Positions 1 through 64,000 of a stretch of DNA of 64,000 nucleotides are shown piece after piece. The translations under genes and the position numbers were made by a program. Source of the stretch: a virus (lineage: Duplodnaviria > Caudoviricetes); IMG/VR virus record IMGVR_UViG_3300037440_000703, positions 1 through 64,000 of that record. One strand, 5' to 3'. Position 1 is the stretch's first letter. Every line of letters begins with the position of its first letter. The notes below the pieces were generated by a model. That model saw only the letters and a list, made by a program, of their open reading frames with translations, searched no databases and was not told the DNA's origin.

Positions 1-2
1 GC

Positions 3-341
3 CCGGCGGCGGGCGCCGCCCGCCGCCCGCACGCCGCCGCCCTCGACGGCAGCTCCCTACGCGGCCACGAGACCACCACCCGCGCCAGCCTCGCCGCGCT
101 CTACGGCCAGCCCCAGCCGGCGTGCCTCACCGACCCCGACGCCGCCACCGCCGAACGGCACGTCGACACCCCGCACGGTCCCGTCGCCGTCTACGACGAC
201 GTGCGGGACACCGCCAACTGGCGCACGGTCCCGGCCGGCGAAGGCGCCGACTGGCACCTCGGCGCCCACTCCGACCAGGCGGCAGCCCACGTCCGGCAGG
301 CGGTCGCCGACCGGCGGAACACCCGCCAGCCCCAGCCCTGA
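3..341 (+). CDS. Phage hypothetical protein, 5'-truncated by the window edge
   Basis: Open frame 3 from the edge to TGA 339-341 (..GSSLRGHETTTRASLAALYGQP..TPHGPVAVYD..WHLGAHS..); not in the ORF track because it has no start; resembles a recurring small phage family. Confidence 0.6.
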   Translation, partial: PAAGAARRPHAAALDGSSLRGHETTTRASLAALYGQPQPACLTDPDAATAERHVDTPHGPVAVYDDVRDTANWRTVPAGEGADWHLGAHSDQAAAHVRQAVADRRNTRQPQP

Positions 342-418
342 CCAGCCCAAACAGTTCTGGCACCCGATGCCAGAACTGTGCCCGAACGAGAAGACGATCA
401 AGATAGGACGGGGAGAAA

Positions 419-799
419 ATGGCCAACAACGCCGCGAAAGGCGCAGCACGCGAAAACCGGGTCCGCCGGCACCTCGAAACCGACGGCTACTGGGTCGTCC
501 GCTCCGCCGCGTCCAAAGGCTCGCTCGACCTGCTCGCCGTCAAACGCCCGCAGATGCTCGGCGTCCAAGTCAAATCCGGCGAGCTCTGGCGGGTCGGCGT
601 CGCCGAACACGACGAGATGTGGGAGCTGTGCCTGCGCATCGGCGCCACCCCCGTCGTCGTCCAGTGCCAGGACCGCAAGCCCGACCTGTGGTGGCGGTCC
701 ACCGGGCCGAAGGCGGGCCGGGTCGGCCGGGCGCTGCCCTACGTGCCGTTCTCGCTCGACGAGGTCGACACGGCGGCCCGGCTCGACCAGGCCGTCTAA
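419..799 (+). CDS. Archaeal-type (Hjc-like) Holliday junction resolvase, PD-(D/E)XK nuclease
   Basis: KGAARENRVRRHLETDGYWVVRSAASKGSLDLLA..VQVKS matches the Hjc pattern; SD GGGGAG upstream. Confidence 0.8.
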   Translation: MANNAAKGAARENRVRRHLETDGYWVVRSAASKGSLDLLAVKRPQMLGVQVKSGELWRVGVAEHDEMWELCLRIGATPVVVQCQDRKPDLWWRSTGPKAGRVGRALPYVPFSLDEVDTAARLDQAV

Positions 800-954
800 A
801 GCCGTGACCTGCGAAACCCCCGTCAAGGGCCCTGACGGCTCCCTACGGGGGTCAGGCCCCCCTCCCGGGTGTCATCTACCCAAGACGTGGGGGACAGGCC
901 GCTGACGGCGAGACGGCAGGGCGAGAAACGGCAAGGAAATCCGATCCTCCGACG

Positions 955-1025
955 GGCCCGCCCCGGTCTAGCTCGTGGGACGAGCGTCGACCGGGGCGGG
1001 CCGGTCGGTGTTCCCGCCCGACCGG
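955..1025. repeat. Stacked inverted repeats (hairpins) in non-coding region
   Basis: GGCCCGCCCCGGTC..GACCGGGGCGGGCC (14-bp arms, 955-1002) enclosing GCTCGT-GGG-ACGAGC, followed by CCGGTCGG..CCGACCGG (1001-1025). Confidence 0.85.
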
Positions 1026-1103
1026 GTTCTGTGGCGCAGTCCGGGCTGCGGCGTGTGTCGCGGGCCGGCTGCCGGCGGGTCGCCCGGCGGTCTGCCCGCC
1101 GCC

Positions 1104-1147
1104 TGTCGGTGCGGTTTTCCAACCGTGTCGGTCCAGTTTTCCAACCG
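1104..1147. repeat. Two tandem 22-bp direct repeats inside an 11-bp inverted repeat
   Basis: TGTCGGTGCGGTTTTCCAACCG (1104-1125) and TGTCGGTCCAGTTTTCCAACCG (1126-1147), 20/22 identical; flanked by CGGTCTGCCCG 1088-1098 and CGGGCAGACCG 1153-1163. Confidence 0.9.
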
Positions 1148-1250
1148 TCTGACGGGCAGACCGGTGGCCGGACCCTGGTCGAGATCGAACGCGAAGGGGG
1201 CGGGCCGCACGGCTGACTAGCGGCGCTAGTCGTGTAATGCTCGGGTCATA

Positions 1251-1637
1251 ATGCGAATCGACCGCGAGCTGCCCTGGACGACCCCCCGCCGGTCCTGGTA
1301 CGACCACGTCACCCCGCCGTGGGGGGAACCGGTCGCCTACCGGTGGCGGCTGGCCGACCGCACCGGCGCGCCGGTGCCCGAGTCTGTTGCGCTGGTCGAC
1401 GCGGCGGTGCCCGTGCTGGACGCGCTGCGGCGCGGTGAAACCGTGCCTGAGCTGGACCGACGGCGGTTCGCGAAGGCGCTGCGCCAGTCGGCGTTCGCGG
1501 ACCGCCGACGCGGCCACCTGTATTCGAAGGGTTCGGACGGGGTGGGCGAGACGTTCCGGTTGGCACGTGCCGCCGAGGGCGCGCTGCGTACCGCCGCCGT
1601 GCTGTTGGAGCTGCGCGGAGTCCGCTTCCGTGACTGA
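1251..1637 (+). CDS. Hypothetical protein
   Basis: 128-aa ORF with typical high-GC codon usage. Confidence 0.65.
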   Translation: MRIDRELPWTTPRRSWYDHVTPPWGEPVAYRWRLADRTGAPVPESVALVDAAVPVLDALRRGETVPELDRRRFAKALRQSAFADRRRGHLYSKGSDGVGETFRLARAAEGALRTAAVLLELRGVRFRD

Positions 1638-1659
1638 CCGTTTTGCTGTTCTAGAGAGC

Positions 1660-1689
1660 TTGGGCCATAGTATTTCGTATGGGTAGAGT
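1660..1689 (+). promoter_or_regulatory. Putative promoter of the FtsK/TraB-like operon
   Basis: TTGGGC-18 nt-TAGAGT in an AT-richer intergenic gap; CCATA..TATGG inverted repeat across the spacer. Confidence 0.4.
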
Positions 1690-1719
1690 GGCGGCGCGGT
1701 CCCGAGGGCGGGCCTTCTG

Positions 1720-3432
1720 ATGGCGACGGCGAAGTCCCCGGCCAAGGGCAAGTCCGCCACGTCCAGCGACCTGCTGGCACCGGCCCGTTTCGTCTGGCGT
1801 GCCGGGACCGAAGGTCTGCGGTACTACCGGACGCACGAGCCGGAGTTCATCGCCGGGGCCGCGCCGCTCTCCCTGTACGCGGTCGCCGCCGACGTGACCG
1901 ACCCGACGTCCGCCTGGTCGCTGTTCGTCGGCGCCACCTCGGCGGCGGGCGCGCTGCGCTACTACGGCAGCTCCGACCACGCCCGCCGCAACCGGGCGAT
2001 GCGGAAGATCGGCCGGGCGCTGGTCGAGTTCGAACTCACCGAACCGTCCGGCGAGGCGCCCCGGATGAAGAACCTGGTGTTCACCCCGGCCGGCCGGAAA
2101 GTCGACCTGCGGGTGCCGCGCCGTTCCACCGCACTGCTGTTCACGAAGTTCGTCCCGTTCCTGGAAGACGAGCTGAACGCGACGGTGCGGGTGGAGCAGA
2201 TCGCCGCGCCGAAGTTCGGCCCGGCCGCCGCGCTGTCGGCTGCGGCCGGGAAGGTGCGCGCCCGGAAGGCCGGCGGCGACGACGGTCCGGCCCCGGTGAA
2301 GGCGCTGGTGCCGCGCGGCGGGGTGCGGCTGACGATCGTGGAACGGGACACGCTGGTCGCCCCGCTGCCCGACCTGTGGCCGGTGCTGGTCCCCGGCCCG
2401 GACGGGCTGATTCCCGCCCGCCGCTGGTACGACCCGCTGCCGATCGCGAAGGACGAGGACGGCAACACCGTCGACCTGTCGTTCGCGAAACGGCCGGCGA
2501 TCCTCGTCGGCGGCGAATCGGGGTCCGGGAAGTCGGTGTTCACGCACGAGGTGGTGGGCGGCTGGCTGCTCGACCCGCGTGCCCGGCTGCTCGGCTGGGA
2601 CGGCAAAGGCGAGCTGGAGTTCACGGTCTACCAGGGTCTGGCCGACGAGATCGTAGGCCCGGACCCGGTGGTCGGTACCGAGCTGTTGAAGCTGGTGCGC
2701 GCCGAGATGACCCGACGCGAGGCGTACCTGCGGTCGATCGGCGAAGAGCAGGCCGACCCCGACGACCCGGAGTGCTACCCGCTGCTGCTCGCACTGGAAG
2801 AGCTGACGGCGTATTCGAAGCACCCCGAGTTCTGGGAGGTGCTGCTCTACCTGCTGGTGAGGGTTCGCGCGGTGAACATGCGCATGATCCTGACGATTCA
2901 GCGCCCGTCGTCGACGTCCATGCCCACCGACGTGCGGGACAACGTGGGCATGAAGGTCGCCCATTCGGTGACGACACCCGAGTCTTCCGACATGTGTCTC
3001 GGGAAGGGGTGGGCGGCGAACGGCTGGAACGCGCAGCAGATCCCGTTGGACGAGTCGGGCCAGTTCGCGGGGATCAACCTGCTGCTGACCGACGGTTCGG
3101 CGGGGCCTCGGCGGACCAGGTCGTGGCCGGTGCTGCGTCCGCAGCGGGAGCTGGTGGTGGCCCGCGCCCGGGAGCTGCGCGGGTTGGCCCAGGCCGGGCC
3201 GCGTGCGATCCCGTTCGCGAAGACACCGTCCGGGCTGGCCGTGCCGGCTCCCCGCGTGCCGGCGAACACGCCCGTCCCGGTGGCCGTCGCACCTGAACCG
3301 AAGCCCGCCGAACCGTCCGCCGCCGACGTCAACCGCGCCCAGGCCGCCCGGCGTGTGAAGCGTAACCGCCCGTCCCGCCTGGAACGGCGGCTGCGCGCCG
3401 TCGACCCGACTGTCCCCCGAGAGGAGTCCTGA
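1720..3432 (+). CDS. FtsK/SpoIIIE-family DNA translocase (actinomycete TraB-like)
   Basis: Walker A ILVGGESGSGKS, DGKGELEF, EMTRR, Walker B LLLALEEL, RAVNMRMILTIQRP; N-terminal hydrophobic segment; Pro/Ala-rich tail. Confidence 0.88.
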   Translation: MATAKSPAKGKSATSSDLLAPARFVWRAGTEGLRYYRTHEPEFIAGAAPLSLYAVAADVTDPTSAWSLFVGATSAAGALRYYGSSDHARRNRAMRKIGRALVEFELTEPSGEAPRMKNLVFTPAGRKVDLRVPRRSTALLFTKFVPFLEDELNATVRVEQIAAPKFGPAAALSAAAGKVRARKAGGDDGPAPVKALVPRGGVRLTIVERDTLVAPLPDLWPVLVPGPDGLIPARRWYDPLPIAKDEDGNTVDLSFAKRPAILVGGESGSGKSVFTHEVVGGWLLDPRARLLGWDGKGELEFTVYQGLADEIVGPDPVVGTELLKLVRAEMTRREAYLRSIGEEQADPDDPECYPLLLALEELTAYSKHPEFWEVLLYLLVRVRAVNMRMILTIQRPSSTSMPTDVRDNVGMKVAHSVTTPESSDMCLGKGWAANGWNAQQIPLDESGQFAGINLLLTDGSAGPRRTRSWPVLRPQRELVVARARELRGLAQAGPRAIPFAKTPSGLAVPAPRVPANTPVPVAVAPEPKPAEPSAADVNRAQAARRVKRNRPSRLERRLRAVDPTVPREES

Positions 3433-3677
3433 TGTCCCGCACGACCTGCCGGACTGCCGCCCGGCGGCTGGCTCGCCCACTGCCCGTCCGCGTCCGCGTG
3501 GCACTGCTCGTCGCGTTCCTGCCAGCGGTCGTCCTCGCGGCCTTCGCCGACTACGGCCAGACCTGGGACGCGGCCGTGGCGGTGCTGTCCGCCGGGGCCG
3601 CCGTCTGGGCCGGCACCACAGCCGTCTCGCTGCTCGCCCGCTACGCCGACCGTCGCACCCGAGAGGAGTCTTCCTGA
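3432..3677 (+). CDS. Small two-TM membrane protein (Spd-like position)
   Basis: TGATG-coupled to the FtsK gene; two hydrophobic helices; SD GAGGAG. Confidence 0.7.
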   Translation: MSRTTCRTAARRLARPLPVRVRVALLVAFLPAVVLAAFADYGQTWDAAVAVLSAGAAVWAGTTAVSLLARYADRRTREESS

Positions 3678-3796
3678 TGTTCGAGATGTTGCCGCTGGTC
3701 GCCGTACCGGTAGCCCTGCTGGCACTGGTGCTGCTGCTGGCCGCCGCCGCCCGGTCGAACTATTCGACCCTGCCGCCGTCCGAAGGCGACGTCTGA
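3677..3796 (+). CDS. 39-aa single-TM protein
   Basis: MFEMLPLVAVPVALLALVLLLAAAARS..; TGATG coupling on both sides; SD GAGGAG. Confidence 0.65.
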   Translation: MFEMLPLVAVPVALLALVLLLAAAARSNYSTLPPSEGDV

Positions 3797-4185
3797 TGCC
3801 CCGACGTAACCGGGCCTGCCCTGGTAACTGCGGCCGTCGGATGACCCGCCTGGAAGCGCTGACGACCAAACGCTGCCACCGGTGCCGGCACAAGCTGACG
3901 GTGGCCGCGCCCGCCGAGTCGACACGCGGCGGGGTGCAGACGTTCACCCAGCTCGCCTTTCTGGGGGAGCCGGCGGCGGTCGGCGGCTGGGCGAAACTCA
4001 ACGGCTTGGAACGGCTGGAAGAGCCTCGCGAGGACGTGGGCTTGACGCCGGCCGAGGTGCGCCGGCAGCTGGCCCCGACCTGCGAGGAACGGGCCGGGGA
4101 CGTGCTGGCCGCGAACCGTGAGCACGTGCTCGGCCTGCTGGCCAGCCAGGCGCAGCAGGAGCTGCTCGCCGCGATCGGCGGGTAG
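3796..4185 (+). CDS. Hypothetical protein with N-terminal CxxxC..CxxC zinc ribbon
   Basis: CPGNC..CHRC; coupled start. Confidence 0.65.
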   Translation: MPRRNRACPGNCGRRMTRLEALTTKRCHRCRHKLTVAAPAESTRGGVQTFTQLAFLGEPAAVGGWAKLNGLERLEEPREDVGLTPAEVRRQLAPTCEERAGDVLAANREHVLGLLASQAQQELLAAIGG

Positions 4186-4223
4186 CGGACCCCGAACGAC
4201 CCGAACCGAAGGGAGCTGGACCG

Positions 4224-4787
4224 ATGACCGCCGAAGCGTGGGCGCCGCAGGTGGTGCCCGGCAACACCCGGCTCAGCCGGCACGAACGCCGCGAGAAGGA
4301 GATGCGCGAACTGTGGGCCGAAGCCCTGGGCCTGCAAGCCCAGGGCGGCAAGGAGGCTCAGGCCGAAGCGGCCGGGCTGTTCCGCGAAGCCAACGACCTG
4401 GGCAGGCTGCTGCCCACCGAGGAGAACCGGGCGTGCGCGCTGACCGGCACGGTCGCGATGGGCCGTGCCCGTGTGCCGGGCACCGACTTCGACGCGGACG
4501 TGGCGATCTCGCACGGCGCCGACGAACGGGGCCGGACCGCGTTGGACCGCTGGGAGGGTGTCGACGGCCCGGTCGAGCGCAACAAGGTGAAGCTCGTGTC
4601 CGACGCCCGGTACCTGCTGGCGAGGCTGGCGCGGACCGACGGCAACCCGAACCGGATGGGCGCGGAGGGTGCGCTGGCCCGGCTGGGTGCGAAGGCCAAC
4701 GACTTCCTGGTGTTCGACTTCCTGCCCGACGGCCGTGTGGTCGTCGAAGTGGAACGGCCGTCTGGGCCGAAGCCCGTGGAGGGCTGA
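4224..4787 (+). CDS. Hypothetical protein
   Basis: 187 aa, SD GGGAG, coding-like composition. Confidence 0.7.
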   Translation: MTAEAWAPQVVPGNTRLSRHERREKEMRELWAEALGLQAQGGKEAQAEAAGLFREANDLGRLLPTEENRACALTGTVAMGRARVPGTDFDADVAISHGADERGRTALDRWEGVDGPVERNKVKLVSDARYLLARLARTDGNPNRMGAEGALARLGAKANDFLVFDFLPDGRVVVEVERPSGPKPVEG

Positions 4788-4790
4788 GCT

Positions 4791-5024
4791 GTGGACCGCG
4801 CGGCGCACAGCGACCCGTTTGACCAGGGGGACTTCGACCCGGAGGCCGTGCTGGACTCGCTCGGCGCGGTCTGGTCGCCGGACTTCGACGCCTTCGCGTC
4901 GGGGGAGCTGCCCGCCAGCGCCTGCCGGTGCGTGCTGTGCGGGACGGCGCCGTGCTCCTGCCCGGAGTTCGGCACCGACGAGTATTTCGCGCTGGTCGAC
5001 CGCCGTCACGGGAGGACGCGGTGA
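4791..5024 (+). CDS. Small acidic Cys-rich protein
   Basis: CRCVLCGTAPCSCP motif. Confidence 0.6.
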   Translation: MDRAAHSDPFDQGDFDPEAVLDSLGAVWSPDFDAFASGELPASACRCVLCGTAPCSCPEFGTDEYFALVDRRHGRTR

Positions 5025-5146
5025 GGGCCCGCCTGGCCGCCGCCGTCGTGGTGACACTGGCCGGCGTGCCGCCGCCGCCGGCCCCGTACCTGCTGCTGGC
5101 CGGCGGCGTGATGCTGTTCGGCCGCAGCCGACGGGCGGTGCGCTGA
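5021..5146 (+). CDS. Small hydrophobic protein
   Basis: GTGA/TGATG coupling; hydrophobic. Confidence 0.5.
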   Translation: MRARLAAAVVVTLAGVPPPPAPYLLLAGGVMLFGRSRRAVR

Positions 5147-5370
5147 TGGTGTTCCCCGCAGCCGACCGGCCGCGTTCTGGGCGGGGCGAGCCGTGCCAGT
5201 TCCTGCGCGGGGTGCGCCGTGAGGCGTTCACCTCGGTCGGCACCGGGCTGGTGTCGGGTGCGGGTTCACTGCTGGCCCGGCTGCGGCCGGACCCGGCGGC
5301 GGTGGACGCCGAACTGCTGCCCGTGGGCTGGACACCCGGACTGGACGACGACGACGAGGAGGTGGCGTGA
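5146..5370 (+). CDS. Hypothetical protein
   Basis: Coupled ORF ending DDDDEEVA. Confidence 0.5.
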   Translation: MVFPAADRPRSGRGEPCQFLRGVRREAFTSVGTGLVSGAGSLLARLRPDPAAVDAELLPVGWTPGLDDDDEEVA

Positions 5371-5576
5371 TGTTCGACGACGAGTTCGACGACGAAGGCG
5401 AAGTGGAGGTCGAGCCGACGTGGGCCGGGGCGTTCGGCGAGGCCGTGCGTGACGTGGCGGCCCTCGCGGGGGAGAGCCCGAAGGCCGCTGCCGCTCTCGC
5501 CGCTTACGGGGTGACGGCGGTCGGTGCTGTCGGGTATCTCGGCGTGTCGGCCGCGACAGCGCTTCTGGGGGCGTGA
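5367..5576 (+). CDS. Small protein with C-terminal hydrophobic helix
   Basis: SD GGAGG, coupled. Confidence 0.6.
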   Translation: MMFDDEFDDEGEVEVEPTWAGAFGEAVRDVAALAGESPKAAAALAAYGVTAVGAVGYLGVSAATALLGA

Positions 5577-5797
5577 TGTTCGACTGGTTGAAGGGCACGG
5601 GCGGGGACGACGTCGGCGAGCCGTTCACGCTGGCCGACGAGCACCGGCACCGTGTGGCCGACGGCAAGGCGAAGGTGGAACTGTTCCGACAGGCCGCCGA
5701 CGAGTCGCCGTTCCTGAGCCGCGCGGAACGGCAGGCGCGGCACGCGGAGCTGGACGGCTTTCAGGCCCGGGCAGACCGGGGGGAGTGGCTGTGGTGA
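5573..5797 (+). CDS. Hypothetical protein
   Basis: Coupled ORF. Confidence 0.6.
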   Translation: MMFDWLKGTGGDDVGEPFTLADEHRHRVADGKAKVELFRQAADESPFLSRAERQARHAELDGFQARADRGEWLW

Positions 5798-6048
5798 GGC
5801 CAGGTCCGGCGGCCTGCGACGACGGCACCCGTGCGGCGACCGCGCTGCTGACGGTACTGGTCGGCCTGTCCGTGCCGTTCGCCGCCGCGCTGGGCTTGAC
5901 CGACCAGCCGGTGGCCGCTGCCGGCGGCGGGCTGTTCGCCGTCGGCTGCGTGCTGGCCGTGCTGGCCGTGCGGGCGGTGGACCGTGATCCGACAAACGGC
6001 CCGCTGTTCCACCCGGGCGGTTCCGGGCCGTCCGGTGGCGGCCTGTGA
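5794..6048 (+). CDS. Two-TM membrane protein
   Basis: ALLTVLVGLSVPFAAALG and GGGLFAVGCVLAVLAV. Confidence 0.6.
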   Translation: MRPGPAACDDGTRAATALLTVLVGLSVPFAAALGLTDQPVAAAGGGLFAVGCVLAVLAVRAVDRDPTNGPLFHPGGSGPSGGGL

Positions 6049-6362
6049 TGGACGTGGGCAGGCTGGCGGCGAGCTTGGGCAGGTCGTTGGACGTGGTCCC
6101 GACCGTGCTGGGTGACCGGGAGTTGTACGTGCGGCTGTTCCGGGACGGGCCTGCCACCGACTGGCAGGTGTGCCGGGTCGACGACGTGGTGACCGGTTCG
6201 GGGGCGCCGGTCGCGGCGGCGTTCACGTTGCCGAACGGTGACTTGTCGTACCGGTTGGCCGCCGCCGAATGGGCTGCGCCGCTGGCTGTGGAGGAAAGGC
6301 ACCCGAAGGGGTTCGAGTGGCCGGACGCGTCCGGCTCCGACGACGACGAAGACCAAGACTGA
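6045..6362 (+). CDS. Hypothetical protein
   Basis: Coupled ORF. Confidence 0.6.
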   Translation: MMDVGRLAASLGRSLDVVPTVLGDRELYVRLFRDGPATDWQVCRVDDVVTGSGAPVAAAFTLPNGDLSYRLAAAEWAAPLAVEERHPKGFEWPDASGSDDDEDQD

Positions 6363-6381
6363 CCGATTCGAAGGAGATCCG

Positions 6382-6639
6382 TTGAACGTCCATCAGCTTC
6401 GCGAACGTCTACTCGACGAGCTTGACCCTGCCGCCGCGATGGTGGTGCCCGGTGGGGGTGTTCCCCGTGAACTGTTCGTCCAGTTGAAAGGTGTGGGGGA
6501 CAGTTTCGACGACGCTGTCGACCGGGCGGGCACTCTGGTCCGCGAGGCTGGTGCGCCGGTTGTCGCGATGTTCGACAACCTGGATTTGCAGACGGCGAGT
6601 TTCATGCTGGCCGGTTCTGAATGGCCGGACGCCGGCTGA
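6382..6639 (+). CDS. Hypothetical protein (TTG start)
   Basis: SD AAGGAG before TTG. Confidence 0.6.
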   Translation: MNVHQLRERLLDELDPAAAMVVPGGGVPRELFVQLKGVGDSFDDAVDRAGTLVREAGAPVVAMFDNLDLQTASFMLAGSEWPDAG

Positions 6640-6848
6640 TGGGGGTCTCCGCTGACGCTGTCCTCGGCTATCTGACGGACCGCCTGGCTGGCCGTAGCCA
6701 CCTGTACGACGAGGAGTCCGGCGAGCTGGTGGCGATGCTCCACGTCGACCATGCGGACGACGGGCTGGTGGTCGCGACCGTGCCGGACGTCTACCCGTAC
6801 AACGTGCTGGGCCGGTTCCGGGTGAGCGTGGAAAAAGTGGAGGACTGA
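6639..6848 (+). CDS. Hypothetical protein
   Basis: TGATG coupling. Confidence 0.6.
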   Translation: MGVSADAVLGYLTDRLAGRSHLYDEESGELVAMLHVDHADDGLVVATVPDVYPYNVLGRFRVSVEKVED

Positions 6849-6849
6849 G

Positions 6850-7077
6850 GTGAGCATCCTGTCTCGCGCATGGGACGCGACGGTCGTGCGACTGGCGGAC
6901 CGCTTCGAGGCCGAGAACGTAGAGGCTGTGCAGTCGTTCGAGCGTGCGACCGGTACGCCGCACTGGTGCCGGCTGCCCGACGGGAACGGTCACCGCATCG
7001 GCGACGAGAACGACAGCGAACTGTGGACGGCCGGCTGGCGTGCCGCCGCTGCCAGTCCGACGGAGCTGGACCGGTGA
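6850..7077 (+). CDS. Hypothetical protein
   Basis: SD GGAGG. Confidence 0.55.
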   Translation: MSILSRAWDATVVRLADRFEAENVEAVQSFERATGTPHWCRLPDGNGHRIGDENDSELWTAGWRAAAASPTELDR

Positions 7078-7294
7078 CCCGTGCGGTGGGTTGGCGTCAG
7101 GGGCGGGCGCCGCTTCCGGCCGGTAGTTCGGCGCCCGCAGGAGTTGACCCGTCGGCCCGTGCTCTCCTGTCCCCGATCGCTGGATCAGAGATTACAGCTA
7201 AGCGAAAGGTCCAGGACGCGGTCTTGTCGACGCGGACCGACGTCGTGTGGTCCGACCGCCGGGGCTGGCATGTGTCGGCCGGTGCGGGGGCGTA

Positions 7295-7501
7295 GTGGAC
7301 AACACCCAGGTCGAACGGATGTGGGGCTTGGCGTTGGAGATGGACGCCGCCGGGTGCCCGCTGGTGGCGTCCGAGGCCGCCTACGTGGCGTCGGACCTTG
7401 CGGCCGAGGTGCCGCTTGCCGAGCGGGGGCCTGTCGCCGCCGTGCTCGTCGAGATGCGTCTCGGGATGGACGCCGGTTCGACGCGAGAGTTGGGGGGCTG
7501 A
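7295..7501 (+). CDS. Hypothetical protein
   Basis: Coupled GTG start. Confidence 0.5.
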   Translation: MDNTQVERMWGLALEMDAAGCPLVASEAAYVASDLAAEVPLAERGPVAAVLVEMRLGMDAGSTRELGG

Positions 7502-7502
7502 C

Positions 7503-7754
7503 GTGACGGGCTACGAGGACACTGCCCGGCACGAGGCGGCCCACGTGGTGGTGGCCGGGGCGCTGGGCGCGTCCGACCTTTCCGCCGTTGTGTACGACCG
7601 CTGGGATGCGCTGGCGGTGTTGCGGGACGCGCAGGGCCTGCCGCTGATGCCGGCCTGCCGGCCTGCTGGACGGCCGGGACGCCGGGGACGGCGACGTCCC
7701 GCACCCGCTTGGGGTGGTGTCTACTGCCCCGGCGGTGGCGACGGCGATGACTGA
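7503..7754 (+). pseudogene. Short HEXXH (M41/FtsH-like) metallopeptidase fragment
   Basis: TARHEAAHVVVAGALG at the N-terminus, but only 83 aa with a low-complexity tail. Confidence 0.4.
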
Positions 7755-8283
7755 AGTCGTCGCGGTCCTGGACTTCGCCTGGTCGGTGCCCGCCTGGTCG
7801 GTGGGCACGGTCTCCGACCTGACCCGGCTGCCCGCCTGGCTGGTCTGGGTGCTGGCCGTACTGTGGCTGTACGGCCATTTCGACCGGCCCGTCGAGTTCG
7901 CTGCCCGCCGGGCGCGGATGCGCCGTCACGGGTTCGCCGGCTACTCCGACTACGTCCGCTCCACGCTGTGGCGGCAGCGTGCCGACCGCTGGTACGCCGT
8001 CCACGGCAAGCCGCCGTGCTGCGTGTGCGCCGCCGGCCGCGACCCGGGCCGGGTGTTTCACCTGCACCACGTCGACCGGCTGCGTGCCGGGTCGGGCCGG
8101 GAACAGGACCGTGACCTGGTGCCGGTCTGCGCCCGCTGCCACAGCCTGGCCCACAAGGTGGAACGCAGGCTGTACGCGTTCGGTTTGACGTTGCGGGCGT
8201 CGACCTGGCTGGTGCGGCATGCTGGCCTGCCTGTCCGGACGGTGCGGCGACTGGCCCGCCGGGTGCAGGGGGTGCGTCGGTGA
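7747..8283 (+). CDS. HNH endonuclease with N-terminal TM helix
   Basis: YSDYVRSTLW..CCVC..HLHH..DLVPVCARCHSLAH; LPAWLVWVLAVLWLY upstream. Confidence 0.75.
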   Translation: MTEVVAVLDFAWSVPAWSVGTVSDLTRLPAWLVWVLAVLWLYGHFDRPVEFAARRARMRRHGFAGYSDYVRSTLWRQRADRWYAVHGKPPCCVCAAGRDPGRVFHLHHVDRLRAGSGREQDRDLVPVCARCHSLAHKVERRLYAFGLTLRASTWLVRHAGLPVRTVRRLARRVQGVRR

Positions 8284-8840
8284 CGACCACCGAATGGCAT
8301 CAGCTGGGCTTGGTGTGGCGGGGTGTGCGGACCGGCCGGCCGCCGACCGTCGCCGAGCAGCGGATCGCCCGTGTCGACCAGGATCGCAGGCGCGCCGAAC
8401 TGGGACTATCGTCCAGGCACTATGACCCTGACAGTCCGACCGGTGTCGAGGTGACCGTCGACCCGGAGAACGCCGGCCCGAAGTTCACCGGCGGCAGCCT
8501 GCCGCGACGGCGGCGGGCGTTGAAAATGGACGAACGTCCGTTCCGCCGGGCGGTGGACGAATGGCTGGCCCGGGGCGGGTGGGCTGCCGGCGAGCAGATG
8601 AAGGCGAGTGTCGCCGTCGAGTGGGTCAGGTCGGACGACCCGCGTAAGGAGTCGCGGGAGAAACGGCTGCTGGTGAACCGCTGGGTGGCGGAGTTGAAGG
8701 CCCGTGGTTGGACGGGAAAACTGGTGACCACCAGGTTCGTGAACTACGACGACGGCCGTCAGCGGCTGTTCTGGTGGTCGACGCCGGCCGCCGTGGCGTT
8801 GGGTAGGCCGCCGGAACCGCCGAAGGGAAGACTGCTTTAA
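8280..8840 (+). CDS. Hypothetical basic protein
   Basis: 186 aa, coupled; last gene before the strand convergence. Confidence 0.65.
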   Translation: MTTTEWHQLGLVWRGVRTGRPPTVAEQRIARVDQDRRRAELGLSSRHYDPDSPTGVEVTVDPENAGPKFTGGSLPRRRRALKMDERPFRRAVDEWLARGGWAAGEQMKASVAVEWVRSDDPRKESREKRLLVNRWVAELKARGWTGKLVTTRFVNYDDGRQRLFWWSTPAAVALGRPPEPPKGRLL

Positions 8841-8853
8841 CGCTTCCCCACGG

Positions 8854-9780
8854 CTAATAACGCGGAATATCACTGTCGCTGGTCAGGGACTCGTTGGACT
8901 CGTTGAGCACGACGGCGGCCAGCATGGCGCGGTGACCACGGTTGGTCGGGTCGAAGCCGGTCCAGTCGAAGTAGTCCATCGCGTCGACCGCGCGGGCGAC
9001 CTCGGGCTTCCACGTCGACGGGTCTCCCCAGTCGTCGGGGTCCGAGTCGTCGCCGTCCGGCCGGTTGCACAGGCAGTCGGTGGCGCACGGGACCGTGCAC
9101 GCCGCGTCGTTGACCGCCGCCCGGTATTCGGGGCAGGCGCACGACGCGACCTCGCAGGCCATCGGCGACCAGGGATTGTGGTCGGCCTCGATGTGCCCGC
9201 ACACACATCGAGGCGGTCCGGGTTCGCTGTCGCTACCTGTGGGAATGCCGAACTCAGGTCTGGCATCGGGAACCTCCGCGATTGTGGTGCCGCACTGGTC
9301 GCACCAGCCGGCCGGATGACGGGTGAACGGCACGCCTTCCAGCGCCGCCCACATCAGGCACGGCTCGCACCACGAGGTGGCCCCGTACGGCGAGTAGGCG
9401 AACCTGTGGCCGTCTTCAAGGCAGGCCCCGTCCCCGAGGCTGGACGTGACGGAGCATCCGCGTGTAACAAGCAGCGCCGCCGCTTCGAGCAGAAGGCCCG
9501 TTCCGTCGAAAGCCCGGTCCTGCCAGCGGTGCATCGCCGCGACCTGGCGACGCAGCTCCGCGACAAGGTCCGTCCACCGTTGCCGTTCCAGTTCGACAGC
9601 CGGCTTCATGCCCCGGTCGAGCCGGCCGGCGAAATACGGCACGACCGCGTCCAGTACGGCGGCGGTCGGCGGAAGGGACTCGCCCGCCGGGACGCGCAGC
9701 GCCAGCTCGACGGCCGCCCGCAGGTCTTCGTCCTCTCGCATCTCGCGGGCCACGACGAACTCCATCACCTTGTCAGCCAT
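8854..9780 (-). CDS. Hypothetical multi-segment protein with several Cys motifs
   Basis: 308 aa; CEPC, CDQC, CVCGH..C..C.C, C..DCLC. Confidence 0.7.
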   Translation of the reverse strand: MADKVMEFVVAREMREDEDLRAAVELALRVPAGESLPPTAAVLDAVVPYFAGRLDRGMKPAVELERQRWTDLVAELRRQVAAMHRWQDRAFDGTGLLLEAAALLVTRGCSVTSSLGDGACLEDGHRFAYSPYGATSWCEPCLMWAALEGVPFTRHPAGWCDQCGTTIAEVPDARPEFGIPTGSDSEPGPPRCVCGHIEADHNPWSPMACEVASCACPEYRAAVNDAACTVPCATDCLCNRPDGDDSDPDDWGDPSTWKPEVARAVDAMDYFDWTGFDPTNRGHRAMLAAVVLNESNESLTSDSDIPRY

Positions 9781-9985
9781 CGAAGGTCACCTCCACGAGG
9801 CAGCAGTGGGTTTCCCCGGGCCGTACAGTGCTCAGGTCGAAGACGTTGCCGCCGCACAGGCCGGCGCCGTTTTCCAGCGGGTGCACGCAGACGAAACCGT
9901 GACGGCCGCTGCCGTCCGCGTCCACGGGCAGGGGTGACGGCTGCCAGTCGGGGCTGTGCTCGACGAGCACACGGCGGCTAGCCAT
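9773..9985 (-). CDS. Small Cys-containing protein
   Basis: Overlap-coupled ORF. Confidence 0.5.
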   Translation of the reverse strand: MASRRVLVEHSPDWQPSPLPVDADGSGRHGFVCVHPLENGAGLCGGNVFDLSTVRPGETHCCLVEVTFDG

Positions 9986-10313
9986 CGGCCGGCCGTCCGC
10001 GATGCACGCTCTGACGGCCGGCGGCCGCCTCGAACGCCGCCCGGGCCGCCCGCCACGTCCGGTACGGGCTGGTGAACCGACCGGACACCGGGTCGACCGA
10101 AGGGTCGGTGTAGCACACGGCGTGCCGGACGCCAGGCTCGTTGAACGTGAAACTGTGTACCGGTTGCCGGCATCCGTTGTGGACACCGCCGCACAGCTCG
10201 GTGTCGCGCCAGTAGCCGGGCACGTCGAACGGCTCGAGCCGTTCCTGTGGGATGTTCGGGTGGTTGAGCCGCAGCCAGTCGACTGGCGGGCCGTAGGTGT
10301 CGGGGTCACTCAT
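9978..10313 (-). CDS. Hypothetical protein
   Basis: MSDPDTYGPP.., coupled. Confidence 0.6.
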   Translation of the reverse strand: MSDPDTYGPPVDWLRLNHPNIPQERLEPFDVPGYWRDTELCGGVHNGCRQPVHSFTFNEPGVRHAVCYTDPSVDPVSGRFTSPYRTWRAARAAFEAAAGRQSVHRGRPADG

Positions 10314-10707
10314 CGGACGCCACCGCCCGCAGCGTCTTGACGACCCCGAAACCCGGGGCCGCCCACTGCTCGACCTCCGGAATGTCACTGGACGACCCAT
10401 TCCAGTAGACGCGCGGCCCGAAAATGTGTTCCTTCTCGTAGGCGCGGAACTCGTCGTCGTCGAGGCCGTGCGTTTCGAGCTGCACGACGGCACCGGAAAC
10501 CGTGTGGGTGAAGTCGAAAATCCAACGCCCGTCATCTCCCGGTGCGGGCACGCCGGGGAGTACGAGTTCGACGTCGCGGATCCCGTCGGCGACCAGGCGG
10601 CCGTACCATTCGTGGGCGTTCGCCTCCGCACCCGCGTAGTCGTTCGCCCACCCGACCCCGGACGCCGCGACAGTACCCGAACCAGGATTGATCAGAATGC
10701 CGGTCAT
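10306..10707 (-). CDS. Hypothetical protein
   Basis: MTGILINPG.., SD GAAAGGA. Confidence 0.7.
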   Translation of the reverse strand: MTGILINPGSGTVAASGVGWANDYAGAEANAHEWYGRLVADGIRDVELVLPGVPAPGDDGRWIFDFTHTVSGAVVQLETHGLDDDEFRAYEKEHIFGPRVYWNGSSSDIPEVEQWAAPGFGVVKTLRAVASDE

Positions 10708-11090
10708 ACGGCGCCGTTCCTTTCGGTCTCGAAGCGGTCGGCTGGCTGGTCTCCGTCGGCGCTGCCCATGGCGTGGGCGACCGGGTCGAACGCCCGCAGC
10801 TCGGCGAGGGTCATACCGCGCGGGTCGACTCCGACGGCGCACGCCTGGGCGGCACGGTCCACGAAGGTCCGCCAGCGGTCGTCGAGAACAGGGCCGATCA
10901 TCGCCCGGTAGCCTGCGGCGGTGGCCTGCACGTACTCGCCGCCGAACAGCGCGTCGGAGGTGCGGGCGGAGACGCCGAGGGCTTCGGTGATCCCGCCGAC
11001 GGTGTAGACCTCGGCGGTGCTGCGCGGTTCCAGGCCGGCGCCCAGGCCCGGCCTCGGGATTTCGGTCTCGTAGACCTCGTCGGCATTCAC
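10704..11090 (-). CDS. Hypothetical protein
   Basis: SD GAAAGGA, coupled. Confidence 0.65.
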   Translation of the reverse strand: MNADEVYETEIPRPGLGAGLEPRSTAEVYTVGGITEALGVSARTSDALFGGEYVQATAAGYRAMIGPVLDDRWRTFVDRAAQACAVGVDPRGMTLAELRAFDPVAHAMGSADGDQPADRFETERNGAV

Positions 11091-11623
11091 AGGACACCAG
11101 TCCTTTCCGCCTCAATCGCCAGCAGCCCGTCGCGGTCGCCCGTCCGGTGCGCCTCGACGTCCCAACCGGCACCAGGCGCCGCACGGCGCAGCAGGACAGC
11201 CACCGGGCGGATCGTCTTCTGCGCCTGGTCGTAGGCGGCGCGCGCCGACAGCTCGTCGTCAGCCCAGACCTCGGCGTAGTTGGCCGGGATGAACCCTTCC
11301 GCCAGTCGCTGCTGAACCCACGGCGACGTCGAGTCCAGCCAGGCGACCGCCCACAGGCATTGAACCCGGCGGGCGGCCTCGACCTCGCGTGCCTTCGCCG
11401 CGCACGGCGGGCAGTTCTCCGACGCCTTCTCCCATGCGACCCGGTCGGCCTGCAGCTCGGCGAAAATCTCACGGTGGGTCTTGAGCTGGCCGTCCGCGTT
11501 CTTGTTGAACGGACTCATTGTCTGCGAGAACGTCTTCTGCCGCTTGAGGCGTTTGTTGCAGCCGGCGCACTTAACGTTCTTTGTGCCCCACACGTTGATC
11601 GGGTCGTAACGGTGGACGGTCAT
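11087..11623 (-). CDS. Hypothetical protein with CxxC..CxxC
   Basis: CAGC..TFSQTMSPFNKNADG..CPPC; SD GAAAGGA. Confidence 0.7.
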   Translation of the reverse strand: MTVHRYDPINVWGTKNVKCAGCNKRLKRQKTFSQTMSPFNKNADGQLKTHREIFAELQADRVAWEKASENCPPCAAKAREVEAARRVQCLWAVAWLDSTSPWVQQRLAEGFIPANYAEVWADDELSARAAYDQAQKTIRPVAVLLRRAAPGAGWDVEAHRTGDRDGLLAIEAERTGVL

Positions 11624-11934
11624 ACGGCACCAGTCCTTTCGCTCTCGAAACGGTCGGTGACGTGCTGGGGGATAACCCCGGCGTTCAGATACTTCGGATA
11701 CGCCGAACGTTGGAGGACGGGCAGCCAGCGTTCGTACTCGTCCTCACGTGCCTCTTCCAGTGCTTCGGCGACCCGGACGGCGGCAACCTGCTCGGCGTGC
11801 ACCGCGAGCTGTTCGCCCAGCGCTTCGACCTGGTCGCGGGGGCCGACGAACCGGCCGTCGCCGACCGGCAGCTTCCACAGCGGGCCGTCGGCGTCGGGAA
11901 GGTGGGCGGGAAGGTGGAGGGGTCGGGTGGTCAC
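11620..11934 (-). CDS. Hypothetical protein
   Basis: SD GAGGAG, coupled. Confidence 0.6.
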   Translation of the reverse strand: MTTRPLHLPAHLPDADGPLWKLPVGDGRFVGPRDQVEALGEQLAVHAEQVAAVRVAEALEEAREDEYERWLPVLQRSAYPKYLNAGVIPQHVTDRFESERTGAV

Positions 11935-12131
11935 GGGGTGGTCTCCTCGAGGTCTCGGATGTCGGCTTGCCGTCCGGTGTCCCAGAACTGCCCTGCCTGC
12001 TGTTCGGGGGTGCACGGGTGGGTGTCCTGCCCGCCGACCAGCCGGCGGTAGACGGCGACACGGTCGCCACCTCCGAGGCCGAGCCGGGTTTGCAGGTAGG
12101 CGTCGTCCCAGCACTGTTCGCAGGCGGTCAT
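11931..12131 (-). CDS. Small CxxC protein
   Basis: MTACEQCWDDAY..CTPEQQAG; SD AAGGAG. Confidence 0.65.
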   Translation of the reverse strand: MTACEQCWDDAYLQTRLGLGGGDRVAVYRRLVGGQDTHPCTPEQQAGQFWDTGRQADIRDLEETTP

Positions 12132-12165
12132 CGGTGTCTCCTTCGGTCAGATAGTGCGGTCAAGT

Positions 12166-12198
12166 CCCCGGCCGGCGGTGGGAGTCGCCGAGCCGGGG
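12166..12198. terminator. Intergenic hairpin (possible terminator)
   Basis: CCCCGGC-CGGCG..CGCCG-A-GCCGGGG. Confidence 0.45.
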
Positions 12199-12220
12199 GC
12201 GCCTTACAAGATCGCGTTTG

Positions 12221-12421
12221 CTAGGTCTGCGAAGCGGCCTCGTCGCGCTGCCGGCGCAGTTGGCGACGTCGGCGGTTCGCCTCGCCGCTGAGGTAGTGCA
12301 ACAGCACGAGCTGGTAGTCGACGTCGTTGAACGCCGGCATCAGCAAGTTGTCCAACGTGACTCCGACGAACTTCCGGATCTTGGCCTCGCTGTCTTCGCT
12401 GATCACGAAGTTCTCGCTCAC
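12221..12421 (-). CDS. Hypothetical protein
   Basis: SD GAGGAG, GTG start. Confidence 0.6.
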   Translation of the reverse strand: MSENFVISEDSEAKIRKFVGVTLDNLLMPAFNDVDYQLVLLHYLSGEANRRRRQLRRQRDEAASQT

Positions 12422-12437
12422 GGATGGGTCTCCTCGC

Positions 12438-12758
12438 TCAGGTCGCACAGTCGGCGCAGACGGGCCCGGTCTCGGCGTGCTCGACGGTCCCGGCGATCTG
12501 GTTGCAGCACCGGACGCAGACGGTAGGGTCGGCGGTCTCGTCAGGGTTGGTGATCGCGACCAGGTAGCGGACCTGCGTCACGTCCCGCCACCCGTCCGGC
12601 GGGACGACGTCCAGGTAGGCGGTCCCACGGATGACGTCACGCACGACCAGTCGGCGGCCCTCGTCGTCGACCCACGCACCCTCGATCACCTCGCCGAGCC
12701 AGGCGAGCAGGGCGGACGGCGTCGGTGGCGTCGTCGGCGCCGGGAACGTCGCGCTCAC
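12438..12758 (-). CDS. Hypothetical protein with C-terminal zinc finger
   Basis: CVRC..CADC. Confidence 0.6.
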   Translation of the reverse strand: MSATFPAPTTPPTPSALLAWLGEVIEGAWVDDEGRRLVVRDVIRGTAYLDVVPPDGWRDVTQVRYLVAITNPDETADPTVCVRCCNQIAGTVEHAETGPVCADCAT

Positions 12759-12928
12759 CGCACGTACCTCGACAACATCCCCGCGTACCCGGCCGGCCGG
12801 TCCGCCCGGAACGCACCCCGCGCCGCGAGCAGCACGACCGCCACCAGCGCGAGCAGCGAACCGCCCACACTGTCAGCGGCCGCACCCAGCACGACCGTGG
12901 CCACCAGCAGCCACACGTAGGCGCTCAT
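12755..12928 (-). CDS. Small membrane protein
   Basis: MSAYVWLLVATVVLGAAADSVGGSLLALVAVVLLAA; coupled at both ends. Confidence 0.55.
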   Translation of the reverse strand: MSAYVWLLVATVVLGAAADSVGGSLLALVAVVLLAARGAFRADRPAGYAGMLSRYVR

Positions 12929-14191
12929 GGCGTCACCCGGATTCCCAGCGCCGCCACAAGCATCGTGACGTCGACTTCCAAACGCTCAACGTGCCGGACG
13001 GTCCGCCGCTGCGACGACGCGGCGGTACTGGCGTCGGTGCGGGCAAGGGCCGCTTCGACGCGCACGTCGGTGGCGAGCGTCGCTACCCGCGCGGCGACAG
13101 CGGCGATCTCGTCCCAGTCGATGCTCACGACGTGCCGCCGCAGCGCTCGGCCTTGCTGTCGAGTTCGGCCGCACGGTCGGTGTCGCCCCGCTCTCTGGCG
13201 AGTTCGGCCAGCGACCGCCAGCGGCGCGCGTTCGCCCTGTCGCTGGCGGCTGCCTTCTCGGCCTCGGTCGTGGTCATCGCCGTCCCGTCCTCTCCTGGTA
13301 CTCCCGCTGCGCAATCGCGTTCTGCTCGAGCACGTCGTCGAGGTCCTTCGGGTCGACCAGCTCCAGCACCGCCTCCAGGTGGCCGTTGCGCGCCAGCCCG
13401 CCGAGCACCACCCGCAACGCACCGCGCGCCGCCTGGTCGTCGGCACCCGCCGCCCGCCGCTTCACTGCCGGCCTCGCATGCCCTCGACGAGCCAGGTCGC
13501 GACCTCGAAACTCGCAGCCCCGCACACGAGTGCGACGACCACGACCGTCGCCGCGACCGCCGCCCACGACCAGCGGCGCTCCGCCAACGGCACCCGCAAC
13601 GGCACCGTGTCGGCGCGCGAGACGGACCGGGCGCTGTCGATGTCGAACAGGACGGACACGGTCGGCGGCACGTACGGCGGGGTCACGTCAGGCCCTCCGC
13701 CCGTAGCCGCACCTCGGCGGCGACGAGCGCCCGGATGCACGCCAAGGCGTGGCCCTCGAGCTGCGGGTTACCTTCGACCGCCATCCGTGCGAACGTCGCG
13801 AGGAGACGGGTGGTCGCCAGGCCGAGGACCTCGCCGGAGGCCGCCATGAGGTCGCGGATCGCCCGCTCGGCCCACCCGTCGGTGGTCTCGGTCTCTGTCG
13901 CCTCGGTCTCGACCAGCGGCCGGTTCGGGTAGGCGTCCACCGGTACCCGGCTCATCGCACCGCCACCCCCGTCCGCGTGCGCTGCCCGGGCACCAGCCCG
14001 GCGATCTCCTCGGCCACAGCGGTCCTCTCCTTCAAGTCGGGTAGCAGGCCGTGGTAGCGGCCCGCATGACGGGGCAGCACAGGTACCGGCCGGGCCAGGT
14101 CAGGCAGCCGGGGCACGGTTTCCGGCCCGGCCCGGCGGGAGGCACGCGCCTTGGCGAGAGCGGCGGCGGCCTGGGCTGCGAGGCAGGTCAC
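12925..14191 (-). other. Chain of six coupled small hypothetical genes (12925-13128, 13125-13277, 13274-13465, 13462-13686, 13683-13955, 13952-14191)
   Basis: Each start overlaps the previous stop by 4 nt (RTGA). Confidence 0.55.
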
Positions 14192-14535
14192 GGCGCACCC
14201 CCGACTTCCAGGCTGTCGAGCACCCAGTCGGCGCTGTTCAACGCCGACTGGGCAGCCCGCAACCGCTGCCGGGCCCGGCCGGGGCTGTCCGCGAGAGAAC
14301 CGGCTGCCTCCGCGTGGGTGACGGCGTCCGCCGTGTGGCAGCGGAACGCCGCCCGTAGTTCGTCCTCGCCCAGCGGCAGTTCCTCGCCGCGCCGCTCGGC
14401 GTCGCCGAGCGCGTCGAGGAGACGGGTGACGTTGCAGGGCCACAGTTCGTCGCAGTCGTAGCTCCGACATCCGTCGGGGGCCTCGGGCAGCGGCTGGTGT
14501 TCGGCCCGCAGCGCGGCCAGCTCGTCGGGGGTCAC
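14188..14535 (-). CDS. Hypothetical protein (H..C..C..WPC motif)
   Basis: EHQP..CRSYDCDELWPC. Confidence 0.6.
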   Translation of the reverse strand: MTPDELAALRAEHQPLPEAPDGCRSYDCDELWPCNVTRLLDALGDAERRGEELPLGEDELRAAFRCHTADAVTHAEAAGSLADSPGRARQRLRAAQSALNSADWVLDSLEVGGAP

Positions 14536-16203
14536 CGGCCGGCTTCCGGGATCGGCAGGGTGACGTAGGTCGGCACGTCGACGCCCAGCTCTGCGGCGCG
14601 GGCTCGGACCTGAGGGTCGTTGCCCGCGCGGACGAAGGCCCGCATGTCGTGCTGGCTCGCGGCGGTCAGTTCGGTGACGAAACCGTCACCGGTCTGGTGG
14701 GCGAACACGGCGGCGCGGAGCTGGTGGTATTCGTGGTCGGCCACCGTCAAGTTGGCTTCGGCGAGCCAGGCGGCGGTCTGGTCGTCCATCAGTCGCCGGC
14801 CCCGTCCCCGCCGAGGTCGATGGCGCGTAGTGTGCCGAGTTCCCGGTCGGTGTAGCGCGGCCAGCCGTCTTCGGCGTGGACGTACGGCTCGTCGAGGAAC
14901 CGGCGGTCGGGGGCGAACTGGACGGCCAGCCCGTCGCCGGTCAGGTAGACGGCGTTCGGGTCGTACCGTCCGGTCGGGGTGACGAGACGGGTGCCGCCTT
15001 CGCCGCCGTCGAAGCGGGCCAGCGCCTCGGCGGGGCTGGCGGTGGTCAGGGTGGTCACGCGGACTCCTCGGGTACACAGTCAGGGCACGGCATGGGGTTC
15101 GTCGGGTCGTACGGCACCAAGCCGTTGCCGTTGCAGGTGGCGCAGCGCGGTTCGGATGCGAAGGGTCCGGGGCCGCCGACGGACGAGCACCACACGCGGT
15201 GCGGCAGTCCGCCGGGAATCCCGTAGCCGTCCCCGTCGCGGTCGCACGGCCCGTTGGCGCGCATCGGCACGACGACCAGTCCGTCGACCACGCAGGCGCC
15301 GACCTCGTCGTCCCACGGGTGGGTGCCCTCGCCGGTGCGGGCGTCGAAGTGGCGCAGAGCGGTGCGACCGAACGGCTTCTCGCAGACGGCGCAGCGAAGG
15401 CCGACGGAGACCTCGTAGGCGACGGACACGGCGAAGCTCATCGGGTCCACCTCCGGACTCGGGCGATCTGGTCTTCGACGGCCTCGCAAGCGCCGACCAC
15501 GACGTCGCGCAGCTCGTCCGCCCAGTCCTCCGCCCACCAGCACTCGGCTTCGACGCGGGCGACCAGTTGGGCGAGCAGGTCGGGGCTGTGCGGGTCGGGG
15601 CAGCCGCCGTCACGCAGGTGGGCGACGAGCACCCACAGGCCGGCGGTGCGGGCCTCCACCACGGCGGCCACGTCGTAGGCCGTGCCGTCGGGCAGGCCGG
15701 GAAAACGGGTGTCAGGGTCGGCGAGGGTAGCGCTCATGCGGCACGTGCCAGGGCGAGTTCGTCGGCGACCAGCGGGACGGGCATGACGAACCCGTCGACC
15801 TCGCACTCGTAGATCGTCGAAACGGGTTCGCCGGGAGCGGCGAGGACGCGGACGACGCGGGCGTCACGGCCGTGGGTGCGCTTCCCGGACCACACGTAGT
15901 GGCCGACGACAGTCACCTTGTCGCCGACGGCGAAGGCGGGGCTCAGTTCGGTCATCAGAACAGGCATCCTTCGGGGCAGTAGTTCGACGGCCGGCAGTCG
16001 TCGGCCGCGTGGTGGACGGTGTGGTCGTGCTCGTCGCAGGTGTGGGTGTGGCCCTGCGCGGCGGGGGCGCCGTGGCGAATCAGGTGGTGCCGCTCGCAGA
16101 GCAGGTAGACGTCGATCACGGCGAGCAGGTCGCCGTCCTGGACGAACCGGTCGCAGGTGGCGCAGTCGAAAGGCTTGGCCGCGACTACGAGGCGGACGGC
16201 CAT
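14532..16203 (-). other. Chain of six coupled small hypothetical genes (14532-14789, 14789-15058, 15055-15441, 15438-15737, 15734-15955, 15955-16203)
   Basis: Stop/start overlaps; 15055-15441 and 15955-16203 are Cys/His-rich. Confidence 0.55.
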
Positions 16204-16204
16204 G

Positions 16205-16747
16205 TCAGGCCACCGCCGGGACCGTGCCGGGCCGCCAGCCCAAGCGGGTGTTGCCGCCGTGGCGGCACACCAGCCAGAAACCCGTGCGACCCTCGGAGTG
16301 CTCGTCGAGGTGCGGCGGGCCGACGTCCCAGTCGCGGCGCAGGCCACCGAGGTCGAACCACGTCCACGGGTAGGCGTAGAACTCCCAGCCGGACTCCGGT
16401 TCGACCATCACCCACGGTGCACCCGTGTGCGGGTGCACCCGGACGAGGACTCGGCTCTCGCCGGGCCGACGCAACTCGCGGCGGACGTCGGGAAGCGGGG
16501 TCGCCGCCATCTGGTCGCGGTGGTTCTTGGCCGCCCGCCGGGCGTGCTCCCGGCTGTACTCGCGGGCCGTCCACCCGCACGTGCAGGAAGCACCGGCGGG
16601 GCGCGGGAAACGGGACTTGCGGCGGTTCTCGACCCCGGCGTAGTGCCGGACGTCGTAGGCCGACTGCTGGTCGGCGTCCATCGCGGTCAGATAGGTCGTC
16701 GTCTTGTGCTCGGGCGGCGAGGTGTCCGGGTCGGCGAGGGTGGTCAT
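16205..16747 (-). CDS. Hypothetical protein
   Basis: MTTLADPDT..; CTCGW..H motif. Confidence 0.6.
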   Translation of the reverse strand: MTTLADPDTSPPEHKTTTYLTAMDADQQSAYDVRHYAGVENRRKSRFPRPAGASCTCGWTAREYSREHARRAAKNHRDQMAATPLPDVRRELRRPGESRVLVRVHPHTGAPWVMVEPESGWEFYAYPWTWFDLGGLRRDWDVGPPHLDEHSEGRTGFWLVCRHGGNTRLGWRPGTVPAVA

Positions 16748-16992
16748 GAGGGGTCCGCCCTGAACTCCGCGCGAAGTTCGGCGACCATCTGCTCCGCGAA
16801 CTCCTCGCGCCAAGCGGCCAGTTCCGGTGTCACGACCTCGGCCCTCGCGCGGGCGACGGACGCGGCGTGGCGTTCCTCGCAGCCGCGCACGTAGTCGGCC
16901 ATCGCCTCGCACGCCGCGCAGCCGCTGACGCCGCCGCTGGTCTCCCAGTGCTCGCGGCACGCCTTTGGCGGGTCGGGGATCTCGCCGGTCAT
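16744..16992 (-). CDS. Hypothetical protein
   Basis: CREH..CAAC. Confidence 0.55.
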   Translation of the reverse strand: MTGEIPDPPKACREHWETSGGVSGCAACEAMADYVRGCEERHAASVARARAEVVTPELAAWREEFAEQMVAELRAEFRADPS

Positions 16993-17276
16993 CACGCCGC
17001 CACGGCGAACGCGGGGACGGTCACGAGCTGGGAGCGCAGCCGGGCGACAGCGACCTCGGCGTTCCAGCGGGCGTCCTCGCCGGGTACCAGTTCGGCCTGA
17101 CGCCCGGCGTCGGCCAGCAGTTCCAACACTTCGGCGACCGACGGCCTGCGCAGCCCTTCGGTCTCGTCGGCGTAGCGGAGCAGCGCGGCCAGGCCCGCTT
17201 CGACGGCGTTCAGCAGGTCGCCGTTGGCGTCCGCACCCCAGCCCTGCGTGCCGTCGTCGTCCCCGTACCAGCCCAT
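16992..17276 (-). CDS. Hypothetical protein, first gene of the leftward block
   Basis: SD AGGAG. Confidence 0.65.
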   Translation of the reverse strand: MGWYGDDDGTQGWGADANGDLLNAVEAGLAALLRYADETEGLRRPSVAEVLELLADAGRQAELVPGEDARWNAEVAVARLRSQLVTVPAFAVAA

Positions 17277-17343
17277 CTGACGCTCCTGCCTGTCGCTCTA
17301 CGAGGGTCACCGTCCGCGTGCCGCGAACCGCCCGCCCCCGTCG

Positions 17344-17371
17344 TGGACACCACTTTAGCATCTGGTGTCCA
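17344..17371. promoter_or_regulatory. Operator-like inverted repeat at the divergent switch point
   Basis: TGGACACCA-10 nt-TGGTGTCCA, with TAGCAT in the spacer. Confidence 0.5.
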
Positions 17372-17373
17372 TC

Positions 17374-18222
17374 ATGGCGAGACGCCACGACAATCTTCGA
17401 GGGTCAGACCCGGCGTACCGTCACCGTATGGACGAGACGGCCGACGACGACAGCTGGCCGCCCCCGGTCGACGGCAGGTGCAACGGCCGCCGGCAGCTCG
17501 CCGACGGCACGAAAACCCGTTGCATCCGCACCGCCGGCTGGGGCACCCCCTACGACGAAGGGCCCTGCGCGCAGCACGGCGGGGCGCGCGGAGACAAGCC
17601 GGAGCCACGCCGTCTGCCCGCCCCGGTCGACGACGGCTGGCCGCCGCCCGCCGACGGCAAGTGCAACGCCAAACTCAACGACCCGAAACGCCGCTGCAAG
17701 CAGCCGGCCGGGCACGGCACCGACTACGACCTGGGCCCGTGCAAACGGCACGGCGGCGGGCACGCCAACGGCCGGAAGTCGGCGGCCCGGCAGACCTACG
17801 AACGGGACTACGCCCACAGCATTCTGTTCGGCCAGGTCGTGGAAATGCCGCCGATGCTCGGCCTCACCGTGGTCGCCTCGAAACTGCACGGTTTGGCGAC
17901 GTACATCGAGGAGCAGATCACCGCCGACGCCGACGCCACCGAGGACGGCCGGGTCCAACTGGCCGCCGCCGGGCAGGCGGACGTGCGGGTCCGCCTGCTG
18001 ATGGAAGCGTGGCTGGCCGTCGCCCGCGTGTACAAGATGGGCGCGGACGCGAACGTCGAACAGCAGCAGGTCGATTTGGTCCGCTCCTACCAGGACCGGG
18101 TTTTGGACATCGTGGAGGCCGGCCTGCGGGCGGGCGGGGTGGACCCGGACGACCCGGCCGTGTCGGCGGCGGTCGGCGGGCTGCTGGCGCAGGTGTCCGG
18201 CGGGCTGAAGGCCGTGTCGTGA
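17374..18222 (+). CDS. Probable terminase small subunit with two HGG-type (HGGxSTG-like) Zn-binding repeats
   Basis: Two copies of WPPP.DG.CN..C...AG.GT.YD.GPC..HGG then a helical region; first gene of the late strand, upstream of terL. Confidence 0.6.
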   Translation: MARRHDNLRGSDPAYRHRMDETADDDSWPPPVDGRCNGRRQLADGTKTRCIRTAGWGTPYDEGPCAQHGGARGDKPEPRRLPAPVDDGWPPPADGKCNAKLNDPKRRCKQPAGHGTDYDLGPCKRHGGGHANGRKSAARQTYERDYAHSILFGQVVEMPPMLGLTVVASKLHGLATYIEEQITADADATEDGRVQLAAAGQADVRVRLLMEAWLAVARVYKMGADANVEQQQVDLVRSYQDRVLDIVEAGLRAGGVDPDDPAVSAAVGGLLAQVSGGLKAVS

Positions 18223-19660
18223 GCACCTACTGGTCGTACCGCTGCACCACCTGCGAGGTCGACTGCGGCGAACGCGGGGTCAACCACGGGCAGCGGGAAC
18301 TACGCAACCTCGCCCGGCTCGGCCCGCACCTCGCCGCACTGCGTGCCGCCGACGTGGACGGTCTCGTCGAGACCAGGACGTGGAGTGTCGACGAGAGCGA
18401 CCTCGCGTTCCTCGCCGAGCACGGGTCGGGCGAGCACCTGCTGGAACTGGTCAGCGAGTACGGCGACGTAGAACCGCTCGACCTCGACGCGCCGTGCCTG
18501 GAGGCCCTCGACTTCGCGGGACTGGCCGAACCTCCGACTTGCTCGCGGTCGCGGGGCCATCCCGGCAAGCACGAGGCTCGGGTGACGGTCCGGGTCAAAG
18601 GTCCGGTGGTGCGGTGCTGGACGGCCCGCTGGTGAGGATCGTCGACAACGCTGGCGACGAGGTCTTCCACTGGCACCACGGCGGCGTGGTTTCGTTCGGC
18701 GGCGGCGTGCCGGCTCAGTCGACCGTCGGTAACCGCCTCGTGGCCGCCGCCGACGGCACGCTGGTCACCCCGGACCACCTCTGCCCGGACATGCTGCGGC
18801 ACGAGAACCTCGGCGGCGCCGACGGGCCGCGAGGAAGAGTCGTCCGCGCGTTCTTCTGGCTGCTGCGGGCGTGGCCGGTGCGGTCGTGAGCGCCGTCGAC
18901 TGGGCGGTGGCCGCCACACTGCTCGTCCTGACGGCCGGTTCGCTGGCGGTGTTCGTCTGGCTGGCCGCCCGGGACTGGCGGCAGGCCGGGCGGCCCGACG
19001 ACGACGAGGACCGACCTTGACTGGCGTGGCAGGACGGGAGCCTGCCGCCCGGGTCGCCGCCGGGTCGCGTGTCGTCGTAGTCGACGCGCAGGGCGGCGCC
19101 CACCGTGCGACCGCCAGGTCAGGCCCGGTGCCCAGCCGGGACACGCCCGTGGTCTGGGTGGAGTTCGTTGGCGCCGAAGGTTCCACGCCGTGGCCCGCCG
19201 GGTCCGTCCGACCGGACGAGTTCGGCGAGTGCGACCTGACCCCGGGGTGCGAACACGGACGCCACGAGGCGTCGGAGCATCCGTGCGGCCGGAGCGTCGA
19301 ACCGCCTGGCACACCCTGCCGGCACTGCGGCGGCCCGGTGCCGGAGGACGGCACGGCCTGCCCGGACTGCTGGGAGCCGCTGGCCGGTAAAAGCCTGGCC
19401 GAGCTGAAAGGGATTTTCGCGGAGACGGACCTGGGCCTCGACGTGCCCGACGGCGAAGGCCGCCTGTGATCGACCTGCTGGTGGGCCTGCTGGGTCGCCG
19501 TTACTGCCTGGCCTGCTGCGGCAGGCTCGGCACCCGGACCACCGTGTTCGACCTGACCGGCGGGAACCGGGCGCACGCCGTCTACGGCTGCCAGCGGTGC
19601 GGGACGGTGACCGAAGTGCGGGTGCCCGTGCCCGGCGGGGCGGTCGTGCCCAGGTTTTGA
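18219..19660 (+). other. Five coupled hypothetical genes (18219-18635, 18632-18889, 18886-19020 TM, 19017-19469, 19466-19660)
   Basis: 4-nt stop/start overlaps; several CxxC motifs. Confidence 0.55.
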
Positions 19661-19695
19661 CCGGCCGGTGAGAGCGCGCACACGGCACGCACGGA

Positions 19696-19725
19696 GAAGG
19701 CCCGCCCTTTCGGGCGGGGCCTTTC
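19696..19725. terminator. Terminator between convergent genes
   Basis: AAGGCCCGCCC-TTTC-GGGCGGGGCCTT. Confidence 0.75.
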
Positions 19726-19728
19726 GGG

Positions 19729-19917
19729 TCAGGCGCAGGGGACCTCGCCGGACTGGTCGCAGGTGGTGCAGTCGCCGTCGTTGCCGTTCTCGCCGCACTC
19801 GGGGCAGATGGTCTTGAGCGTCTCGTCGCAGGTCTCGCACATCGGGTGGACGGGGCATTCGCCGTCGGTGCAGGCCGCGCGGGTGTGGGTTTCGGCGGCG
19901 GTCTGCGTGGCGGTCAT
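19729..19917 (-). CDS. 62-aa Cys-rich (9 Cys) zinc-finger-like protein
   Basis: CETC, CPEC, CTTC; SD GGGAGG; own promoter. Confidence 0.7.
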   Translation of the reverse strand: MTATQTAAETHTRAACTDGECPVHPMCETCDETLKTICPECGENGNDGDCTTCDQSGEVPCA

Positions 19918-19947
19918 CTGGTGCCTCCCTCGTTCTGGTGTGTCTTT

Positions 19948-20041
19948 ATCTTACCTTGGTGGATATCCACCAAACAAGGGTTCCCGAGAAATACTTGAGA
20001 CGAGTTTTCTGCTTGACGTGGATATCCACCACAGCTACAGT
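19948..20041. promoter_or_regulatory. Divergent promoter pair, each with a GTGGATATCCAC palindromic operator between -35 and -10
   Basis: + strand TTGACG(20013)-17-TACAGT(20036); - strand TTGTTT-18-TAAGAT; operators TTGGTGGATATCCACCAA 19956-19973 and GTGGATATCCAC 20018-20029. Confidence 0.8.
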
Positions 20042-20047
20042 TAGGCC

Positions 20048-20614
20048 ATGCCACGCAACGAGGACCGCCACCGCTACCCCGGCCACTACGTCCGCATCCC
20101 AGAGCACGTCTGGCTCGAGGCGCAGGTCAGAGCCCGCAACGAGAGCTACGGCGGCGGGGTGCGCGACCTCATCCACGGCCTGCTGGCCGCCTACGGCGCC
20201 AAGGCCGTCGACGCACCGCCGATCGCAGCCCACGACCCCGACCACGAAGGGATTCTCGTGACCCGCATTTACAGGGCAGCCGCCACCACCGCCCCGGACC
20301 TCGAAAGCACGGACTGGACGCCTGTCGACTGGTCGGCGTCACTCACGGTTTTCCCTGGCGACGACGCCAGCGAGGAGATGCTTGGCGCATGGCTGCGTGA
20401 GCAGTACGGGCAGGCCGTCTGGGCGCTGTTCTGCGAGCCGGAGTTCACCCAGGACGAGGAGGGAGTGTACGGCGACCCGGTCCCGCCGTCCGCCCTCCGG
20501 CTGGTACTGACCGGCCCAGACGGCCAGAGCGGCGTCCACATGGAATCGGCGGCGCGCATTTCCGCTCAACAGGACGAGGCCCGGCAGAAGTTCTACGGAC
20601 CCGAGGCCCACTGA
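20048..20614 (+). CDS. Protein with N-terminal ribbon-helix-helix-like DNA-binding domain, probably leaderless
   Basis: HYVRIPEHVWLEAQVRARNESYGGGVRDLIHGLLAAY; ATG 6 nt after the -10 box. Confidence 0.7.
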   Translation: MPRNEDRHRYPGHYVRIPEHVWLEAQVRARNESYGGGVRDLIHGLLAAYGAKAVDAPPIAAHDPDHEGILVTRIYRAAATTAPDLESTDWTPVDWSASLTVFPGDDASEEMLGAWLREQYGQAVWALFCEPEFTQDEEGVYGDPVPPSALRLVLTGPDGQSGVHMESAARISAQQDEARQKFYGPEAH

Positions 20615-20667
20615 GCACCGGGGCCACCGACGGCGGGGATGCGCTGCTCTGACCCCGGACAGCACGA

Positions 20668-20707
20668 AACCGCCCCGCCACCCTCGCGAGAGAGTGACGG
20701 GGCGGTT
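20668..20707 (+). terminator. Terminator hairpin
   Basis: AACCGCCCCG..CGGGGCGGTT. Confidence 0.7.
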
Positions 20708-20831
20708 CTACGTGCGGGCAGAAGGTCGTCCCGGGGCGGCGGCCCTCAGGCGACCCTCGTAGAAGGGCAAGGCGCCCCTCTGCGGTGGTTAGAATCGACA
20801 GGCCGACCGTAACGCAAGGAGGCTGGTCCCC

Positions 20832-21026
20832 GTCACCGTCCTCACCCGGCTCCTCGTCGACCCCGCCCACCCGGGCGCCCGCCGCGGCGAGGGCGGCGGG
20901 TTCTTCGGTACCGGCGCGTTCCTGACCGGCTCCGGTTACGGCACCCGCATCGACCTGGACGCCGTCCGCAGACTGACCAAGTCGGAAGCGTCGAGTCTCA
21001 TCACCAGCCTGAAGGGCGAGTACTGA
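20832..21026 (+). pseudogene. ORF without a canonical start (GEGGGF..LTKSEASSLITSLKGEY)
   Basis: TAGAAT -10 box at 20790 and SD AAGGAGG at 20816, but GTC where a start is expected; stop abuts the next ATG. Confidence 0.5.
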
Positions 21027-21027
21027 G

Positions 21028-21651
21028 ATGCACGCCACCGTCGCCCGGCTCGTCGCCGAGTTCACCGCCGCCGACCCGGTAGCGCTGCGCCGCGCGGCCG
21101 GCGACCGGCGGGCGCTGCTCATCGATGAGCTGTACGCCCAGCTCGGCACTGACGCCGCTGTCGCCGCCGCGCTCCCGAACCGCCCGAGTGCGCAATGGGC
21201 GTGGGCCAAGCGCCAGGACGCGGACGCGGTCCGCGCCGACGCCGCACGGTACGCCGCCGCTATGGCGCTCGGCGACGCCAGCATCCAGACGCAGGAGCCG
21301 GCCGCGAAGCTGTTCTCGATCAGCATGGCCGACGTCAGCAGCACGGTCAGCCAGCGTCTCGACGGTCCGTACCGGAAGGTCGTCGACGTCGAGCGGATCG
21401 GCGACCTCTACCGCGTCTGGCTCGAGCCGCAGCCGGGCGAGGAGGGCCAGGAGTACATCGACGGCACGGCGGGCAGCAACCTCTGGCAGCCGTACTCGCC
21501 GCCCACCGCCGCCGAGCGGGAGCTTGCGGAGCGGCAGGACGCGGCGGCCGGCGAGGACGCGCTGGAGGCTGCGGCGGCGGACTGGGACCCGCCCGCCGCC
21601 GAGGTCGACGAGGCCGAACTGGCGTACCTGCGGGAGCGTGGCCTGGCGTGA
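21028..21651 (+). CDS. Hypothetical protein, possible N-terminal HTH
   Basis: RRALLIDELYAQLGTDAAVAAAL..SAQWAW. Confidence 0.65.
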   Translation: MHATVARLVAEFTAADPVALRRAAGDRRALLIDELYAQLGTDAAVAAALPNRPSAQWAWAKRQDADAVRADAARYAAAMALGDASIQTQEPAAKLFSISMADVSSTVSQRLDGPYRKVVDVERIGDLYRVWLEPQPGEEGQEYIDGTAGSNLWQPYSPPTAAERELAERQDAAAGEDALEAAAADWDPPAAEVDEAELAYLRERGLA

Positions 21652-21666
21652 CCGGCCCCGGCCGGC

Positions 21667-21698
21667 ACCGCCCCGTAGCCCGCCGGCTGCGGGGCGGT
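21667..21698 (+). terminator. Terminator hairpin
   Basis: ACCGCCCCGTAGCC-CGCC-GGCTGCGGGGCGGT. Confidence 0.7.
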
Positions 21699-21724
21699 CG
21701 CGCAGGCCGATGGACAATAGGCGC

Positions 21725-22000
21725 GTGACCACGGACCGCACCGACCACGTCGTCGACCTGATCGACAGAGCTGTCGGCAAGGCCGCGCGCGCCGCCACCT
21801 GCCGCTGCGAACGCCACGCCGACCACCCGTGCGAACGTGCGATCACCCAGGAAGACCTGCGCTGCGACGTGTGCCGGGCGTCCGGCTGCACCGAGATCAC
21901 GATCGGCAGGAACACCAGCTACCACGCCCATGTCACGTTCGGGATCGACGTAGGCCGGTTCGACGTAGGCCCGATCGTCACCCGAGTCGTCCTGAAATGA
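21725..22000 (+). CDS. Small Cys-rich protein coupled to terL
   Basis: GACAAT-N6-GTG; CRC..H..C..CDVC. Confidence 0.55.
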   Translation: MTTDRTDHVVDLIDRAVGKAARAATCRCERHADHPCERAITQEDLRCDVCRASGCTEITIGRNTSYHAHVTFGIDVGRFDVGPIVTRVVLK

Positions 22001-23499
22001 CCGTCGCCCCGCCGGTCGCGTGGGTGGACCGGGCCGACGCGGGGCTGGCGCAGGCGTGGGCCAACCGGCGGCAGCGCCGGGAATGGCGCCGCGACCCGAA
22101 CGCCTGGGCGCGGCACCGGGGCATCGAACTGTGGTCCGAACAGCGCAACATCCTCAAGGCCGCCGCGCAGCACGACCGTGTAGCTGTCCGTAGCGCCCAC
22201 GACACCGGCAAGTCCTTTTCCATGGCCGTGCTCGTCGCGTGGTTCCTCGACACCCACCCGCCCGGTCAGGCGCGGGTCGTCACCACCGCCCCCTCCCAAG
22301 ACCAGGTCCGGGGCATCCTGTGGAACGAGATCAACGCGCTGTGGGAGAAACACCCCGACCTGCCCGGCCGCATCAACCAGACCGAGATCTGGATCGGCAA
22401 CTACCAGGCGGCCGTCGGCCGCAAATCCTCCGACTACCGGCCGGCGTCGTTCTCCGGGTTCCACGCCCGCTACATCCTCATCGTCGTCGACGAAGCCGAC
22501 GGCATCCCGGCCGCGTTGTGGGGGGCGATCGACACGCTGGCCACCAACGCCGGGGCGAAGATCGTGGCCATCGGGAACCCGGACGACCCGACCAGCGAGT
22601 TCCGGCGGCGCCAGTCAGACCAGGGCTTCGGCGGCAAATACTTCACGATCAAGATCCCGGCGTGGGTCACCCCCAACTTCACCGGCGAAGACGTCTCCGA
22701 GCTGCTGCACGACGTGCTGCTCTCTACCGGCTGGGTGGAGGAGAAGCGGGTCGCGTGGGGCGGGGCGCCGGACGTCGACCCGGACGACCCGAGGTGGGCG
22801 CCCGACCACCCGTTCTGGTCGAGCAAAGTCGAAGCCGAGTACCCGTCCGAGTCGGCGAACGCCGTCATCCGGGTGGCCGACCTGCTGCGCGCCCGGCGGG
22901 TAGAGCGGGACGACTCGCTGGCCTCCCGCCGCAACGACCGCCACGGCGTGGTGCTGGGCGTCGACCTCGCCGGTTCCGAACGGGGCGACGAGTCGGTGGC
23001 CCGCGCCCGGCAGGGCAACCGGCTGCTCGGCGAGAGCCGCACCCGGACGGCGGACCCGGACGAACTGGAAAACTGGCTCGTCGCTGCCGTGGACACGTTC
23101 GCCGCGACGACGGCGCAGATCGACGCGGACGGCATCGGCCACGCCTACCCGTCGGCGCTGCGAAGACGCCGGCCGAAAGTGTCGGCGGTGCCTGTCCGCA
23201 GCGCGGTGCAGGCGTCCGACCCGAAGGTGTACGTCAACAAGCGGGCCGAGATGTGGTGCCACCTGGGTGACCTGCTGCGGCAGACCGGTGACGACCAGCT
23301 CGACTTTTCGGCGTTGGACGACGAGACGGCGGCACAGCTGCTGACGGTACGCCGGGCGCCGCCGGTGAAAGGCCGGATCCTGATCGAGTCGAAAGACGAG
23401 ATCCGCAAGCGGATCGGGCGGAGTCCTGACGGCGGCGACAGCGTCGTCTACTGCTTTTACACGGCGCCGAAGCCGCGCATCCGCGTGCTGGGCGCCTGA
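21997..23499 (+). CDS. terL: Terminase large subunit
   Basis: VAVRSAHDTGKS Walker A, IVVDEADG Walker B, IGNP coupling motif, LGVDLA..GDESV, IDADGIG, GRSPDGGDS nuclease motifs. Confidence 0.93.
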   Translation: MTVAPPVAWVDRADAGLAQAWANRRQRREWRRDPNAWARHRGIELWSEQRNILKAAAQHDRVAVRSAHDTGKSFSMAVLVAWFLDTHPPGQARVVTTAPSQDQVRGILWNEINALWEKHPDLPGRINQTEIWIGNYQAAVGRKSSDYRPASFSGFHARYILIVVDEADGIPAALWGAIDTLATNAGAKIVAIGNPDDPTSEFRRRQSDQGFGGKYFTIKIPAWVTPNFTGEDVSELLHDVLLSTGWVEEKRVAWGGAPDVDPDDPRWAPDHPFWSSKVEAEYPSESANAVIRVADLLRARRVERDDSLASRRNDRHGVVLGVDLAGSERGDESVARARQGNRLLGESRTRTADPDELENWLVAAVDTFAATTAQIDADGIGHAYPSALRRRRPKVSAVPVRSAVQASDPKVYVNKRAEMWCHLGDLLRQTGDDQLDFSALDDETAAQLLTVRRAPPVKGRILIESKDEIRKRIGRSPDGGDSVVYCFYTAPKPRIRVLGA

Positions 23500-23500
23500 C

Positions 23501-23689
23501 CTACGAGCGGGACCGCGCGTAGGTCAGGCCCGCCGGCAGGGTGGCCGACAGGAAGACGGTGCCGGCCAAGATGAACAGGACGTTGAGCATGTCCGCGCCG
23601 TCCAACGCGGTCACCTCGAAGACCTGCAGGGCGCCGACGACGATGAGGGTGAGGGCCGCGCCGAGGGCGGCCAGGTTGAGCAGGGACAC
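23501..23689 (-). CDS. Antisense two-TM small membrane protein
   Basis: Two hydrophobic helices; CATACT -10 box about 35 nt upstream. Confidence 0.65.
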   Translation of the reverse strand: MSLLNLAALGAALTLIVVGALQVFEVTALDGADMLNVLFILAGTVFLSATLPAGLTYARSRS

Positions 23690-23749
23690 GGGGTGCCGCC
23701 TTCGCTGGGTGACGTCGCCGAGAGTATGTCCGGTCGCGGGGAAACCAAA

Positions 23750-23780
23750 CGGCCCCGCACCCTTTCGGGCGGCGGGGCCG
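23750..23780 (-). terminator. Terminator hairpin
   Basis: CGGCCCCGC..CCC-TTTC-GGG..GCGGGGCCG. Confidence 0.6.
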
Positions 23781-23998
23781 GACGGCGGTGCTGGCTGGCG
23801 TAGACAGACCAAACGGACGCTTCCGGGACGACGAACTTGACCTCGCCGGCCTGGTCGACGATCCCGACCGCCGTAGCGATCGGCTCCTGACCTAGCTCGC
23901 CTTCACGAAACGCGCGGGCGCGAAGCGCAGGTAGTCCGAGAATGGCCAATGGAACGTCCGTCACGGTCGGATGACCTTTCTTGGGTGATGCTGGCGAG

Positions 23999-24337
23999 TT
24001 AGGCGGCCAGCGAGATGCGCACGGCTGCGAGGTGCTTGCACAGCTCCCCGCGCTGGCCGCGAATGCAGGAGCACTCGGTCGGCGAGGTCCAGTACTTCGT
24101 GTAGGGCGAGGTGGAGACCAGGAACAGCGGGCCGGACAGGTCGCGGGCGGTGCGAGTCACCCCGCCGTCGGCGAGGATCTGCCGGGCCGCCACCACCTGG
24201 TCGATGCTGAATTCGGCGGTCTTGGCGGCTTCCCGCTTCGCGCAGACCCTTCCGTATCCCCGTGCGACCGACGAAGCTGCCCGGAGAACCCTGCCGCAGC
24301 CTTTGCAGCGGGCGGTGGTGGCGTCGGTCCCGGTCAT
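23999..24337 (-). CDS. DUF6011-like zinc finger plus SWIM zinc finger protein
   Basis: CKGCGRVL..S.ARGYGRVC and CSC..RG..CKHLAAV. Confidence 0.75.
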   Translation of the reverse strand: MTGTDATTARCKGCGRVLRAASSVARGYGRVCAKREAAKTAEFSIDQVVAARQILADGGVTRTARDLSGPLFLVSTSPYTKYWTSPTECSCIRGQRGELCKHLAAVRISLAA

Positions 24338-24366
24338 CTTGTCCCCCTCGTCGTCGGTACCTCTTC

Positions 24367-24434
24367 ATAGTACAGTGCTGTTATGTACGATGGCAAGGGA
24401 ACGTGCGTGGTTTGTATAACAGAACTGTTACACT
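24367..24434. promoter_or_regulatory. Divergent promoters with paired ATAACAGnACTGT operators
   Basis: - strand TTGCCA-18-TACTAT; + strand TACACT 24429 then GTG 6 nt later; operators 24372-24384 (-) and 24416-24428 (+). Confidence 0.7.
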
Positions 24435-24440
24435 GTGGAG

Positions 24441-24725
24441 GTGATCACGGACGTGCTGGAAGCCCACCTGGCTTTGGAGAAGGACCGCTGGACCCGCGCA
24501 CGGGCCGACGCGGACGCCTTGCTGATACGCAACGAATATCGTCGGCGTCAGGACGCCGGCGAGGCCCGGCCGCAGGACGACATGGCGGTAGAGCTAGGCA
24601 CGTTGCAGCCGGGCATCAGCAGGTCGGTCAAACGCGGCGACGAAGTCGCCAACGACCCGGTCCGGCTCGCCGACGCCCGCGCGCAGGCGGCAGCGGCCGG
24701 CATCGACCTGGAACTACTGGGCTAG
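24441..24725 (+). CDS. Small HTH DNA-binding protein
   Basis: QDDMAVELGTLQPGISRSVKRG. Confidence 0.65.
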   Translation: MITDVLEAHLALEKDRWTRARADADALLIRNEYRRRQDAGEARPQDDMAVELGTLQPGISRSVKRGDEVANDPVRLADARAQAAAAGIDLELLG

Positions 24726-24734
24726 GGGGAGACG

Positions 24735-25046
24735 ATGAAAACTAGGATCATGACCACCTGCCGCAACTGCCCGCAGCCTGTCGCGTGGAGTCCGGACGGA
24801 GGCTGGCGCCACCTGCACGGCGGGTCGGCGTGCGACGAGACGAGGCGAACCGGTGCGGCGCCGTCGGACGGAACCGGACGCTGCCAGGCCTTCGAACGAG
24901 TCGACGGCGGGCTAGCTATGTGCGACGGCCCGCCCGACGGGCACCAGGATCACGCCGCGCACGTCGTGCTGCACTTCTCGACCATGGATAGCGCGATCAA
25001 GCCGAACGAGTGGCTGCATCCAGCCCGACGCTGGTCGACGCCGTGA
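24735..25046 (+). CDS. Cys/His-rich hypothetical protein
   Basis: CRNC..WRH..C; SD GGGGAG. Confidence 0.6.
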   Translation: MKTRIMTTCRNCPQPVAWSPDGGWRHLHGGSACDETRRTGAAPSDGTGRCQAFERVDGGLAMCDGPPDGHQDHAAHVVLHFSTMDSAIKPNEWLHPARRWSTP

Positions 25047-25498
25047 CCGCCGCGACTCCCGACCGGCGCGCTGCGATCTTGGCTCGCTGCGACGAGCTGG
25101 AAGCGGTGGCGAAAGCCGTTCTCGACTCTCCGGAGCCAGGGCACGACGACACCGGCGAGTGGGAAGCGACCGGCTCCGGAGTGGTCACTGACCTGTGGAT
25201 GCGGCGCGTCATTTCGCCAGCGCCCCCATGGATCTCTACGGAGCGTTCCGACGCCCTCGGTACCCACGTCGCGACGTGGAGCCCGACGGCCGTGTTCGCC
25301 CTGATCGCCGGGGCGCGGGCAATGTGCGAGATCCACAAGTTGTGGGATGCCGACGAAGGGGACCTCGTCGCCGTCGAAGCCGTCTACGGCCCGGAAGTGA
25401 GAAGAGGGCGCTGGTGTCAGGGGTGCGGGGGCCTGACGAGTTGGCCCTGCCCGACGTTGGCCGCGCTCGCCCGGATGCTGGGAGTAGAAAATGCCTGA
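25043..25498 (+). CDS. DUF6221-like phage protein (divergent)
   Basis: ILARCDELEAVA..HVATWSP..EIH..CQGC..WPCPTLAALA. Confidence 0.6.
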   Translation: MTAATPDRRAAILARCDELEAVAKAVLDSPEPGHDDTGEWEATGSGVVTDLWMRRVISPAPPWISTERSDALGTHVATWSPTAVFALIAGARAMCEIHKLWDADEGDLVAVEAVYGPEVRRGRWCQGCGGLTSWPCPTLAALARMLGVENA

Positions 25499-27983
25499 CC
25501 GTGACAGCGAGATCCCAGCCGACGAGGCGCAGTTCACCGGCTCCACGGGCACGTTCGACACCCCGCCGCCGTGGGGCACGCCGGTCGTCGGCGAGCAACC
25601 CGACCCGGACAGCCGTCTCGTGGTCATCCAACCTGGCGACACCTACCGGCCGATCCTCCACATCGCCCACAGTGGCAGCCCGATCGAAATCAGCTCGGCC
25701 GACACCACGCTGTGCCGGCTCGAGCTGGGAGCCGACGGACGGTGGACCGCCGCCTACGACCCGGCCCGCGTGGACGAGGCGGCGCGGGTGTTCCTCGACG
25801 CGGTCACGTCCGTCGGACGGCCGACCTCGACGAAGCGGAAGGTGTGACCCGTGGACGGCTTCCCCACCGCCCGGACCTCCGCCGACCCGCCGCCCGCAGA
25901 CCTGCGCGACGAGGTGCTCGCACGACTGGACGACACACCTCTCGCGACCGCCGTCCGCCTTGCCGTCGGCGAATGGCATCCGGACGCCGTGCCGTCAGGC
26001 GACTTCTCGCGCGGCTACATGCACGCCCTCGGCTGTCTGACGTTCGCTGTCGCCGAGAATCTCGGGATCGACACCGGGCCGTGGCGGGTACAGCCGTGAC
26101 GGCCGACCTCGACGAAACGAAAGGCGCGACCATGACCGTGTTCCTCGTGTCCGACGGCGAACACGACGACTACCGGGTGCGAGCCCTGTTCGCAGACCGG
26201 GCGGACGCCGACAGGTACGTCACCGAACTCGGCGGCAGAGTCGAAGAATTCCCTCTCGTCGGCCGGCTCGGAGGCGCCCCGGCGCGGCTCTACGTCGCCG
26301 AAGGGTCCGTGCCTCGGGAGGACTTGCTCCCGCACCCGGCCGCCGGGCCGCTCGGGCGCAGCCCCGTCGTGATGACACGACAGGTCTGGCCCGGGGCGAC
26401 CGGCCCGGCGGCCGGCGAGATCGCGGTGGACGCCTACGTCGTGAACTCCCCGGGGTACGGCCCGCTGGCTCACATCGAAGTGGTCGGCTACGACGAGGCG
26501 GCGGTGCGGGCGCGGTACGCCGAAGTGGCGGCCGAGAAGCGCCGAGAGGTGGCCGGCATGCCCGACCTCCGGCAGCCGCACGCCGCGCCGCCGCCGCCCG
26601 GTCTGGCTCGCGGCGGGTTCGTGCGCTACGACGAGTCCGGGGTCGACGTCAGCACGATGGGCTGAGAGGGCGACGATGACTGACTGCGAACTTGAGCCCG
26701 TACCAGACTGGTGGGAGGCCGCCCGGCTGCGAGGCGACCCGGTCGTAGGGGAGACCTTCCGCGATCTCGCAGCCGCGTCGATGGCCGTCGGCGACCCTGC
26801 CGCGAGCGAGGCGGCGGCACGCCGGCTGCGGCAGTTGTTCCCCGACCTGCCCGACGGGACGGCGCCGTGACGATCTACACCACGACCCCGGACAGCTTGG
26901 CCGACGTCCACGGCACGCTGGTCGACTACGCCGGCATGACCGGCTACGGCGACCCGACCGAAATGTGGGGCCGCGCCCACTGGCGGGGACGCCACGCCGG
27001 AACACACCAAACCCACGCGAAGGTGTGCGCCGTCTCCGAGCACGGTGTCGAACGGTTCCGCTGCCACTGCCGGGCGGGTGCCGGGCAGTGCTGCGAGCAC
27101 GCCGACCGGGAAGACGCGCTCTGCGAGCCGTGCCGCCGCTGGTGCAGGACGAAGGTCGCCCCGTGAGCTGGACCGCGTACGGGGTGACCGCCGACGGCAC
27201 CCGCGTACCGCTGGCTGTCACCGCCGAAACCGGCGCGACCGGGCTGACGATCCCCTCCGTCGTCACCGACGGGCAGGCGTTCGACCGGGTGGTGGTCGAC
27301 GTGGCGCCCGACGTGCCGGCGCTCGAGACGACGGGCCGAGTCCGGGTCGTCCCGACGACGCCCGCCCATCCTGACGCGAGCCTGTGCCCGAACCGCCTCG
27401 ACGTGACCGACCCCTTCATGAAGACCGCCGAGTACGTCTGCGGGTGCTGGCCTGACGGCCGGACGGAAGGTGTGTGGTGACGGCCAGCAGCCACGAGACG
27501 TGGGTCAGAGAAGCGTGGGCCAGGGTCGGCGTCTCACCTGACGACCCGTGGGACGTGAGAATTGACGCGCTCGACACCTACTCCCGGTCGGCCGACCCTG
27601 CCGACCTGACCGTGTTCGGGCTGATCACCGGCATCGACATGACACGCCCGCCCCCGTCGAACGACAGGCCGCCGGACCGGTTCGCACCGCCCGCCGACCA
27701 GCTTGCCGCCGAACGGCCCCGAAGGCAGCCCGGCGACCTCGACCCGGACGACCTCGTACCCGGACTGGTCGTGCTCTGGCACAGCCCGGTCGGGGCCAGC
27801 CGCCACCGAATCCTCGCGGCGCCCGAAGACGGCTGGGTGCGGATGGTCCACCTCCCCGACTGGCTTCCCGGCGAACCTGCGTCTCCGGCCTGGCTGGCGG
27901 ACATGGGGATGGCGCCGTACCCGGACGGGACGTGGCGGACGATCTGCCGGGTGACAGCGGACAGGAGTGGCGACGATGCCTGA
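25491..27983 (+). other. Seven small hypothetical genes (25491-25847, 25851-26099, 26132-26665, 26676-26870, 26867-27166, 27163-27480, 27477-27983)
   Basis: Tightly packed or coupled ORFs with coding-like composition. Confidence 0.55.
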
Positions 27984-28503
27984 GCCTGACCCGCTGGTTG
28001 TGTTTCTCCGGAAGCGGATATCCGAAGACGTGGCCGCCGCCCGTGCCGCCTACCGGCCGGGTGGCGACGGCCCGTGGACCGTGGACGTCAGCCCGTCCGG
28101 TCGTGCCACCGTCTGGCAGCGACGGCCCGAACGGGAAGCCGCCAGCACCCTGCCCCCGGACGTCCATCTCGCACCCGTGGTCGGCACGGCGCAGATCGAC
28201 AACGGCCGGGAGGTCTGCGAGCACGTCGCCCGCCACGGTCCGGCGCGTGTCCTCGCCGAGGCTGTCGTGAAAACCGCGATCCTCGACCTTCACGAGCCCA
28301 CGCGTTACTACGCGGCCGACCCCAGGCAGGGCGGGGCGGACGGCTACGCGCAGATGTGCAGCGAGGATGTGAGCAACGACCGGGAGTACGGCGCCGACGG
28401 CGAATGGCCGTGCCAGACGGTGCTCCTGCTCGCCCAGCCGTACCGGCAGGGTCCGGACGGACAGCCCCACCCTGACTGGCGGGACGAATGGACGATCAGA
28501 TGA
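27976..28503 (+). CDS. DUF6221-family phage protein
   Basis: LVVFLRKRISED..HVARHGPARVLAE..KTAILDLH..WPCQTVLLLAQPY..HPDWRDEW. Confidence 0.75.
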   Translation: MPEPDPLVVFLRKRISEDVAAARAAYRPGGDGPWTVDVSPSGRATVWQRRPEREAASTLPPDVHLAPVVGTAQIDNGREVCEHVARHGPARVLAEAVVKTAILDLHEPTRYYAADPRQGGADGYAQMCSEDVSNDREYGADGEWPCQTVLLLAQPYRQGPDGQPHPDWRDEWTIR

Positions 28504-30128
28504 CCGACCCCGAAGGCCGTGTCGCCGCCGTCGGCATGCGGAACGGTTCGCCGCGCCGCGTGACGGTCGAGACGATCCGGTCCGCGATCCAACTGGCACG
28601 CGACGAGGCTGTCGAAGACGGGACCTGGCACGTCACCAGCATCGAAGTCGACGGCCAGACGGTGATGGAAACCGACGAGATCTGGGCTCGGGCGTTCTGG
28701 GGCTGCTACCACGACCTGCCGCGCGAGCCGGAGGAGTGGGCTCGCCGTGCTGCGGTGCCGCGTGGCGAGGTCGACCGTTCGGAGTGCCGCCGGTGCGGGG
28801 AGGTGGGCGTCACGCCGCCCGGCACGAGACGGCGAAGGCAGGTAGGGACGTCGTCGTGCCACTGCGGTTCTGGTGGTGGCGGGAGGGCATTCCCACGTTG
28901 GACGACGACGTGCCGCCGATTCCTGGCGTGCGGATGCTGGCGGTAGCGCTGGCCGTGCCGGGCGGGGCGGACCGATGACTGACGACGTCGTCTACCTGGC
29001 TGCCACGGCCGCGTCCGCCCTGTCGGCCGCGTCCCTGCTTCTGTCCGCACCGAACTCCCGGCACCGCAGGCACGACGATCTGCTGTCCGTTCAACTCGCG
29101 GCGGCCGTCGCCTCCGGCAGCCCGTCCAGCTGGGGTGTCGCACTGTCGGCGGCTCTCGACGGGGTGGATGCCACGGTCTGTCGTGTGCGGGAGCACGTCG
29201 AAACGCTCCCTGTCTCGAGAGACGGCGACGATGACTGACGACGGCTGGGAGTCCCGCATGTCCGCCCGCGCCTACGAGCGGGACCGGACCCGTGTCGAGC
29301 GCGAGCGTGGCATCCCCGACCCGGTCGACCCGCCGGACGACGGCACCTGCCGGGACTGTTACGAATGGCGGTACTACCCGGTAGGCCAGCGGCATTTCGG
29401 TCAGGCGTGGTGGCGGACCTGCGAACACGACGGCAGCAGATGCGACCATCCGCATCATCTCGAGGAAGTGTGGATCGCGTAGTGGGCATGCAGATCGTCA
29501 AGTGCGCGCGGGACGAAGACCTGTACCTCGAATGGTCGTCGGTCACCGAGACGCCCACCTGCGTCGGCACCCGCGCGGAGATGCACGCCTACCTGACGTC
29601 GAACCCCAGCCGTCCGCCCGGCTACGCAGACAGGGTGCTGGCGCTGGTCGACGAGCACGGCACATCGGCACCTCACCTCGGTTGCACGTGGACCAGCGAG
29701 GGGGAGCGGTACCAGAACGGCGGGCGGTTGCCGCGTGAGCGGATGGCCGAATGCGCGCGGCGCCTGCTGGACGCCGAGCCGACGGCGTCACCGGACGTCT
29801 TGATTGCCGACCTGCTCGTGCCGATCGACTACGGGGAGGCTGTGTGACGACCTGCGGCGCCTGCCACGACGACGTCGTGCCCGCCGACGTGTCCCCGCGC
29901 GGAAGCTGGTCGTGCCCCACCTGCCGCAGCCGTTTCGGCTCGCCCGCGCACCAGCCGCCGGACCCCGGCACGGCCCGGCCCGGGTCGTGGCGGATCGTCC
30001 GTGCGTCCTGCGCCTGCGGCGGACGGTGGGCGTGGCTACGCGCCCGCGAGTCCGGCGCGTGGGAGATGCAAGGCTGTGTGTGCCACCATCCGTGGACACT
30101 TGCGCTACGGGCAGGAGTCCGAACGTGA
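28500..30128 (+). other. Five small hypothetical genes (28500-28946, 28975-29238, 29231-29482, 29488-29847, 29844-30128)
   Basis: Coupled ORFs; several CxxC motifs. Confidence 0.55.
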
Positions 30129-30907
30129 CCGACAGCCTGCCGCCCGGTTTCGAGATCGCACTCGTACCCGTCGACCCGCACAACACCACCCGCTACGTCC
30201 TCGAAGCCGAAGGGCAACCGACCCGCACCCGCGACGAGGTGCTCGCCGAAGCGTGGGCCGACCACCGACGCAGGCTCGTCGAACAGCACCTCCGCGACGC
30301 CGCCCGGCCGCCGAAGGACCTACCCGGCACGTGGCCCGCCGACATTGCCGCCGAGGTGCGCAGGTTGGGCGCGTTCCGAGTCGGTGGCGACCTCGTCAAG
30401 GCGTACCTGCGGGTTTTCCCCGAAGACGCCGACCGGGTCGCCCACGCGCTGGCCACCGGCGACCTGACCGGCCTGCGGGAGCTGTCCGACCCGGAATGGC
30501 GGGACGAGGCGTACGTCTACTGGCTTCGCGAGCACCCGTACGGCGGTGATTCGGCGGCCGTCCGGGTGCGGCGCACCGACCGGAAGTTCCGCCACGAGTT
30601 CGCCGGACCCTTCGAGCGGTATCCGGACGTCGAACGCGGCGGGCAGACGTGCGCTCCGACGTTCACCGTCGGCGGCCGGGACGTGGTCGCCGAACTGGAA
30701 GCCGACAGCGGCTACGTCGTGTGGGTGACGTTGAACGGGGAGCCGCTGGCCACCGGCAGGCTGTCCGTCGGCTACGGCAGCCGGGCCTTCTCCGGTCTGA
30801 CGCCGGGCGACTCGGACCGGCTCTTTGTCGCGGACGTCGACCTGATGGTCGCGACACTCGGAGTCGACGACGGGCAGCAGGTGACATTCGTCGTCCAGCA
30901 GGTCTGA
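30125..30907 (+). CDS. Hypothetical protein
   Basis: 260 aa, SD AGGAG. Confidence 0.65.
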   Translation: MTDSLPPGFEIALVPVDPHNTTRYVLEAEGQPTRTRDEVLAEAWADHRRRLVEQHLRDAARPPKDLPGTWPADIAAEVRRLGAFRVGGDLVKAYLRVFPEDADRVAHALATGDLTGLRELSDPEWRDEAYVYWLREHPYGGDSAAVRVRRTDRKFRHEFAGPFERYPDVERGGQTCAPTFTVGGRDVVAELEADSGYVVWVTLNGEPLATGRLSVGYGSRAFSGLTPGDSDRLFVADVDLMVATLGVDDGQQVTFVVQQV

Positions 30908-30920
30908 GCACCCGGACCGT

Positions 30921-30955
30921 CCCGCGTAGGGAGACGTACTGACGCTCTACGCGGG
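30921..30955 (+). terminator. Intergenic hairpin
   Basis: CCCGCGTAG..CTACGCGGG. Confidence 0.5.
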
Positions 30956-30975
30956 CCGCGTGCCAAACTGGCCGT

Positions 30976-31758
30976 GTGACCAGCCCGCCGTCCGCCCGCC
31001 GAAGGGTGCCGCGCGGCCTGCTCTCCCTCCTCGCCCCGCTGTGGCTGACCGCGTTCCTCACCGCAGGTGTGTGGCTGGCCGCAGGCGTCGCCGCCGCGCT
31101 CGTCACCCTCGGCGTGGTCGGTACTGGGGCGCTGCTCGCCGCCGACTGGGTGTTGGACGACCCGGACCCGCCCGCAGCCCAGCCCGACCGCGCCGAACCT
31201 TCCCCACCGCGACGGTGGACGGTGCCGGCCAGCCAGCCCGAACGGCAGCCTGCGGCGCGCCGTCTAACGGCCCGCCTCCGACAGCTTGGAGCTTCCGTGC
31301 CCCGACCGCGTCCCGTCCCGCGCGCCCGCTACCTGCTCGCCGGGGCGGTGGGAATGCTGGTCGCCGCAATGCTCTTACTGGTCGCCGTCCAGAGTCCGGC
31401 GCAGGCCGAGACGTCGACCACCGCGCCGATGACGATCACGATGGAGGAGGCCGGGGACGGGCTCACCCTCGTCGGCGACGACGGGCCGGAGAACGACAGC
31501 ATCCTGCTGGTCAAGGACCATCTCGACCAGCCGATCTTCTCGATCCTCGAAGCCGGCGGCGCGGCCGTGCTAGGCGACGACTTCCGGATCTTGGACCCGA
31601 ACTTGCACGCCCGGGTCACGCTCAGCATGTACGAGCCGAACCCGGCCGTGTGCGTGGCTAACGGTCTGCTGTGGATCGGCGGTGCGGACGGCCGGGTCTG
31701 GCGTTGCGCCGACCTGGACGGCGGGACGTGGAACGGCGCCTGGTGGGTGGCGCTGTGA
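30976..31758 (+). CDS. Membrane/exported protein (2 TM, Pro linker, signal-peptide-like segment, extracytoplasmic domain)
   Basis: Hydrophobic N-terminus; RARYLLAGAVGMLVAAMLLLVAVQSPAQA. Confidence 0.65.
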   Translation: MTSPPSARRRVPRGLLSLLAPLWLTAFLTAGVWLAAGVAAALVTLGVVGTGALLAADWVLDDPDPPAAQPDRAEPSPPRRWTVPASQPERQPAARRLTARLRQLGASVPRPRPVPRARYLLAGAVGMLVAAMLLLVAVQSPAQAETSTTAPMTITMEEAGDGLTLVGDDGPENDSILLVKDHLDQPIFSILEAGGAAVLGDDFRILDPNLHARVTLSMYEPNPAVCVANGLLWIGGADGRVWRCADLDGGTWNGAWWVAL

Positions 31759-32018
31759 CCGCGACAGCCGTCGAACCTGTCGACCTCGGCCACGACCACA
31801 GGTTGGAATGGCGCCGGGTCGACGGCGTGCTGTACGGCGCGAACGTCGAGCACCTCGGCAAGGACGGCCAGCCGTGCCCCTACGGGTGGATCCACTTCGA
31901 CCAGCCTGACGGCTGGACGCTTGAAGCGGAAGACCCGCCGACGGTGTCGCCGTCAGTGCTGTGCACAGCCTGCGGCGACCACGGGTTCGTCAGGGCCGGA
32001 CGGTGGATCAATGCGTAG
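31755..32018 (+). CDS. DUF6527-like protein
   Basis: WTL..PPTVSPSVLCTACGDHGFVRAGRW. Confidence 0.7.
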   Translation: MTATAVEPVDLGHDHRLEWRRVDGVLYGANVEHLGKDGQPCPYGWIHFDQPDGWTLEAEDPPTVSPSVLCTACGDHGFVRAGRWINA

Positions 32019-32027
32019 GATAGATCC

Positions 32028-32558
32028 GTGGTTTCAGACGTCAAACGGTGCAGTAAATGCAGTCTTGAGCTTCCCGTTGAGCGCTTCGTGCGCATCAAGC
32101 GTCGCGGCAAGGACACCCTTTCTTCGTGGTGCAAGTCTTGTCGAGCGAAAGCTGAAGCCGAATGGCGGGCAAATAATCAAGAGAAGGTGCGCGAGCAGGA
32201 GCGACGTCGAAGCCAGCGCCGCCGTGAATCACCGGAGTGGAAGGAGTACCACCGAGAATGGCACCGACGGTACCGTCAAACAGCGAATGGCAAGAGAGAG
32301 CTTAGAGCGACACGGCTCCGTACCTACGGCCTTGCCCTGGACGACTACGACTGCATGTTGGATGGGCAGGGTGGAGTCTGCGCGATATGTGCAAAACCTC
32401 CGGCCACTGGACATCTTCACGTCGACCACGACCATGCCACGGGCAGCGTACGCGCCCTTCTGTGCGCACCTTGCAATCAAGGCCTCGGGTCGTTTGGCGA
32501 CGATGCGGCAAGGTTGCGCGCAGCGATCGACTATCTCGAGAAGCACGCCGCGCTCTAG
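32028..32558 (+). CDS. Endonuclease VII-family (His-Me) free-standing endonuclease
   Basis: KRCSKC..F..WCKSC; YGL..DY..QGGVCAIC..LHVDHDHATGSVRALLCAPCNQGLG; visibly lower GC. Confidence 0.88.
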   Translation: MVSDVKRCSKCSLELPVERFVRIKRRGKDTLSSWCKSCRAKAEAEWRANNQEKVREQERRRSQRRRESPEWKEYHREWHRRYRQTANGKRELRATRLRTYGLALDDYDCMLDGQGGVCAICAKPPATGHLHVDHDHATGSVRALLCAPCNQGLGSFGDDAARLRAAIDYLEKHAAL

Positions 32559-32591
32559 CACTGGGCGTGGCGGCGGCAAATGGGTTCCGGC

Positions 32592-32840
32592 ATGACCAAC
32601 CCCGCTGGCGCGTACGTCGCCGCCGCCGCTGTCCGGATGGCCAGAGCCGTCCACACCTCGGCCGTTCGTGCGGGCGCCGACCTCGACCGGCTGCTCGACT
32701 CCGAAGAGTTCGCCGCGCGGCTGACCGGCCTCGAGCCGCTGGCGACGTCGCCGGCCTTCGAGGACGTGGTGGGCGCGGTCGTCGCCGACTTCGTGGCCGG
32801 ACGGCCTCACCTCCGACCTGCGGGAGGCGCACAGCCGTGA
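32592..32840 (+). CDS. Hypothetical protein resembling the C-terminal part of actinophage scaffold proteins
   Basis: GADLDRLLDSEEFAARLTGLEP..FEDVV. Confidence 0.5.
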   Translation: MTNPAGAYVAAAAVRMARAVHTSAVRAGADLDRLLDSEEFAARLTGLEPLATSPAFEDVVGAVVADFVAGRPHLRPAGGAQP

Positions 32841-33214
32841 GCGACCACCGGATGGCCGGACGTACCGGCGGCGCCAGCGGCGTGGCCACCTTCTGCTCCT
32901 GCGGCCTCGCCTACTGGGCTACCAGCGTCGGCGAGGCCGACGACCGCTGGCAGGCCCACCGCGACGAACAGACGACAGCCGGACCGGTCGAGGTGACCGT
33001 CGTCGACGTCCGACCCGGCGACACGCTCGTCCTGCGCTGCGACCGCCTGCTGTCCGACGACGAGTACGACGACCTTCAAGCACGCTTCCGCGCCCAGTAC
33101 GGACCGGACGTGAAAATCGTGGTCCTCGAAGGCGGTATGCGCCTGGAAGGAATAGTCGGCGGACTGTTCGCCGATCACGTCAGCCCGACCCCGGCCGGCG
33201 AGGACCCGACGTGA
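32837..33214 (+). CDS. Hypothetical protein
   Basis: SD GGAGG; coupled to portal. Confidence 0.6.
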   Translation: MSDHRMAGRTGGASGVATFCSCGLAYWATSVGEADDRWQAHRDEQTTAGPVEVTVVDVRPGDTLVLRCDRLLSDDEYDDLQARFRAQYGPDVKIVVLEGGMRLEGIVGGLFADHVSPTPAGEDPT

Positions 33215-35448
33215 GACCGCTCCTCTCCGCGTTCCGGAACGCCCGCGCCACCGAGCAGGTGAAAACCCCGGTCCCCTACAGCCCGCGGTACGCCAGCGGC
33301 GGCTACGGCGGCATGCTCGCACCGTCCGGCGACGAACAGCAGATGCGCGCCATGGGCGGCAACGGCACCCTGTTCGCCATAGTCGACGCTTTCGCCACGG
33401 CGGCGGCCGGTGTGGACTGGCACCTGTACCGCACCCTGCCCCCCGGCACGCCGGAAGACACCGAACGGGAACCGGTCACCGCCCACGCCGCCCTCGACCT
33501 GTGGACTCAGCCGACCGGGCCGAAAGGGCCGTACGACCAGCCCCTGTTCGTCAAAACGATCACCCAGCATTTGGAGTTGGTCGGCACCGCGTTCGTCGTC
33601 GTCGACCGGACCGGCGGGCTGCCGCTACGCCTGTGGCCGGTCATGCCCCACCGCATGGAACCGGTGGCCGACCCGCAGAAGTTCATCGCCTCCTGGATCT
33701 ACCACGGGCCGGGCGGCGAACAGGTGCCGCTCGCCAACGAGGTGGTGATCCGGCTGGTGCAGACACCCTGCCCGTGGGACCCCTACCGGGGGATGGGTGC
33801 CGTCCAGTCGGTGATGACCGCCCTGTCCGGTTCGGCGGCAGCGGAGGAATGGCACCGCCAGTTCTTCCGCAACTCGGCCCGCCCGGACGGTGTCGTCACC
33901 GTGCCGAACCATCTTTCCGACGAGGAGTTCGACGAGTTCAACCTGCGCTGGCAGGAAGCCCACCGGGGGGCGGGGAACGCCTGGAAAGTGGCGTTCCTCG
34001 AATACGGCGCCGACTGGAAACCGACCGGCTACAGCCCCCACGACATGATGTTCGTGGACTTGCAGAAGTACGACGGGGAGAAGGTCCGCGAGGCGTCCCG
34101 TGTCTCCGACACTGTGGTCGGGAAAGGGCAGGCGCTCAACCGGGCCACCGCCGAAGCGCAGGCGTTCCAGTTCTTGGACGGCCTCGTCGTGCCACGGCTC
34201 ACCGCCGTGTGGAAGAAAGGGCTGCTCAACGGCCGGCTCCTGCCCATGTACGGGCCGACCGGGGTCGGTGTCGAATTCGACTTCACCTCGCCGGTGCCGG
34301 AGGACAAGGAGGCTCGGGACCGGAACGTGGTCGCCACCGCCGCCGCGTACAAGGATTTCGTGGACGCCGGGGTCGACCCGTCCGACGAGAAACTGCTCCG
34401 GCATCTCGGCCTGCCCGACATGAAGCGGGCACCCAAACCGGACCCGCCGCCCCAGCTTCCGCCGCCGCCCGCCCCCGGCCAGCCCGTGCCGGCCGAGCCG
34501 GACGACGACGGCGACCCGCTGGCCGCGCTGCTGCCCCCGCACCTGCGCGAGCTGGTCGCGGCGCTGGCCGCGTCACCCCGCTACCGGGCCATGGCCCGGT
34601 ACGCGCGGGACCGTGTCCTCGTCGAGGTCCTCCTCAAGGACCGGGCTGCCGGCGCCGACCGGCCGCCGGCTCTTCCGCCTGCCGGGCTCGACGTCCGCGC
34701 GGAGGCCGACCCCGGCGCGCCGGACCTGTCCGGGGTGCTGGCCGACCTGGAACGGCAGCTCGCCGACCTGGAAGACACCTTCCGGGCGGTCCGCTACACG
34801 CAGGTAGACAGCTTGGTCACGCAGGTGGAGCGGGCGGTGGACGACGACGACCTGGAAGCGCTGGCCGCGATCGCCGTCCCGCTGGCGCTGCGGGGCGCGG
34901 ACGTGGTCGAACTGGCACTGGTACGGCTGGCGTCGACCGCGTCCGAACGGGCGTCCGGCGAGGTGGCCGGCGACGTGGTGGTGGACGCGGACGAGGTGGC
35001 CGACGAGGTGGAGTCCATGTCCGAACTGCCCGGGGTGGCGTCTGCGGTGGCCGCGCTGGTCGCCGCCGACCTGGCCCTGTCCGCCGTCCGGGAGGCGGTC
35101 CGGTTGTGGACGCCGGGGGTGCCCGGGTCGCAGGTAGCGCGCGGGGTGCGGACGTTTTTGGACGGCCTGAAAGGTGTCGAACGGCTGGCGGCGTTCGGGG
35201 CGGCGTTGCACCGGGCGACCAACGTCGGGCGGGGTGCGGCGTTCACGGTGGCGTTGCGGGAGAAGCCGGGCGGGCGGGCTGTTGCCAGTGAGGTCAACGA
35301 CCGGCGGACCTGCCCGCCGTGTTCCGCCGTCGACGGCCGGGTGTTCGCGTCGGTGGAGGACGCGCTGGCCGTGTACGGGGCTGGCGGCTATCCGTGGTGC
35401 GAAGGCGGACGCCGCTGCCGGGGCACTTTTTACGTGAGTTGGAGTTGA
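33211..35448 (+). CDS. HK97-type portal protein fused to a MuF-like (minor head) domain
   Basis: HLELVGTAF..LWPVMP..DPYRGMGAV..FFRNSARPDGVV..HRGAGNAWK; C-terminal DRRTCPPC..DG..CEGGRRCRGT. Confidence 0.88.
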   Translation: MRPLLSAFRNARATEQVKTPVPYSPRYASGGYGGMLAPSGDEQQMRAMGGNGTLFAIVDAFATAAAGVDWHLYRTLPPGTPEDTEREPVTAHAALDLWTQPTGPKGPYDQPLFVKTITQHLELVGTAFVVVDRTGGLPLRLWPVMPHRMEPVADPQKFIASWIYHGPGGEQVPLANEVVIRLVQTPCPWDPYRGMGAVQSVMTALSGSAAAEEWHRQFFRNSARPDGVVTVPNHLSDEEFDEFNLRWQEAHRGAGNAWKVAFLEYGADWKPTGYSPHDMMFVDLQKYDGEKVREASRVSDTVVGKGQALNRATAEAQAFQFLDGLVVPRLTAVWKKGLLNGRLLPMYGPTGVGVEFDFTSPVPEDKEARDRNVVATAAAYKDFVDAGVDPSDEKLLRHLGLPDMKRAPKPDPPPQLPPPPAPGQPVPAEPDDDGDPLAALLPPHLRELVAALAASPRYRAMARYARDRVLVEVLLKDRAAGADRPPALPPAGLDVRAEADPGAPDLSGVLADLERQLADLEDTFRAVRYTQVDSLVTQVERAVDDDDLEALAAIAVPLALRGADVVELALVRLASTASERASGEVAGDVVVDADEVADEVESMSELPGVASAVAALVAADLALSAVREAVRLWTPGVPGSQVARGVRTFLDGLKGVERLAAFGAALHRATNVGRGAAFTVALREKPGGRAVASEVNDRRTCPPCSAVDGRVFASVEDALAVYGAGGYPWCEGGRRCRGTFYVSWS

Positions 35449-35495
35449 GCGTGCCCGACCCGGTCGTCGCACGGGGCCGAGGGCGAGGACGACGA

Positions 35496-35780
35496 GTGAC
35501 CCGCCCGCCGTACGTCGCCGCGCACGTCCACTACGTCGAGCCAGGATTCCCTGGCGGTCCGCCCGAATGCCGGGCAGCGGTGGTAACCGGCGTGCTCAGC
35601 TACGACGGTCTCGTCAACCTGACCGTGTTCGGCGAAGGCCGGATCGGCTACGCGCACGCGGTGCTCCCCGAGCAGCACGCCGGGCGGGGCAACCCGTGCG
35701 GGTGGGGCGGCTGCGGCGGCGTCGGCTATCCCGAGGACACCTGGCACTGGCCGGTCGTGCCGGTCGGAAGCGAGCCGTAG
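35496..35780 (+). CDS. Conserved actinophage protein (VHYV..CRAA.VT..TWHWP family), copy 1
   Basis: Motifs shared with 36187-36453. Confidence 0.65.
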   Translation: MTRPPYVAAHVHYVEPGFPGGPPECRAAVVTGVLSYDGLVNLTVFGEGRIGYAHAVLPEQHAGRGNPCGWGGCGGVGYPEDTWHWPVVPVGSEP

Positions 35781-36100
35781 TGGAAGTCCTCGACGTCTCC
35801 GACCGGGAATTCTGGCCGCCCCGCGTAGACGACGGGATAGTGCTGGCCTGCGAATGGCTGGCCGCCCACGGCGTGGACGCCGCCGACGTCCGCCGTGTCG
35901 AGCTGCACGTCGTCGACTGCGCCTTGCTCCGCGTGTTCCGGTACGCGCGGAACGAAGACGGGGAGCGGTTCGCCGACCCGAAGTCGCTCGTAGACGGCAT
36001 GTTCGCAGCCGACAGCCGTATCGCCGAACTGCCCCCGTTGGACGTCGCGCTGCGAATACCACCACCCGTGCCGCTGCGAACTGTCGGACCCGAAGACTAG
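35780..36100 (+). CDS. Hypothetical protein
   Basis: CEWLAAHGVD..YARNEDG; coupled. Confidence 0.6.
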   Translation: MEVLDVSDREFWPPRVDDGIVLACEWLAAHGVDAADVRRVELHVVDCALLRVFRYARNEDGERFADPKSLVDGMFAADSRIAELPPLDVALRIPPPVPLRTVGPED

Positions 36101-36168
36101 GGTGCGCACGATCAAGGGAGGGCTGATGTGGGACTTTCGGTAGCGACGGCTAGGGTGCGCGCGATCAA
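36078..36168 (+). promoter_or_regulatory. Tandemly duplicated promoter element matching TGTCGG-N10-TAnnnT
   Basis: TGTCGG-ACCCGAAGAC-TAGGGT and TTTCGG-TAGCGACGGC-TAGGGT, each followed by GCGCRCGATCAA; 53-bp period. Confidence 0.6.
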
Positions 36169-36186
36169 CCCAAGAGGAGAAAACGG

Positions 36187-36453
36187 ATGACGCAGGCTCC
36201 GACCGTCGGCCGAGTCGTCCACTACGTCTCACTGGGCACGCCTGGCGGTGAATACACGTCGCAGTGCCGCGCCGCGATCGTCACCGAGGTCGTGGACGTC
36301 GGCGGGCCTTACGACGCCGAGTCGCAGAACGCCGTCCCACGGGAACCGCTCGGACTTGCGGTGTTCAACCCGTCCGGGATGTTCTTCAACGAAGCCGAGC
36401 ACGACGAGTTCGACAAGGCCGGTGGGACGTGGCACTGGCCTGAGCGGGTGTGA
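36187..36453 (+). CDS. Conserved actinophage protein (PTVGRVVHYV..CRAAIVT..GTWHWPER), copy 2
   Basis: SD GAGGAG; family motifs. Confidence 0.75.
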   Translation: MTQAPTVGRVVHYVSLGTPGGEYTSQCRAAIVTEVVDVGGPYDAESQNAVPREPLGLAVFNPSGMFFNEAEHDEFDKAGGTWHWPERV

Positions 36454-36454
36454 T

Positions 36455-36958
36455 GTGAAGATCTTCTGTTTCGACGCGGAGACGGACGGGTTGTACGGCC
36501 CGGTGTGGGCGGTCGGCGCCGTCGTGCTGGACAGCGCGAACGGCTGGTTGGCGCGGTTCGGCGCCCAGCTCGACCCGGACACGGTGACCGACCCGTGGGT
36601 GCGCCAGCACGTCGTGCCGGTTGTCGACCTGCCCCGGTTCAGCCGGGGACGCGAGGACCTGCTCAACGCCTTCTGGGCGTTCTGGGTCACCCACAAGGAA
36701 GATGCGGTGTGCGTCGCCGACGTGGGCGCGCCCGTCGAAGCCGGACTGTTCCGGGCCTGCGTCGAACTGGACCTTGCCGCACGGCAGTGGGAGGGGCCGT
36801 TGCCGCTGCACGAACTGGCGACGGCATTGTTGATGGCAGGTGTCGACCCGGACGTGGACCGGCGTGAGTACAGCGGCGCGACCGGTCTTGTCCCGCACAA
36901 CCCGGTGGACGACGCGACCGCGTCGGCACTGTGCTGGCAGCAGGTCGCGCCGGGATGA
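36455..36958 (+). CDS. DEDDh-type 3'-5' exonuclease-like protein
   Basis: FDAETDGL (ExoI) and HNPVDDA (ExoIII). Confidence 0.7.
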   Translation: MKIFCFDAETDGLYGPVWAVGAVVLDSANGWLARFGAQLDPDTVTDPWVRQHVVPVVDLPRFSRGREDLLNAFWAFWVTHKEDAVCVADVGAPVEAGLFRACVELDLAARQWEGPLPLHELATALLMAGVDPDVDRREYSGATGLVPHNPVDDATASALCWQQVAPG

Positions 36959-37191
36959 TCCGCCGTCTCGTCGGCCTCGCAGGCCGCCTGCTGATCACAG
37001 CCGGGCTCGTGCTCGAAGATCTCGTCGACCCGCCGCCGGTCACCGCCGCCACCGACTCCTGCCTGCGCTGCCGGGGCAACGTCGTGGCGACCTCCGCCGA
37101 GCTGTCCGCGCTGCTGCTACGGGCCGCCGAAGGTAGGGAGCCGCTCAACCGGATCGCACGGGACGCCTCGCGGGTGCCCGCAGGGGAATGA
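36955..37191 (+). CDS. Hypothetical protein
   Basis: Coupled ORF. Confidence 0.5.
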   Translation: MIRRLVGLAGRLLITAGLVLEDLVDPPPVTAATDSCLRCRGNVVATSAELSALLLRAAEGREPLNRIARDASRVPAGE

Positions 37192-37433
37192 CTATGGCGA
37201 CGACTGCTCACGAATACGCGACAGCTCGAGGTGGTGTGCGGCCCGAAGTGTTGGCCGTTATCGATGCCAGTCCGGCCGCGCCGTGGTCGCTCGCCACGGC
37301 CCACGTCTGGCTCGACGAGCACCCGGACGAGACCTCGTGCTGGCACTGCCTCGACTGCGACCAGGCGTGCCAGTCGCACAACCCGTGCGACTGCTGCGAC
37401 GCCGACGCGGCAGCCTTCGACGCGGAGGGGTAG
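37188..37433 (+). CDS. Small Cys-rich protein
   Basis: CWHCLDCDQACQSHNPCDCC. Confidence 0.55.
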   Translation: MTMATTAHEYATARGGVRPEVLAVIDASPAAPWSLATAHVWLDEHPDETSCWHCLDCDQACQSHNPCDCCDADAAAFDAEG

Positions 37434-37694
37434 CTAGCTGCAGGTCCAGAGTTCTTCGCCGTCCGCGTTCACGTCCGGAATGCCGTCGCGGAACTGGGGG
37501 CGGTAGACCTCCCGGCGGATGTCCGGCCCCCACGGGTCGTCGTCCAGATCGTAGGCGTACTCCCGGAGTTCGGAGTTCCATCGGGCGCCGTCCGGCAGTC
37601 GGGTGGGCGCCCACATCACATAGCTGCGGCACCAGTCGTCGGTTGAGACACGGCGGCCGGCGTTGTAGCCGTCCGCCAGTTCGATCGTCTTCAC
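37434..37694 (-). CDS. Antisense hypothetical protein, probably leaderless
   Basis: GACACT-N6-GTG; VKTIELADGYNAG.. Confidence 0.6.
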   Translation of the reverse strand: MKTIELADGYNAGRRVSTDDWCRSYVMWAPTRLPDGARWNSELREYAYDLDDDPWGPDIRREVYRPQFRDGIPDVNADGEELWTCS

Positions 37695-37986
37695 AGGCTC
37701 AGTGTCGCAGCCTTCCCGACGGCGGTGGCAGCCTTGCTGGACACCAGATCGCCCCTCTACCAGCAGGTTTACGGGCTCCCCGCACCCGCACACGTGACAG
37801 GTGGCGCTACGATCACGGCGTGAGGTGTCACACGTGAGTCTGGCCACGACAGCAGGGCTGCCGCGTCGGCTTCACGCGACGCCGGGCATGCGGTCCACGC
37901 GCCCGGCCACGCCACGCCATCACACGAAGAGACCCCCGCGACGGCTGTCACCGTCCGGGGGCTTGACCGACTGCGTAGGAGTCGAT

Positions 37987-39042
37987 GTGTCCGAAGGTAC
38001 CCCTGCGCTCGCATGCGCGGAGCCGAGCAAGAAGTATCCGGCTGGCCGTACGGGCGCCCTGGCTGGCTACCAAGCGCACCTGAAGGTCAACGAGACGCCC
38101 TGTCGCGCCTGCCGTGAAGGTGCAGCCGCACACTCGCGTGCGCGATCCGCCAAGCTCAGGGAAAATCGGCACCCCGGCTACGCCTGCGAGCGACCGACCC
38201 TTCGGTACCCCGAGGGCCGCACCGGCACTGCGGCCGGCTACTCGGCGCACTGCACGGACGGCGAGGAGCCTTGCCGTCCATGTGTCGGTGCGTGGAGCGC
38301 TAGGACCGCCCAAAGAACGGCGAACCTTGGCCCGGACGAGCTGAAGCGTCAGCGCGCGCGCGCGGCGAAGAACGCTCGACTCCGCAACACAAATGCTTGC
38401 CTAGTGGCGACGCCCCTGCATCCGACCGGTTGCAGGGGGACCGCAACCGGACACGAGGCGCACATCGCGGCAAGGCAAGGCTCGTGCCCGTCGTGCCGTG
38501 AAGCATCCCTCGAGCACTGGTCGGCGTGCGAGCGTCCCACCTCGAAATACCCGAGCGGTCGAAAGGGGACCAAGTCGGGCTACCTCGCTCACATTTATGC
38601 CAAGGAACCCGCGTGCACCCCATGTCGAGAGGGGCACGTCGCAGCCCAAGCCAGAGCGAGGGCGGACGATCCTGTTGCGGCGCTCTCCGGCACGCTGTGG
38701 TCGAAGTACCGGCTCTCGGTAGACGCGTACAAGGCGATGCTCGCCGAGCAGGGCGGCGCATGCGCTATCTGTGGAGTCGATTCGCCGACCGACGTCCGGA
38801 CTAGCAGGTTTCACGTCGATCACGATCACGCATGCTGTCCTGGGTCGAAATCGTGCGGAAGGTGCGTCAGGGGCCTTCTCTGTCATGCCTGCAATACGGC
38901 GCTCGGTAACTTCAGCGACGACCCGAAGCGACTGACAGCGGCGCTTGCGTACCTAGACGGCAGGAAAACGGACCACACGCGTCCGGGTCTGCGCGAGCAG
39001 CGGTATCGCAGGCGCGCACTCGCAGGGAGCGGTGCCGTATGA
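37987..39042 (+). CDS. Endonuclease VII-family endonuclease with four N-terminal Zn-finger-like repeats
   Basis: 4x C-x20-H-x7-CxxC; QGGACAIC..FHVDHDHACC..CGRCVRGLLCHACN; SD AGGAG. Confidence 0.85.
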   Translation: MSEGTPALACAEPSKKYPAGRTGALAGYQAHLKVNETPCRACREGAAAHSRARSAKLRENRHPGYACERPTLRYPEGRTGTAAGYSAHCTDGEEPCRPCVGAWSARTAQRTANLGPDELKRQRARAAKNARLRNTNACLVATPLHPTGCRGTATGHEAHIAARQGSCPSCREASLEHWSACERPTSKYPSGRKGTKSGYLAHIYAKEPACTPCREGHVAAQARARADDPVAALSGTLWSKYRLSVDAYKAMLAEQGGACAICGVDSPTDVRTSRFHVDHDHACCPGSKSCGRCVRGLLCHACNTALGNFSDDPKRLTAALAYLDGRKTDHTRPGLREQRYRRRALAGSGAV

Positions 39043-40217
39043 GCTTCATCCCGACGATCGACATACCCGAACGACTCCGGACCCTGCTGAACCGAGCCCG
39101 GCCAACCGCCGCACCGCCAGGCTGGTACAAGGTCAGCAACTCGGACGGCGGCACCGACGGCACAGCCACGGTCATGATCTACGACGACATCGGCGGATTC
39201 TTCGGCGTCAACGCCTCCGAATTCGCCGAAGAGTTGAACGCGGTCACAGCGAAGAAGCTAACGATCCGTCTTAACTCGCCCGGCGGGGCAGTCGATCAAG
39301 GTATTTCTATAGCCAACTTGATCCGCAGCCACGACTCCTACGTGACCGTCGTGGTCGACGGCATGGCCGCGTCGATCGCGTCCGTCATCGCCATGGCCGG
39401 CGACGAGGTGGTCATGATGCCTCAGAGCCAACTGATGATTCATGAAGCCTTCGGCCTGACGCTCGGGAACAAGCGGGACTTCCGCAAGATGATTGACGTC
39501 CTAGAGCGATGCGACGGCAACATTGCGGCGGCGTACAGGGCGCGCGCTGGCGGCAGTCAAGACTCTTGGCTGCGGTTGATGGAAGAGGAGACCTGGTACT
39601 CGGCCGACGAGGCCGTGAGTGCCGGGTTGGCCGACCGTGTCGCCGAGTACCCCCGTAGGGAAAAGCCGGACGAGGACGAGCCGGACCTCCCGGAACGGGA
39701 GTACGAGGCCGCCGCCCGCTGGGACCTGAGCGTCTTCCGCTACGCCGGCCGGGAGAAGGCCCCCGACCCGCTGGCCGCCGCACCCCTCCCGCCGTCCGAA
39801 CCCGACGTTGTGCCGGAACCTGGGCGCACGGTCGCACTGGTCGACCTCGCCGACGTCCGGGCCGAAGTGGAACGCGCCGTGGCCGCCGCCAGTGCCGACC
39901 CGCCCGCCTGGTTCACCGCCTGGGCCGAAGCCCACGCCGACCCCGAACTCGAGCCGCCCGTCGAACCGTACGACGGCGACGAGACGCCGGACGGTACGGC
40001 CGGACCGGCGGACAGTCCGACCGAGACGCCGGAAGGCGACACCGGAACACCGGACGACGACCAGCCCGACGTCGAACCGGACGTCAAACCCGAACCTGAC
40101 CCCGAACCGCCCGCCGACGACGGGGAGAGCGACTGGTCTGCGGCCGTCGCCCACCTCACCGCACCCGCCGACCCGTGGGCGGCAGCCACAGCCCATCTGA
40201 GAGGAACCCGCCGGTGA
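39039..40217 (+). CDS. ClpP-type head maturation protease with acidic/Pro-rich C-terminal extension
   Basis: LNSPGG, VDGMAASIAS, MIHEA, EETWYSADEAV..GLAD. Confidence 0.92.
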   Translation: MSFIPTIDIPERLRTLLNRARPTAAPPGWYKVSNSDGGTDGTATVMIYDDIGGFFGVNASEFAEELNAVTAKKLTIRLNSPGGAVDQGISIANLIRSHDSYVTVVVDGMAASIASVIAMAGDEVVMMPQSQLMIHEAFGLTLGNKRDFRKMIDVLERCDGNIAAAYRARAGGSQDSWLRLMEEETWYSADEAVSAGLADRVAEYPRREKPDEDEPDLPEREYEAAARWDLSVFRYAGREKAPDPLAAAPLPPSEPDVVPEPGRTVALVDLADVRAEVERAVAAASADPPAWFTAWAEAHADPELEPPVEPYDGDETPDGTAGPADSPTETPEGDTGTPDDDQPDVEPDVKPEPDPEPPADDGESDWSAAVAHLTAPADPWAAATAHLRGTRR

Positions 40218-41620
40218 CGACCGCAGCGCCACCCGTCCCGATCCCGAATTCCGGCGTGGAACTCGCCGAGATGATGCACGACCCCGCCACCCGGGTGAAG
40301 ATCCTCGGCACCACGCCGGACGAGTGCACGGCGTTCTTCGACGCCTACGCCCAGAAGGCGCAGGGGCCGGGCACCGACCTGCAACGGCAGGTCGCCGAAG
40401 AAACCCAGCGGCAGCTCGCCAACTACCTCCGCGACCTGGACGTGGACGGCGACAGCGCCGACCGGGTCACCAGCCGCCTCCGCCACGGCCCGCAGGGCAA
40501 GCGCGGCCGGGCCGACGTCCTCACCTCCTACGGGCAGGGCGCCACCCACAACCCGCACGCCCCCGGCGCGGCGTTGGACGACGTGTTCGACAACGCCGTC
40601 GACTTCCTCAACAGCATCTGGCACCTGAACCCCGACGCCGGGGTGCCCGGCTCGGCCACCCAGGGCAAACTGGCGAAGATCCGTAACGCCGCGTCGAGCG
40701 TCAGCCCCGCCGACGGCGGGAACCTCGTCCCCGAAGTGCTCCGCGCCCGCCTCCTCGAGCTGGCCGTCGAACGGTCGGTGGCACGCGCCCGGGCCACCGT
40801 GATCCCCATGGATTCGGCCCGCGTGCCGTTCCCGCTCATCGACGTCAGCTCCCACGAGACGTCGCTGTTCGGCGGGATGGTCGCCTACTGGGGCGAGGAA
40901 GGCTCCGCCCTCGTCGACGCCAACCCGAAGTTCGGCCGGGTCGTCCTCGACGCGCAGAAGCTCACCGGGCTGTCCGTCGTCCCCAACGAGCTGCTGCAGG
41001 ACAGCATCATCTCGTTCTCCGCGCTCATCGAACGGCTCTGGCCGCGCGTCCTCGCCTTCAAGGAGGACACCGGGTTCATCTCCGGCGGCGGGGTCGGCGA
41101 ACCGCTGGGGGCGCTGTCCGCGAACAACCCGGCGCTGATCGTCCAGGCAGCCGAAGCCGGCCAGCTCGCCGACACGGTGATCCTCGAGAACGTCGTCAAC
41201 ATGTACAGCCGGATGCTGCCCACCTCGCTGGGCAACGCCGTCTGGCTGTGCTCGCCGATGGTCCTCCCCAAGCTGTTCACGATGAGCCTGTCGGTGGGCA
41301 CCGGCGGGGCGCCGATGATGCTGATGAACGTGTCCGGCGCAGCGCCGATGACCCTGCTCGGACGGCCGATCGTCGTCACCGAGCAGGCCGAAGCGCTCGG
41401 CAACCAGGGCGACCTTTCCTTCGTCGACTTCGAGTACCTGCTCGTCGGCGACCGGCAGATGATGACCGCGTCGTCCAGCACCGAGTGGAAGTTCGGGAAC
41501 GACCAGACGGCCTACCGGATCATCCAGCGGGTCGACAGCCGGCCGTGGGTGCCGTCCGCTCTCACCCCCCGCTACGGCGGGGATTCGCTCAGCCCGTTTG
41601 TCACCCTCGCGGCCCGCTGA
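40214..41620 (+). CDS. HK97-fold major capsid protein
   Basis: DGGNLVPE, AYWGEEG, PNELLQDS, G.GVGEPLG, TLLGRPIVVTE, GDLSFVDF..Y..GDRQ. Confidence 0.93.
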   Translation: MTTAAPPVPIPNSGVELAEMMHDPATRVKILGTTPDECTAFFDAYAQKAQGPGTDLQRQVAEETQRQLANYLRDLDVDGDSADRVTSRLRHGPQGKRGRADVLTSYGQGATHNPHAPGAALDDVFDNAVDFLNSIWHLNPDAGVPGSATQGKLAKIRNAASSVSPADGGNLVPEVLRARLLELAVERSVARARATVIPMDSARVPFPLIDVSSHETSLFGGMVAYWGEEGSALVDANPKFGRVVLDAQKLTGLSVVPNELLQDSIISFSALIERLWPRVLAFKEDTGFISGGGVGEPLGALSANNPALIVQAAEAGQLADTVILENVVNMYSRMLPTSLGNAVWLCSPMVLPKLFTMSLSVGTGGAPMMLMNVSGAAPMTLLGRPIVVTEQAEALGNQGDLSFVDFEYLLVGDRQMMTASSSTEWKFGNDQTAYRIIQRVDSRPWVPSALTPRYGGDSLSPFVTLAAR

Positions 41621-41641
41621 CGTAGGCAAGGAGACCTCATC

Positions 41642-42154
41642 ATGGCAACTGACGCCTACGCCCTCGGCAAGACGTTCGACGTCGCCGTCGTCGCCGCCGT
41701 CCAGGATTTGGACGCGGGGAACGTCACCGGCAACCGGGTCAACCTGCGGCACGCCGGCATCTGCAGTTTCGTGCTGTTCGCCGACGCCTCCTCCGACGGC
41801 GCCGACCTGAACTGCACCGTCCGCGAACACGACGCGGCCACGTCCGGTACCAGCCAGGACCTGGCGGTCGTCACCGACTGGTTCAAGAAAGACGAGACCA
41901 CGCTGGACGGCGACGAGACGTGGACCCGCACGTCGCAGACCGCCGCCGCCGCGATCTCGGCCGTAGCCGGGTCGGCGGAAGTCGAAAACCTGTGGGTGAT
42001 CGAAGTCCGCTCCGAGCAGCTGTCCGACGGCTTCGACTGGATTTCGCTGAACATCGCCGACGTGACGACGGCCGCGAAGTACGGCGGGGTCCTCGCGATC
42101 CTCACCGACCTGAAGATCCAGCGGGCACCCGAACGCCTCGCCGCCACCCAGTAG
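41642..42154 (+). CDS. Putative capsid decoration/accessory protein
   Basis: Directly after the capsid gene, SD AAGGAG, beta-rich. Confidence 0.6.
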   Translation: MATDAYALGKTFDVAVVAAVQDLDAGNVTGNRVNLRHAGICSFVLFADASSDGADLNCTVREHDAATSGTSQDLAVVTDWFKKDETTLDGDETWTRTSQTAAAAISAVAGSAEVENLWVIEVRSEQLSDGFDWISLNIADVTTAAKYGGVLAILTDLKIQRAPERLAATQ

Positions 42155-42216
42155 CCGTCCTACCGGTCCAACAAGGGTCAGGGCCGTGAGGCCGGAACCC
42201 CGAAACGGAGTGCCCC

Positions 42217-43173
42217 GTGACCTCGTCGCAGGCGAAGTTCTCCCCGCTGTTCGCCCGGCAGCAGCCGGGCGGTGTCCTCACCGTCGCCGGGATCGACGAA
42301 ACGCCGGGCGACGTGTGGTTCGTCGACTCGGCGGCCACCGGCGCCGGGGTGACCACCGGGCACGGCCGGAGCCCGCACAGCCCGTTCGCCACCCTCGCCT
42401 ACGCCTTCTCTTCCGACCTGGTCGGCTCCGGTGACGTCGTCTACGTCATGCCCGGCCACGCCGAAGCGGTGGTCGCCGCCGGGACGATCACCATGGACAT
42501 CCCAGGTGTGCGGGTCGTCGGCCTCGGCCGGGGGTCGAGCCGGCCGACGTTCACGTTCGGGACGGCCGACACCGCCACCTGGCTGATCACAGCCGCGAAC
42601 GTCAGCGTCGAGAACGTGCTGGTCACCTGCACGGGCGCACTCAACTTCGCGAGCGCGATCACCGTGACGGCCGCTGACGTGCTGCTGGCCGACGTGGAGG
42701 TCCGCGAGTCGGGTGCCACGTCCCAGTTCGTGGACGCGATCATCCTCGGTACCGGGGCCGCGCGGGCGAAGGTGGTCCGCCCGGTGATCCGCTCGCACGC
42801 CTCGGGTGACGCGGCGGCGTCCGGGATCCTCATCTCGGCCGCTGTGGACGGGGTGGAGATCGACGACGCGAACATCGACGGCCTGTTCGCGACGGGCTGC
42901 ATCGAGTCGACGGCGGCCGCGACGAACACGGTGATCCGCCGGCCGTTGCTGCGCATCCGGCACGCGACGCAGGACGCGGCGATCAACCTGAACTCCGCGA
43001 ACACCGGGTTCGTGCTGTCACCTCGGGTGCGGACGGCTACCGACGACGCGGGCGGGTTCAACGGCGCGCTGGTCGGCGCGGACATGCAGTGGTACGACCC
43101 GCTGGTCGTCAACGCCGACGGGGAGCGCGGCGCGATTCTCGACACGGCCATCGCCGACTCCGACGCGACCTGA
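42217..43173 (+). CDS. Right-handed beta-helix (pectin-lyase-like) virion protein
   Basis: WFVDS..G.SP.SPFATL..A..GDVVYVMPGHAE, then beta-helix-like repeats. Confidence 0.7.
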   Translation: MTSSQAKFSPLFARQQPGGVLTVAGIDETPGDVWFVDSAATGAGVTTGHGRSPHSPFATLAYAFSSDLVGSGDVVYVMPGHAEAVVAAGTITMDIPGVRVVGLGRGSSRPTFTFGTADTATWLITAANVSVENVLVTCTGALNFASAITVTAADVLLADVEVRESGATSQFVDAIILGTGAARAKVVRPVIRSHASGDAAASGILISAAVDGVEIDDANIDGLFATGCIESTAAATNTVIRRPLLRIRHATQDAAINLNSANTGFVLSPRVRTATDDAGGFNGALVGADMQWYDPLVVNADGERGAILDTAIADSDAT

Positions 43174-43175
43174 CG

Positions 43176-43379
43176 ATGGCTGTCACCTGCCGGGACTGCG
43201 CCCTGCCGTTCGAGGTGTGGCCGGACGGGGGCTGTCCGAACTGCGGCAGCGCCGAACCGGCCGGCACGATCTCGCCCGGCGAGACGTCCGGCTCCGAGCC
43301 TGCCCCGCCCAAGACTGCCGCGCGGACCCGGCCGGGACGGCGCGCCGGGGCCGCGAAACCGTCCGGCGGTAGTCCGTGA
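43176..43379 (+). CDS. Small CxxC..CxxC protein with basic tail
   Basis: CRDC..CPNCGS. Confidence 0.55.
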   Translation: MAVTCRDCALPFEVWPDGGCPNCGSAEPAGTISPGETSGSEPAPPKTAARTRPGRRAGAAKPSGGSP

Positions 43380-44176
43380 CCACCTACGCCAGGGGCACCG
43401 AGGGCCGGCTCAACGACATTCTCGCGACTCTCGGCACGACGAAGACGTCGCTCTGGCCGTTCTGGGAGAAGACCGGCACCCTGGTGACCGGGATCGGACC
43501 CGGCGACCTGGTCCCGTCCGAAACAGCCGGTGTCGCCGAAGCGTTGGAAGACGATTTCGCGCCGGTCGCCTTGCCGTGCGGGCTGCACTCCTACCATTTC
43601 CATCCGACCGGGGACCATCATCTCGCCGGGGTCGACCACGGCAACTATTCGTTCGGCGACGGCACGGTGGACTCGGCGTTCAGCGTGGGCGCATGGGTCC
43701 GCCCGAACGCGATCGTCACCAACGTGATCCTCGGGAAGTACGACTCGGCGGGGAACTTGGAGGAGTGGCGGTTTTTCGTCGACTCCGCCGGACTGCTGTC
43801 GTTGGAGTTGCACGACGCGAGCGCCAGCGCCTCGGAGGTCGCCGTGTCGTCGGCGGCGCTGACCGCAGGCCAGTGGGTGTTCGCCGTCGCCACCTACGAC
43901 GGGACCGAGACCGCGCCCGACGTCCGCCTGTACCTGTCGTCTGCGACCGGGGCCGTGGCGGCGGTCAACGACGGGACGACTGTGGAGACCAACGCCTACG
44001 TGGCGATGGAGAACACCGCCGCCCCGCTCACCGTCGGCTGCTCCGGTGTGACCGCCACCCCGGTCGCCGAGTTCCACGGCCGCCTCGCCCTCCCGTTCGT
44101 CACGGGCAAGCAGCTGACGGCCGCCGAAGTGACGACGTTGTACGGGTACACGGCGCCGATGGTCGGAGTGGCCTGA
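43376..44176 (+). CDS. LamG/concanavalin A-like domain virion protein
   Basis: FSVGAWV..GQWVFAVATYDG..RLY..LTAAEV..LY. Confidence 0.8.
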   Translation: MTTYARGTEGRLNDILATLGTTKTSLWPFWEKTGTLVTGIGPGDLVPSETAGVAEALEDDFAPVALPCGLHSYHFHPTGDHHLAGVDHGNYSFGDGTVDSAFSVGAWVRPNAIVTNVILGKYDSAGNLEEWRFFVDSAGLLSLELHDASASASEVAVSSAALTAGQWVFAVATYDGTETAPDVRLYLSSATGAVAAVNDGTTVETNAYVAMENTAAPLTVGCSGVTATPVAEFHGRLALPFVTGKQLTAAEVTTLYGYTAPMVGVA

Positions 44177-44177
44177 G

Positions 44178-44786
44178 ATGCCGATGTTCGTGGACGCCGC
44201 CGAGAACGCCGGGCTGGACGCGGTCGCCGCGCTCGCCACCCACGCCAGCCTGCACTCCGCCTATTCGGCGAGCGGCGCCAACGAGCTGACCGGCGGCAGC
44301 CCTGCCTACGCCCGGCAGGCGATCGCCTGGGACACGGCGGCGTCCGGCCAGCTGCTCCTCACCGGCACCGAGGTGTTCGACGTGCCCGCCGCCGCGACAG
44401 TGGCCTGGGTGGGCCTGTGGTCCGCGTCCAGCGGGGGCACTTTCTACGGCATGGTCCCAGCGGTCGGGGCGTCCGGTGCCACGCCGCACCCGTTCACCGC
44501 GACCACCGCCGACGTCCTCACCTCGCCCGGCCACGGCCTGTCCGACGGGCAGCGGGTGGTGCTCCTCGCCGGGCAGGGCACCCTCCCGACCGGGGTCACC
44601 GAAGGCACCCTCTACTGGGTGGTGTCCACCTCGGGGGACACGTTCTCCGTGTCCGCGACGGAAGGTGGTAGTGCCGTCGACCTGACCGCCGCCGGGTCGG
44701 GTGCCGTCCAACGGGCTGTGGTCGAGACGTTCGCCGACCAGGGCACGTACACGGTTTCCGAGGTCACTGTCACCGCGTCGAGTTGA
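44178..44786 (+). CDS. Putative fibre/virion structural protein
   Basis: SLHSA..GANELTGGSPAYARQAI.W..FDVPA..WVGLW with an inserted HGLSDGQRV..LPTGV..YWV domain. Confidence 0.7.
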   Translation: MPMFVDAAENAGLDAVAALATHASLHSAYSASGANELTGGSPAYARQAIAWDTAASGQLLLTGTEVFDVPAAATVAWVGLWSASSGGTFYGMVPAVGASGATPHPFTATTADVLTSPGHGLSDGQRVVLLAGQGTLPTGVTEGTLYWVVSTSGDTFSVSATEGGSAVDLTAAGSGAVQRAVVETFADQGTYTVSEVTVTASS

Positions 44787-44787
44787 C

Positions 44788-46506
44788 ATGACGCTCGACG
44801 CGCCGACCGCGCTCGACAGCGGTGCAACCACCGGCACGGCCACCGACACGCTGACCACCGGCAGCTTCACCCCCACCAGCGGCGGGCTGCTGCTCGTCGC
44901 CGTCGCCGCCGCCCATTCGGCGGCGGTCGGCGCGGTCACCGTCGCGGGCAGCCACGCGGGCACCGACAGCTGGTGGACAGCGCAACGCGAGGAGGGCGAC
45001 ACCCGGGTCTGCCTGTTCGGGTCCACCGGCCGGTCCGGCGCGGGCACGGTCACCGTCACGGTGGCCGGCGGGGCGGTCGACCGGCTGCTGTGCCGGCCCC
45101 TCGAGCAGACCGGCACGGTCGGCACCCCTGACCTCGGCGGCGGGGTCGGCTCGCAGACGGCGACCGGTACGACGCTGACCGTCAGCGTCCAACCGGCCGG
45201 CGACACGGCCAGCACGGTCCTCGGCGTCATGGCGGTCCGGGACGACACCGACGGGGTGTCGCCGGGGTCCGGGTACACGGAACTGGTCGACCACCTGCTC
45301 GACCCCGGCTCCGACGCGCTGGCGTTGCAGGCGCAGTACGACCTCACCCCGGCGGTGACCTGCCCGTGGGGCGGGCTGCCGGGCGCGACGCAGTCCGTCG
45401 GCCTTGTCGTGGAGCTGGTCGAAGGCTACGCGGGCGGCCGGCTGCATTTGACGACGACGGCGGCCGACGTGGAGGTGACCGAGGGTTCAGGTACGAAACG
45501 GGCGGCGGCGTTCACGCCGGGCGCTACGGGGGCGGTCTGCAACCGGAACAGCCCGGGCGCCGGGCCGATCGCCCCCGTCCAGTTCACCGACGGGGCGAGC
45601 GTCGGCGTGGACGGCACGGCGGTCTCCTGGTACAGCCCGCCGCTGGCGGCCGTGACGTTGGACGGCCGGGTGGTGTGCGCGATCACGACCCGCGAGTCGT
45701 CGTCGGCGGTCAACGCCGCGCCGACGGTCCGCGTCGAACACTGCTCGCCCGACGGCACGGTGCTGGGTGTGGTGGTCGACGAGACGGTGGACCACGGTGC
45801 CGGGGAGATGTCGGGCACGGCGGGCACCGACGGGATCCTGGTCGCCGCCGCGAACGTGGCGAGCACCGCGCTGTCCGACGGCGACCGGCTGCGGATCACC
45901 CTGTGGGTGGACGACGCCGCCGACCAGGGCGGCACCGGCGACCTCGCCGGGTCGGGCAACACGCAGCTGCACGTCGACGCCGGGCTAGGCGAGGTCGGGC
46001 AGGCGTGCCTGATGTTCGCCGAGGCGCTGGCCGAGTACGCGCCGCCGGCCGGGGCCAGCGGCGCCGCACAGGGCGCGGTCGGGCTGGCAGGCCGGGCCAC
46101 CGCCACCAAATCGGGCACAGGCGCGGGCCGGGGCGGGCTCCCGCTCGCCGGGCAGGCTGCCGGCAGCCGTGCGGCCGACGGCGGCGGACTGGGCGGCACC
46201 GGGCTGGCCGGGACCGCCGGCACGCGGAAAACAGCCACGGCCGCCGTCCGGGGCGGGCTGCTGCTGTACGGCCGGGCGGCCGGTGCCGTCGGCGTCGCCC
46301 AACCCGAGCCGACCGCCGAGGGCAGCTGGTGGCCGTTGCTCGACGTGCTCCGCGAAGCCGCCCAAGCCCGCGCCGACGACACCGCCAGACCGCCTGCGGC
46401 CTGTCCTTACGACGGGGAGCCGCTGCGGACCGGGCCGGGCGGCGTCCTGCACTGCCCGTGGGACGGTTGGACCTGGGACGGGTCGACGAACAGGATGGGC
46501 GGATAG
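44788..46506 (+). CDS. Multi-domain putative virion protein with C-terminal CP.DGEPL..CP.DG motif
   Basis: Thr/Gly-rich beta domains, Gly/Ala repeats, terminal Cys motif. Confidence 0.65.
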   Translation: MTLDAPTALDSGATTGTATDTLTTGSFTPTSGGLLLVAVAAAHSAAVGAVTVAGSHAGTDSWWTAQREEGDTRVCLFGSTGRSGAGTVTVTVAGGAVDRLLCRPLEQTGTVGTPDLGGGVGSQTATGTTLTVSVQPAGDTASTVLGVMAVRDDTDGVSPGSGYTELVDHLLDPGSDALALQAQYDLTPAVTCPWGGLPGATQSVGLVVELVEGYAGGRLHLTTTAADVEVTEGSGTKRAAAFTPGATGAVCNRNSPGAGPIAPVQFTDGASVGVDGTAVSWYSPPLAAVTLDGRVVCAITTRESSSAVNAAPTVRVEHCSPDGTVLGVVVDETVDHGAGEMSGTAGTDGILVAAANVASTALSDGDRLRITLWVDDAADQGGTGDLAGSGNTQLHVDAGLGEVGQACLMFAEALAEYAPPAGASGAAQGAVGLAGRATATKSGTGAGRGGLPLAGQAAGSRAADGGGLGGTGLAGTAGTRKTATAAVRGGLLLYGRAAGAVGVAQPEPTAEGSWWPLLDVLREAAQARADDTARPPAACPYDGEPLRTGPGGVLHCPWDGWTWDGSTNRMGG

Positions 46507-47076
46507 GTGGCGACTTGCCGGAACGGCTGCGACTGCGGCAAGCACGTGAGTCGACCTCTGTCGCCGGAAGCTCGAGCCAAAATCAGTGCCGCAGCCAAGA
46601 CGAGGGGTTTCAACCACACGGCCGACTGCTCGTGTGTCTGGTGCGGCCCGAACCCGGCTAGCACTCGCCACGGCGACTCCCCCCGAACACGACCAACGCC
46701 GGAGTACAGCGCATGGAGAAACATGAAGGCGCGGTGCGGGCGGCCCAACCACCCGCGCTATGCGAACTACGGCGGGCGCGGAATCGCCGTCTGCGATCGA
46801 TGGACGAGATTCGAACATTTTCTTACGGACGTCGGACGCCGGCCGGGGCCAGGGTTCTCGATCGAAAGGATCGACAACAACGGAAACTACGAACCGGGCA
46901 ACGTTCGCTGGGCGACTTCTGCGGATCAGATGCGAAACACTAGACGCACAAAGCTGACGGCCTACGCGGCTGCCGAAATCCGCGTATCGCGGGAGGGTAG
47001 CGCCGCACTGGCAAGACGGTACGGCGTAAGCCAAGCCTCCGTCTCTGCGGTCAGGCGGGGGGCGACCTGGATATGA
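46507..47076 (+). CDS. Free-standing HNH homing-type endonuclease
   Basis: LSPEARAKISAA (NUMOD3-like), WRNMKARC..YGGRGIAVCDRW..SIERIDNNGNYEPGNVRWAT, C-terminal HTH. Confidence 0.88.
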   Translation: MATCRNGCDCGKHVSRPLSPEARAKISAAAKTRGFNHTADCSCVWCGPNPASTRHGDSPRTRPTPEYSAWRNMKARCGRPNHPRYANYGGRGIAVCDRWTRFEHFLTDVGRRPGPGFSIERIDNNGNYEPGNVRWATSADQMRNTRRTKLTAYAAAEIRVSREGSAALARRYGVSQASVSAVRRGATWI

Positions 47077-48167
47077 CGATTTCATATACGACTCGCGACG
47101 CGGTGGCCGCCGCGTTGGACACCAAACTGACCGCGAGAATCGCGCGGGTGGTCGACGAGTCGGTGGCCGCCGCCACGGGCAGCATCGAAGGAATGTGCCA
47201 CCGGCGCTTCTACCCGGAAATCCGGACGATGACGTTCGACTGGCCCAACCGGCAGAGCCCGACGAGTTGGCTGCTGTGGCTGGACGCGAACGAGCTGATC
47301 TCCGTCACCACGCTGACCGCCGGGGGCGTGACGGTCGCCAGCACCGACTACCTGCTGCGCCCCGACAACGGCCCGCCGTTCACCCGCGTCGAGATCGACC
47401 TGTCGTCGAACGCGGCGTTCGCGTCCGGGGACACCCACCAGCGGGCGATTTCGATCACCGGGCTGTACGGCTACCGCGCGGACGAGGCGGCGGCTGGCAC
47501 GGTCGTCGAAGCGTTGGACGCCAGCGAAACCCAGGTCGACGTGTCCGACAGTTCGGCGGTCGGCGTCGGGGACCTGCTGCGGGTCGACAGCGAGCGGATG
47601 ACCGTGACGGCGAAGAACGCTTTGGACACCGGGCAGGACCTGACGTCCGCGTTGGTCGCCGACGTCGGCGACCAGACGTTCGCCGTCGCCGACGGAACGG
47701 CGGTCGTCCCGGGGGAGGTCGTGCTCGTCGACGCGGAACGAATGATCGTCGAAGACGTGGCCGGCAACACGCTGATTGTCGAACGGGGCGCGGACAGCAC
47801 CACGGTCGCCGCGCACAGCATCGGTGCCAGCGTGTACGCGCCCCGCCGGCTGACCGTCGTCCGAGGGGTGCTGGGCACCACGGCCGCCACCCATTCCACT
47901 TCCGCGCCGCTCTACCGCCATCTGCCTCCCGCGCTGGTCAGGGAGCTCGCGACGGAGGAAGCGATCACCAGCACCTTGGAAAAAGTGACCGGGCTGGCCC
48001 GGGTGGTCGGCGAGTACTCCAGCCGGCTCGGGCGATCGGACACGATCACCGCCGGCTACGGGCAGGTGTCCGACAAGAAACGGGACACGGTCGGCCGGGG
48101 GCTGGCCGCGATACGCGCCGACGTCCGCGCCGCCCACGGACGCAAACTTCGATCGAGAGCGGTGTAG
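47073..48167 (+). CDS. Head-tail adaptor/connector with inserted beta domains
   Basis: YTTRDAV..AAT.SIE..CHRRFY..TFD..ITGLYGY..PPALVRE; position after the head genes. Confidence 0.7.
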   Translation: MTISYTTRDAVAAALDTKLTARIARVVDESVAAATGSIEGMCHRRFYPEIRTMTFDWPNRQSPTSWLLWLDANELISVTTLTAGGVTVASTDYLLRPDNGPPFTRVEIDLSSNAAFASGDTHQRAISITGLYGYRADEAAAGTVVEALDASETQVDVSDSSAVGVGDLLRVDSERMTVTAKNALDTGQDLTSALVADVGDQTFAVADGTAVVPGEVVLVDAERMIVEDVAGNTLIVERGADSTTVAAHSIGASVYAPRRLTVVRGVLGTTAATHSTSAPLYRHLPPALVRELATEEAITSTLEKVTGLARVVGEYSSRLGRSDTITAGYGQVSDKKRDTVGRGLAAIRADVRAAHGRKLRSRAV

Positions 48168-48169
48168 CG

Positions 48170-48517
48170 ATGGCCCTGCGAGAGTTCACGGTCGACGCCT
48201 CCGACCCGGCCCACCCGAAGGTCGTGGTCGACGGCGTCGACCAGCACGACCTGTCCCGCGTCGGCGTGGAACTGTACCCCGGCCAGACGCTGCCGCAGCT
48301 GTTCCTCGAATTCCGGGCGGGCGGGAGCTTCCGGGGTGTCGGCGAAGTGCAGGTCGGCGTACCGCCGGGCGCCGCGCTGCGGGCGTGGCTGGACACGGTG
48401 TCGCCGGGGGAGCTGGACAGGGTGGCGTTGGCGATGGACACGGTGGACGGCGGGCTGTCCCGCTCGCCGGGCGCCACGTTCCTGGCCGCGTTGCGGTCGA
48501 TGCTCCCGGCCGAGTAG
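48170..48517 (+). CDS. Hypothetical protein
   Basis: Packed between neck genes. Confidence 0.6.
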   Translation: MALREFTVDASDPAHPKVVVDGVDQHDLSRVGVELYPGQTLPQLFLEFRAGGSFRGVGEVQVGVPPGAALRAWLDTVSPGELDRVALAMDTVDGGLSRSPGATFLAALRSMLPAE

Positions 48518-48527
48518 GAGCGGGCCG

Positions 48528-49007
48528 ATGGTCTACGAGCTGCGGGTGCAAGGTGTCGACGAGGCGGCGCGGAACATCGCCAACGCCGGGGCGTACGCGG
48601 TCGCCGCGCAGTTGGAACTGGCCCACGACTTCGGCGCCCGCATGCAGGCAGCGGTGCGTGGGAAGGCTACGGGACGGCCCGGCCCGAACGTGATCACCGG
48701 CCAGTACCTGGCGAGCATCCTGTACCTGGTGCAGGCGACGGCGGGCGGCTACGAGGCGGTCGTCTACTCGGACGCACCGCAGTCGATGCGACTGGAATTA
48801 GGGTTCTACGGCACGGATTCGTTGGGCCGTTCCTACGCGCAGCCGAGTTTCGCCCACTTCCGGCCTGCCTACGATCAGCAGTACCCGTACTACGTGGCGG
48901 CGCAGGCCCGGCTGGCCGCGCAGGTCGCGGCGGTCGGCAACGGCGGGCCAGGCGGTGGCGGTGCGCGTCGCGGCCGGCTCGGCGGGCTGTTCGGCAGGCT
49001 CAGATGA
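48528..49007 (+). CDS. HK97 gp10-like neck/tail-completion protein
   Basis: GRPGPNVITGQY..RLELGF.G.DSLGR.Y.QP.F.HFRPA. Confidence 0.75.
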   Translation: MVYELRVQGVDEAARNIANAGAYAVAAQLELAHDFGARMQAAVRGKATGRPGPNVITGQYLASILYLVQATAGGYEAVVYSDAPQSMRLELGFYGTDSLGRSYAQPSFAHFRPAYDQQYPYYVAAQARLAAQVAAVGNGGPGGGGARRGRLGGLFGRLR

Positions 49008-49447
49008 CCATCGCGATCGCACCCACCCAGCTTTTTCACGCCGCCGTGCACAAGATGCTGCTGTCCACGGTGGGCGGCGGTGTGCGGGTGTACGACGGCA
49101 ACCCGTTCGGAACCATGTCCTACCCGTTCCTGGCGTTGCACGACCTGGGCGGGCAGCCGGGCACAGGCCCGCCGCTGCTGGGTGACGGGGCGGACGTGGC
49201 CCGGCTGTACCAGCTGGACGCGGTCGGCCGGAAGGTTTCCGAAGCGCAGGAGCTGTCCGACCGGGCGCGCGTCCGGATGGTGCAGTCCGACGACGCGGGG
49301 GGCTACCTGTACACGCTGACTGTGGACGGCTGGCGGTGCAAGTACCGGGCCACCGACCTGTTTCTGGGGTTGAGCGCGGAGGGCCGGGAGCCGAAGCAGG
49401 TGCTCGTCGACCGGGTCAGGTATTTGTTCCGGTGGACACCGGCCTGA
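49004..49447 (+). CDS. Putative tail terminator
   Basis: VYDG.P..YPF..YQLDAVG..A; position. Confidence 0.6.
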   Translation: MTIAIAPTQLFHAAVHKMLLSTVGGGVRVYDGNPFGTMSYPFLALHDLGGQPGTGPPLLGDGADVARLYQLDAVGRKVSEAQELSDRARVRMVQSDDAGGYLYTLTVDGWRCKYRATDLFLGLSAEGREPKQVLVDRVRYLFRWTPA

Positions 49448-49453
49448 CCTCTG

Positions 49454-49915
49454 CTAACGGGCGCAGTCGCAGGCCCCGGAGCCGAACGAACAGCCGGCGT
49501 CGCCGTGAGGGCACGCCACGACTTCGGGTTGCGGCGCACCGAGCGTGCGGTAAAACTCCTGTATCCGGCCGTAGTCGATCTTCCCGACGTGAGTGACGTC
49601 GCTGACCGCGAGGGACTGGCCTTCGGTCAGCTTGTGGCCGCCGGAGCCGTCGCCGTACCAGAACGCGAAGTCGTCAGGGTCTAGCAGGTCGAGGCCGGGC
49701 ATCGGCGGCATGCCGTTGGACGGCGCCGCCCACTGTTCGACGAGCCGTTCGCCTTCGCCCGTGTCGCGGTCTTCGCCGCGCAGCCGGAACCGCCGGGCGT
49801 AGAGACCACGCTCGCCAGGGCAGGCCCCGAGATGACGTTCCCCGCCGTGCGCCTCCCGTGGTTCCCCGCGCACGCAGACGGCGGCCAGCCCCGGGTCGGG
49901 CAGACGGCCGCTCAC
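49454..49915 (-). CDS. Antisense hypothetical protein
   Basis: GTGA-coupled to 49912-50319. Confidence 0.5.
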   Translation of the reverse strand: MSGRLPDPGLAAVCVRGEPREAHGGERHLGACPGERGLYARRFRLRGEDRDTGEGERLVEQWAAPSNGMPPMPGLDLLDPDDFAFWYGDGSGGHKLTEGQSLAVSDVTHVGKIDYGRIQEFYRTLGAPQPEVVACPHGDAGCSFGSGACDCAR

Positions 49916-50319
49916 CGGGCGGCCTCGCCGTCCGAGGCGTGCGAGCGCTGGCCCTCCACGTGCTCCCGGACCGCCGCTTCGACGATCGCGCGCCTTTCGG
50001 CCGCTTCGGCTTCGGAGGCGGAGTCGACGACCTCGAACTCGCCCCGGCACCCGCAGGCGCAGCCGGTCAGCAGGCCGCGCCGGATCAGCTTCCGCGCCTT
50101 CGCCAGCACGACCTTGTACGGGACTGTCGGGTCGGGACGGTCGCCGGTCGGGTAGACGCCCGTTTCGTCACCTCGGGCCAGCGCCCGCACGTGGTCGAGG
50201 TTGCCGCTCAGCGCTTCCGAGACGTCCCAGAAGCTTGCCCCTACCGCCCCCGGCCGTAGTGCGCGCACCGCCGCGACCGCGTCGAGGAACTGCCTGTCGG
50301 TGATGTCCGCAGCCTTCAC
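49912..50319 (-). CDS. Antisense conserved phage protein (KVVLAK..LI.RGL..GC.CGCRG family)
   Basis: VPYKVVLAKARKLIRRGLLTGCACGCRGEFE; GACACT-N6-GTG. Confidence 0.7.
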   Translation of the reverse strand: MKAADITDRQFLDAVAAVRALRPGAVGASFWDVSEALSGNLDHVRALARGDETGVYPTGDRPDPTVPYKVVLAKARKLIRRGLLTGCACGCRGEFEVVDSASEAEAAERRAIVEAAVREHVEGQRSHASDGEAAR

Positions 50320-50520
50320 CAGTCGAGTGTCCCACCCGCCGCGAACGGTGGCGGGGCGGTTCTGCGGCCTGCCCCGCCACCAGCGCAGATGTTAGATGAC
50401 ACCTGCCCTTACGCCCGTCACTAGACCAGTCGTATGATCCCGACCAAGGCGGTTCTGCGGTCGCCAGCGCTACACCAACGCCACACCAGCGCCCGACCAG
50501 ATCGCGGAGGCGACCGCCGC

Positions 50521-50856
50521 ATGGCCCTGCTGACAGTCCAACCACTCGTCGCCGCAGGCCTCGAGGTCACCTACGCGGCCGTCGCCGCCTCCGACACCGT
50601 CCGACCCGACGACCGCACCTTCCTCCACGTCGTCAACGGCTCCGGCGCCGACGTCGAAGTCACGTTGACCTGCGAAGGCACCTGCTCGTTCGGCAGCAAC
50701 ACCCCCACCCACGACCGGGTCGTCGACGTCACCGCCGGCGAAAGCCGCATGATCCCCACCGGGCCGACCGCCCAGTTCGCCGACGCCACCACCGGCCTCG
50801 TCACCGTCACCTACGAGGCGACGACCTCCGTCACCATCGCCGCGATCCGGGTGTGA
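50521..50856 (+). CDS. Small virion structural protein preceding the tail tube
   Basis: FLHVVNGSG..VTL..V.AGE.R.I; SD GGAGG; TATGAT -10 box at 50433. Confidence 0.7.
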   Translation: MALLTVQPLVAAGLEVTYAAVAASDTVRPDDRTFLHVVNGSGADVEVTLTCEGTCSFGSNTPTHDRVVDVTAGESRMIPTGPTAQFADATTGLVTVTYEATTSVTIAAIRV

Positions 50857-51182
50857 CCGCCGTGGCCGACTTCGTGTGGATCCACAACCCGACCACCGGC
50901 GGCGTCGCCCTGCAGCACCCGGACGCGGTCCGCGACCTCTGGGTGAAGAAGGGCTTCAACCGGGTCGACGTCGACTTGGACGCGGCCAGCCGCGACCTGG
51001 GCTACCCGGTCACCGTGGCCCGCCAGCTGCCGGAGGACTACGTCCGCGAACACGCCTCCCGTCGCCTGCCCACTCCGCCCCTCGCGGAGCGACGCCCCGC
51101 TGCCCCACGTGAGACGCCGGCAGTCGCGGTGAAACCCGAACCCGCCGCCAAAAGCCGTCCGACCGCCAGCAAGGAGCACTGA
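50853..51182 (+). CDS. Hypothetical protein
   Basis: Coupled; Pro/Ala-rich tail. Confidence 0.6.
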   Translation: MTAVADFVWIHNPTTGGVALQHPDAVRDLWVKKGFNRVDVDLDAASRDLGYPVTVARQLPEDYVREHASRRLPTPPLAERRPAAPRETPAVAVKPEPAAKSRPTASKEH

Positions 51183-51185
51183 CCG

Positions 51186-51665
51186 ATGGCCCGCTACTTC
51201 CGTCGCGCCGACGGCCAGACCCGCTGGTACTTCCTCACCGCGATCGCCAACACGGCCGCGCCGACCACCGCCGAGGTCAACGCCGGCATCGCGTTGAACA
51301 CCCGCATCAGCGAGATCTCCGGGTTCACGTACAAGAACGAGCCGATCCAGACCCCCGACCTGTCCGTGGCGTTCGTGTCCACGATCGGCGGGGAGGACGT
51401 CGCCGAAGACTGCAGTCTCATCTTCTACGACGACGACACGTCGATGGCCCTGTGGAACGCGCTGGCCAAGGGCACCACCGGCTACATGGTCATCAACCCG
51501 TACGCGCGGGTGTCCGGCACCAAATGCCGGGTGTGGACCGTCGTCAGCCTCGGACCCAACGACGAGTACACGCTGGACGCCTCCGCCGCCCGGTTCATGG
51601 TCGACTTCTCGGTGGCGGTCCGGCCCGACCTGGACGCCACCTTCCCAGCATCGGTCACGATCTAG
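51186..51665 (+). CDS. Major tail (tube) protein
   Basis: IAN.AAPT.AE.NAG..L..ISGF..TPDL..F.STI.G..GTTGY.VI; SD AAGGAG. Confidence 0.85.
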   Translation: MARYFRRADGQTRWYFLTAIANTAAPTTAEVNAGIALNTRISEISGFTYKNEPIQTPDLSVAFVSTIGGEDVAEDCSLIFYDDDTSMALWNALAKGTTGYMVINPYARVSGTKCRVWTVVSLGPNDEYTLDASAARFMVDFSVAVRPDLDATFPASVTI

Positions 51666-52220
51666 ATGGCCACCGCTACGGCAGCCCGGGAGAGGGCCGC
51701 AGCGGCCGGCGACAAAGACGCGCTCAACCGACTCAAAGGCAGGCGGCCCGCCGAAGAGACGGTGGCGCTGGCCGTCGACGACACGCTCGTCCAGGCGTGG
51801 AAGGACGCGAAGGCCGCCACGTTCACCGGGCGCACGTCCAAGGACACGGCGACCCGCACGGCGGCGGAAGACCAGCTGGCCGCCGCCCGCGCCGAACTGG
51901 AAGCACAGGGCCTCGTCCTCTGGCAGCTCCGCAACAAGGGCCGCAAGGAATACGACCGGGTGCAGCGGGAATGCCCGCCGTCCGACGCCGAACGGGCGGA
52001 GAACAAGGCCCGAGGGCAGGGCGAACCGTTGTGGTCGCAGCAGACGTTCCCCGCCGCGCTGGTCGTCATGTGCACGGTCGGGGACCTGGAAGGGATCACC
52101 GCCGAAGACCTCACCGAGATGATGGACGACGGCCGCCTCAGCGAAGGCGAGGTCGGGCATCTTTTCGCCAAGGCGATCGGGCTGTACACGGGGACGCGGA
52201 TACCCGACCTGGGAAAATGA
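51666..52220 (+). CDS. Tail assembly chaperone (G)
   Basis: Between tube and tape measure; ends CTG GGA AAA TGA. Confidence 0.8.
   Translation: MATATAARERAAAAGDKDALNRLKGRRPAEETVALAVDDTLVQAWKDAKAATFTGRTSKDTATRTAAEDQLAAARAELEAQGLVLWQLRNKGRKEYDRVQRECPPSDAERAENKARGQGEPLWSQQTFPAALVVMCTVGDLEGITAEDLTEMMDDGRLSEGEVGHLFAKAIGLYTGTRIPDLGK
52211..52217 (+). other. Programmed -1 frameshift site GGGAAAA
   Basis: XXXYYYZ heptamer before the chaperone stop; -1 frame open to 52600. Confidence 0.8.
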
Positions 52221-52600
52221 TCGTGGCAGACGCCCGTCTCCGCTCGGAGCTGGCGCTCTGCCACGGCTGGGGTATCCCGCACTCCCGTTTCCTGTCCTGG
52301 CCCGAACTCGACCAGGACAAGGCGTTGGCCTACCACGCCTACGACCTGACGGTGTGCAAAGGCTGCGGCACCCGCGAGGCCGAGTGGGACCCGGCGTCCG
52401 GCGGGGACCGGTTCGCCTACGAGGCGGCCGAATGCTCCTGCCCCGGCTGCCAGGTGCGCGGCGACCTGGAACGGCGGCTGCGGGACTCCGGCGTGGAGGT
52501 GTCCGGCCGGTACGTGGTGCTGCTGCCCCGCGCGGAAGCGGAACGGCGCCGCGAGCTGGCCGCCGAACGACGCGCCCGGCGTGAGACGGCAGGCGTCTGA
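52217..52600 (+). CDS. Tail assembly chaperone C-terminal part (T)
   Basis: ELALCHGWGIPHSRFLSW..DQDKALA..CKGCGT..EW..CPGC. Confidence 0.75.
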   Translation: MIVADARLRSELALCHGWGIPHSRFLSWPELDQDKALAYHAYDLTVCKGCGTREAEWDPASGGDRFAYEAAECSCPGCQVRGDLERRLRDSGVEVSGRYVVLLPRAEAERRRELAAERRARRETAGV

Positions 52601-55600
52601 TGCCGAACATCATCAGCGTTGTCATGACGGGCAATGTCAGCCCGTTGACCGCCGCCCTGGCGCAGGGTGCCGCCCAGTTGGGCCGGTTCGGCACGGAGGC
52701 GAACCGGCTGGGCCAGCAGTCGGCGGCCGCCGCGCAGCAGGCCAACCGGCTGGGCGCCCAGTCGGAGGCGGCGGCCGGCCGGGTGACCCGGCTGGGGGCG
52801 CAAGCCGACCAGGCGGCGGCCGCCGCAGCCCGGCTGCGCGCGCAGGCCGACGCGGGTGGTGCCGGTGCGGCGCGGCTCGGCCAGCGGGCCGACGAGGCCG
52901 CCGCCCGCGCGGCCCGGCTCCGCACGGAGGCGGCCGCCGCCGGGGCCGCCGCCACCCGGCTGGCTGGTGAGGCCCGGCTGGCAGCGGCCGACGCCGAACG
53001 GCTAGGGGCGGAAGCGGAACGTGCCGGGCAGCGGGCGCAGCGAATGCGGCTCGGCTTGCAGGCGGCGGTGGCCGGAGCTGGACTGTTCGCGGCCGGGCTG
53101 GTCGCCGCCGTCAACTCGGCGGTCTCCTTCGAGGCGGCGATGCGGCAGGTCGCCTCCATCGACGAATCGGTGCGGGACAACTTCGACGAGATGTCGCAGG
53201 CCGTACTGAACCTCGCCAAAGACCTGCCGCAGTCCGCGAACGTGCTCGCCGCCGGCCTGTACAACATCGCCGGCTCCGGTTTCTACGGCGCCGAAGCGCT
53301 GTCCATCCTCGAAATCTCGGCGAAAGCCGCCGCCGCCGGGATGACCACCACCGACAACAGCGCGAAGGCGATCGTCGCCACGCTGAACGCCTACGGGCTG
53401 GAAGCCTCCGAAGCCGGCCGGGTCTCCGACGCCCTGTTCAACGTCGTCAACTACGGCGTCCTCTCGTACGAGGAGCTGACGGCGGCGGTCGCCCATTTCA
53501 TCGGCAACAGCGCCGCCGCCGGGGTGAGCATCGAACAGGCCGGCGCCGCCCTGGCCACCATGACCCTCTCAGGTCTTTCGGCCAGCGAAGCCGGCGTGTC
53601 GCTGAACAACATGCTCGCCAAGCTGATCAAACCGACCGGTGAGCTCGAAGAAGCCACCGGGCAGCTCGGCATCAGCTTGGAACAGGATTTGAAAGACCCG
53701 GCGATCGGCCTGTCCGGGGTGATGGAACAGTTGCGCGTCGCCTCCGACGGCAACCTGAAAACCCTCCTCTCCTGGTTCTCCGAGATCCGCGCCACCCGGG
53801 GGGCGCTGGCCCTCATGTCAGCGGAAGGGGAGAACTACAAGCGGGTGCTGGCGGGGATGGGCACCGAGCAGGCCAACGCGAACGCCACGCAGAAGGCGTA
53901 CGCGGAGGTCGCGAAGTCCACCGCCCACCAGTTCGAGGTGCTGACCGGGTCGATCCAGTCGACGGCCATCGAACTGGGCTTGAAATTCCTGCCCTACGTG
54001 AACCAGGCGATCTCGTTCCTGATGGACCTGGGCGGGGCTGTCGGGCAGATCGCCTCGGAGGTGGCGGGCGGCCTGTCGTCGGGGTTCGCCGACTGGGGTT
54101 CGGCGATCCGCGACGTCGCCTCGGCGCTCGACCAGCTGAACGTCGACGAACTGGTCGGGCTGGTCGCCCGGATCGGGATCAGCGCCCTGGTCGGCGGGTT
54201 CAACCTGCTCGCCGGGGCGGTGAGCGGCACCACCGGGTTCCTGGCGTCGAACACGCTGGCCGTGCAGGCGCTGGTCGCCGCCTGGCTGCTGTTCAACGCC
54301 GCCGCGATCGCCCGGCAGGTGCAGCTGCTCGCCACGTCGATCGCCCTCGGCCTGGTCAACGCCCTGTCCGCCGGGATACGCGGCATCGACCTGATGATCG
54401 CCAGACTGCGGACGCTCGGCAACGGCAGCCTGTGGCGGGGGGTGGCGGTCGGCGCCGCCGGCATGGCCGTGGTCACCGGCACCATCCACGCGATAGTCAG
54501 CGCGCTCGGCGACATGAAACGGGCGAAAGAAGAAGCCGCCGCGATCCGCCTGGACGTCTCCGACGTCGTCGCGAAAGTCGACGGCACGACACTGGCCTCC
54601 TACGAGGAGGCCCGCCGGCAGCTGCTCGCGATGGCCGAGTCCGCGCAGCGGGCGGTGACCGCGTCGGAAGGTCTGGGCAGCGCGGCCCGCGCGGAAGCGC
54701 TGCTGAACTACGCGCGGGTCGCCACGGAGACGAGCCTCGCCGTGGCGGACTTGGACCGGGCGTTCCAGTACGCGAACGCGAACGTGGCCTTGCTGTCCCA
54801 GGAGTACGGCATCACTGAGGACGCGGTCGTCCGGCTCGCCGAAGCCTACGACGTCGACCTGTCGCAGGCGTTGGACGCCGCCGGGGAAGGCGGTGCGACG
54901 CTCCGCGAGGCGTTTTCGCTGCTCGTCGAAGACATGGTGGGCGCGAACGCCACGTCCGACCAGGTCGCGGCAGCCCTGGAAGCGCTGGACACGTCGATCG
55001 GCGGCGCCGAAGAAGCGCTCAAAGAACTCAACCTGCAGATGGACTTCTTCACCGGGAAGGGCGTGGACGCGGTCCGGGCGGCCGACGCCGTGGACGCGGC
55101 GATGGAAGACCTCGCCGACGGCACCACCCAGCTGACAGGCAGCCTGACCGCCGCAACCGACGCGGGCCGGCTCAACCGGGAGGCCATCTTCTCGATCGTC
55201 GACGCGATCGAGCAGGAGGCGCAGGCGGTGGTGAACCGCACGGGCTCCTACGACGAGGGCCGGAAAGTCTACGAGCAGGGCATTCAGGATCTCCGGAACA
55301 CGCTGGAGGCGGCCGGGCGGACGACGGAGGAAATCGACGCCCTTTTCCAGATGATTTCAGGCTTCGAGGTGCTCGGCGACCTCGAGGTCGGCGTCACCAC
55401 GCCGGGGCTCGCCGAGTCGACCACGCAGTTGCAGACGTGGAACGAAATGATCACCACGCTGCCGCCGACGTCGGAAGTCTCGTTCGGGGCTCCGGGCCTC
55501 ACCGAGACGATCACCGAAGGCCAGCTGCTGTCCGGCCTGCTCGGCGGGCTACCGCCGAACGTCAGCGTGCCGATCGACACGCCGGGCGCCGAAGCGTCGA

Positions 55601-57528
55601 TCACCGAAAGCCAACTGCTCGGGGGCCTGCTCGGCGGGCTGCCCCCGGGCGTCAGCGTGCCTGTCGGCACGCCCGGCGCGGCCACCGCCATCACCGAAAG
55701 CCAACTGCTGTCCGGACTGCTGGGGGGCATGCCGCCGAACGTCGACGTACCGATCACCACCCCCGGCATCGACTCGGCCACCGCCGCCGCCAGGGAGTTC
55801 GACTCGGTCATCGACGGGATCGACCGAAACGTCTGGGTCACGCTGACCGTCACCCAGCGGACGGCGGCGGCGCAGCTCATGGGCACCGTCGGCAGGCTGC
55901 CCGGCAACGCGACCGGCGGGCCGATCCGGGGGCCGGGTTCGGGCACCTCCGACGACGTGCCGATCATGGCGTCGAACGGGGAATGGGTCATCCGCGCCGC
56001 CGCCGCGCAGATGTACGGCCGGCAGGCCATGGCGGCCGTCAACGCCGGCCGGGCCCTCGTCGTACCGATGATGGCGACCGGCGGGCCGGTCGGCCGGTAC
56101 GCCGTCGGCGGGCCGGTCGCCAGCGCCGGCACCGCAAGCGCGACCGGCGCTACCGGTGCCATCCAACTGGTCGAAAAAGGCGGGCAGACCCTCGCCGAGG
56201 TGTACGCCCAAACCGCCGCCGGGGTCGGCGACACCGCCGACGCGCTCCGCGACGTCGTCCCCCGGCTGTGGGACGCCGACCGCAGCACCGGCTACCTCGC
56301 CACCACCACCGGCCTCGCCGACCAGACCACCGGCCTGTACCGGGAAACCCTCACCGGGACCACCACCGACCTCGGCCTGGCCACCCTGGCCGCCGACACG
56401 CAGACCCTCGCCGTCGGCGAGAACACGACGGCCACCGCCGAAAACCTGGTCGGCCTGCAAGCGCTCGGCGTCGAAACCGACCTGAACAACATTGAGCGCA
56501 GCCCGCTCACCCTGCTGAACACGCAGGCTCAGACGCTGGCCACGCAGGAAGAAACACTGGCCGACACCGAACGGCTGCTCGGCCTGCAACTCCTCGGCGT
56601 CGAAACCGACCTGAACACCGGCGAGCGGATGCCCGCCGTGCTGCTCGGCACCCAGACGCAAACGCTGGCCACCCAGGAGTCGACGCTCGTCGAAGCCGAA
56701 CACCTCGCCGGGCTCACCCTCCTCGGCACCCAATGGGACCTCGCCTCCAGCACCCAGCTACCCACGTTGACCGCCGCCACCGACGTGCAGACCATCTCGA
56801 CGACGCTGGGCACGGCGGCCACCGTCGAACTCACCGGCGCACTCGTCGAAGAAACCGCCGCGTCCGGGCAGACCACCGCCGCGTTGGGCACGCAGACGGC
56901 GGCCACCGACACGGCCACCGCGTCTGCGAACACGGCGACCGCCGCAGCGAACACGTTCGCCGGGGCGCTCGGCACGGTGACCGCAGCGGCGAACACCGCC
57001 GCCGGGGCGGTCAACGCCTACGTCGGCGCGCTCAACTCGATCCCGCCCGACAAGACGACGACGATCACCACCAACTTCGTGACCACCGGCACCCCCGCGC
57101 CGGGCGCCACACCGCTGCCGTTCGGCGCGGCACGCGGCGGCATGGTCACCGGACCGGGAACCTCCACCTCCGATTCGATTCTCGCCGCACTGTCGGCGGG
57201 CGAGTGGGTGATCCGCGCGCAGGCTGCCGCCAAGCAAGGCCCGTACCGGATGGCGCTGCTCAACGCCGGGCTCGCCGACGTCGTACCCCGGTTCGCCACT
57301 GGCGGCCCGGTGCCCGGTTTCGCGACGGGCGGCACGGTCCGCCCCGCCGTCTACCAGCCGTACACGGCGGGCGGGACGACAGTCGTCGTCAACCTCGGCG
57401 ACACCACCGTCACCGTCAACAGCACTGGCGGCGACCCGCACGCCGTCGGCCGGGCCGTCCGCGCCGAAGTCGACGCCGCGCTGTCCGACGTCGTCCGCCT
57501 CGTCCGCAGCGGCACCGGACGCCGCTGA
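52600..57528 (+). CDS. Tape measure protein (TP901-type)
   Basis: 1642 aa, Ala-rich; FEAAMRQV..PQSA..LA.GLY.I..G..LNAYGL..A.RVSD; GPG.GTSD motifs. Confidence 0.93.
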   Translation: MPNIISVVMTGNVSPLTAALAQGAAQLGRFGTEANRLGQQSAAAAQQANRLGAQSEAAAGRVTRLGAQADQAAAAAARLRAQADAGGAGAARLGQRADEAAARAARLRTEAAAAGAAATRLAGEARLAAADAERLGAEAERAGQRAQRMRLGLQAAVAGAGLFAAGLVAAVNSAVSFEAAMRQVASIDESVRDNFDEMSQAVLNLAKDLPQSANVLAAGLYNIAGSGFYGAEALSILEISAKAAAAGMTTTDNSAKAIVATLNAYGLEASEAGRVSDALFNVVNYGVLSYEELTAAVAHFIGNSAAAGVSIEQAGAALATMTLSGLSASEAGVSLNNMLAKLIKPTGELEEATGQLGISLEQDLKDPAIGLSGVMEQLRVASDGNLKTLLSWFSEIRATRGALALMSAEGENYKRVLAGMGTEQANANATQKAYAEVAKSTAHQFEVLTGSIQSTAIELGLKFLPYVNQAISFLMDLGGAVGQIASEVAGGLSSGFADWGSAIRDVASALDQLNVDELVGLVARIGISALVGGFNLLAGAVSGTTGFLASNTLAVQALVAAWLLFNAAAIARQVQLLATSIALGLVNALSAGIRGIDLMIARLRTLGNGSLWRGVAVGAAGMAVVTGTIHAIVSALGDMKRAKEEAAAIRLDVSDVVAKVDGTTLASYEEARRQLLAMAESAQRAVTASEGLGSAARAEALLNYARVATETSLAVADLDRAFQYANANVALLSQEYGITEDAVVRLAEAYDVDLSQALDAAGEGGATLREAFSLLVEDMVGANATSDQVAAALEALDTSIGGAEEALKELNLQMDFFTGKGVDAVRAADAVDAAMEDLADGTTQLTGSLTAATDAGRLNREAIFSIVDAIEQEAQAVVNRTGSYDEGRKVYEQGIQDLRNTLEAAGRTTEEIDALFQMISGFEVLGDLEVGVTTPGLAESTTQLQTWNEMITTLPPTSEVSFGAPGLTETITEGQLLSGLLGGLPPNVSVPIDTPGAEASITESQLLGGLLGGLPPGVSVPVGTPGAATAITESQLLSGLLGGMPPNVDVPITTPGIDSATAAAREFDSVIDGIDRNVWVTLTVTQRTAAAQLMGTVGRLPGNATGGPIRGPGSGTSDDVPIMASNGEWVIRAAAAQMYGRQAMAAVNAGRALVVPMMATGGPVGRYAVGGPVASAGTASATGATGAIQLVEKGGQTLAEVYAQTAAGVGDTADALRDVVPRLWDADRSTGYLATTTGLADQTTGLYRETLTGTTTDLGLATLAADTQTLAVGENTTATAENLVGLQALGVETDLNNIERSPLTLLNTQAQTLATQEETLADTERLLGLQLLGVETDLNTGERMPAVLLGTQTQTLATQESTLVEAEHLAGLTLLGTQWDLASSTQLPTLTAATDVQTISTTLGTAATVELTGALVEETAASGQTTAALGTQTAATDTATASANTATAAANTFAGALGTVTAAANTAAGAVNAYVGALNSIPPDKTTTITTNFVTTGTPAPGATPLPFGAARGGMVTGPGTSTSDSILAALSAGEWVIRAQAAAKQGPYRMALLNAGLADVVPRFATGGPVPGFATGGTVRPAVYQPYTAGGTTVVVNLGDTTVTVNSTGGDPHAVGRAVRAEVDAALSDVVRLVRSGTGRR

Positions 57529-57529
57529 C

Positions 57530-60500
57530 ATGGCCACCGTCACCCTCCGACCCGACGGCACCTTCTACAACAGCGGGTGGACGGTCACCAGCGCGGCGTC
57601 CGCCCACGCCGCCGTCAACGACGACTCCGACAGCTCCTACGTCTCCGGGGCGGCCGGCGCCTGGCTGCTCGTGTTCGACCTCGGCCCGCTCACCCTCCCC
57701 GCCTACGCCCAGATCCGGTCGGTCGCCGTCCGCGTCCGACGGCGAGGCAACAGCTCCGCCCGGCTCGACGTCGGCCTCCAGTACCTGCCCCGAGCCGGCG
57801 GCTACCAGTCCCTCGTCCTGTCCGCCGGGGAAAAACCGTCCTCGACGATCGCCACCAAAACCTACGGGAGCCTGGTCAGCGCCCCCGGCGGCGCCGCCTG
57901 GGACAACAGCGTCGTCGTCCCCAACCTGCAGGTCGCGTTGGGTGCCAACGACACCAACATCCGCGTCCACGAGGTGTACGTCGACGTCGACTACGACCAG
58001 GCACCCACCTGCGTGGTCACCGCCCCCGTCGGCACCGTCACCGGCACCCAGGTCCCCGCCGTCGAATTCTCGTACAACGACACCGAGGGCGCCTCGCTGG
58101 AACGGGTGCAGGCGAAAGTTTTCACCGCCGCGCAGCACGCCGCCGCCGGGTTCGGCCCGGACACGTCCAGCGCCTTCTGGGACTCCGGGTCCGTGCTCAC
58201 CAGCGCCCAGTCGGTGGCCGTCGGCGTACCGCTGCCCCCCGGCGACTACCACGTGTACGTCCGCGTCGCCGACGCCGGTTCCGGCGGCCGGTACGGGCCG
58301 TGGGCGTCCGCCGACTTCACCATGGGCGGCGACCTGCCCGCCACCCCCACCCTCACCGTCGCCAGCGACAGCACCGCCCGCAGCAACACCCTCACCGTCG
58401 TCCAACGGGACAACCTGCTCGCCGCCGGGCAGGCGTCCACCGCCACCGCCGCCGGAGAGGGCGACGGCTGGTACCCGGACGACAACACGACACTGGACAG
58501 CGTCAGCAGCACCCTGCCCACCGTCACCACGCTGGACGAAACGTTCACCGGCGCGGACGGGGCGCTCGCCGCCGCCAACACCGACATCAACTGGACGGTG
58601 GTCGCCGGGGCGTTCGCCGTCGCCTCCAACCAGCTCACCTCGAGCAACACCGAGCTGATCCTGCCGCCGACGATCCGCACCGACAGCGACCTCCCCAGCG
58701 TCGACCACTACGCCCAGGTCGTCGTCAACACCCTGTCCACGACGGTCGACCGGTCGGCGCACGTCGTGCTCCGCATGTCGCCGTCGGCCTACACCGGCTA
58801 CGTCGTCGAACTCAACCAGCAGCACAACCGGTTCGCGGTGTGGAAAGCGATAGCCGGCGTCGGCCACGCCGTCTCCGGTTTCCGCAGCCTGCCGACCACC
58901 CTCACCCTGCCCGCCACCTGGCGCGGCGAAATCTCCGGCAGCACGATCAGCGTCTACCTGAACGGCGTGCTCCTCGGCCAGTGGACGGACACGCAGATCA
59001 CCACCGGCACCCGTGTCGGCCTCGGCCTGTACAACGCCAACTCGATCTCACGGGTCGACACGTTCCAAGCCGGGGACCTGCAACCCGTCGTGTCCGGGGC
59101 GTCGTCCGGCACGCAGCTGCTCGAAATGACCGCCACCGCCGCCCGGCAGGGCCGGGCGTTCACCGGCGGCCGGTACGGCTGGGGAACACCGGTCACCCCC
59201 GGCGACCCGCTGACGCTGACCGCGTCCGCCTGGCAGACCGCCGACGAGGCACGGCCCTGCCGGGCCGACGTCGAATGGCACGGCGCCGACGGCGACGTGC
59301 TGGTCAACCTGGTCCTCGACGAGCCGTTCACCGGCACGGACGGCGACCCGTGGGACGCCGGCACGTGGACCGACGGCAACGCCGGGGCGGCCACCGCCAC
59401 CATTCAGGCCAATGCCGGCCGGCTCGTCACCGGGGCGGTCGCCTACGACCAGCCGGCCCGGCAGTACGCGGGCGGCATGGACTCGCAGGACGACTGCGAA
59501 GTTGTCGTGCTGTGCCGGCCGTCGTCGACGTCGGCGGAAATGCGCGCGGCGGTGTGCGTCCGCACCGACGGGACGTGGAACGGCGCTAACCCGGGCCACC
59601 CGGACACCGGCTACTGGGCCGAGGTCTCACCCGACTTCGGTGCGGTGTTCCTGCGCGTCCAGGACGGGTCGAGCACGGTGCTGGCCACGGTCAGCCTCAC
59701 CATTCCCGCGCAAGGGGTGTGGGTCAGGCTCCGGGCGCACGGCACGACGCTCGCGTTGAAAGCCTGGGACGCCAGCCTGCAGGAACCCGCCACCTGGGGC
59801 TGGCTGGGGGAGGACGCCACGCACACGTCCGGCCGGGTGGCGCTCACCGGGCAGAACGGCGCAGACGCGGCGGTACGCACGTGGACGTTCGACCACCTGA
59901 CCGTCGACGACCTGTCCCGGCACGTGTTCGGCACCCCGTTCACCACGAACACCGACGGCAGCCTGGCCGGCGCCAGCCGCAACCTGACCGTCCCCGCCGA
60001 CGCCGCCGTCGCGAAAACCGTCGCCGTCTCCTTCCCCACAGGGGCAGGCGAGACGTTCGTGTGGGACAAGGTCGGGCTGATGCCCGGCCACGACCGGCCC
60101 TGGTCACGCGGCGGGCTGACCGTCAGCAATTTGTACGGCCCGAACGAATCCACGTTCGAAGAGAGCGCCGCCGGGGCCGCAGGATGGACGGCGGGCGACG
60201 ACGCCACCGTCGCCCGCGCCGCCTACGTGGTACCACCCTCCGGGGCGGCGCTCGAACTGTCCTGGGACGGGTCGTCCGGACTGCCCAGCGCGATCTTCGC
60301 CTACGGGCCGGGGAAACCCGCCGAAGCCGGCCTGGACTACGCGGTCCGCGCCTGGCTGTGGCGGATCGACGCCGACGTCAGCCTGCTACGTCTCGGCTTG
60401 CGGTTCACCGACAGTTCCGACGGGGAGTTGGCCCAGTCGTTCGCCGAAGACGTCCTCCCCGACCCGGGCGTGGCGTGGGCCGAGACGGCGCACACCATGC

Positions 60501-61312
60501 GCGCCCCGGCCGGCACCGCCCACGTCCACGCCGCCCTGGCGACCAGCGCCGTCCAGTCCGGCGCGGGCGCGATCACCCGCGTCCACGTCGTACAGGGCAC
60601 CGCCGCCCCCGAAGTGTTCCAACCCGGCCCGGCCGCCGCCGGCTACGCGCTCGCCGAATACTCGGACGACGGCGGGCAGACCTGGCAGCAGGTGCGGGGC
60701 ACCACCGGTGCCGTCTACGGCGACGACCGGACGGCCGCCGTCCACGACTACGAGACCCCGCCCGGCGCGGCCCGCACCTACCGGGCCAGCACGGCCGCCG
60801 TCGACTACGACGTGGACTCCGACGGCGGGGCGACCGTCGTCTCCGTGCCCAGTGACGAGGTGACGGCGACCCTGCCCGCCGACGGCTTCTGGCTCCGCGA
60901 CCCGCTGGTCCCCGCCCGGCTGCTCGCCGTGACCATCGGCGGGGATTTGGAATCGTCGAGCCGGCAGCCGCAGCAGGTCCACGACACCCTCGGCCGCGAG
61001 CACGCCGTCGTCGTCAGCGACGTGGTGAAAGGCGAGGAGTTCAGCCTGCCGCTCGTCTTCAAAACCGCCGGCAGCTACCGGCAGTTCGAGGAACTGCGCC
61101 GCTCGGGCGGGCCGCTGCTGTTCCAGTCCGACTTCGGCGAGCAGTGGTACGTCCGCCTCGGCGGCGAACGCCGCACCGTCCTCAAAATCTCCGTCGTCCG
61201 GCTGGACACGCCACTACGGCTGGTCGAAGTGTCCGCCGTCGAAGTCGACCGCCCGGACCCGTCCGAACACGACTACGACGTGGTCACAGACCTCGTCTGG
61301 GAGATCGTCTGA
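57530..61312 (+). CDS. Large minor tail protein (Dit-like C-terminus with Ig/lectin/CBM-like inserts)
   Basis: Follows the tape measure; beta-rich; C-terminal WLRDP..LGRE..VVVSDV..G..LLFQ. Confidence 0.75.
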   Translation: MATVTLRPDGTFYNSGWTVTSAASAHAAVNDDSDSSYVSGAAGAWLLVFDLGPLTLPAYAQIRSVAVRVRRRGNSSARLDVGLQYLPRAGGYQSLVLSAGEKPSSTIATKTYGSLVSAPGGAAWDNSVVVPNLQVALGANDTNIRVHEVYVDVDYDQAPTCVVTAPVGTVTGTQVPAVEFSYNDTEGASLERVQAKVFTAAQHAAAGFGPDTSSAFWDSGSVLTSAQSVAVGVPLPPGDYHVYVRVADAGSGGRYGPWASADFTMGGDLPATPTLTVASDSTARSNTLTVVQRDNLLAAGQASTATAAGEGDGWYPDDNTTLDSVSSTLPTVTTLDETFTGADGALAAANTDINWTVVAGAFAVASNQLTSSNTELILPPTIRTDSDLPSVDHYAQVVVNTLSTTVDRSAHVVLRMSPSAYTGYVVELNQQHNRFAVWKAIAGVGHAVSGFRSLPTTLTLPATWRGEISGSTISVYLNGVLLGQWTDTQITTGTRVGLGLYNANSISRVDTFQAGDLQPVVSGASSGTQLLEMTATAARQGRAFTGGRYGWGTPVTPGDPLTLTASAWQTADEARPCRADVEWHGADGDVLVNLVLDEPFTGTDGDPWDAGTWTDGNAGAATATIQANAGRLVTGAVAYDQPARQYAGGMDSQDDCEVVVLCRPSSTSAEMRAAVCVRTDGTWNGANPGHPDTGYWAEVSPDFGAVFLRVQDGSSTVLATVSLTIPAQGVWVRLRAHGTTLALKAWDASLQEPATWGWLGEDATHTSGRVALTGQNGADAAVRTWTFDHLTVDDLSRHVFGTPFTTNTDGSLAGASRNLTVPADAAVAKTVAVSFPTGAGETFVWDKVGLMPGHDRPWSRGGLTVSNLYGPNESTFEESAAGAAGWTAGDDATVARAAYVVPPSGAALELSWDGSSGLPSAIFAYGPGKPAEAGLDYAVRAWLWRIDADVSLLRLGLRFTDSSDGELAQSFAEDVLPDPGVAWAETAHTMRAPAGTAHVHAALATSAVQSGAGAITRVHVVQGTAAPEVFQPGPAAAGYALAEYSDDGGQTWQQVRGTTGAVYGDDRTAAVHDYETPPGAARTYRASTAAVDYDVDSDGGATVVSVPSDEVTATLPADGFWLRDPLVPARLLAVTIGGDLESSSRQPQQVHDTLGREHAVVVSDVVKGEEFSLPLVFKTAGSYRQFEELRRSGGPLLFQSDFGEQWYVRLGGERRTVLKISVVRLDTPLRLVEVSAVEVDRPDPSEHDYDVVTDLVWEIV

Positions 61313-62886
61313 TGCCCACCGAACTGTCCGCGCTCGACGAGTCGGTGGCCTCCGGCGACCAGGGCCACGCGCAGAAGCACAGCGACCTCGCCTACTACGT
61401 CAAGCGGATCTCCGCCCTGATGGGCGTCGACACCGTGGCCGCGTCGACCACCACGATGCTGCTGTCGTCGCTGCTGTCCGGCGACCTGCTCGCCCGGTTC
61501 GCGGTCCGCGCCGACGGGACGATCGCGATGGGCGGGGCGCCGCTCACCGTGTCGACCGTCGCGGGTACGACCACGGTCACGGTGACGACGACCGCGTCCC
61601 ACGGCTACGGCACCGCCGACGTGGTCACGATCAGCGGTGTCGCCGGGTTCGTCGGCGCCGACGGAACGTTCACGATCACGAGGACCGGGGCGACGACGTT
61701 CACCCTGGACGGGGTGACCGGCAGCGGCACGTACACGTCCGGTGGCACCGTCCAACGGCTCCTCGGCACCTCCGGGTCGGCCAACGAAGGCGTCTGGAAC
61801 CTCGTCGTCCCCGAAGGGGAGGACACCCGCTTCGGGTTCGTGATCCGCCTCAACTCGACGTCGAGCCGGTCCGGTTTCAAAGTCGTCGACAACGGCGCGG
61901 CGGACATTTTCGTCGTCCAGCCGACCGGCGGCGCCGGGCTGATCAGCGCGGACGCCAACGACATCCTGTTCTGCTCGTTCGACACCACCGGCCGGTCGTT
62001 CGCCGCGAACACCCGGGGCGGTGTCCGCATGGGCATGGGCGGCGACCCGGCCGGCGGCGTAGAAGTCCTCGCGATCGGCGACGCCACGACACCTCCGACC
62101 GGCGGGCAGGTCCCCGACGGCACGCACACCGCCGAAAGCGGGTTCACCACCACGGCGGGGGCGGTCGTCTGGGGGCCGGTCGGGTCGGGCGGGCGGCTGC
62201 ACGTACGGACCCGCGCCGGCCACGAAGACGAGCTGATAGCGCCCGTCCACCGCAGGCAGATGTCGGTGGCCGCACCCGGCGGCGGCACGACGCTCGTCAC
62301 CACCGGCACCGCCGCGCCCACCGTCGCCACCACCGACGTCACCCCCGCCGCCGACGACACCGCCGCCGGCCCCGGAGTCTCCTACACGACCACGGCGGCG
62401 GCCGACGTCGACGCCGGGATCGTCAGCGCGTTCGGCCCGGTACAGACCAGGTGGGGGCCGCTGTTCTACGCGCGGATCATGACCGACGCCAGCGCGATCA
62501 CCTCGACCCGGCTGTGGGCCGGGCTCACCTCCGCCGAACTCGCCACGCTGGCCGCCGACCCGACCACCCAGCATGTGGCCGCGTTCCGCTACGACACCGG
62601 GCTCGACGGCACCGCGTTCTGGCGGTGCGTCACCGCCGGGGGCAGCGCGGCGACGGTCACCACCAGCACGGTCGCCATAGCGGCCAACACCTCGTACGAG
62701 CTGAAAATCGAGGTCGACAGCGCGGGCACGGCGGTGCGCTTCTACGTCAACGGCACCCTCGCCGCGACGCACACCACCAACCTCCCGACGACCAGCACCG
62801 CCCTCGGCTACACCGTCCGGCTCCGCACCCTCGCCGCCGCCGCCCGCGCCCTGCGCTTCGGCCGCACCCTGGTCTCGAGCAAGTAG
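61312..62886 (+). CDS. Tail fibre/receptor-binding-like protein
   Basis: Thr/Gly-rich; TVTTTASHGY..DVVTISGV..GTFTIT (FCCH-like) and a C-terminal lectin-like domain (VRFYVNGTLAATHTTNLP). Confidence 0.7.
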   Translation: MPTELSALDESVASGDQGHAQKHSDLAYYVKRISALMGVDTVAASTTTMLLSSLLSGDLLARFAVRADGTIAMGGAPLTVSTVAGTTTVTVTTTASHGYGTADVVTISGVAGFVGADGTFTITRTGATTFTLDGVTGSGTYTSGGTVQRLLGTSGSANEGVWNLVVPEGEDTRFGFVIRLNSTSSRSGFKVVDNGAADIFVVQPTGGAGLISADANDILFCSFDTTGRSFAANTRGGVRMGMGGDPAGGVEVLAIGDATTPPTGGQVPDGTHTAESGFTTTAGAVVWGPVGSGGRLHVRTRAGHEDELIAPVHRRQMSVAAPGGGTTLVTTGTAAPTVATTDVTPAADDTAAGPGVSYTTTAAADVDAGIVSAFGPVQTRWGPLFYARIMTDASAITSTRLWAGLTSAELATLAADPTTQHVAAFRYDTGLDGTAFWRCVTAGGSAATVTTSTVAIAANTSYELKIEVDSAGTAVRFYVNGTLAATHTTNLPTTSTALGYTVRLRTLAAAARALRFGRTLVSSK

Positions 62887-62890
62887 CCCG

Positions 62891-64000
62891 ATGGCCTACG
62901 ACGTCACCGACCGGTACAAACGGTCGGTCACCGCCTCCTACCAGTTCGCCGCGCACGTCGAAATCATCCGCAGCGGGGTGACCGTCGCTTCGGGGCTCCG
63001 GGTCGTCGGCGGCGACGTCCGCGCCGACGCCACCGCCGACGTCCTACGCACCTGCACGGTCGAAGTCGTCGGCCTGCCCGGCGGGCTGATCCCCACCAGC
63101 CGGCAGCGCACCCCGCTCGACATCTACGGCAACGAACTGGTCGTCCACGCCGGGATCACCTACCCGGACGGCACCAGCGAACTCGTCCCCCAAGGCGTGT
63201 TCACCATCACCGACTCGGACCTGGTGGACACCGCCGACGGGATCGCCGTCAGCCTGTCCGGGGAAGACCGGGCCGGCCGGCTCGGCGACGCGAAACTCCT
63301 CACCCCCTGGTCGACGGCCGTCGGCACCGACGCGGTCACCGCCATCCGGAACCTCGCCGAGGACCGCTACCCGGGGCTGACCGTCGTCGACCTGCTGTCC
63401 GCCGCCGACACGTTCCCCCCTCACGTCCTCGAGGAGAAGGCCGACCCGTGGGGCGACGGCATCCAAGCGTTCGCCGAAGCGGTCGGCGCGGAGGCCTACT
63501 TCGACCGGGACGGCCGGCTGGTCGTCCGTGACGTCCCCGACCCGTCGGCGCAGCCCGTCGCCTGGCAGTTCGTCGAAGGGCCGGCCAACCCGGCCACGAA
63601 GTTGGAACGCCGCTACTCCCGGTCGGCGGGCGGCGCCAACGCCGTGGTGGTCACCGGGGAGAACAGCTCCAACAGTCCGGTCCGGGCCGTGGCGATCGAC
63701 GACGACCCGGAGTCGCCCACCTACTACTACGGGTCCTACGGGCAACGCCCGGTCTGGGAAACGTCGCCGCTGGTCACCACCACCGACCAGGCGCAACGCG
63801 CCGCCGACGCCCGGCTCCGCCAGCTCGCGGGCGCCACCGAAGTGATCACCGTCTCCGGGGTGCCGAACCATGCCATCGACCCCGGCGACATAGCCCACGT
63901 CACCCGGCTGCGCTCCGGGTTCGACGACACCGTCGTCGTCCAAGCCGTCTCCCTGCCCCTGTCCTACGCGGGGGAGATCCAACTGAACTGCCGGGTGCTG
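62891..64000 (+). CDS. DUF5047-like minor tail/baseplate hub protein, truncated by the window end
   Basis: GGDV.ADA.ADV.RTC..LDIYGNEL....GITYPDGTSELVP.GVF; NAVVV.GE..A.DDDP.SPTYY.G.YG; frame open to the end. Confidence 0.8.
   Translation, partial: MAYDVTDRYKRSVTASYQFAAHVEIIRSGVTVASGLRVVGGDVRADATADVLRTCTVEVVGLPGGLIPTSRQRTPLDIYGNELVVHAGITYPDGTSELVPQGVFTITDSDLVDTADGIAVSLSGEDRAGRLGDAKLLTPWSTAVGTDAVTAIRNLAEDRYPGLTVVDLLSAADTFPPHVLEEKADPWGDGIQAFAEAVGAEAYFDRDGRLVVRDVPDPSAQPVAWQFVEGPANPATKLERRYSRSAGGANAVVVTGENSSNSPVRAVAIDDDPESPTYYYGSYGQRPVWETSPLVTTTDQAQRAADARLRQLAGATEVITVSGVPNHAIDPGDIAHVTRLRSGFDDTVVVQAVSLPLSYAGEIQLNCRVL

Follow-up and report, generated by a model that had tools for sequence, protein, structure and literature searches.

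A TraB-related translocase gene in the early region of an actinomycete siphovirus

The DNA analysed here (the window, 64,000 nucleotides from virus record IMGVR_UViG_3300037440_000703) raises the question of whether a tailed phage carries a pump that could move its DNA between hyphae in the way a conjugative plasmid does. The first-pass annotation had proposed that positions 800 to 8840 hold a conjugation module, with a TraB-like ATPase, small Spd-like membrane proteins and a clt-like repeat tract, on the same molecule as the virion genes of a siphovirus.

The motor protein and its relatives

The gene at 1720..3432 (plus strand, like all genes between 419 and 8283 described below) is an intact ORF with a GC3 of 0.91. 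It encodes a 570-aa dsDNA translocase of the FtsK/TraB superfamily, as judged from profiles, alignments, an AlphaFold2 model, Foldseek, trees and an AU test. The protein matched Pfam FtsK_SpoIIIE (PF01580; E 1.9e-5, 24.6 bits against a cut-off of 24) and, over residues 239-432 only, PHROG 1358 ('FtsK/SpoIIIE-like protein'; E 3.5e-24, 85.5 bits). Alignment with pSVH1 TraB and FtsK demonstrated that Walker A, the Walker B catalytic Glu and the QRP motif are all kept, with EE in the Walker B of this family where relatives have DE. The AlphaFold2 model (mean pLDDT 82.9) is composed of N-terminal helices at residues 19-103, two of which are moderately hydrophobic, an alpha/beta domain at 110-183, a RecA-type motor at 200-490 (pLDDT >95) and a Pro/Ala-rich disordered tail at 490-570 that ends in a conserved basic segment. 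The top Foldseek matches were the motor domains of TcpA, the pCW3 coupling protein, and of FtsK (E 1e-19 to 1e-18 over ~400-445 aligned columns), but sequence identity to these proteins is only 14-20%. TcpA is one component of a larger conjugation machinery, the Tcp apparatus, and the gamma domain of FtsK reads KOPS sites.

The ATPase had initially been described as complete, with a hydrophobic N-terminus. The complete FtsK/SpoIIIE fold was borne out, but the N-terminus is only moderately hydrophobic: window means over residues 45-85, calculated by hand, were ~0.6-1.2, below our threshold of 1.6 for membrane helices (Kyte-Doolittle hydropathy, 19-residue window). The absence of a recognisable C-terminal winged helix, also remarked on at that stage, agrees with the model, since residues 490-570 have a pLDDT mostly <65 and form one short helix (534-546). 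No similarity was found between this C-terminus and that of pSVH1 TraB, whose clt-recognising C-terminal domain is reportedly a winged helix, a result credited to Vogelmann et al. in 2011. In eight family members (51-76% identity), >150 positions are invariant; they run from end to end of the protein and extend into the N-terminal domain and the basic motif at the C-terminus, a pattern that indicates purifying selection. Every catalytic motif is preserved without variation within the family, and the ATPase is likely active.

Compared with pSVH1 TraB, the ATPase shows 31% identity over 273 aa (E 4e-24). A tblastn search with the protein returned 50 plasmid records, mostly Streptomyces TraB-like (best E 3e-21), and its best NCBIfam model was plasmid_TraB, at 31.3 bits against an equivalog cut-off of 800 bits. 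The signatures GGE.G.GKS, a conserved R-D pair and SD..LG.G.A..G[YW].A are common to the ATPase and TraB/Tra proteins and absent from FtsK. In a careful tree that took in E. coli FtsK and left out actinobacterial chromosomal FtsK and EccC, the ATPase family fell in a clade with plasmid TraB (pSVH1, pFP11 and pSG5) and AICE Tra proteins (support 100/98), as sister to, and outside, a 96/92 Tra clade that holds the characterised TraBs. Grouping the ATPase with E. coli FtsK and the mycobacteriophage type, an alternative named after the tree had been seen, was rejected in the AU test (p = 8.6e-5), which removes the candidate identity of an FtsK-like protein of mycobacteriophage type. Thus, the proposed kinship with TraB was upheld and, by phylogeny, the ATPase family is a small, metagenome-only lineage that is sister to the conjugative TraB/Tra translocases of actinomycetes. 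The AU test did not settle the branching order of this family, the EhyElimayoE protein and the Tra clade (p = 0.34).

With the TraB proteins of the Streptomyces plasmids pSVH1, pSG5 and pFP11, the ATPase has in common the FtsK-type motor, the TraB-specific signatures and the superclade, but plasmid TraB is ~740-770 aa long, and the N-terminal region of the phage protein is shorter and unrelated. The Tra proteins of AICEs (pSAM2-type, Tra-RepSA-Int) belong to the same superclade and a similar length class, and likewise end in a short tail in which no DNA-recognition domain is obvious, whereas the phage ATPase belongs to a separate sister family; its chromosomal relatives sit in classical Tra-RepSA-integrase AICEs. 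FtsK-like translocases of cultured actinophages (Mycobacterium cluster-J, Schatzie gp193; EhyElimayoE gp144) are likewise early-region ATPases of FtsK fold within PHROG 1358. However, they are far more distant (E about 1e-6 at best, and 0.05 for EhyElimayoE), and the mycobacteriophage type groups with FtsK. The protein of EhyElimayoE, a cultured Streptomyces phage of 186 kb, is a long-branch member of the TraB/Tra superclade, and therefore membership of this superclade need not mean conjugation.

Genes and repeats around the motor gene

Upstream of the operon, the tract at 800..1250 (no strand assigned) has no ORF with coding-type GC3. It contains a hairpin with 20-nt arms (949-968/989-1008, 95% complementary), two tandem 22-mers (1104-1147, 91% identical) and a 13-bp palindrome (1217-1229) that adjoins AT-rich, -10-like hexamers, and it folds better than 100 of 100 shuffles (z = -3.75). 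No Rfam family and no consensus promoter or terminator was found in it. Its description as repeat-rich, hairpin-rich and non-coding was correct, but an identity as a clt-type 8-mer array was ruled out, as no clustered 8-mer was found. The tract probably serves a regulatory role for the operon starting at 1251. The first gene of this operon (1251..1637, 128 aa, GC3 0.87) ends 82 nt upstream of the ATPase gene and gave no Pfam, PHROG, NCBIfam or PADLOC match and no usable Atlas match.

Downstream, at least 10 small ORFs with TGATG or GTGA overlaps lie between 3432 and 6362. The stop/start overlaps are TGATG at 3432, 3677 and 3796 and GTGA-type at 5021, 5367, 5573 and 5794, and GGAG-type ribosome-binding sites precede most of the overlapping starts. 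Four ORFs pass the simple hydropathy threshold for membrane helices. The first, an 81-aa candidate membrane partner (3432..3677) that overlaps the ATPase stop, has two predicted helices, and the next, of 39 aa (3677..3796, GC3 0.85), has one. The other two belong to a run of six overlapping small ORFs at 5021..6362 (5021-5146, 5146-5370, 5367-5576, 5573-5797, 5794-6048 and 6045-6362), in which 5367-5576 has one C-terminal predicted helix and 5794-6048 has two. The overlaps are real; 5021-5146, which had been counted among the coupled membrane proteins, is weakly hydrophobic and stays below the threshold. The 129-aa ORF at 3796..4185 has an N-terminal pair of Cys pairs (zinc-ribbon-like); neither this ORF nor those scanned within 5021..6362 matched a family in Pfam, PHROG or NCBIfam.

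Among 5.8 billion proteins, ORF 3432-3677 matched only itself and is thus not conserved, and a soluble 187-aa protein (4224..4787) has just three relatives, none of them on contigs bearing the closest ATPase relatives. The small ORFs gave no tblastn match to the pSVH1, pFP11 and pSG5 loci. With ORF 3432-3677 lacking relatives and the three plasmid loci unmatched, no conserved linkage of membrane ORFs with the ATPase was found. Spd proteins are too diverse for homology calls (PMC4447253), and so the lack of Spd homology is weak negative evidence. In organisation the locus resembles the plasmid traR-spd-traB-clt locus, as overlapping small genes, some for membrane proteins, are also given for spd operons (PMC4447253).

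In contrast to these ORFs, the soluble, Cys-rich 77-aa protein encoded at 4791..5024 has homologues (43-66% identical) in eight IMG/VR loci. In six of these eight (pro)viral loci, a TraB-clade ATPase is encoded on the same strand, 0.7-3.3 kb from the homologue. The AlphaFold2 model of the protein is small and helical (pLDDT 75). Judged by gene neighbourhoods, it recurs beside TraB-clade ATPases in other (pro)phages, and for no other neighbour is there evidence that links it functionally to the ATPase. Further downstream, a 189-aa protein with a hydrophobic N-terminal stretch (7714..8283) had been taken for a membrane-anchored HNH nuclease. The HNH assignment is supported by PHROG 144 (E 5.3e-6) and by a CxxC...HH...CxxCH motif visible in the translation, with Pfam HNH below its cut-off (19.5 bits against 21.4), but the membrane anchor was not, because the hydrophobic stretch does not reach the helix threshold. 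This gene may belong to the ATPase unit and is a candidate only.

A complete TraB/Spd/clt module was not recovered. DUF2637/SpdB2 (PF10935), the core Spd component that forms the pore, had no match at E <= 1 in the whole 103-kb genome, whereas it does match in a phage-borne cassette (L015). A k-mer cluster script found no clustered 8-mer array in positions 1-12,000 of the window, before or after the ATPase gene; the same script found 8-mer arrays directly after traB in pSVH1, pFP11, pSG5 and two phage-borne cassettes (L014 and L008). TraB C termini recognise clt (PMC4447253), and plasmid TraB loci combine this C-terminal clt-recognition domain with a DUF2637 SpdB2, a divergent GntR gene and the 8-mer array, all of which the phage ATPase and its locus lack. 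In pSVH1, pFP11 and pSG5, a divergently oriented GntR gene precedes the spd-traB genes, ~2.4-2.5 kb before traB. No GntR repressor that could pair with the phage ATPase gene as TraR/KorA does in a Kil-Kor system adjoins it. The sole GntR gene of the genome (91,189-91,968 in genome coordinates) is ~14 kb away and divergent from a Bro-N antirepressor, and therefore looks like a phage immunity switch; with 31% identity, it resembles TraR only as one member of the family resembles another.

Place of the gene in the phage genome

The record is a 103,461-bp virus genome with a CheckV rating of 100% complete, and the phage is a temperate, integrating siphovirus whose host is a high-GC actinomycete, probably a mycelial one. 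In agreement with the first reading, siphovirus morphogenesis genes lie on the same molecule as the ATPase gene: terminase large subunit (21997-23499), portal (33211-35448), protease (39039-40217) and capsid (40175-41620) were confirmed, and a 1642-aa tape measure (52600-57528) was read from size and position only. A serine integrase gene at 80 kb has as its neighbour a gene for a Gp3-like recombination directionality factor of phage type.

It had been noted as a risk that the ATPase region might be an AICE merely adjacent to the phage. An AICE comprises Int, Rep (RepSA, RepAM or Prim-Pol) and Tra as one compact unit (PMC3218068). No such unit was found, as the integrase is at 80 kb and the neighbours are phage replication genes. 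Upstream of the ATPase gene are DnaN, an SF2 helicase and an AAA_25 helicase-like gene and, two genes off, a 126-aa Hjc-type Holliday-junction resolvase (419..799; Pfam PF01870 Hjc, E 8.1e-6, 26.1 bits against a cut-off of 21.1), which is part of the phage early/replication region. GC content is uniform along the window. ParA (AAA_31) and ParB_N profiles had no match in the 103-kb genome and neither did the RepSA profile, for which the control genomes of the search were likewise without a match. Since GC is uniform, phage replication genes lie just upstream and RepSA, ParA and ParB are unmatched, the ATPase gene is within the phage and not in an AICE.

The nearest phage relative has a capsid 91% identical to the one here and lacks the whole ATPase region, and therefore the gene is dispensable for the phage. 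The gene is variable among relatives, and one related phage (G009) carries a mycobacteriophage-type FtsK-like gene instead. The ATPase gene is thus an accessory gene in a hypervariable early region. An 8-mer is present in 12 copies at genome positions 103,099-103,309, ~1.9 kb upstream of the ATPase gene. Together with an AT-rich stretch, this iteron-like array resembles an origin, and it fits a replication origin equally well as clt.

Possible roles of the translocase

We tentatively favour the ATPase as a trimmed TraB-type pump that would move phage dsDNA across hyphal membranes or septa. What the analysis shows is the fold and motifs of the protein, its place in the tree, the coupling of the genes, the helices predicted for the membrane and the recurring 77-aa partner; a membrane location, a DNA substrate and any cell-to-cell transfer are what we infer. 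The ATPase would be an active, probably hexameric, dsDNA pump, tethered to the membrane either through its own N-terminal helices or through the tiny membrane proteins translated along with it (3432-3796 and 5367-6048), and the 77-aa partner may help it. It would pump replicating phage dsDNA through hyphal cross-walls or into a touching hypha. If true, infection or lysogeny could spread without virions. The phage lacks the other standard conjugation parts, and such spread of its DNA is therefore no more than plausible.

The main rival is a role in intracellular phage DNA metabolism, in which the ATPase would clear, separate or resolve branched or concatemeric products before packaging, with Hjc and the helicases, and the small ORFs would be unrelated ORFans. 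The replication and recombination genes around it, the origin-like stretch upstream, the lack of conservation of the downstream ORFs with the ATPase and the FtsK-like genes of Streptomyces phages that are not described as conjugative are all consistent with this role. We nevertheless consider it somewhat unlikely, as the motor is kin to conjugative Tra and not to cultured-phage FtsK-like proteins, the closest phage relative replicates without it, and the coupling to membrane mini-proteins and the 77-aa partner common to TraB cassettes are left unexplained.

Exclusion or host takeover is improbable. Here, the ATPase and mini-proteins would keep out or eject the DNA of superinfecting phages or conjugative elements as it enters, or would arrest the host through the toxicity of unregulated TraB; plasmid traB is indeed toxic without its repressor (PMC4447253). 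The category to which PHROG 1358 belongs is 'moron, auxiliary metabolic gene and host takeover', and the accessory, variable nature of the gene is in keeping with this role. PADLOC gave a weak match to mad8, an FtsK-like component of MADS defence (E 4.9e-11), but this match is confined to the generic ATPase core, PADLOC found no other known defence-system component nearby, and no toxin-type or sensor domains were found with Pfam or NCBIfam. Least probable is a transfer cassette of AICE or plasmid origin that recombined into the phage, lost its function and is decaying, which would account for the missing canonical partners (SpdB2, Kor, clt and wHTH) and the absence of the region from the sister phage, but not for an intact ORF with coding-type GC3, the retention of all catalytic motifs or the purifying selection indicated by the invariant positions of the family.

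The TraB-type pump that we favour has counterparts. The present case is an atypical variant of phage-borne TraB cassettes, with the plasmid-phage pZL12 as experimental precedent, in so far as pZL12, according to a paper that cites Zhong et al. 2010, depends on a tra gene to be transferred by conjugation. Compared by description and not by sequence, pZL12 is a ParAB plasmid-prophage, whereas the phage here has a serine integrase and a recombination directionality factor; of the features of such plasmid-phages, it has virion genes and a Tra-like gene but not ParA/ParB. In a plasmid collection, the portal had no close relative (best identity <30%). Phage-borne canonical cassettes from IMG/VR (G005/L015 and G001/L013, for example) also place a TraB-clade pump beside capsid, tail and lysis genes, and the 77-aa Cys-rich partner is common to L013, L014 and the phage here. 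These cassettes keep GntR and DUF2637, and in the two checked (L014 and L008) the 8-mer array after traB, in contrast to the window, which has none of the three. Canonical GntR-DUF2637-TraB cassettes are present in other phage genomes with capsid genes, and one such record is rated 100% complete.

The ATPase gene and its genomic setting

The ORF at 1720–3432 (plus strand) encodes a 570-aa protein that matched PHROG 1358 strongly (E 3.5e-24) and Pfam FtsK_SpoIIIE with a score barely over the cut-off, in agreement with the first-pass annotation of an intact FtsK/SpoIIIE-type ATPase. An AlphaFold2 model built from a 49-row alignment (mean pLDDT 82.9) contained N-terminal helices (residues 19–103), a confident alpha/beta domain (residues 110–183), a very confident motor (residues 200–490) and a disordered Pro/Ala-rich tail with one short helix (534–546). 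Two of the N-terminal helices are moderately hydrophobic, and the hydrophobic N-terminus is softer than had been claimed. A basic segment closes the tail, and its Arg and Pro positions are invariant within the family formed by the ATPase and its close relatives (the query family). No winged helix was present in the model, which bears out the earlier remark that this C-terminal domain is missing; the TraB winged helix itself was reportedly described by Vogelmann et al. in 2011. In Foldseek, the conjugation coupling protein TcpA and the motor domains of FtsK ranked first (E 1e-19 to 1e-18, ∼400–445 columns).

The small ORFs that follow are tightly coupled to the ATPase gene. Those starting at 3432, 3677 and 3796 each begin within the preceding stop codon (TGATG), four-base overlaps occur at 5021, 5367, 5573 and 5794, and GGAG-type ribosome-binding sites precede most of the coupled starts. 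A simple hydropathy scan predicted two membrane helices in ORF 3432–3677, one in ORF 3677–3796, one (C-terminal) in ORF 5367–5576 and two in ORF 5794–6048, with ORF 5021–5146 under the membrane-helix threshold. Therefore, the observation of an ATPase coupled to small putative membrane proteins stands. Scanning the downstream ORFs gave no convincing Pfam, PHROGs or NCBIfam match and zero matches to plasmid tra loci. No relative was found for the 81-aa membrane ORF, and the three relatives of the 187-aa ORF lie on contigs other than those carrying the nearest ATPase relatives. Upstream of the ATPase, a 128-aa ORF gave no usable match in an Atlas search. The HNH call for the putative endonuclease at 7714–8283 was upheld by PHROG matches and a Pfam match just under threshold, its proposed membrane anchor being softer than claimed.

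The whole record is a 103,461-bp IMG/VR virus genome (completeness 100% by CheckV) with 67–74% GC, even along the molecule. Gene calling by third-codon-position GC placed the virion genes for the large terminase (21997–23499), portal (33211–35448), protease (39039–40217) and HK97-type capsid (40175–41620) within the window, together with a 1642-aa ORF (52600–57528) whose size and position suggest a tape measure. The rest of the genome carries a serine integrase (genome 80,067–81,833), a Gp3-like recombination directionality factor, a GntR/UTRA regulator (genome 91,189–91,968, minus strand), a DnaN clamp, two SF2 helicases and an AAA_25 helicase-like gene (genome 101,547–103,088). The check for rep, par and int genes thus found an integrase, and ParA, ParB, RepSA and DUF2637 had zero matches across the entire phage genome. 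Based on this gene content, the element is an integrating temperate siphovirus, neither a plasmid-prophage nor a prophage with an AICE alongside. Indeed, a separate AICE or host island beside a prophage was ruled out by the uniform GC and the flanking phage replication genes, as well as by the absence of RepSA and of a second integrase nearby. The best cultured match of the portal was Streptomyces phage Dagobah (35% identity), with no close cultured relative and none in the plasmid collection. Both record ends (window 1–341 and genome 103,387–103,461) fall inside a Pro-rich ORF broken by a run of ∼25 C, so the ends probably join, and the poly-C run probably marks where assembly of a circular or circularly permuted genome was interrupted, and no true end. 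Directly before the recombination directionality factor, a 672-aa ORF with a LAGLIDADG_3 domain (genome 73,385–75,403; L002:9385–11403, in the genome beyond the window) could be an intein-containing or homing-endonuclease gene.

Phylogenetic placement of the ATPase

A tblastn search with the ATPase retrieved 50 plasmid records, 44 of them from Streptomyces (best E 3e-21), in which the matches carry FtsK/SpoIIIE protein annotation. Among cultured phages the same approach returned only 16 mycobacteriophage matches (E near 5e-6), and Streptomyces phages contributed just four records at E <= 1. The protein is 31% identical to the characterised pSVH1 TraB over 273 residues (E 4e-24), and its best NCBIfam model was plasmid_TraB, scoring 31 bits against an equivalog cut-off of 800. 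Close relatives are few: eight proteins (51–76% identity), all metagenomic, among 5.8 billion, and seven representatives at E < 1e-30 in an exhaustive HMMER search. The close-family alignment yielded no close match in viral, genome or metagenome contigs.

Motor-domain trees were built from a quick 80-row and a careful 40-row alignment that contained neither actinobacterial chromosomal FtsK nor EccC and whose unlabelled rows were picked as best matches to the query; both agreed. The query family formed a well-supported unit (100/99) within a long-stemmed clade (100/98, stem length 1.14) that held two further groups. One was a 96/92 Tra clade comprising the TraBs of pSVH1, pFP11 and pSG5, chromosomal Tra proteins and TraB-like genes of viral contigs; three of the chromosomal relatives lie within textbook AICEs, in the order Tra, RepSA, integrase. 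The other was gp144 of Streptomyces phage EhyElimayoE, whose branch is very long. Outside the long-stemmed clade fell E. coli FtsK, Mycobacterium phage Schatzie gp193 and a group of viral FtsK-like proteins that are more distant; for the phylogenetic question left by the first-pass annotation, this favours TraB/Tra. In agreement with this placement, the query carries the TraB/Tra signatures GGE.G.GKS, a conserved R-D pair and SD..LG.G.A..G[YW].A, all missing from FtsK.

FtsK-like genes are described as common in actinophages, with no demonstrated function, and an ordinary gene of the mycobacteriophage/FtsK type was considered as an identity. Forcing the query family to group with FtsK and the mycobacteriophage type cost 50 log-likelihood units and was rejected (AU p = 8.6e-5, for groups defined after inspection of the tree); this test and the cultured-phage search rule that identity out. 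When only the position of gp144 was varied, the AU test rejected nothing, and the query family, gp144 and the Tra clade may branch in more than one order. We conclude that the gene encodes an intact TraB-lineage pump, and it appears to be under purifying selection.

EhyElimayoE gp144 (L113:2144–3445) is named an 'FtsK-like DNA translocase' of a 186-kb cultured Streptomyces phage. Given its place within the TraB superclade, an origin in the conjugative lineage is also possible for some FtsK-like genes carried by cultured Streptomyces phages.

Partners, repeats and possible roles of the pump

In pSVH1, pFP11 and pSG5, a divergent GntR gene is followed by small spd genes, SpdB2 (DUF2637), TraB and an 8-mer array. 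A k-mer cluster script recovered GACCCGGA in five copies directly 3′ of pSVH1 traB, and arrays directly 3′ of the TraB genes in pFP11, pSG5 and two phage-borne TraB cassettes (L014 and L008). The same script found nothing comparable in window 1–12,000. The tract at 800–1250 is indeed non-coding (no coding-type ORF was found) and rich in repeats and hairpins as described: it has a hairpin with 20-nt arms, two tandem 22-mers and a 13-bp palindrome, and it outfolds every shuffle (z = −3.75). Its proposed role as clt-like cis repeats was dismissed, as these hairpins and 22-mers include no 8-mer array. Rfam family, tRNA and consensus promoter were all not found in the tract, and an RNA gene anywhere within 1–12 kb was dismissed for want of a tRNA or credible Rfam match. 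Hence, of the TraB/Spd-like module proposed for 800–8840, the TraB-lineage motor survives, and no SpdB2, adjacent GntR gene, 8-mer array or homology to Spd proteins was found; the standard partners of conjugation do not accompany the pump in this phage.

The GntR gene at 91 kb was dismissed as a Kor repressor. It is divergent from a Bro-N antirepressor-type gene across an AT-rich 230-bp spacer (genome 91,189–93,189; L003:7189–9189), and this pairing makes it probably an immunity repressor. The pair is a candidate lysogeny switch.

One of the downstream ORFs is an exception. A 77-aa Cys-rich protein (4791–5024) has homologues in eight IMG/VR loci, and in six of these a TraB-clade ATPase lies 0.7–3.3 kb away on the same strand. 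The family (56–77 aa, core C.LC...PC.CPEFG..EYF; no Pfam or PHROG family) thus recurs beside TraB-clade ATPases, on the same strand, in (pro)viral contigs, with members at L013:9215–9406, L014:5286–5456, L188:7980–8189, L189:2947–3159, L191:7977–8183 and L192:7980–8168. The linkage is genuine evidence of common ancestry, and perhaps of common function, between part of the operon and TraB cassettes, and the protein is a candidate new partner for TraB-type pumps. The phage genome has one outstanding array, in which 11 direct and one inverted copies of [GC]CAGAC[AG] occur within 204 bp (genome 103,099–103,309; L003:19099–19309; ∼0.2 copies expected by chance), spaced by 10–15, 21–23 and 44 bp. 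It lies directly 3′ of the AAA_25 gene; next come a GC hairpin and an AT-rich stretch in which the AAGATC motif occurs three times. Judged from sequence, the array and AT-rich stretch form a probable replication origin. Because the array is ∼1.9 kb upstream of the ATPase, counted across the record junction, it is possibly also a displaced clt or docking site for the pump.

In mycelial actinomycetes, plasmids are moved between and along hyphae by a single FtsK-like pump. The explanation we favour, tentatively, is that the ATPase would work as a TraB-like membrane DNA translocase, spreading phage DNA among hyphal compartments or cells. Ranked next, and in our judgement unlikely, is that the motor serves phage replication or recombination together with the Hjc resolvase and helicases. 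A pump without any standard partner could point to an intracellular use of the motor, or else help to define the minimal requirements. A role in exclusion or host takeover seems improbable, and a defence system was dismissed, since the match to mad8 covers only the generic ATPase core. That the region is a non-functional remnant is very unlikely, given an intact ORF.

A specific and more doubtful form of the transfer explanation is a minimal conjugation-type apparatus that drives the 103-kb genome through cross-walls or into neighbouring hyphae independently of virions. In it, the conserved basic tail of this short pump would replace the winged helix, lineage-specific mini membrane proteins would replace SpdB2, the small Cys-rich protein would act as partner, and the 12-copy array near the replication origin would serve as the docking site of the pump. 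An apparatus of such composition has not been described so far. If tailed phages were moved by a pump in the way that these plasmids are, a virus could cross a colony in the form of naked DNA, bypassing receptor-based resistance and extracellular hazards, and models of phage spread and gene flow in Streptomyces-like bacteria would change. The new sister family of Tra-like motors, the 77-aa protein and the 12-copy array are useful leads in any case.

Distribution among related phages

A capsid search identified 67 related viral contigs. The closest relative (G006) has a 99,865-bp genome with direct terminal repeats, a capsid 91% identical and most virion proteins ∼83–96% identical, and no FtsK-like gene was found in it. 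The stretch that runs from genome 101,550 across the junction to about window 12,400 is missing from it, save for one partial match. The ATPase is therefore not a core phage gene, and gene replacement is concentrated in this early region. At the same position, G006 (L181–L185) carries a wholly different 18-kb early region beside nearly identical structural genes, its virion genes being ∼90% identical.

Only one of ten relatives tested had an FtsK_SpoIIIE ORF: G009, a 52.6-kb provirus with a 56% identical capsid, whose gene is of the unrelated mycobacteriophage type. Pumps of the FtsK fold thus occur sporadically as accessories in this phage lineage, which gained them at least twice. The G009 gene (L186; 28,403–28,846, minus strand) is 36% identical to Schatzie gp193; its product is hydrophobic in the N-terminal region and may have a DNA-binding helix-turn-helix in a C-terminal stretch.

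Phage-borne TraB is a known phenomenon. The plasmid-phage pZL12, reportedly studied by Zhong et al. in 2010, stands as an experimental precedent. Other IMG/VR records also pair an HK97 capsid gene with a TraB-clade gene. The 53-kb genome of G005, whose capsid gene spans the record ends, encodes two GntR genes, DUF2637, a TraB-like gene, a serine integrase and an endolysin. In G005 (L015) and G001 (L013), phage genomes of 35–53 kb, the canonical cassette lies between the integrase end and the lysis/tail genes; in G001, a large membrane protein without a Pfam match precedes the TraB-like gene, and a NUDIX/HTH gene stands at the end, as in AICEs.
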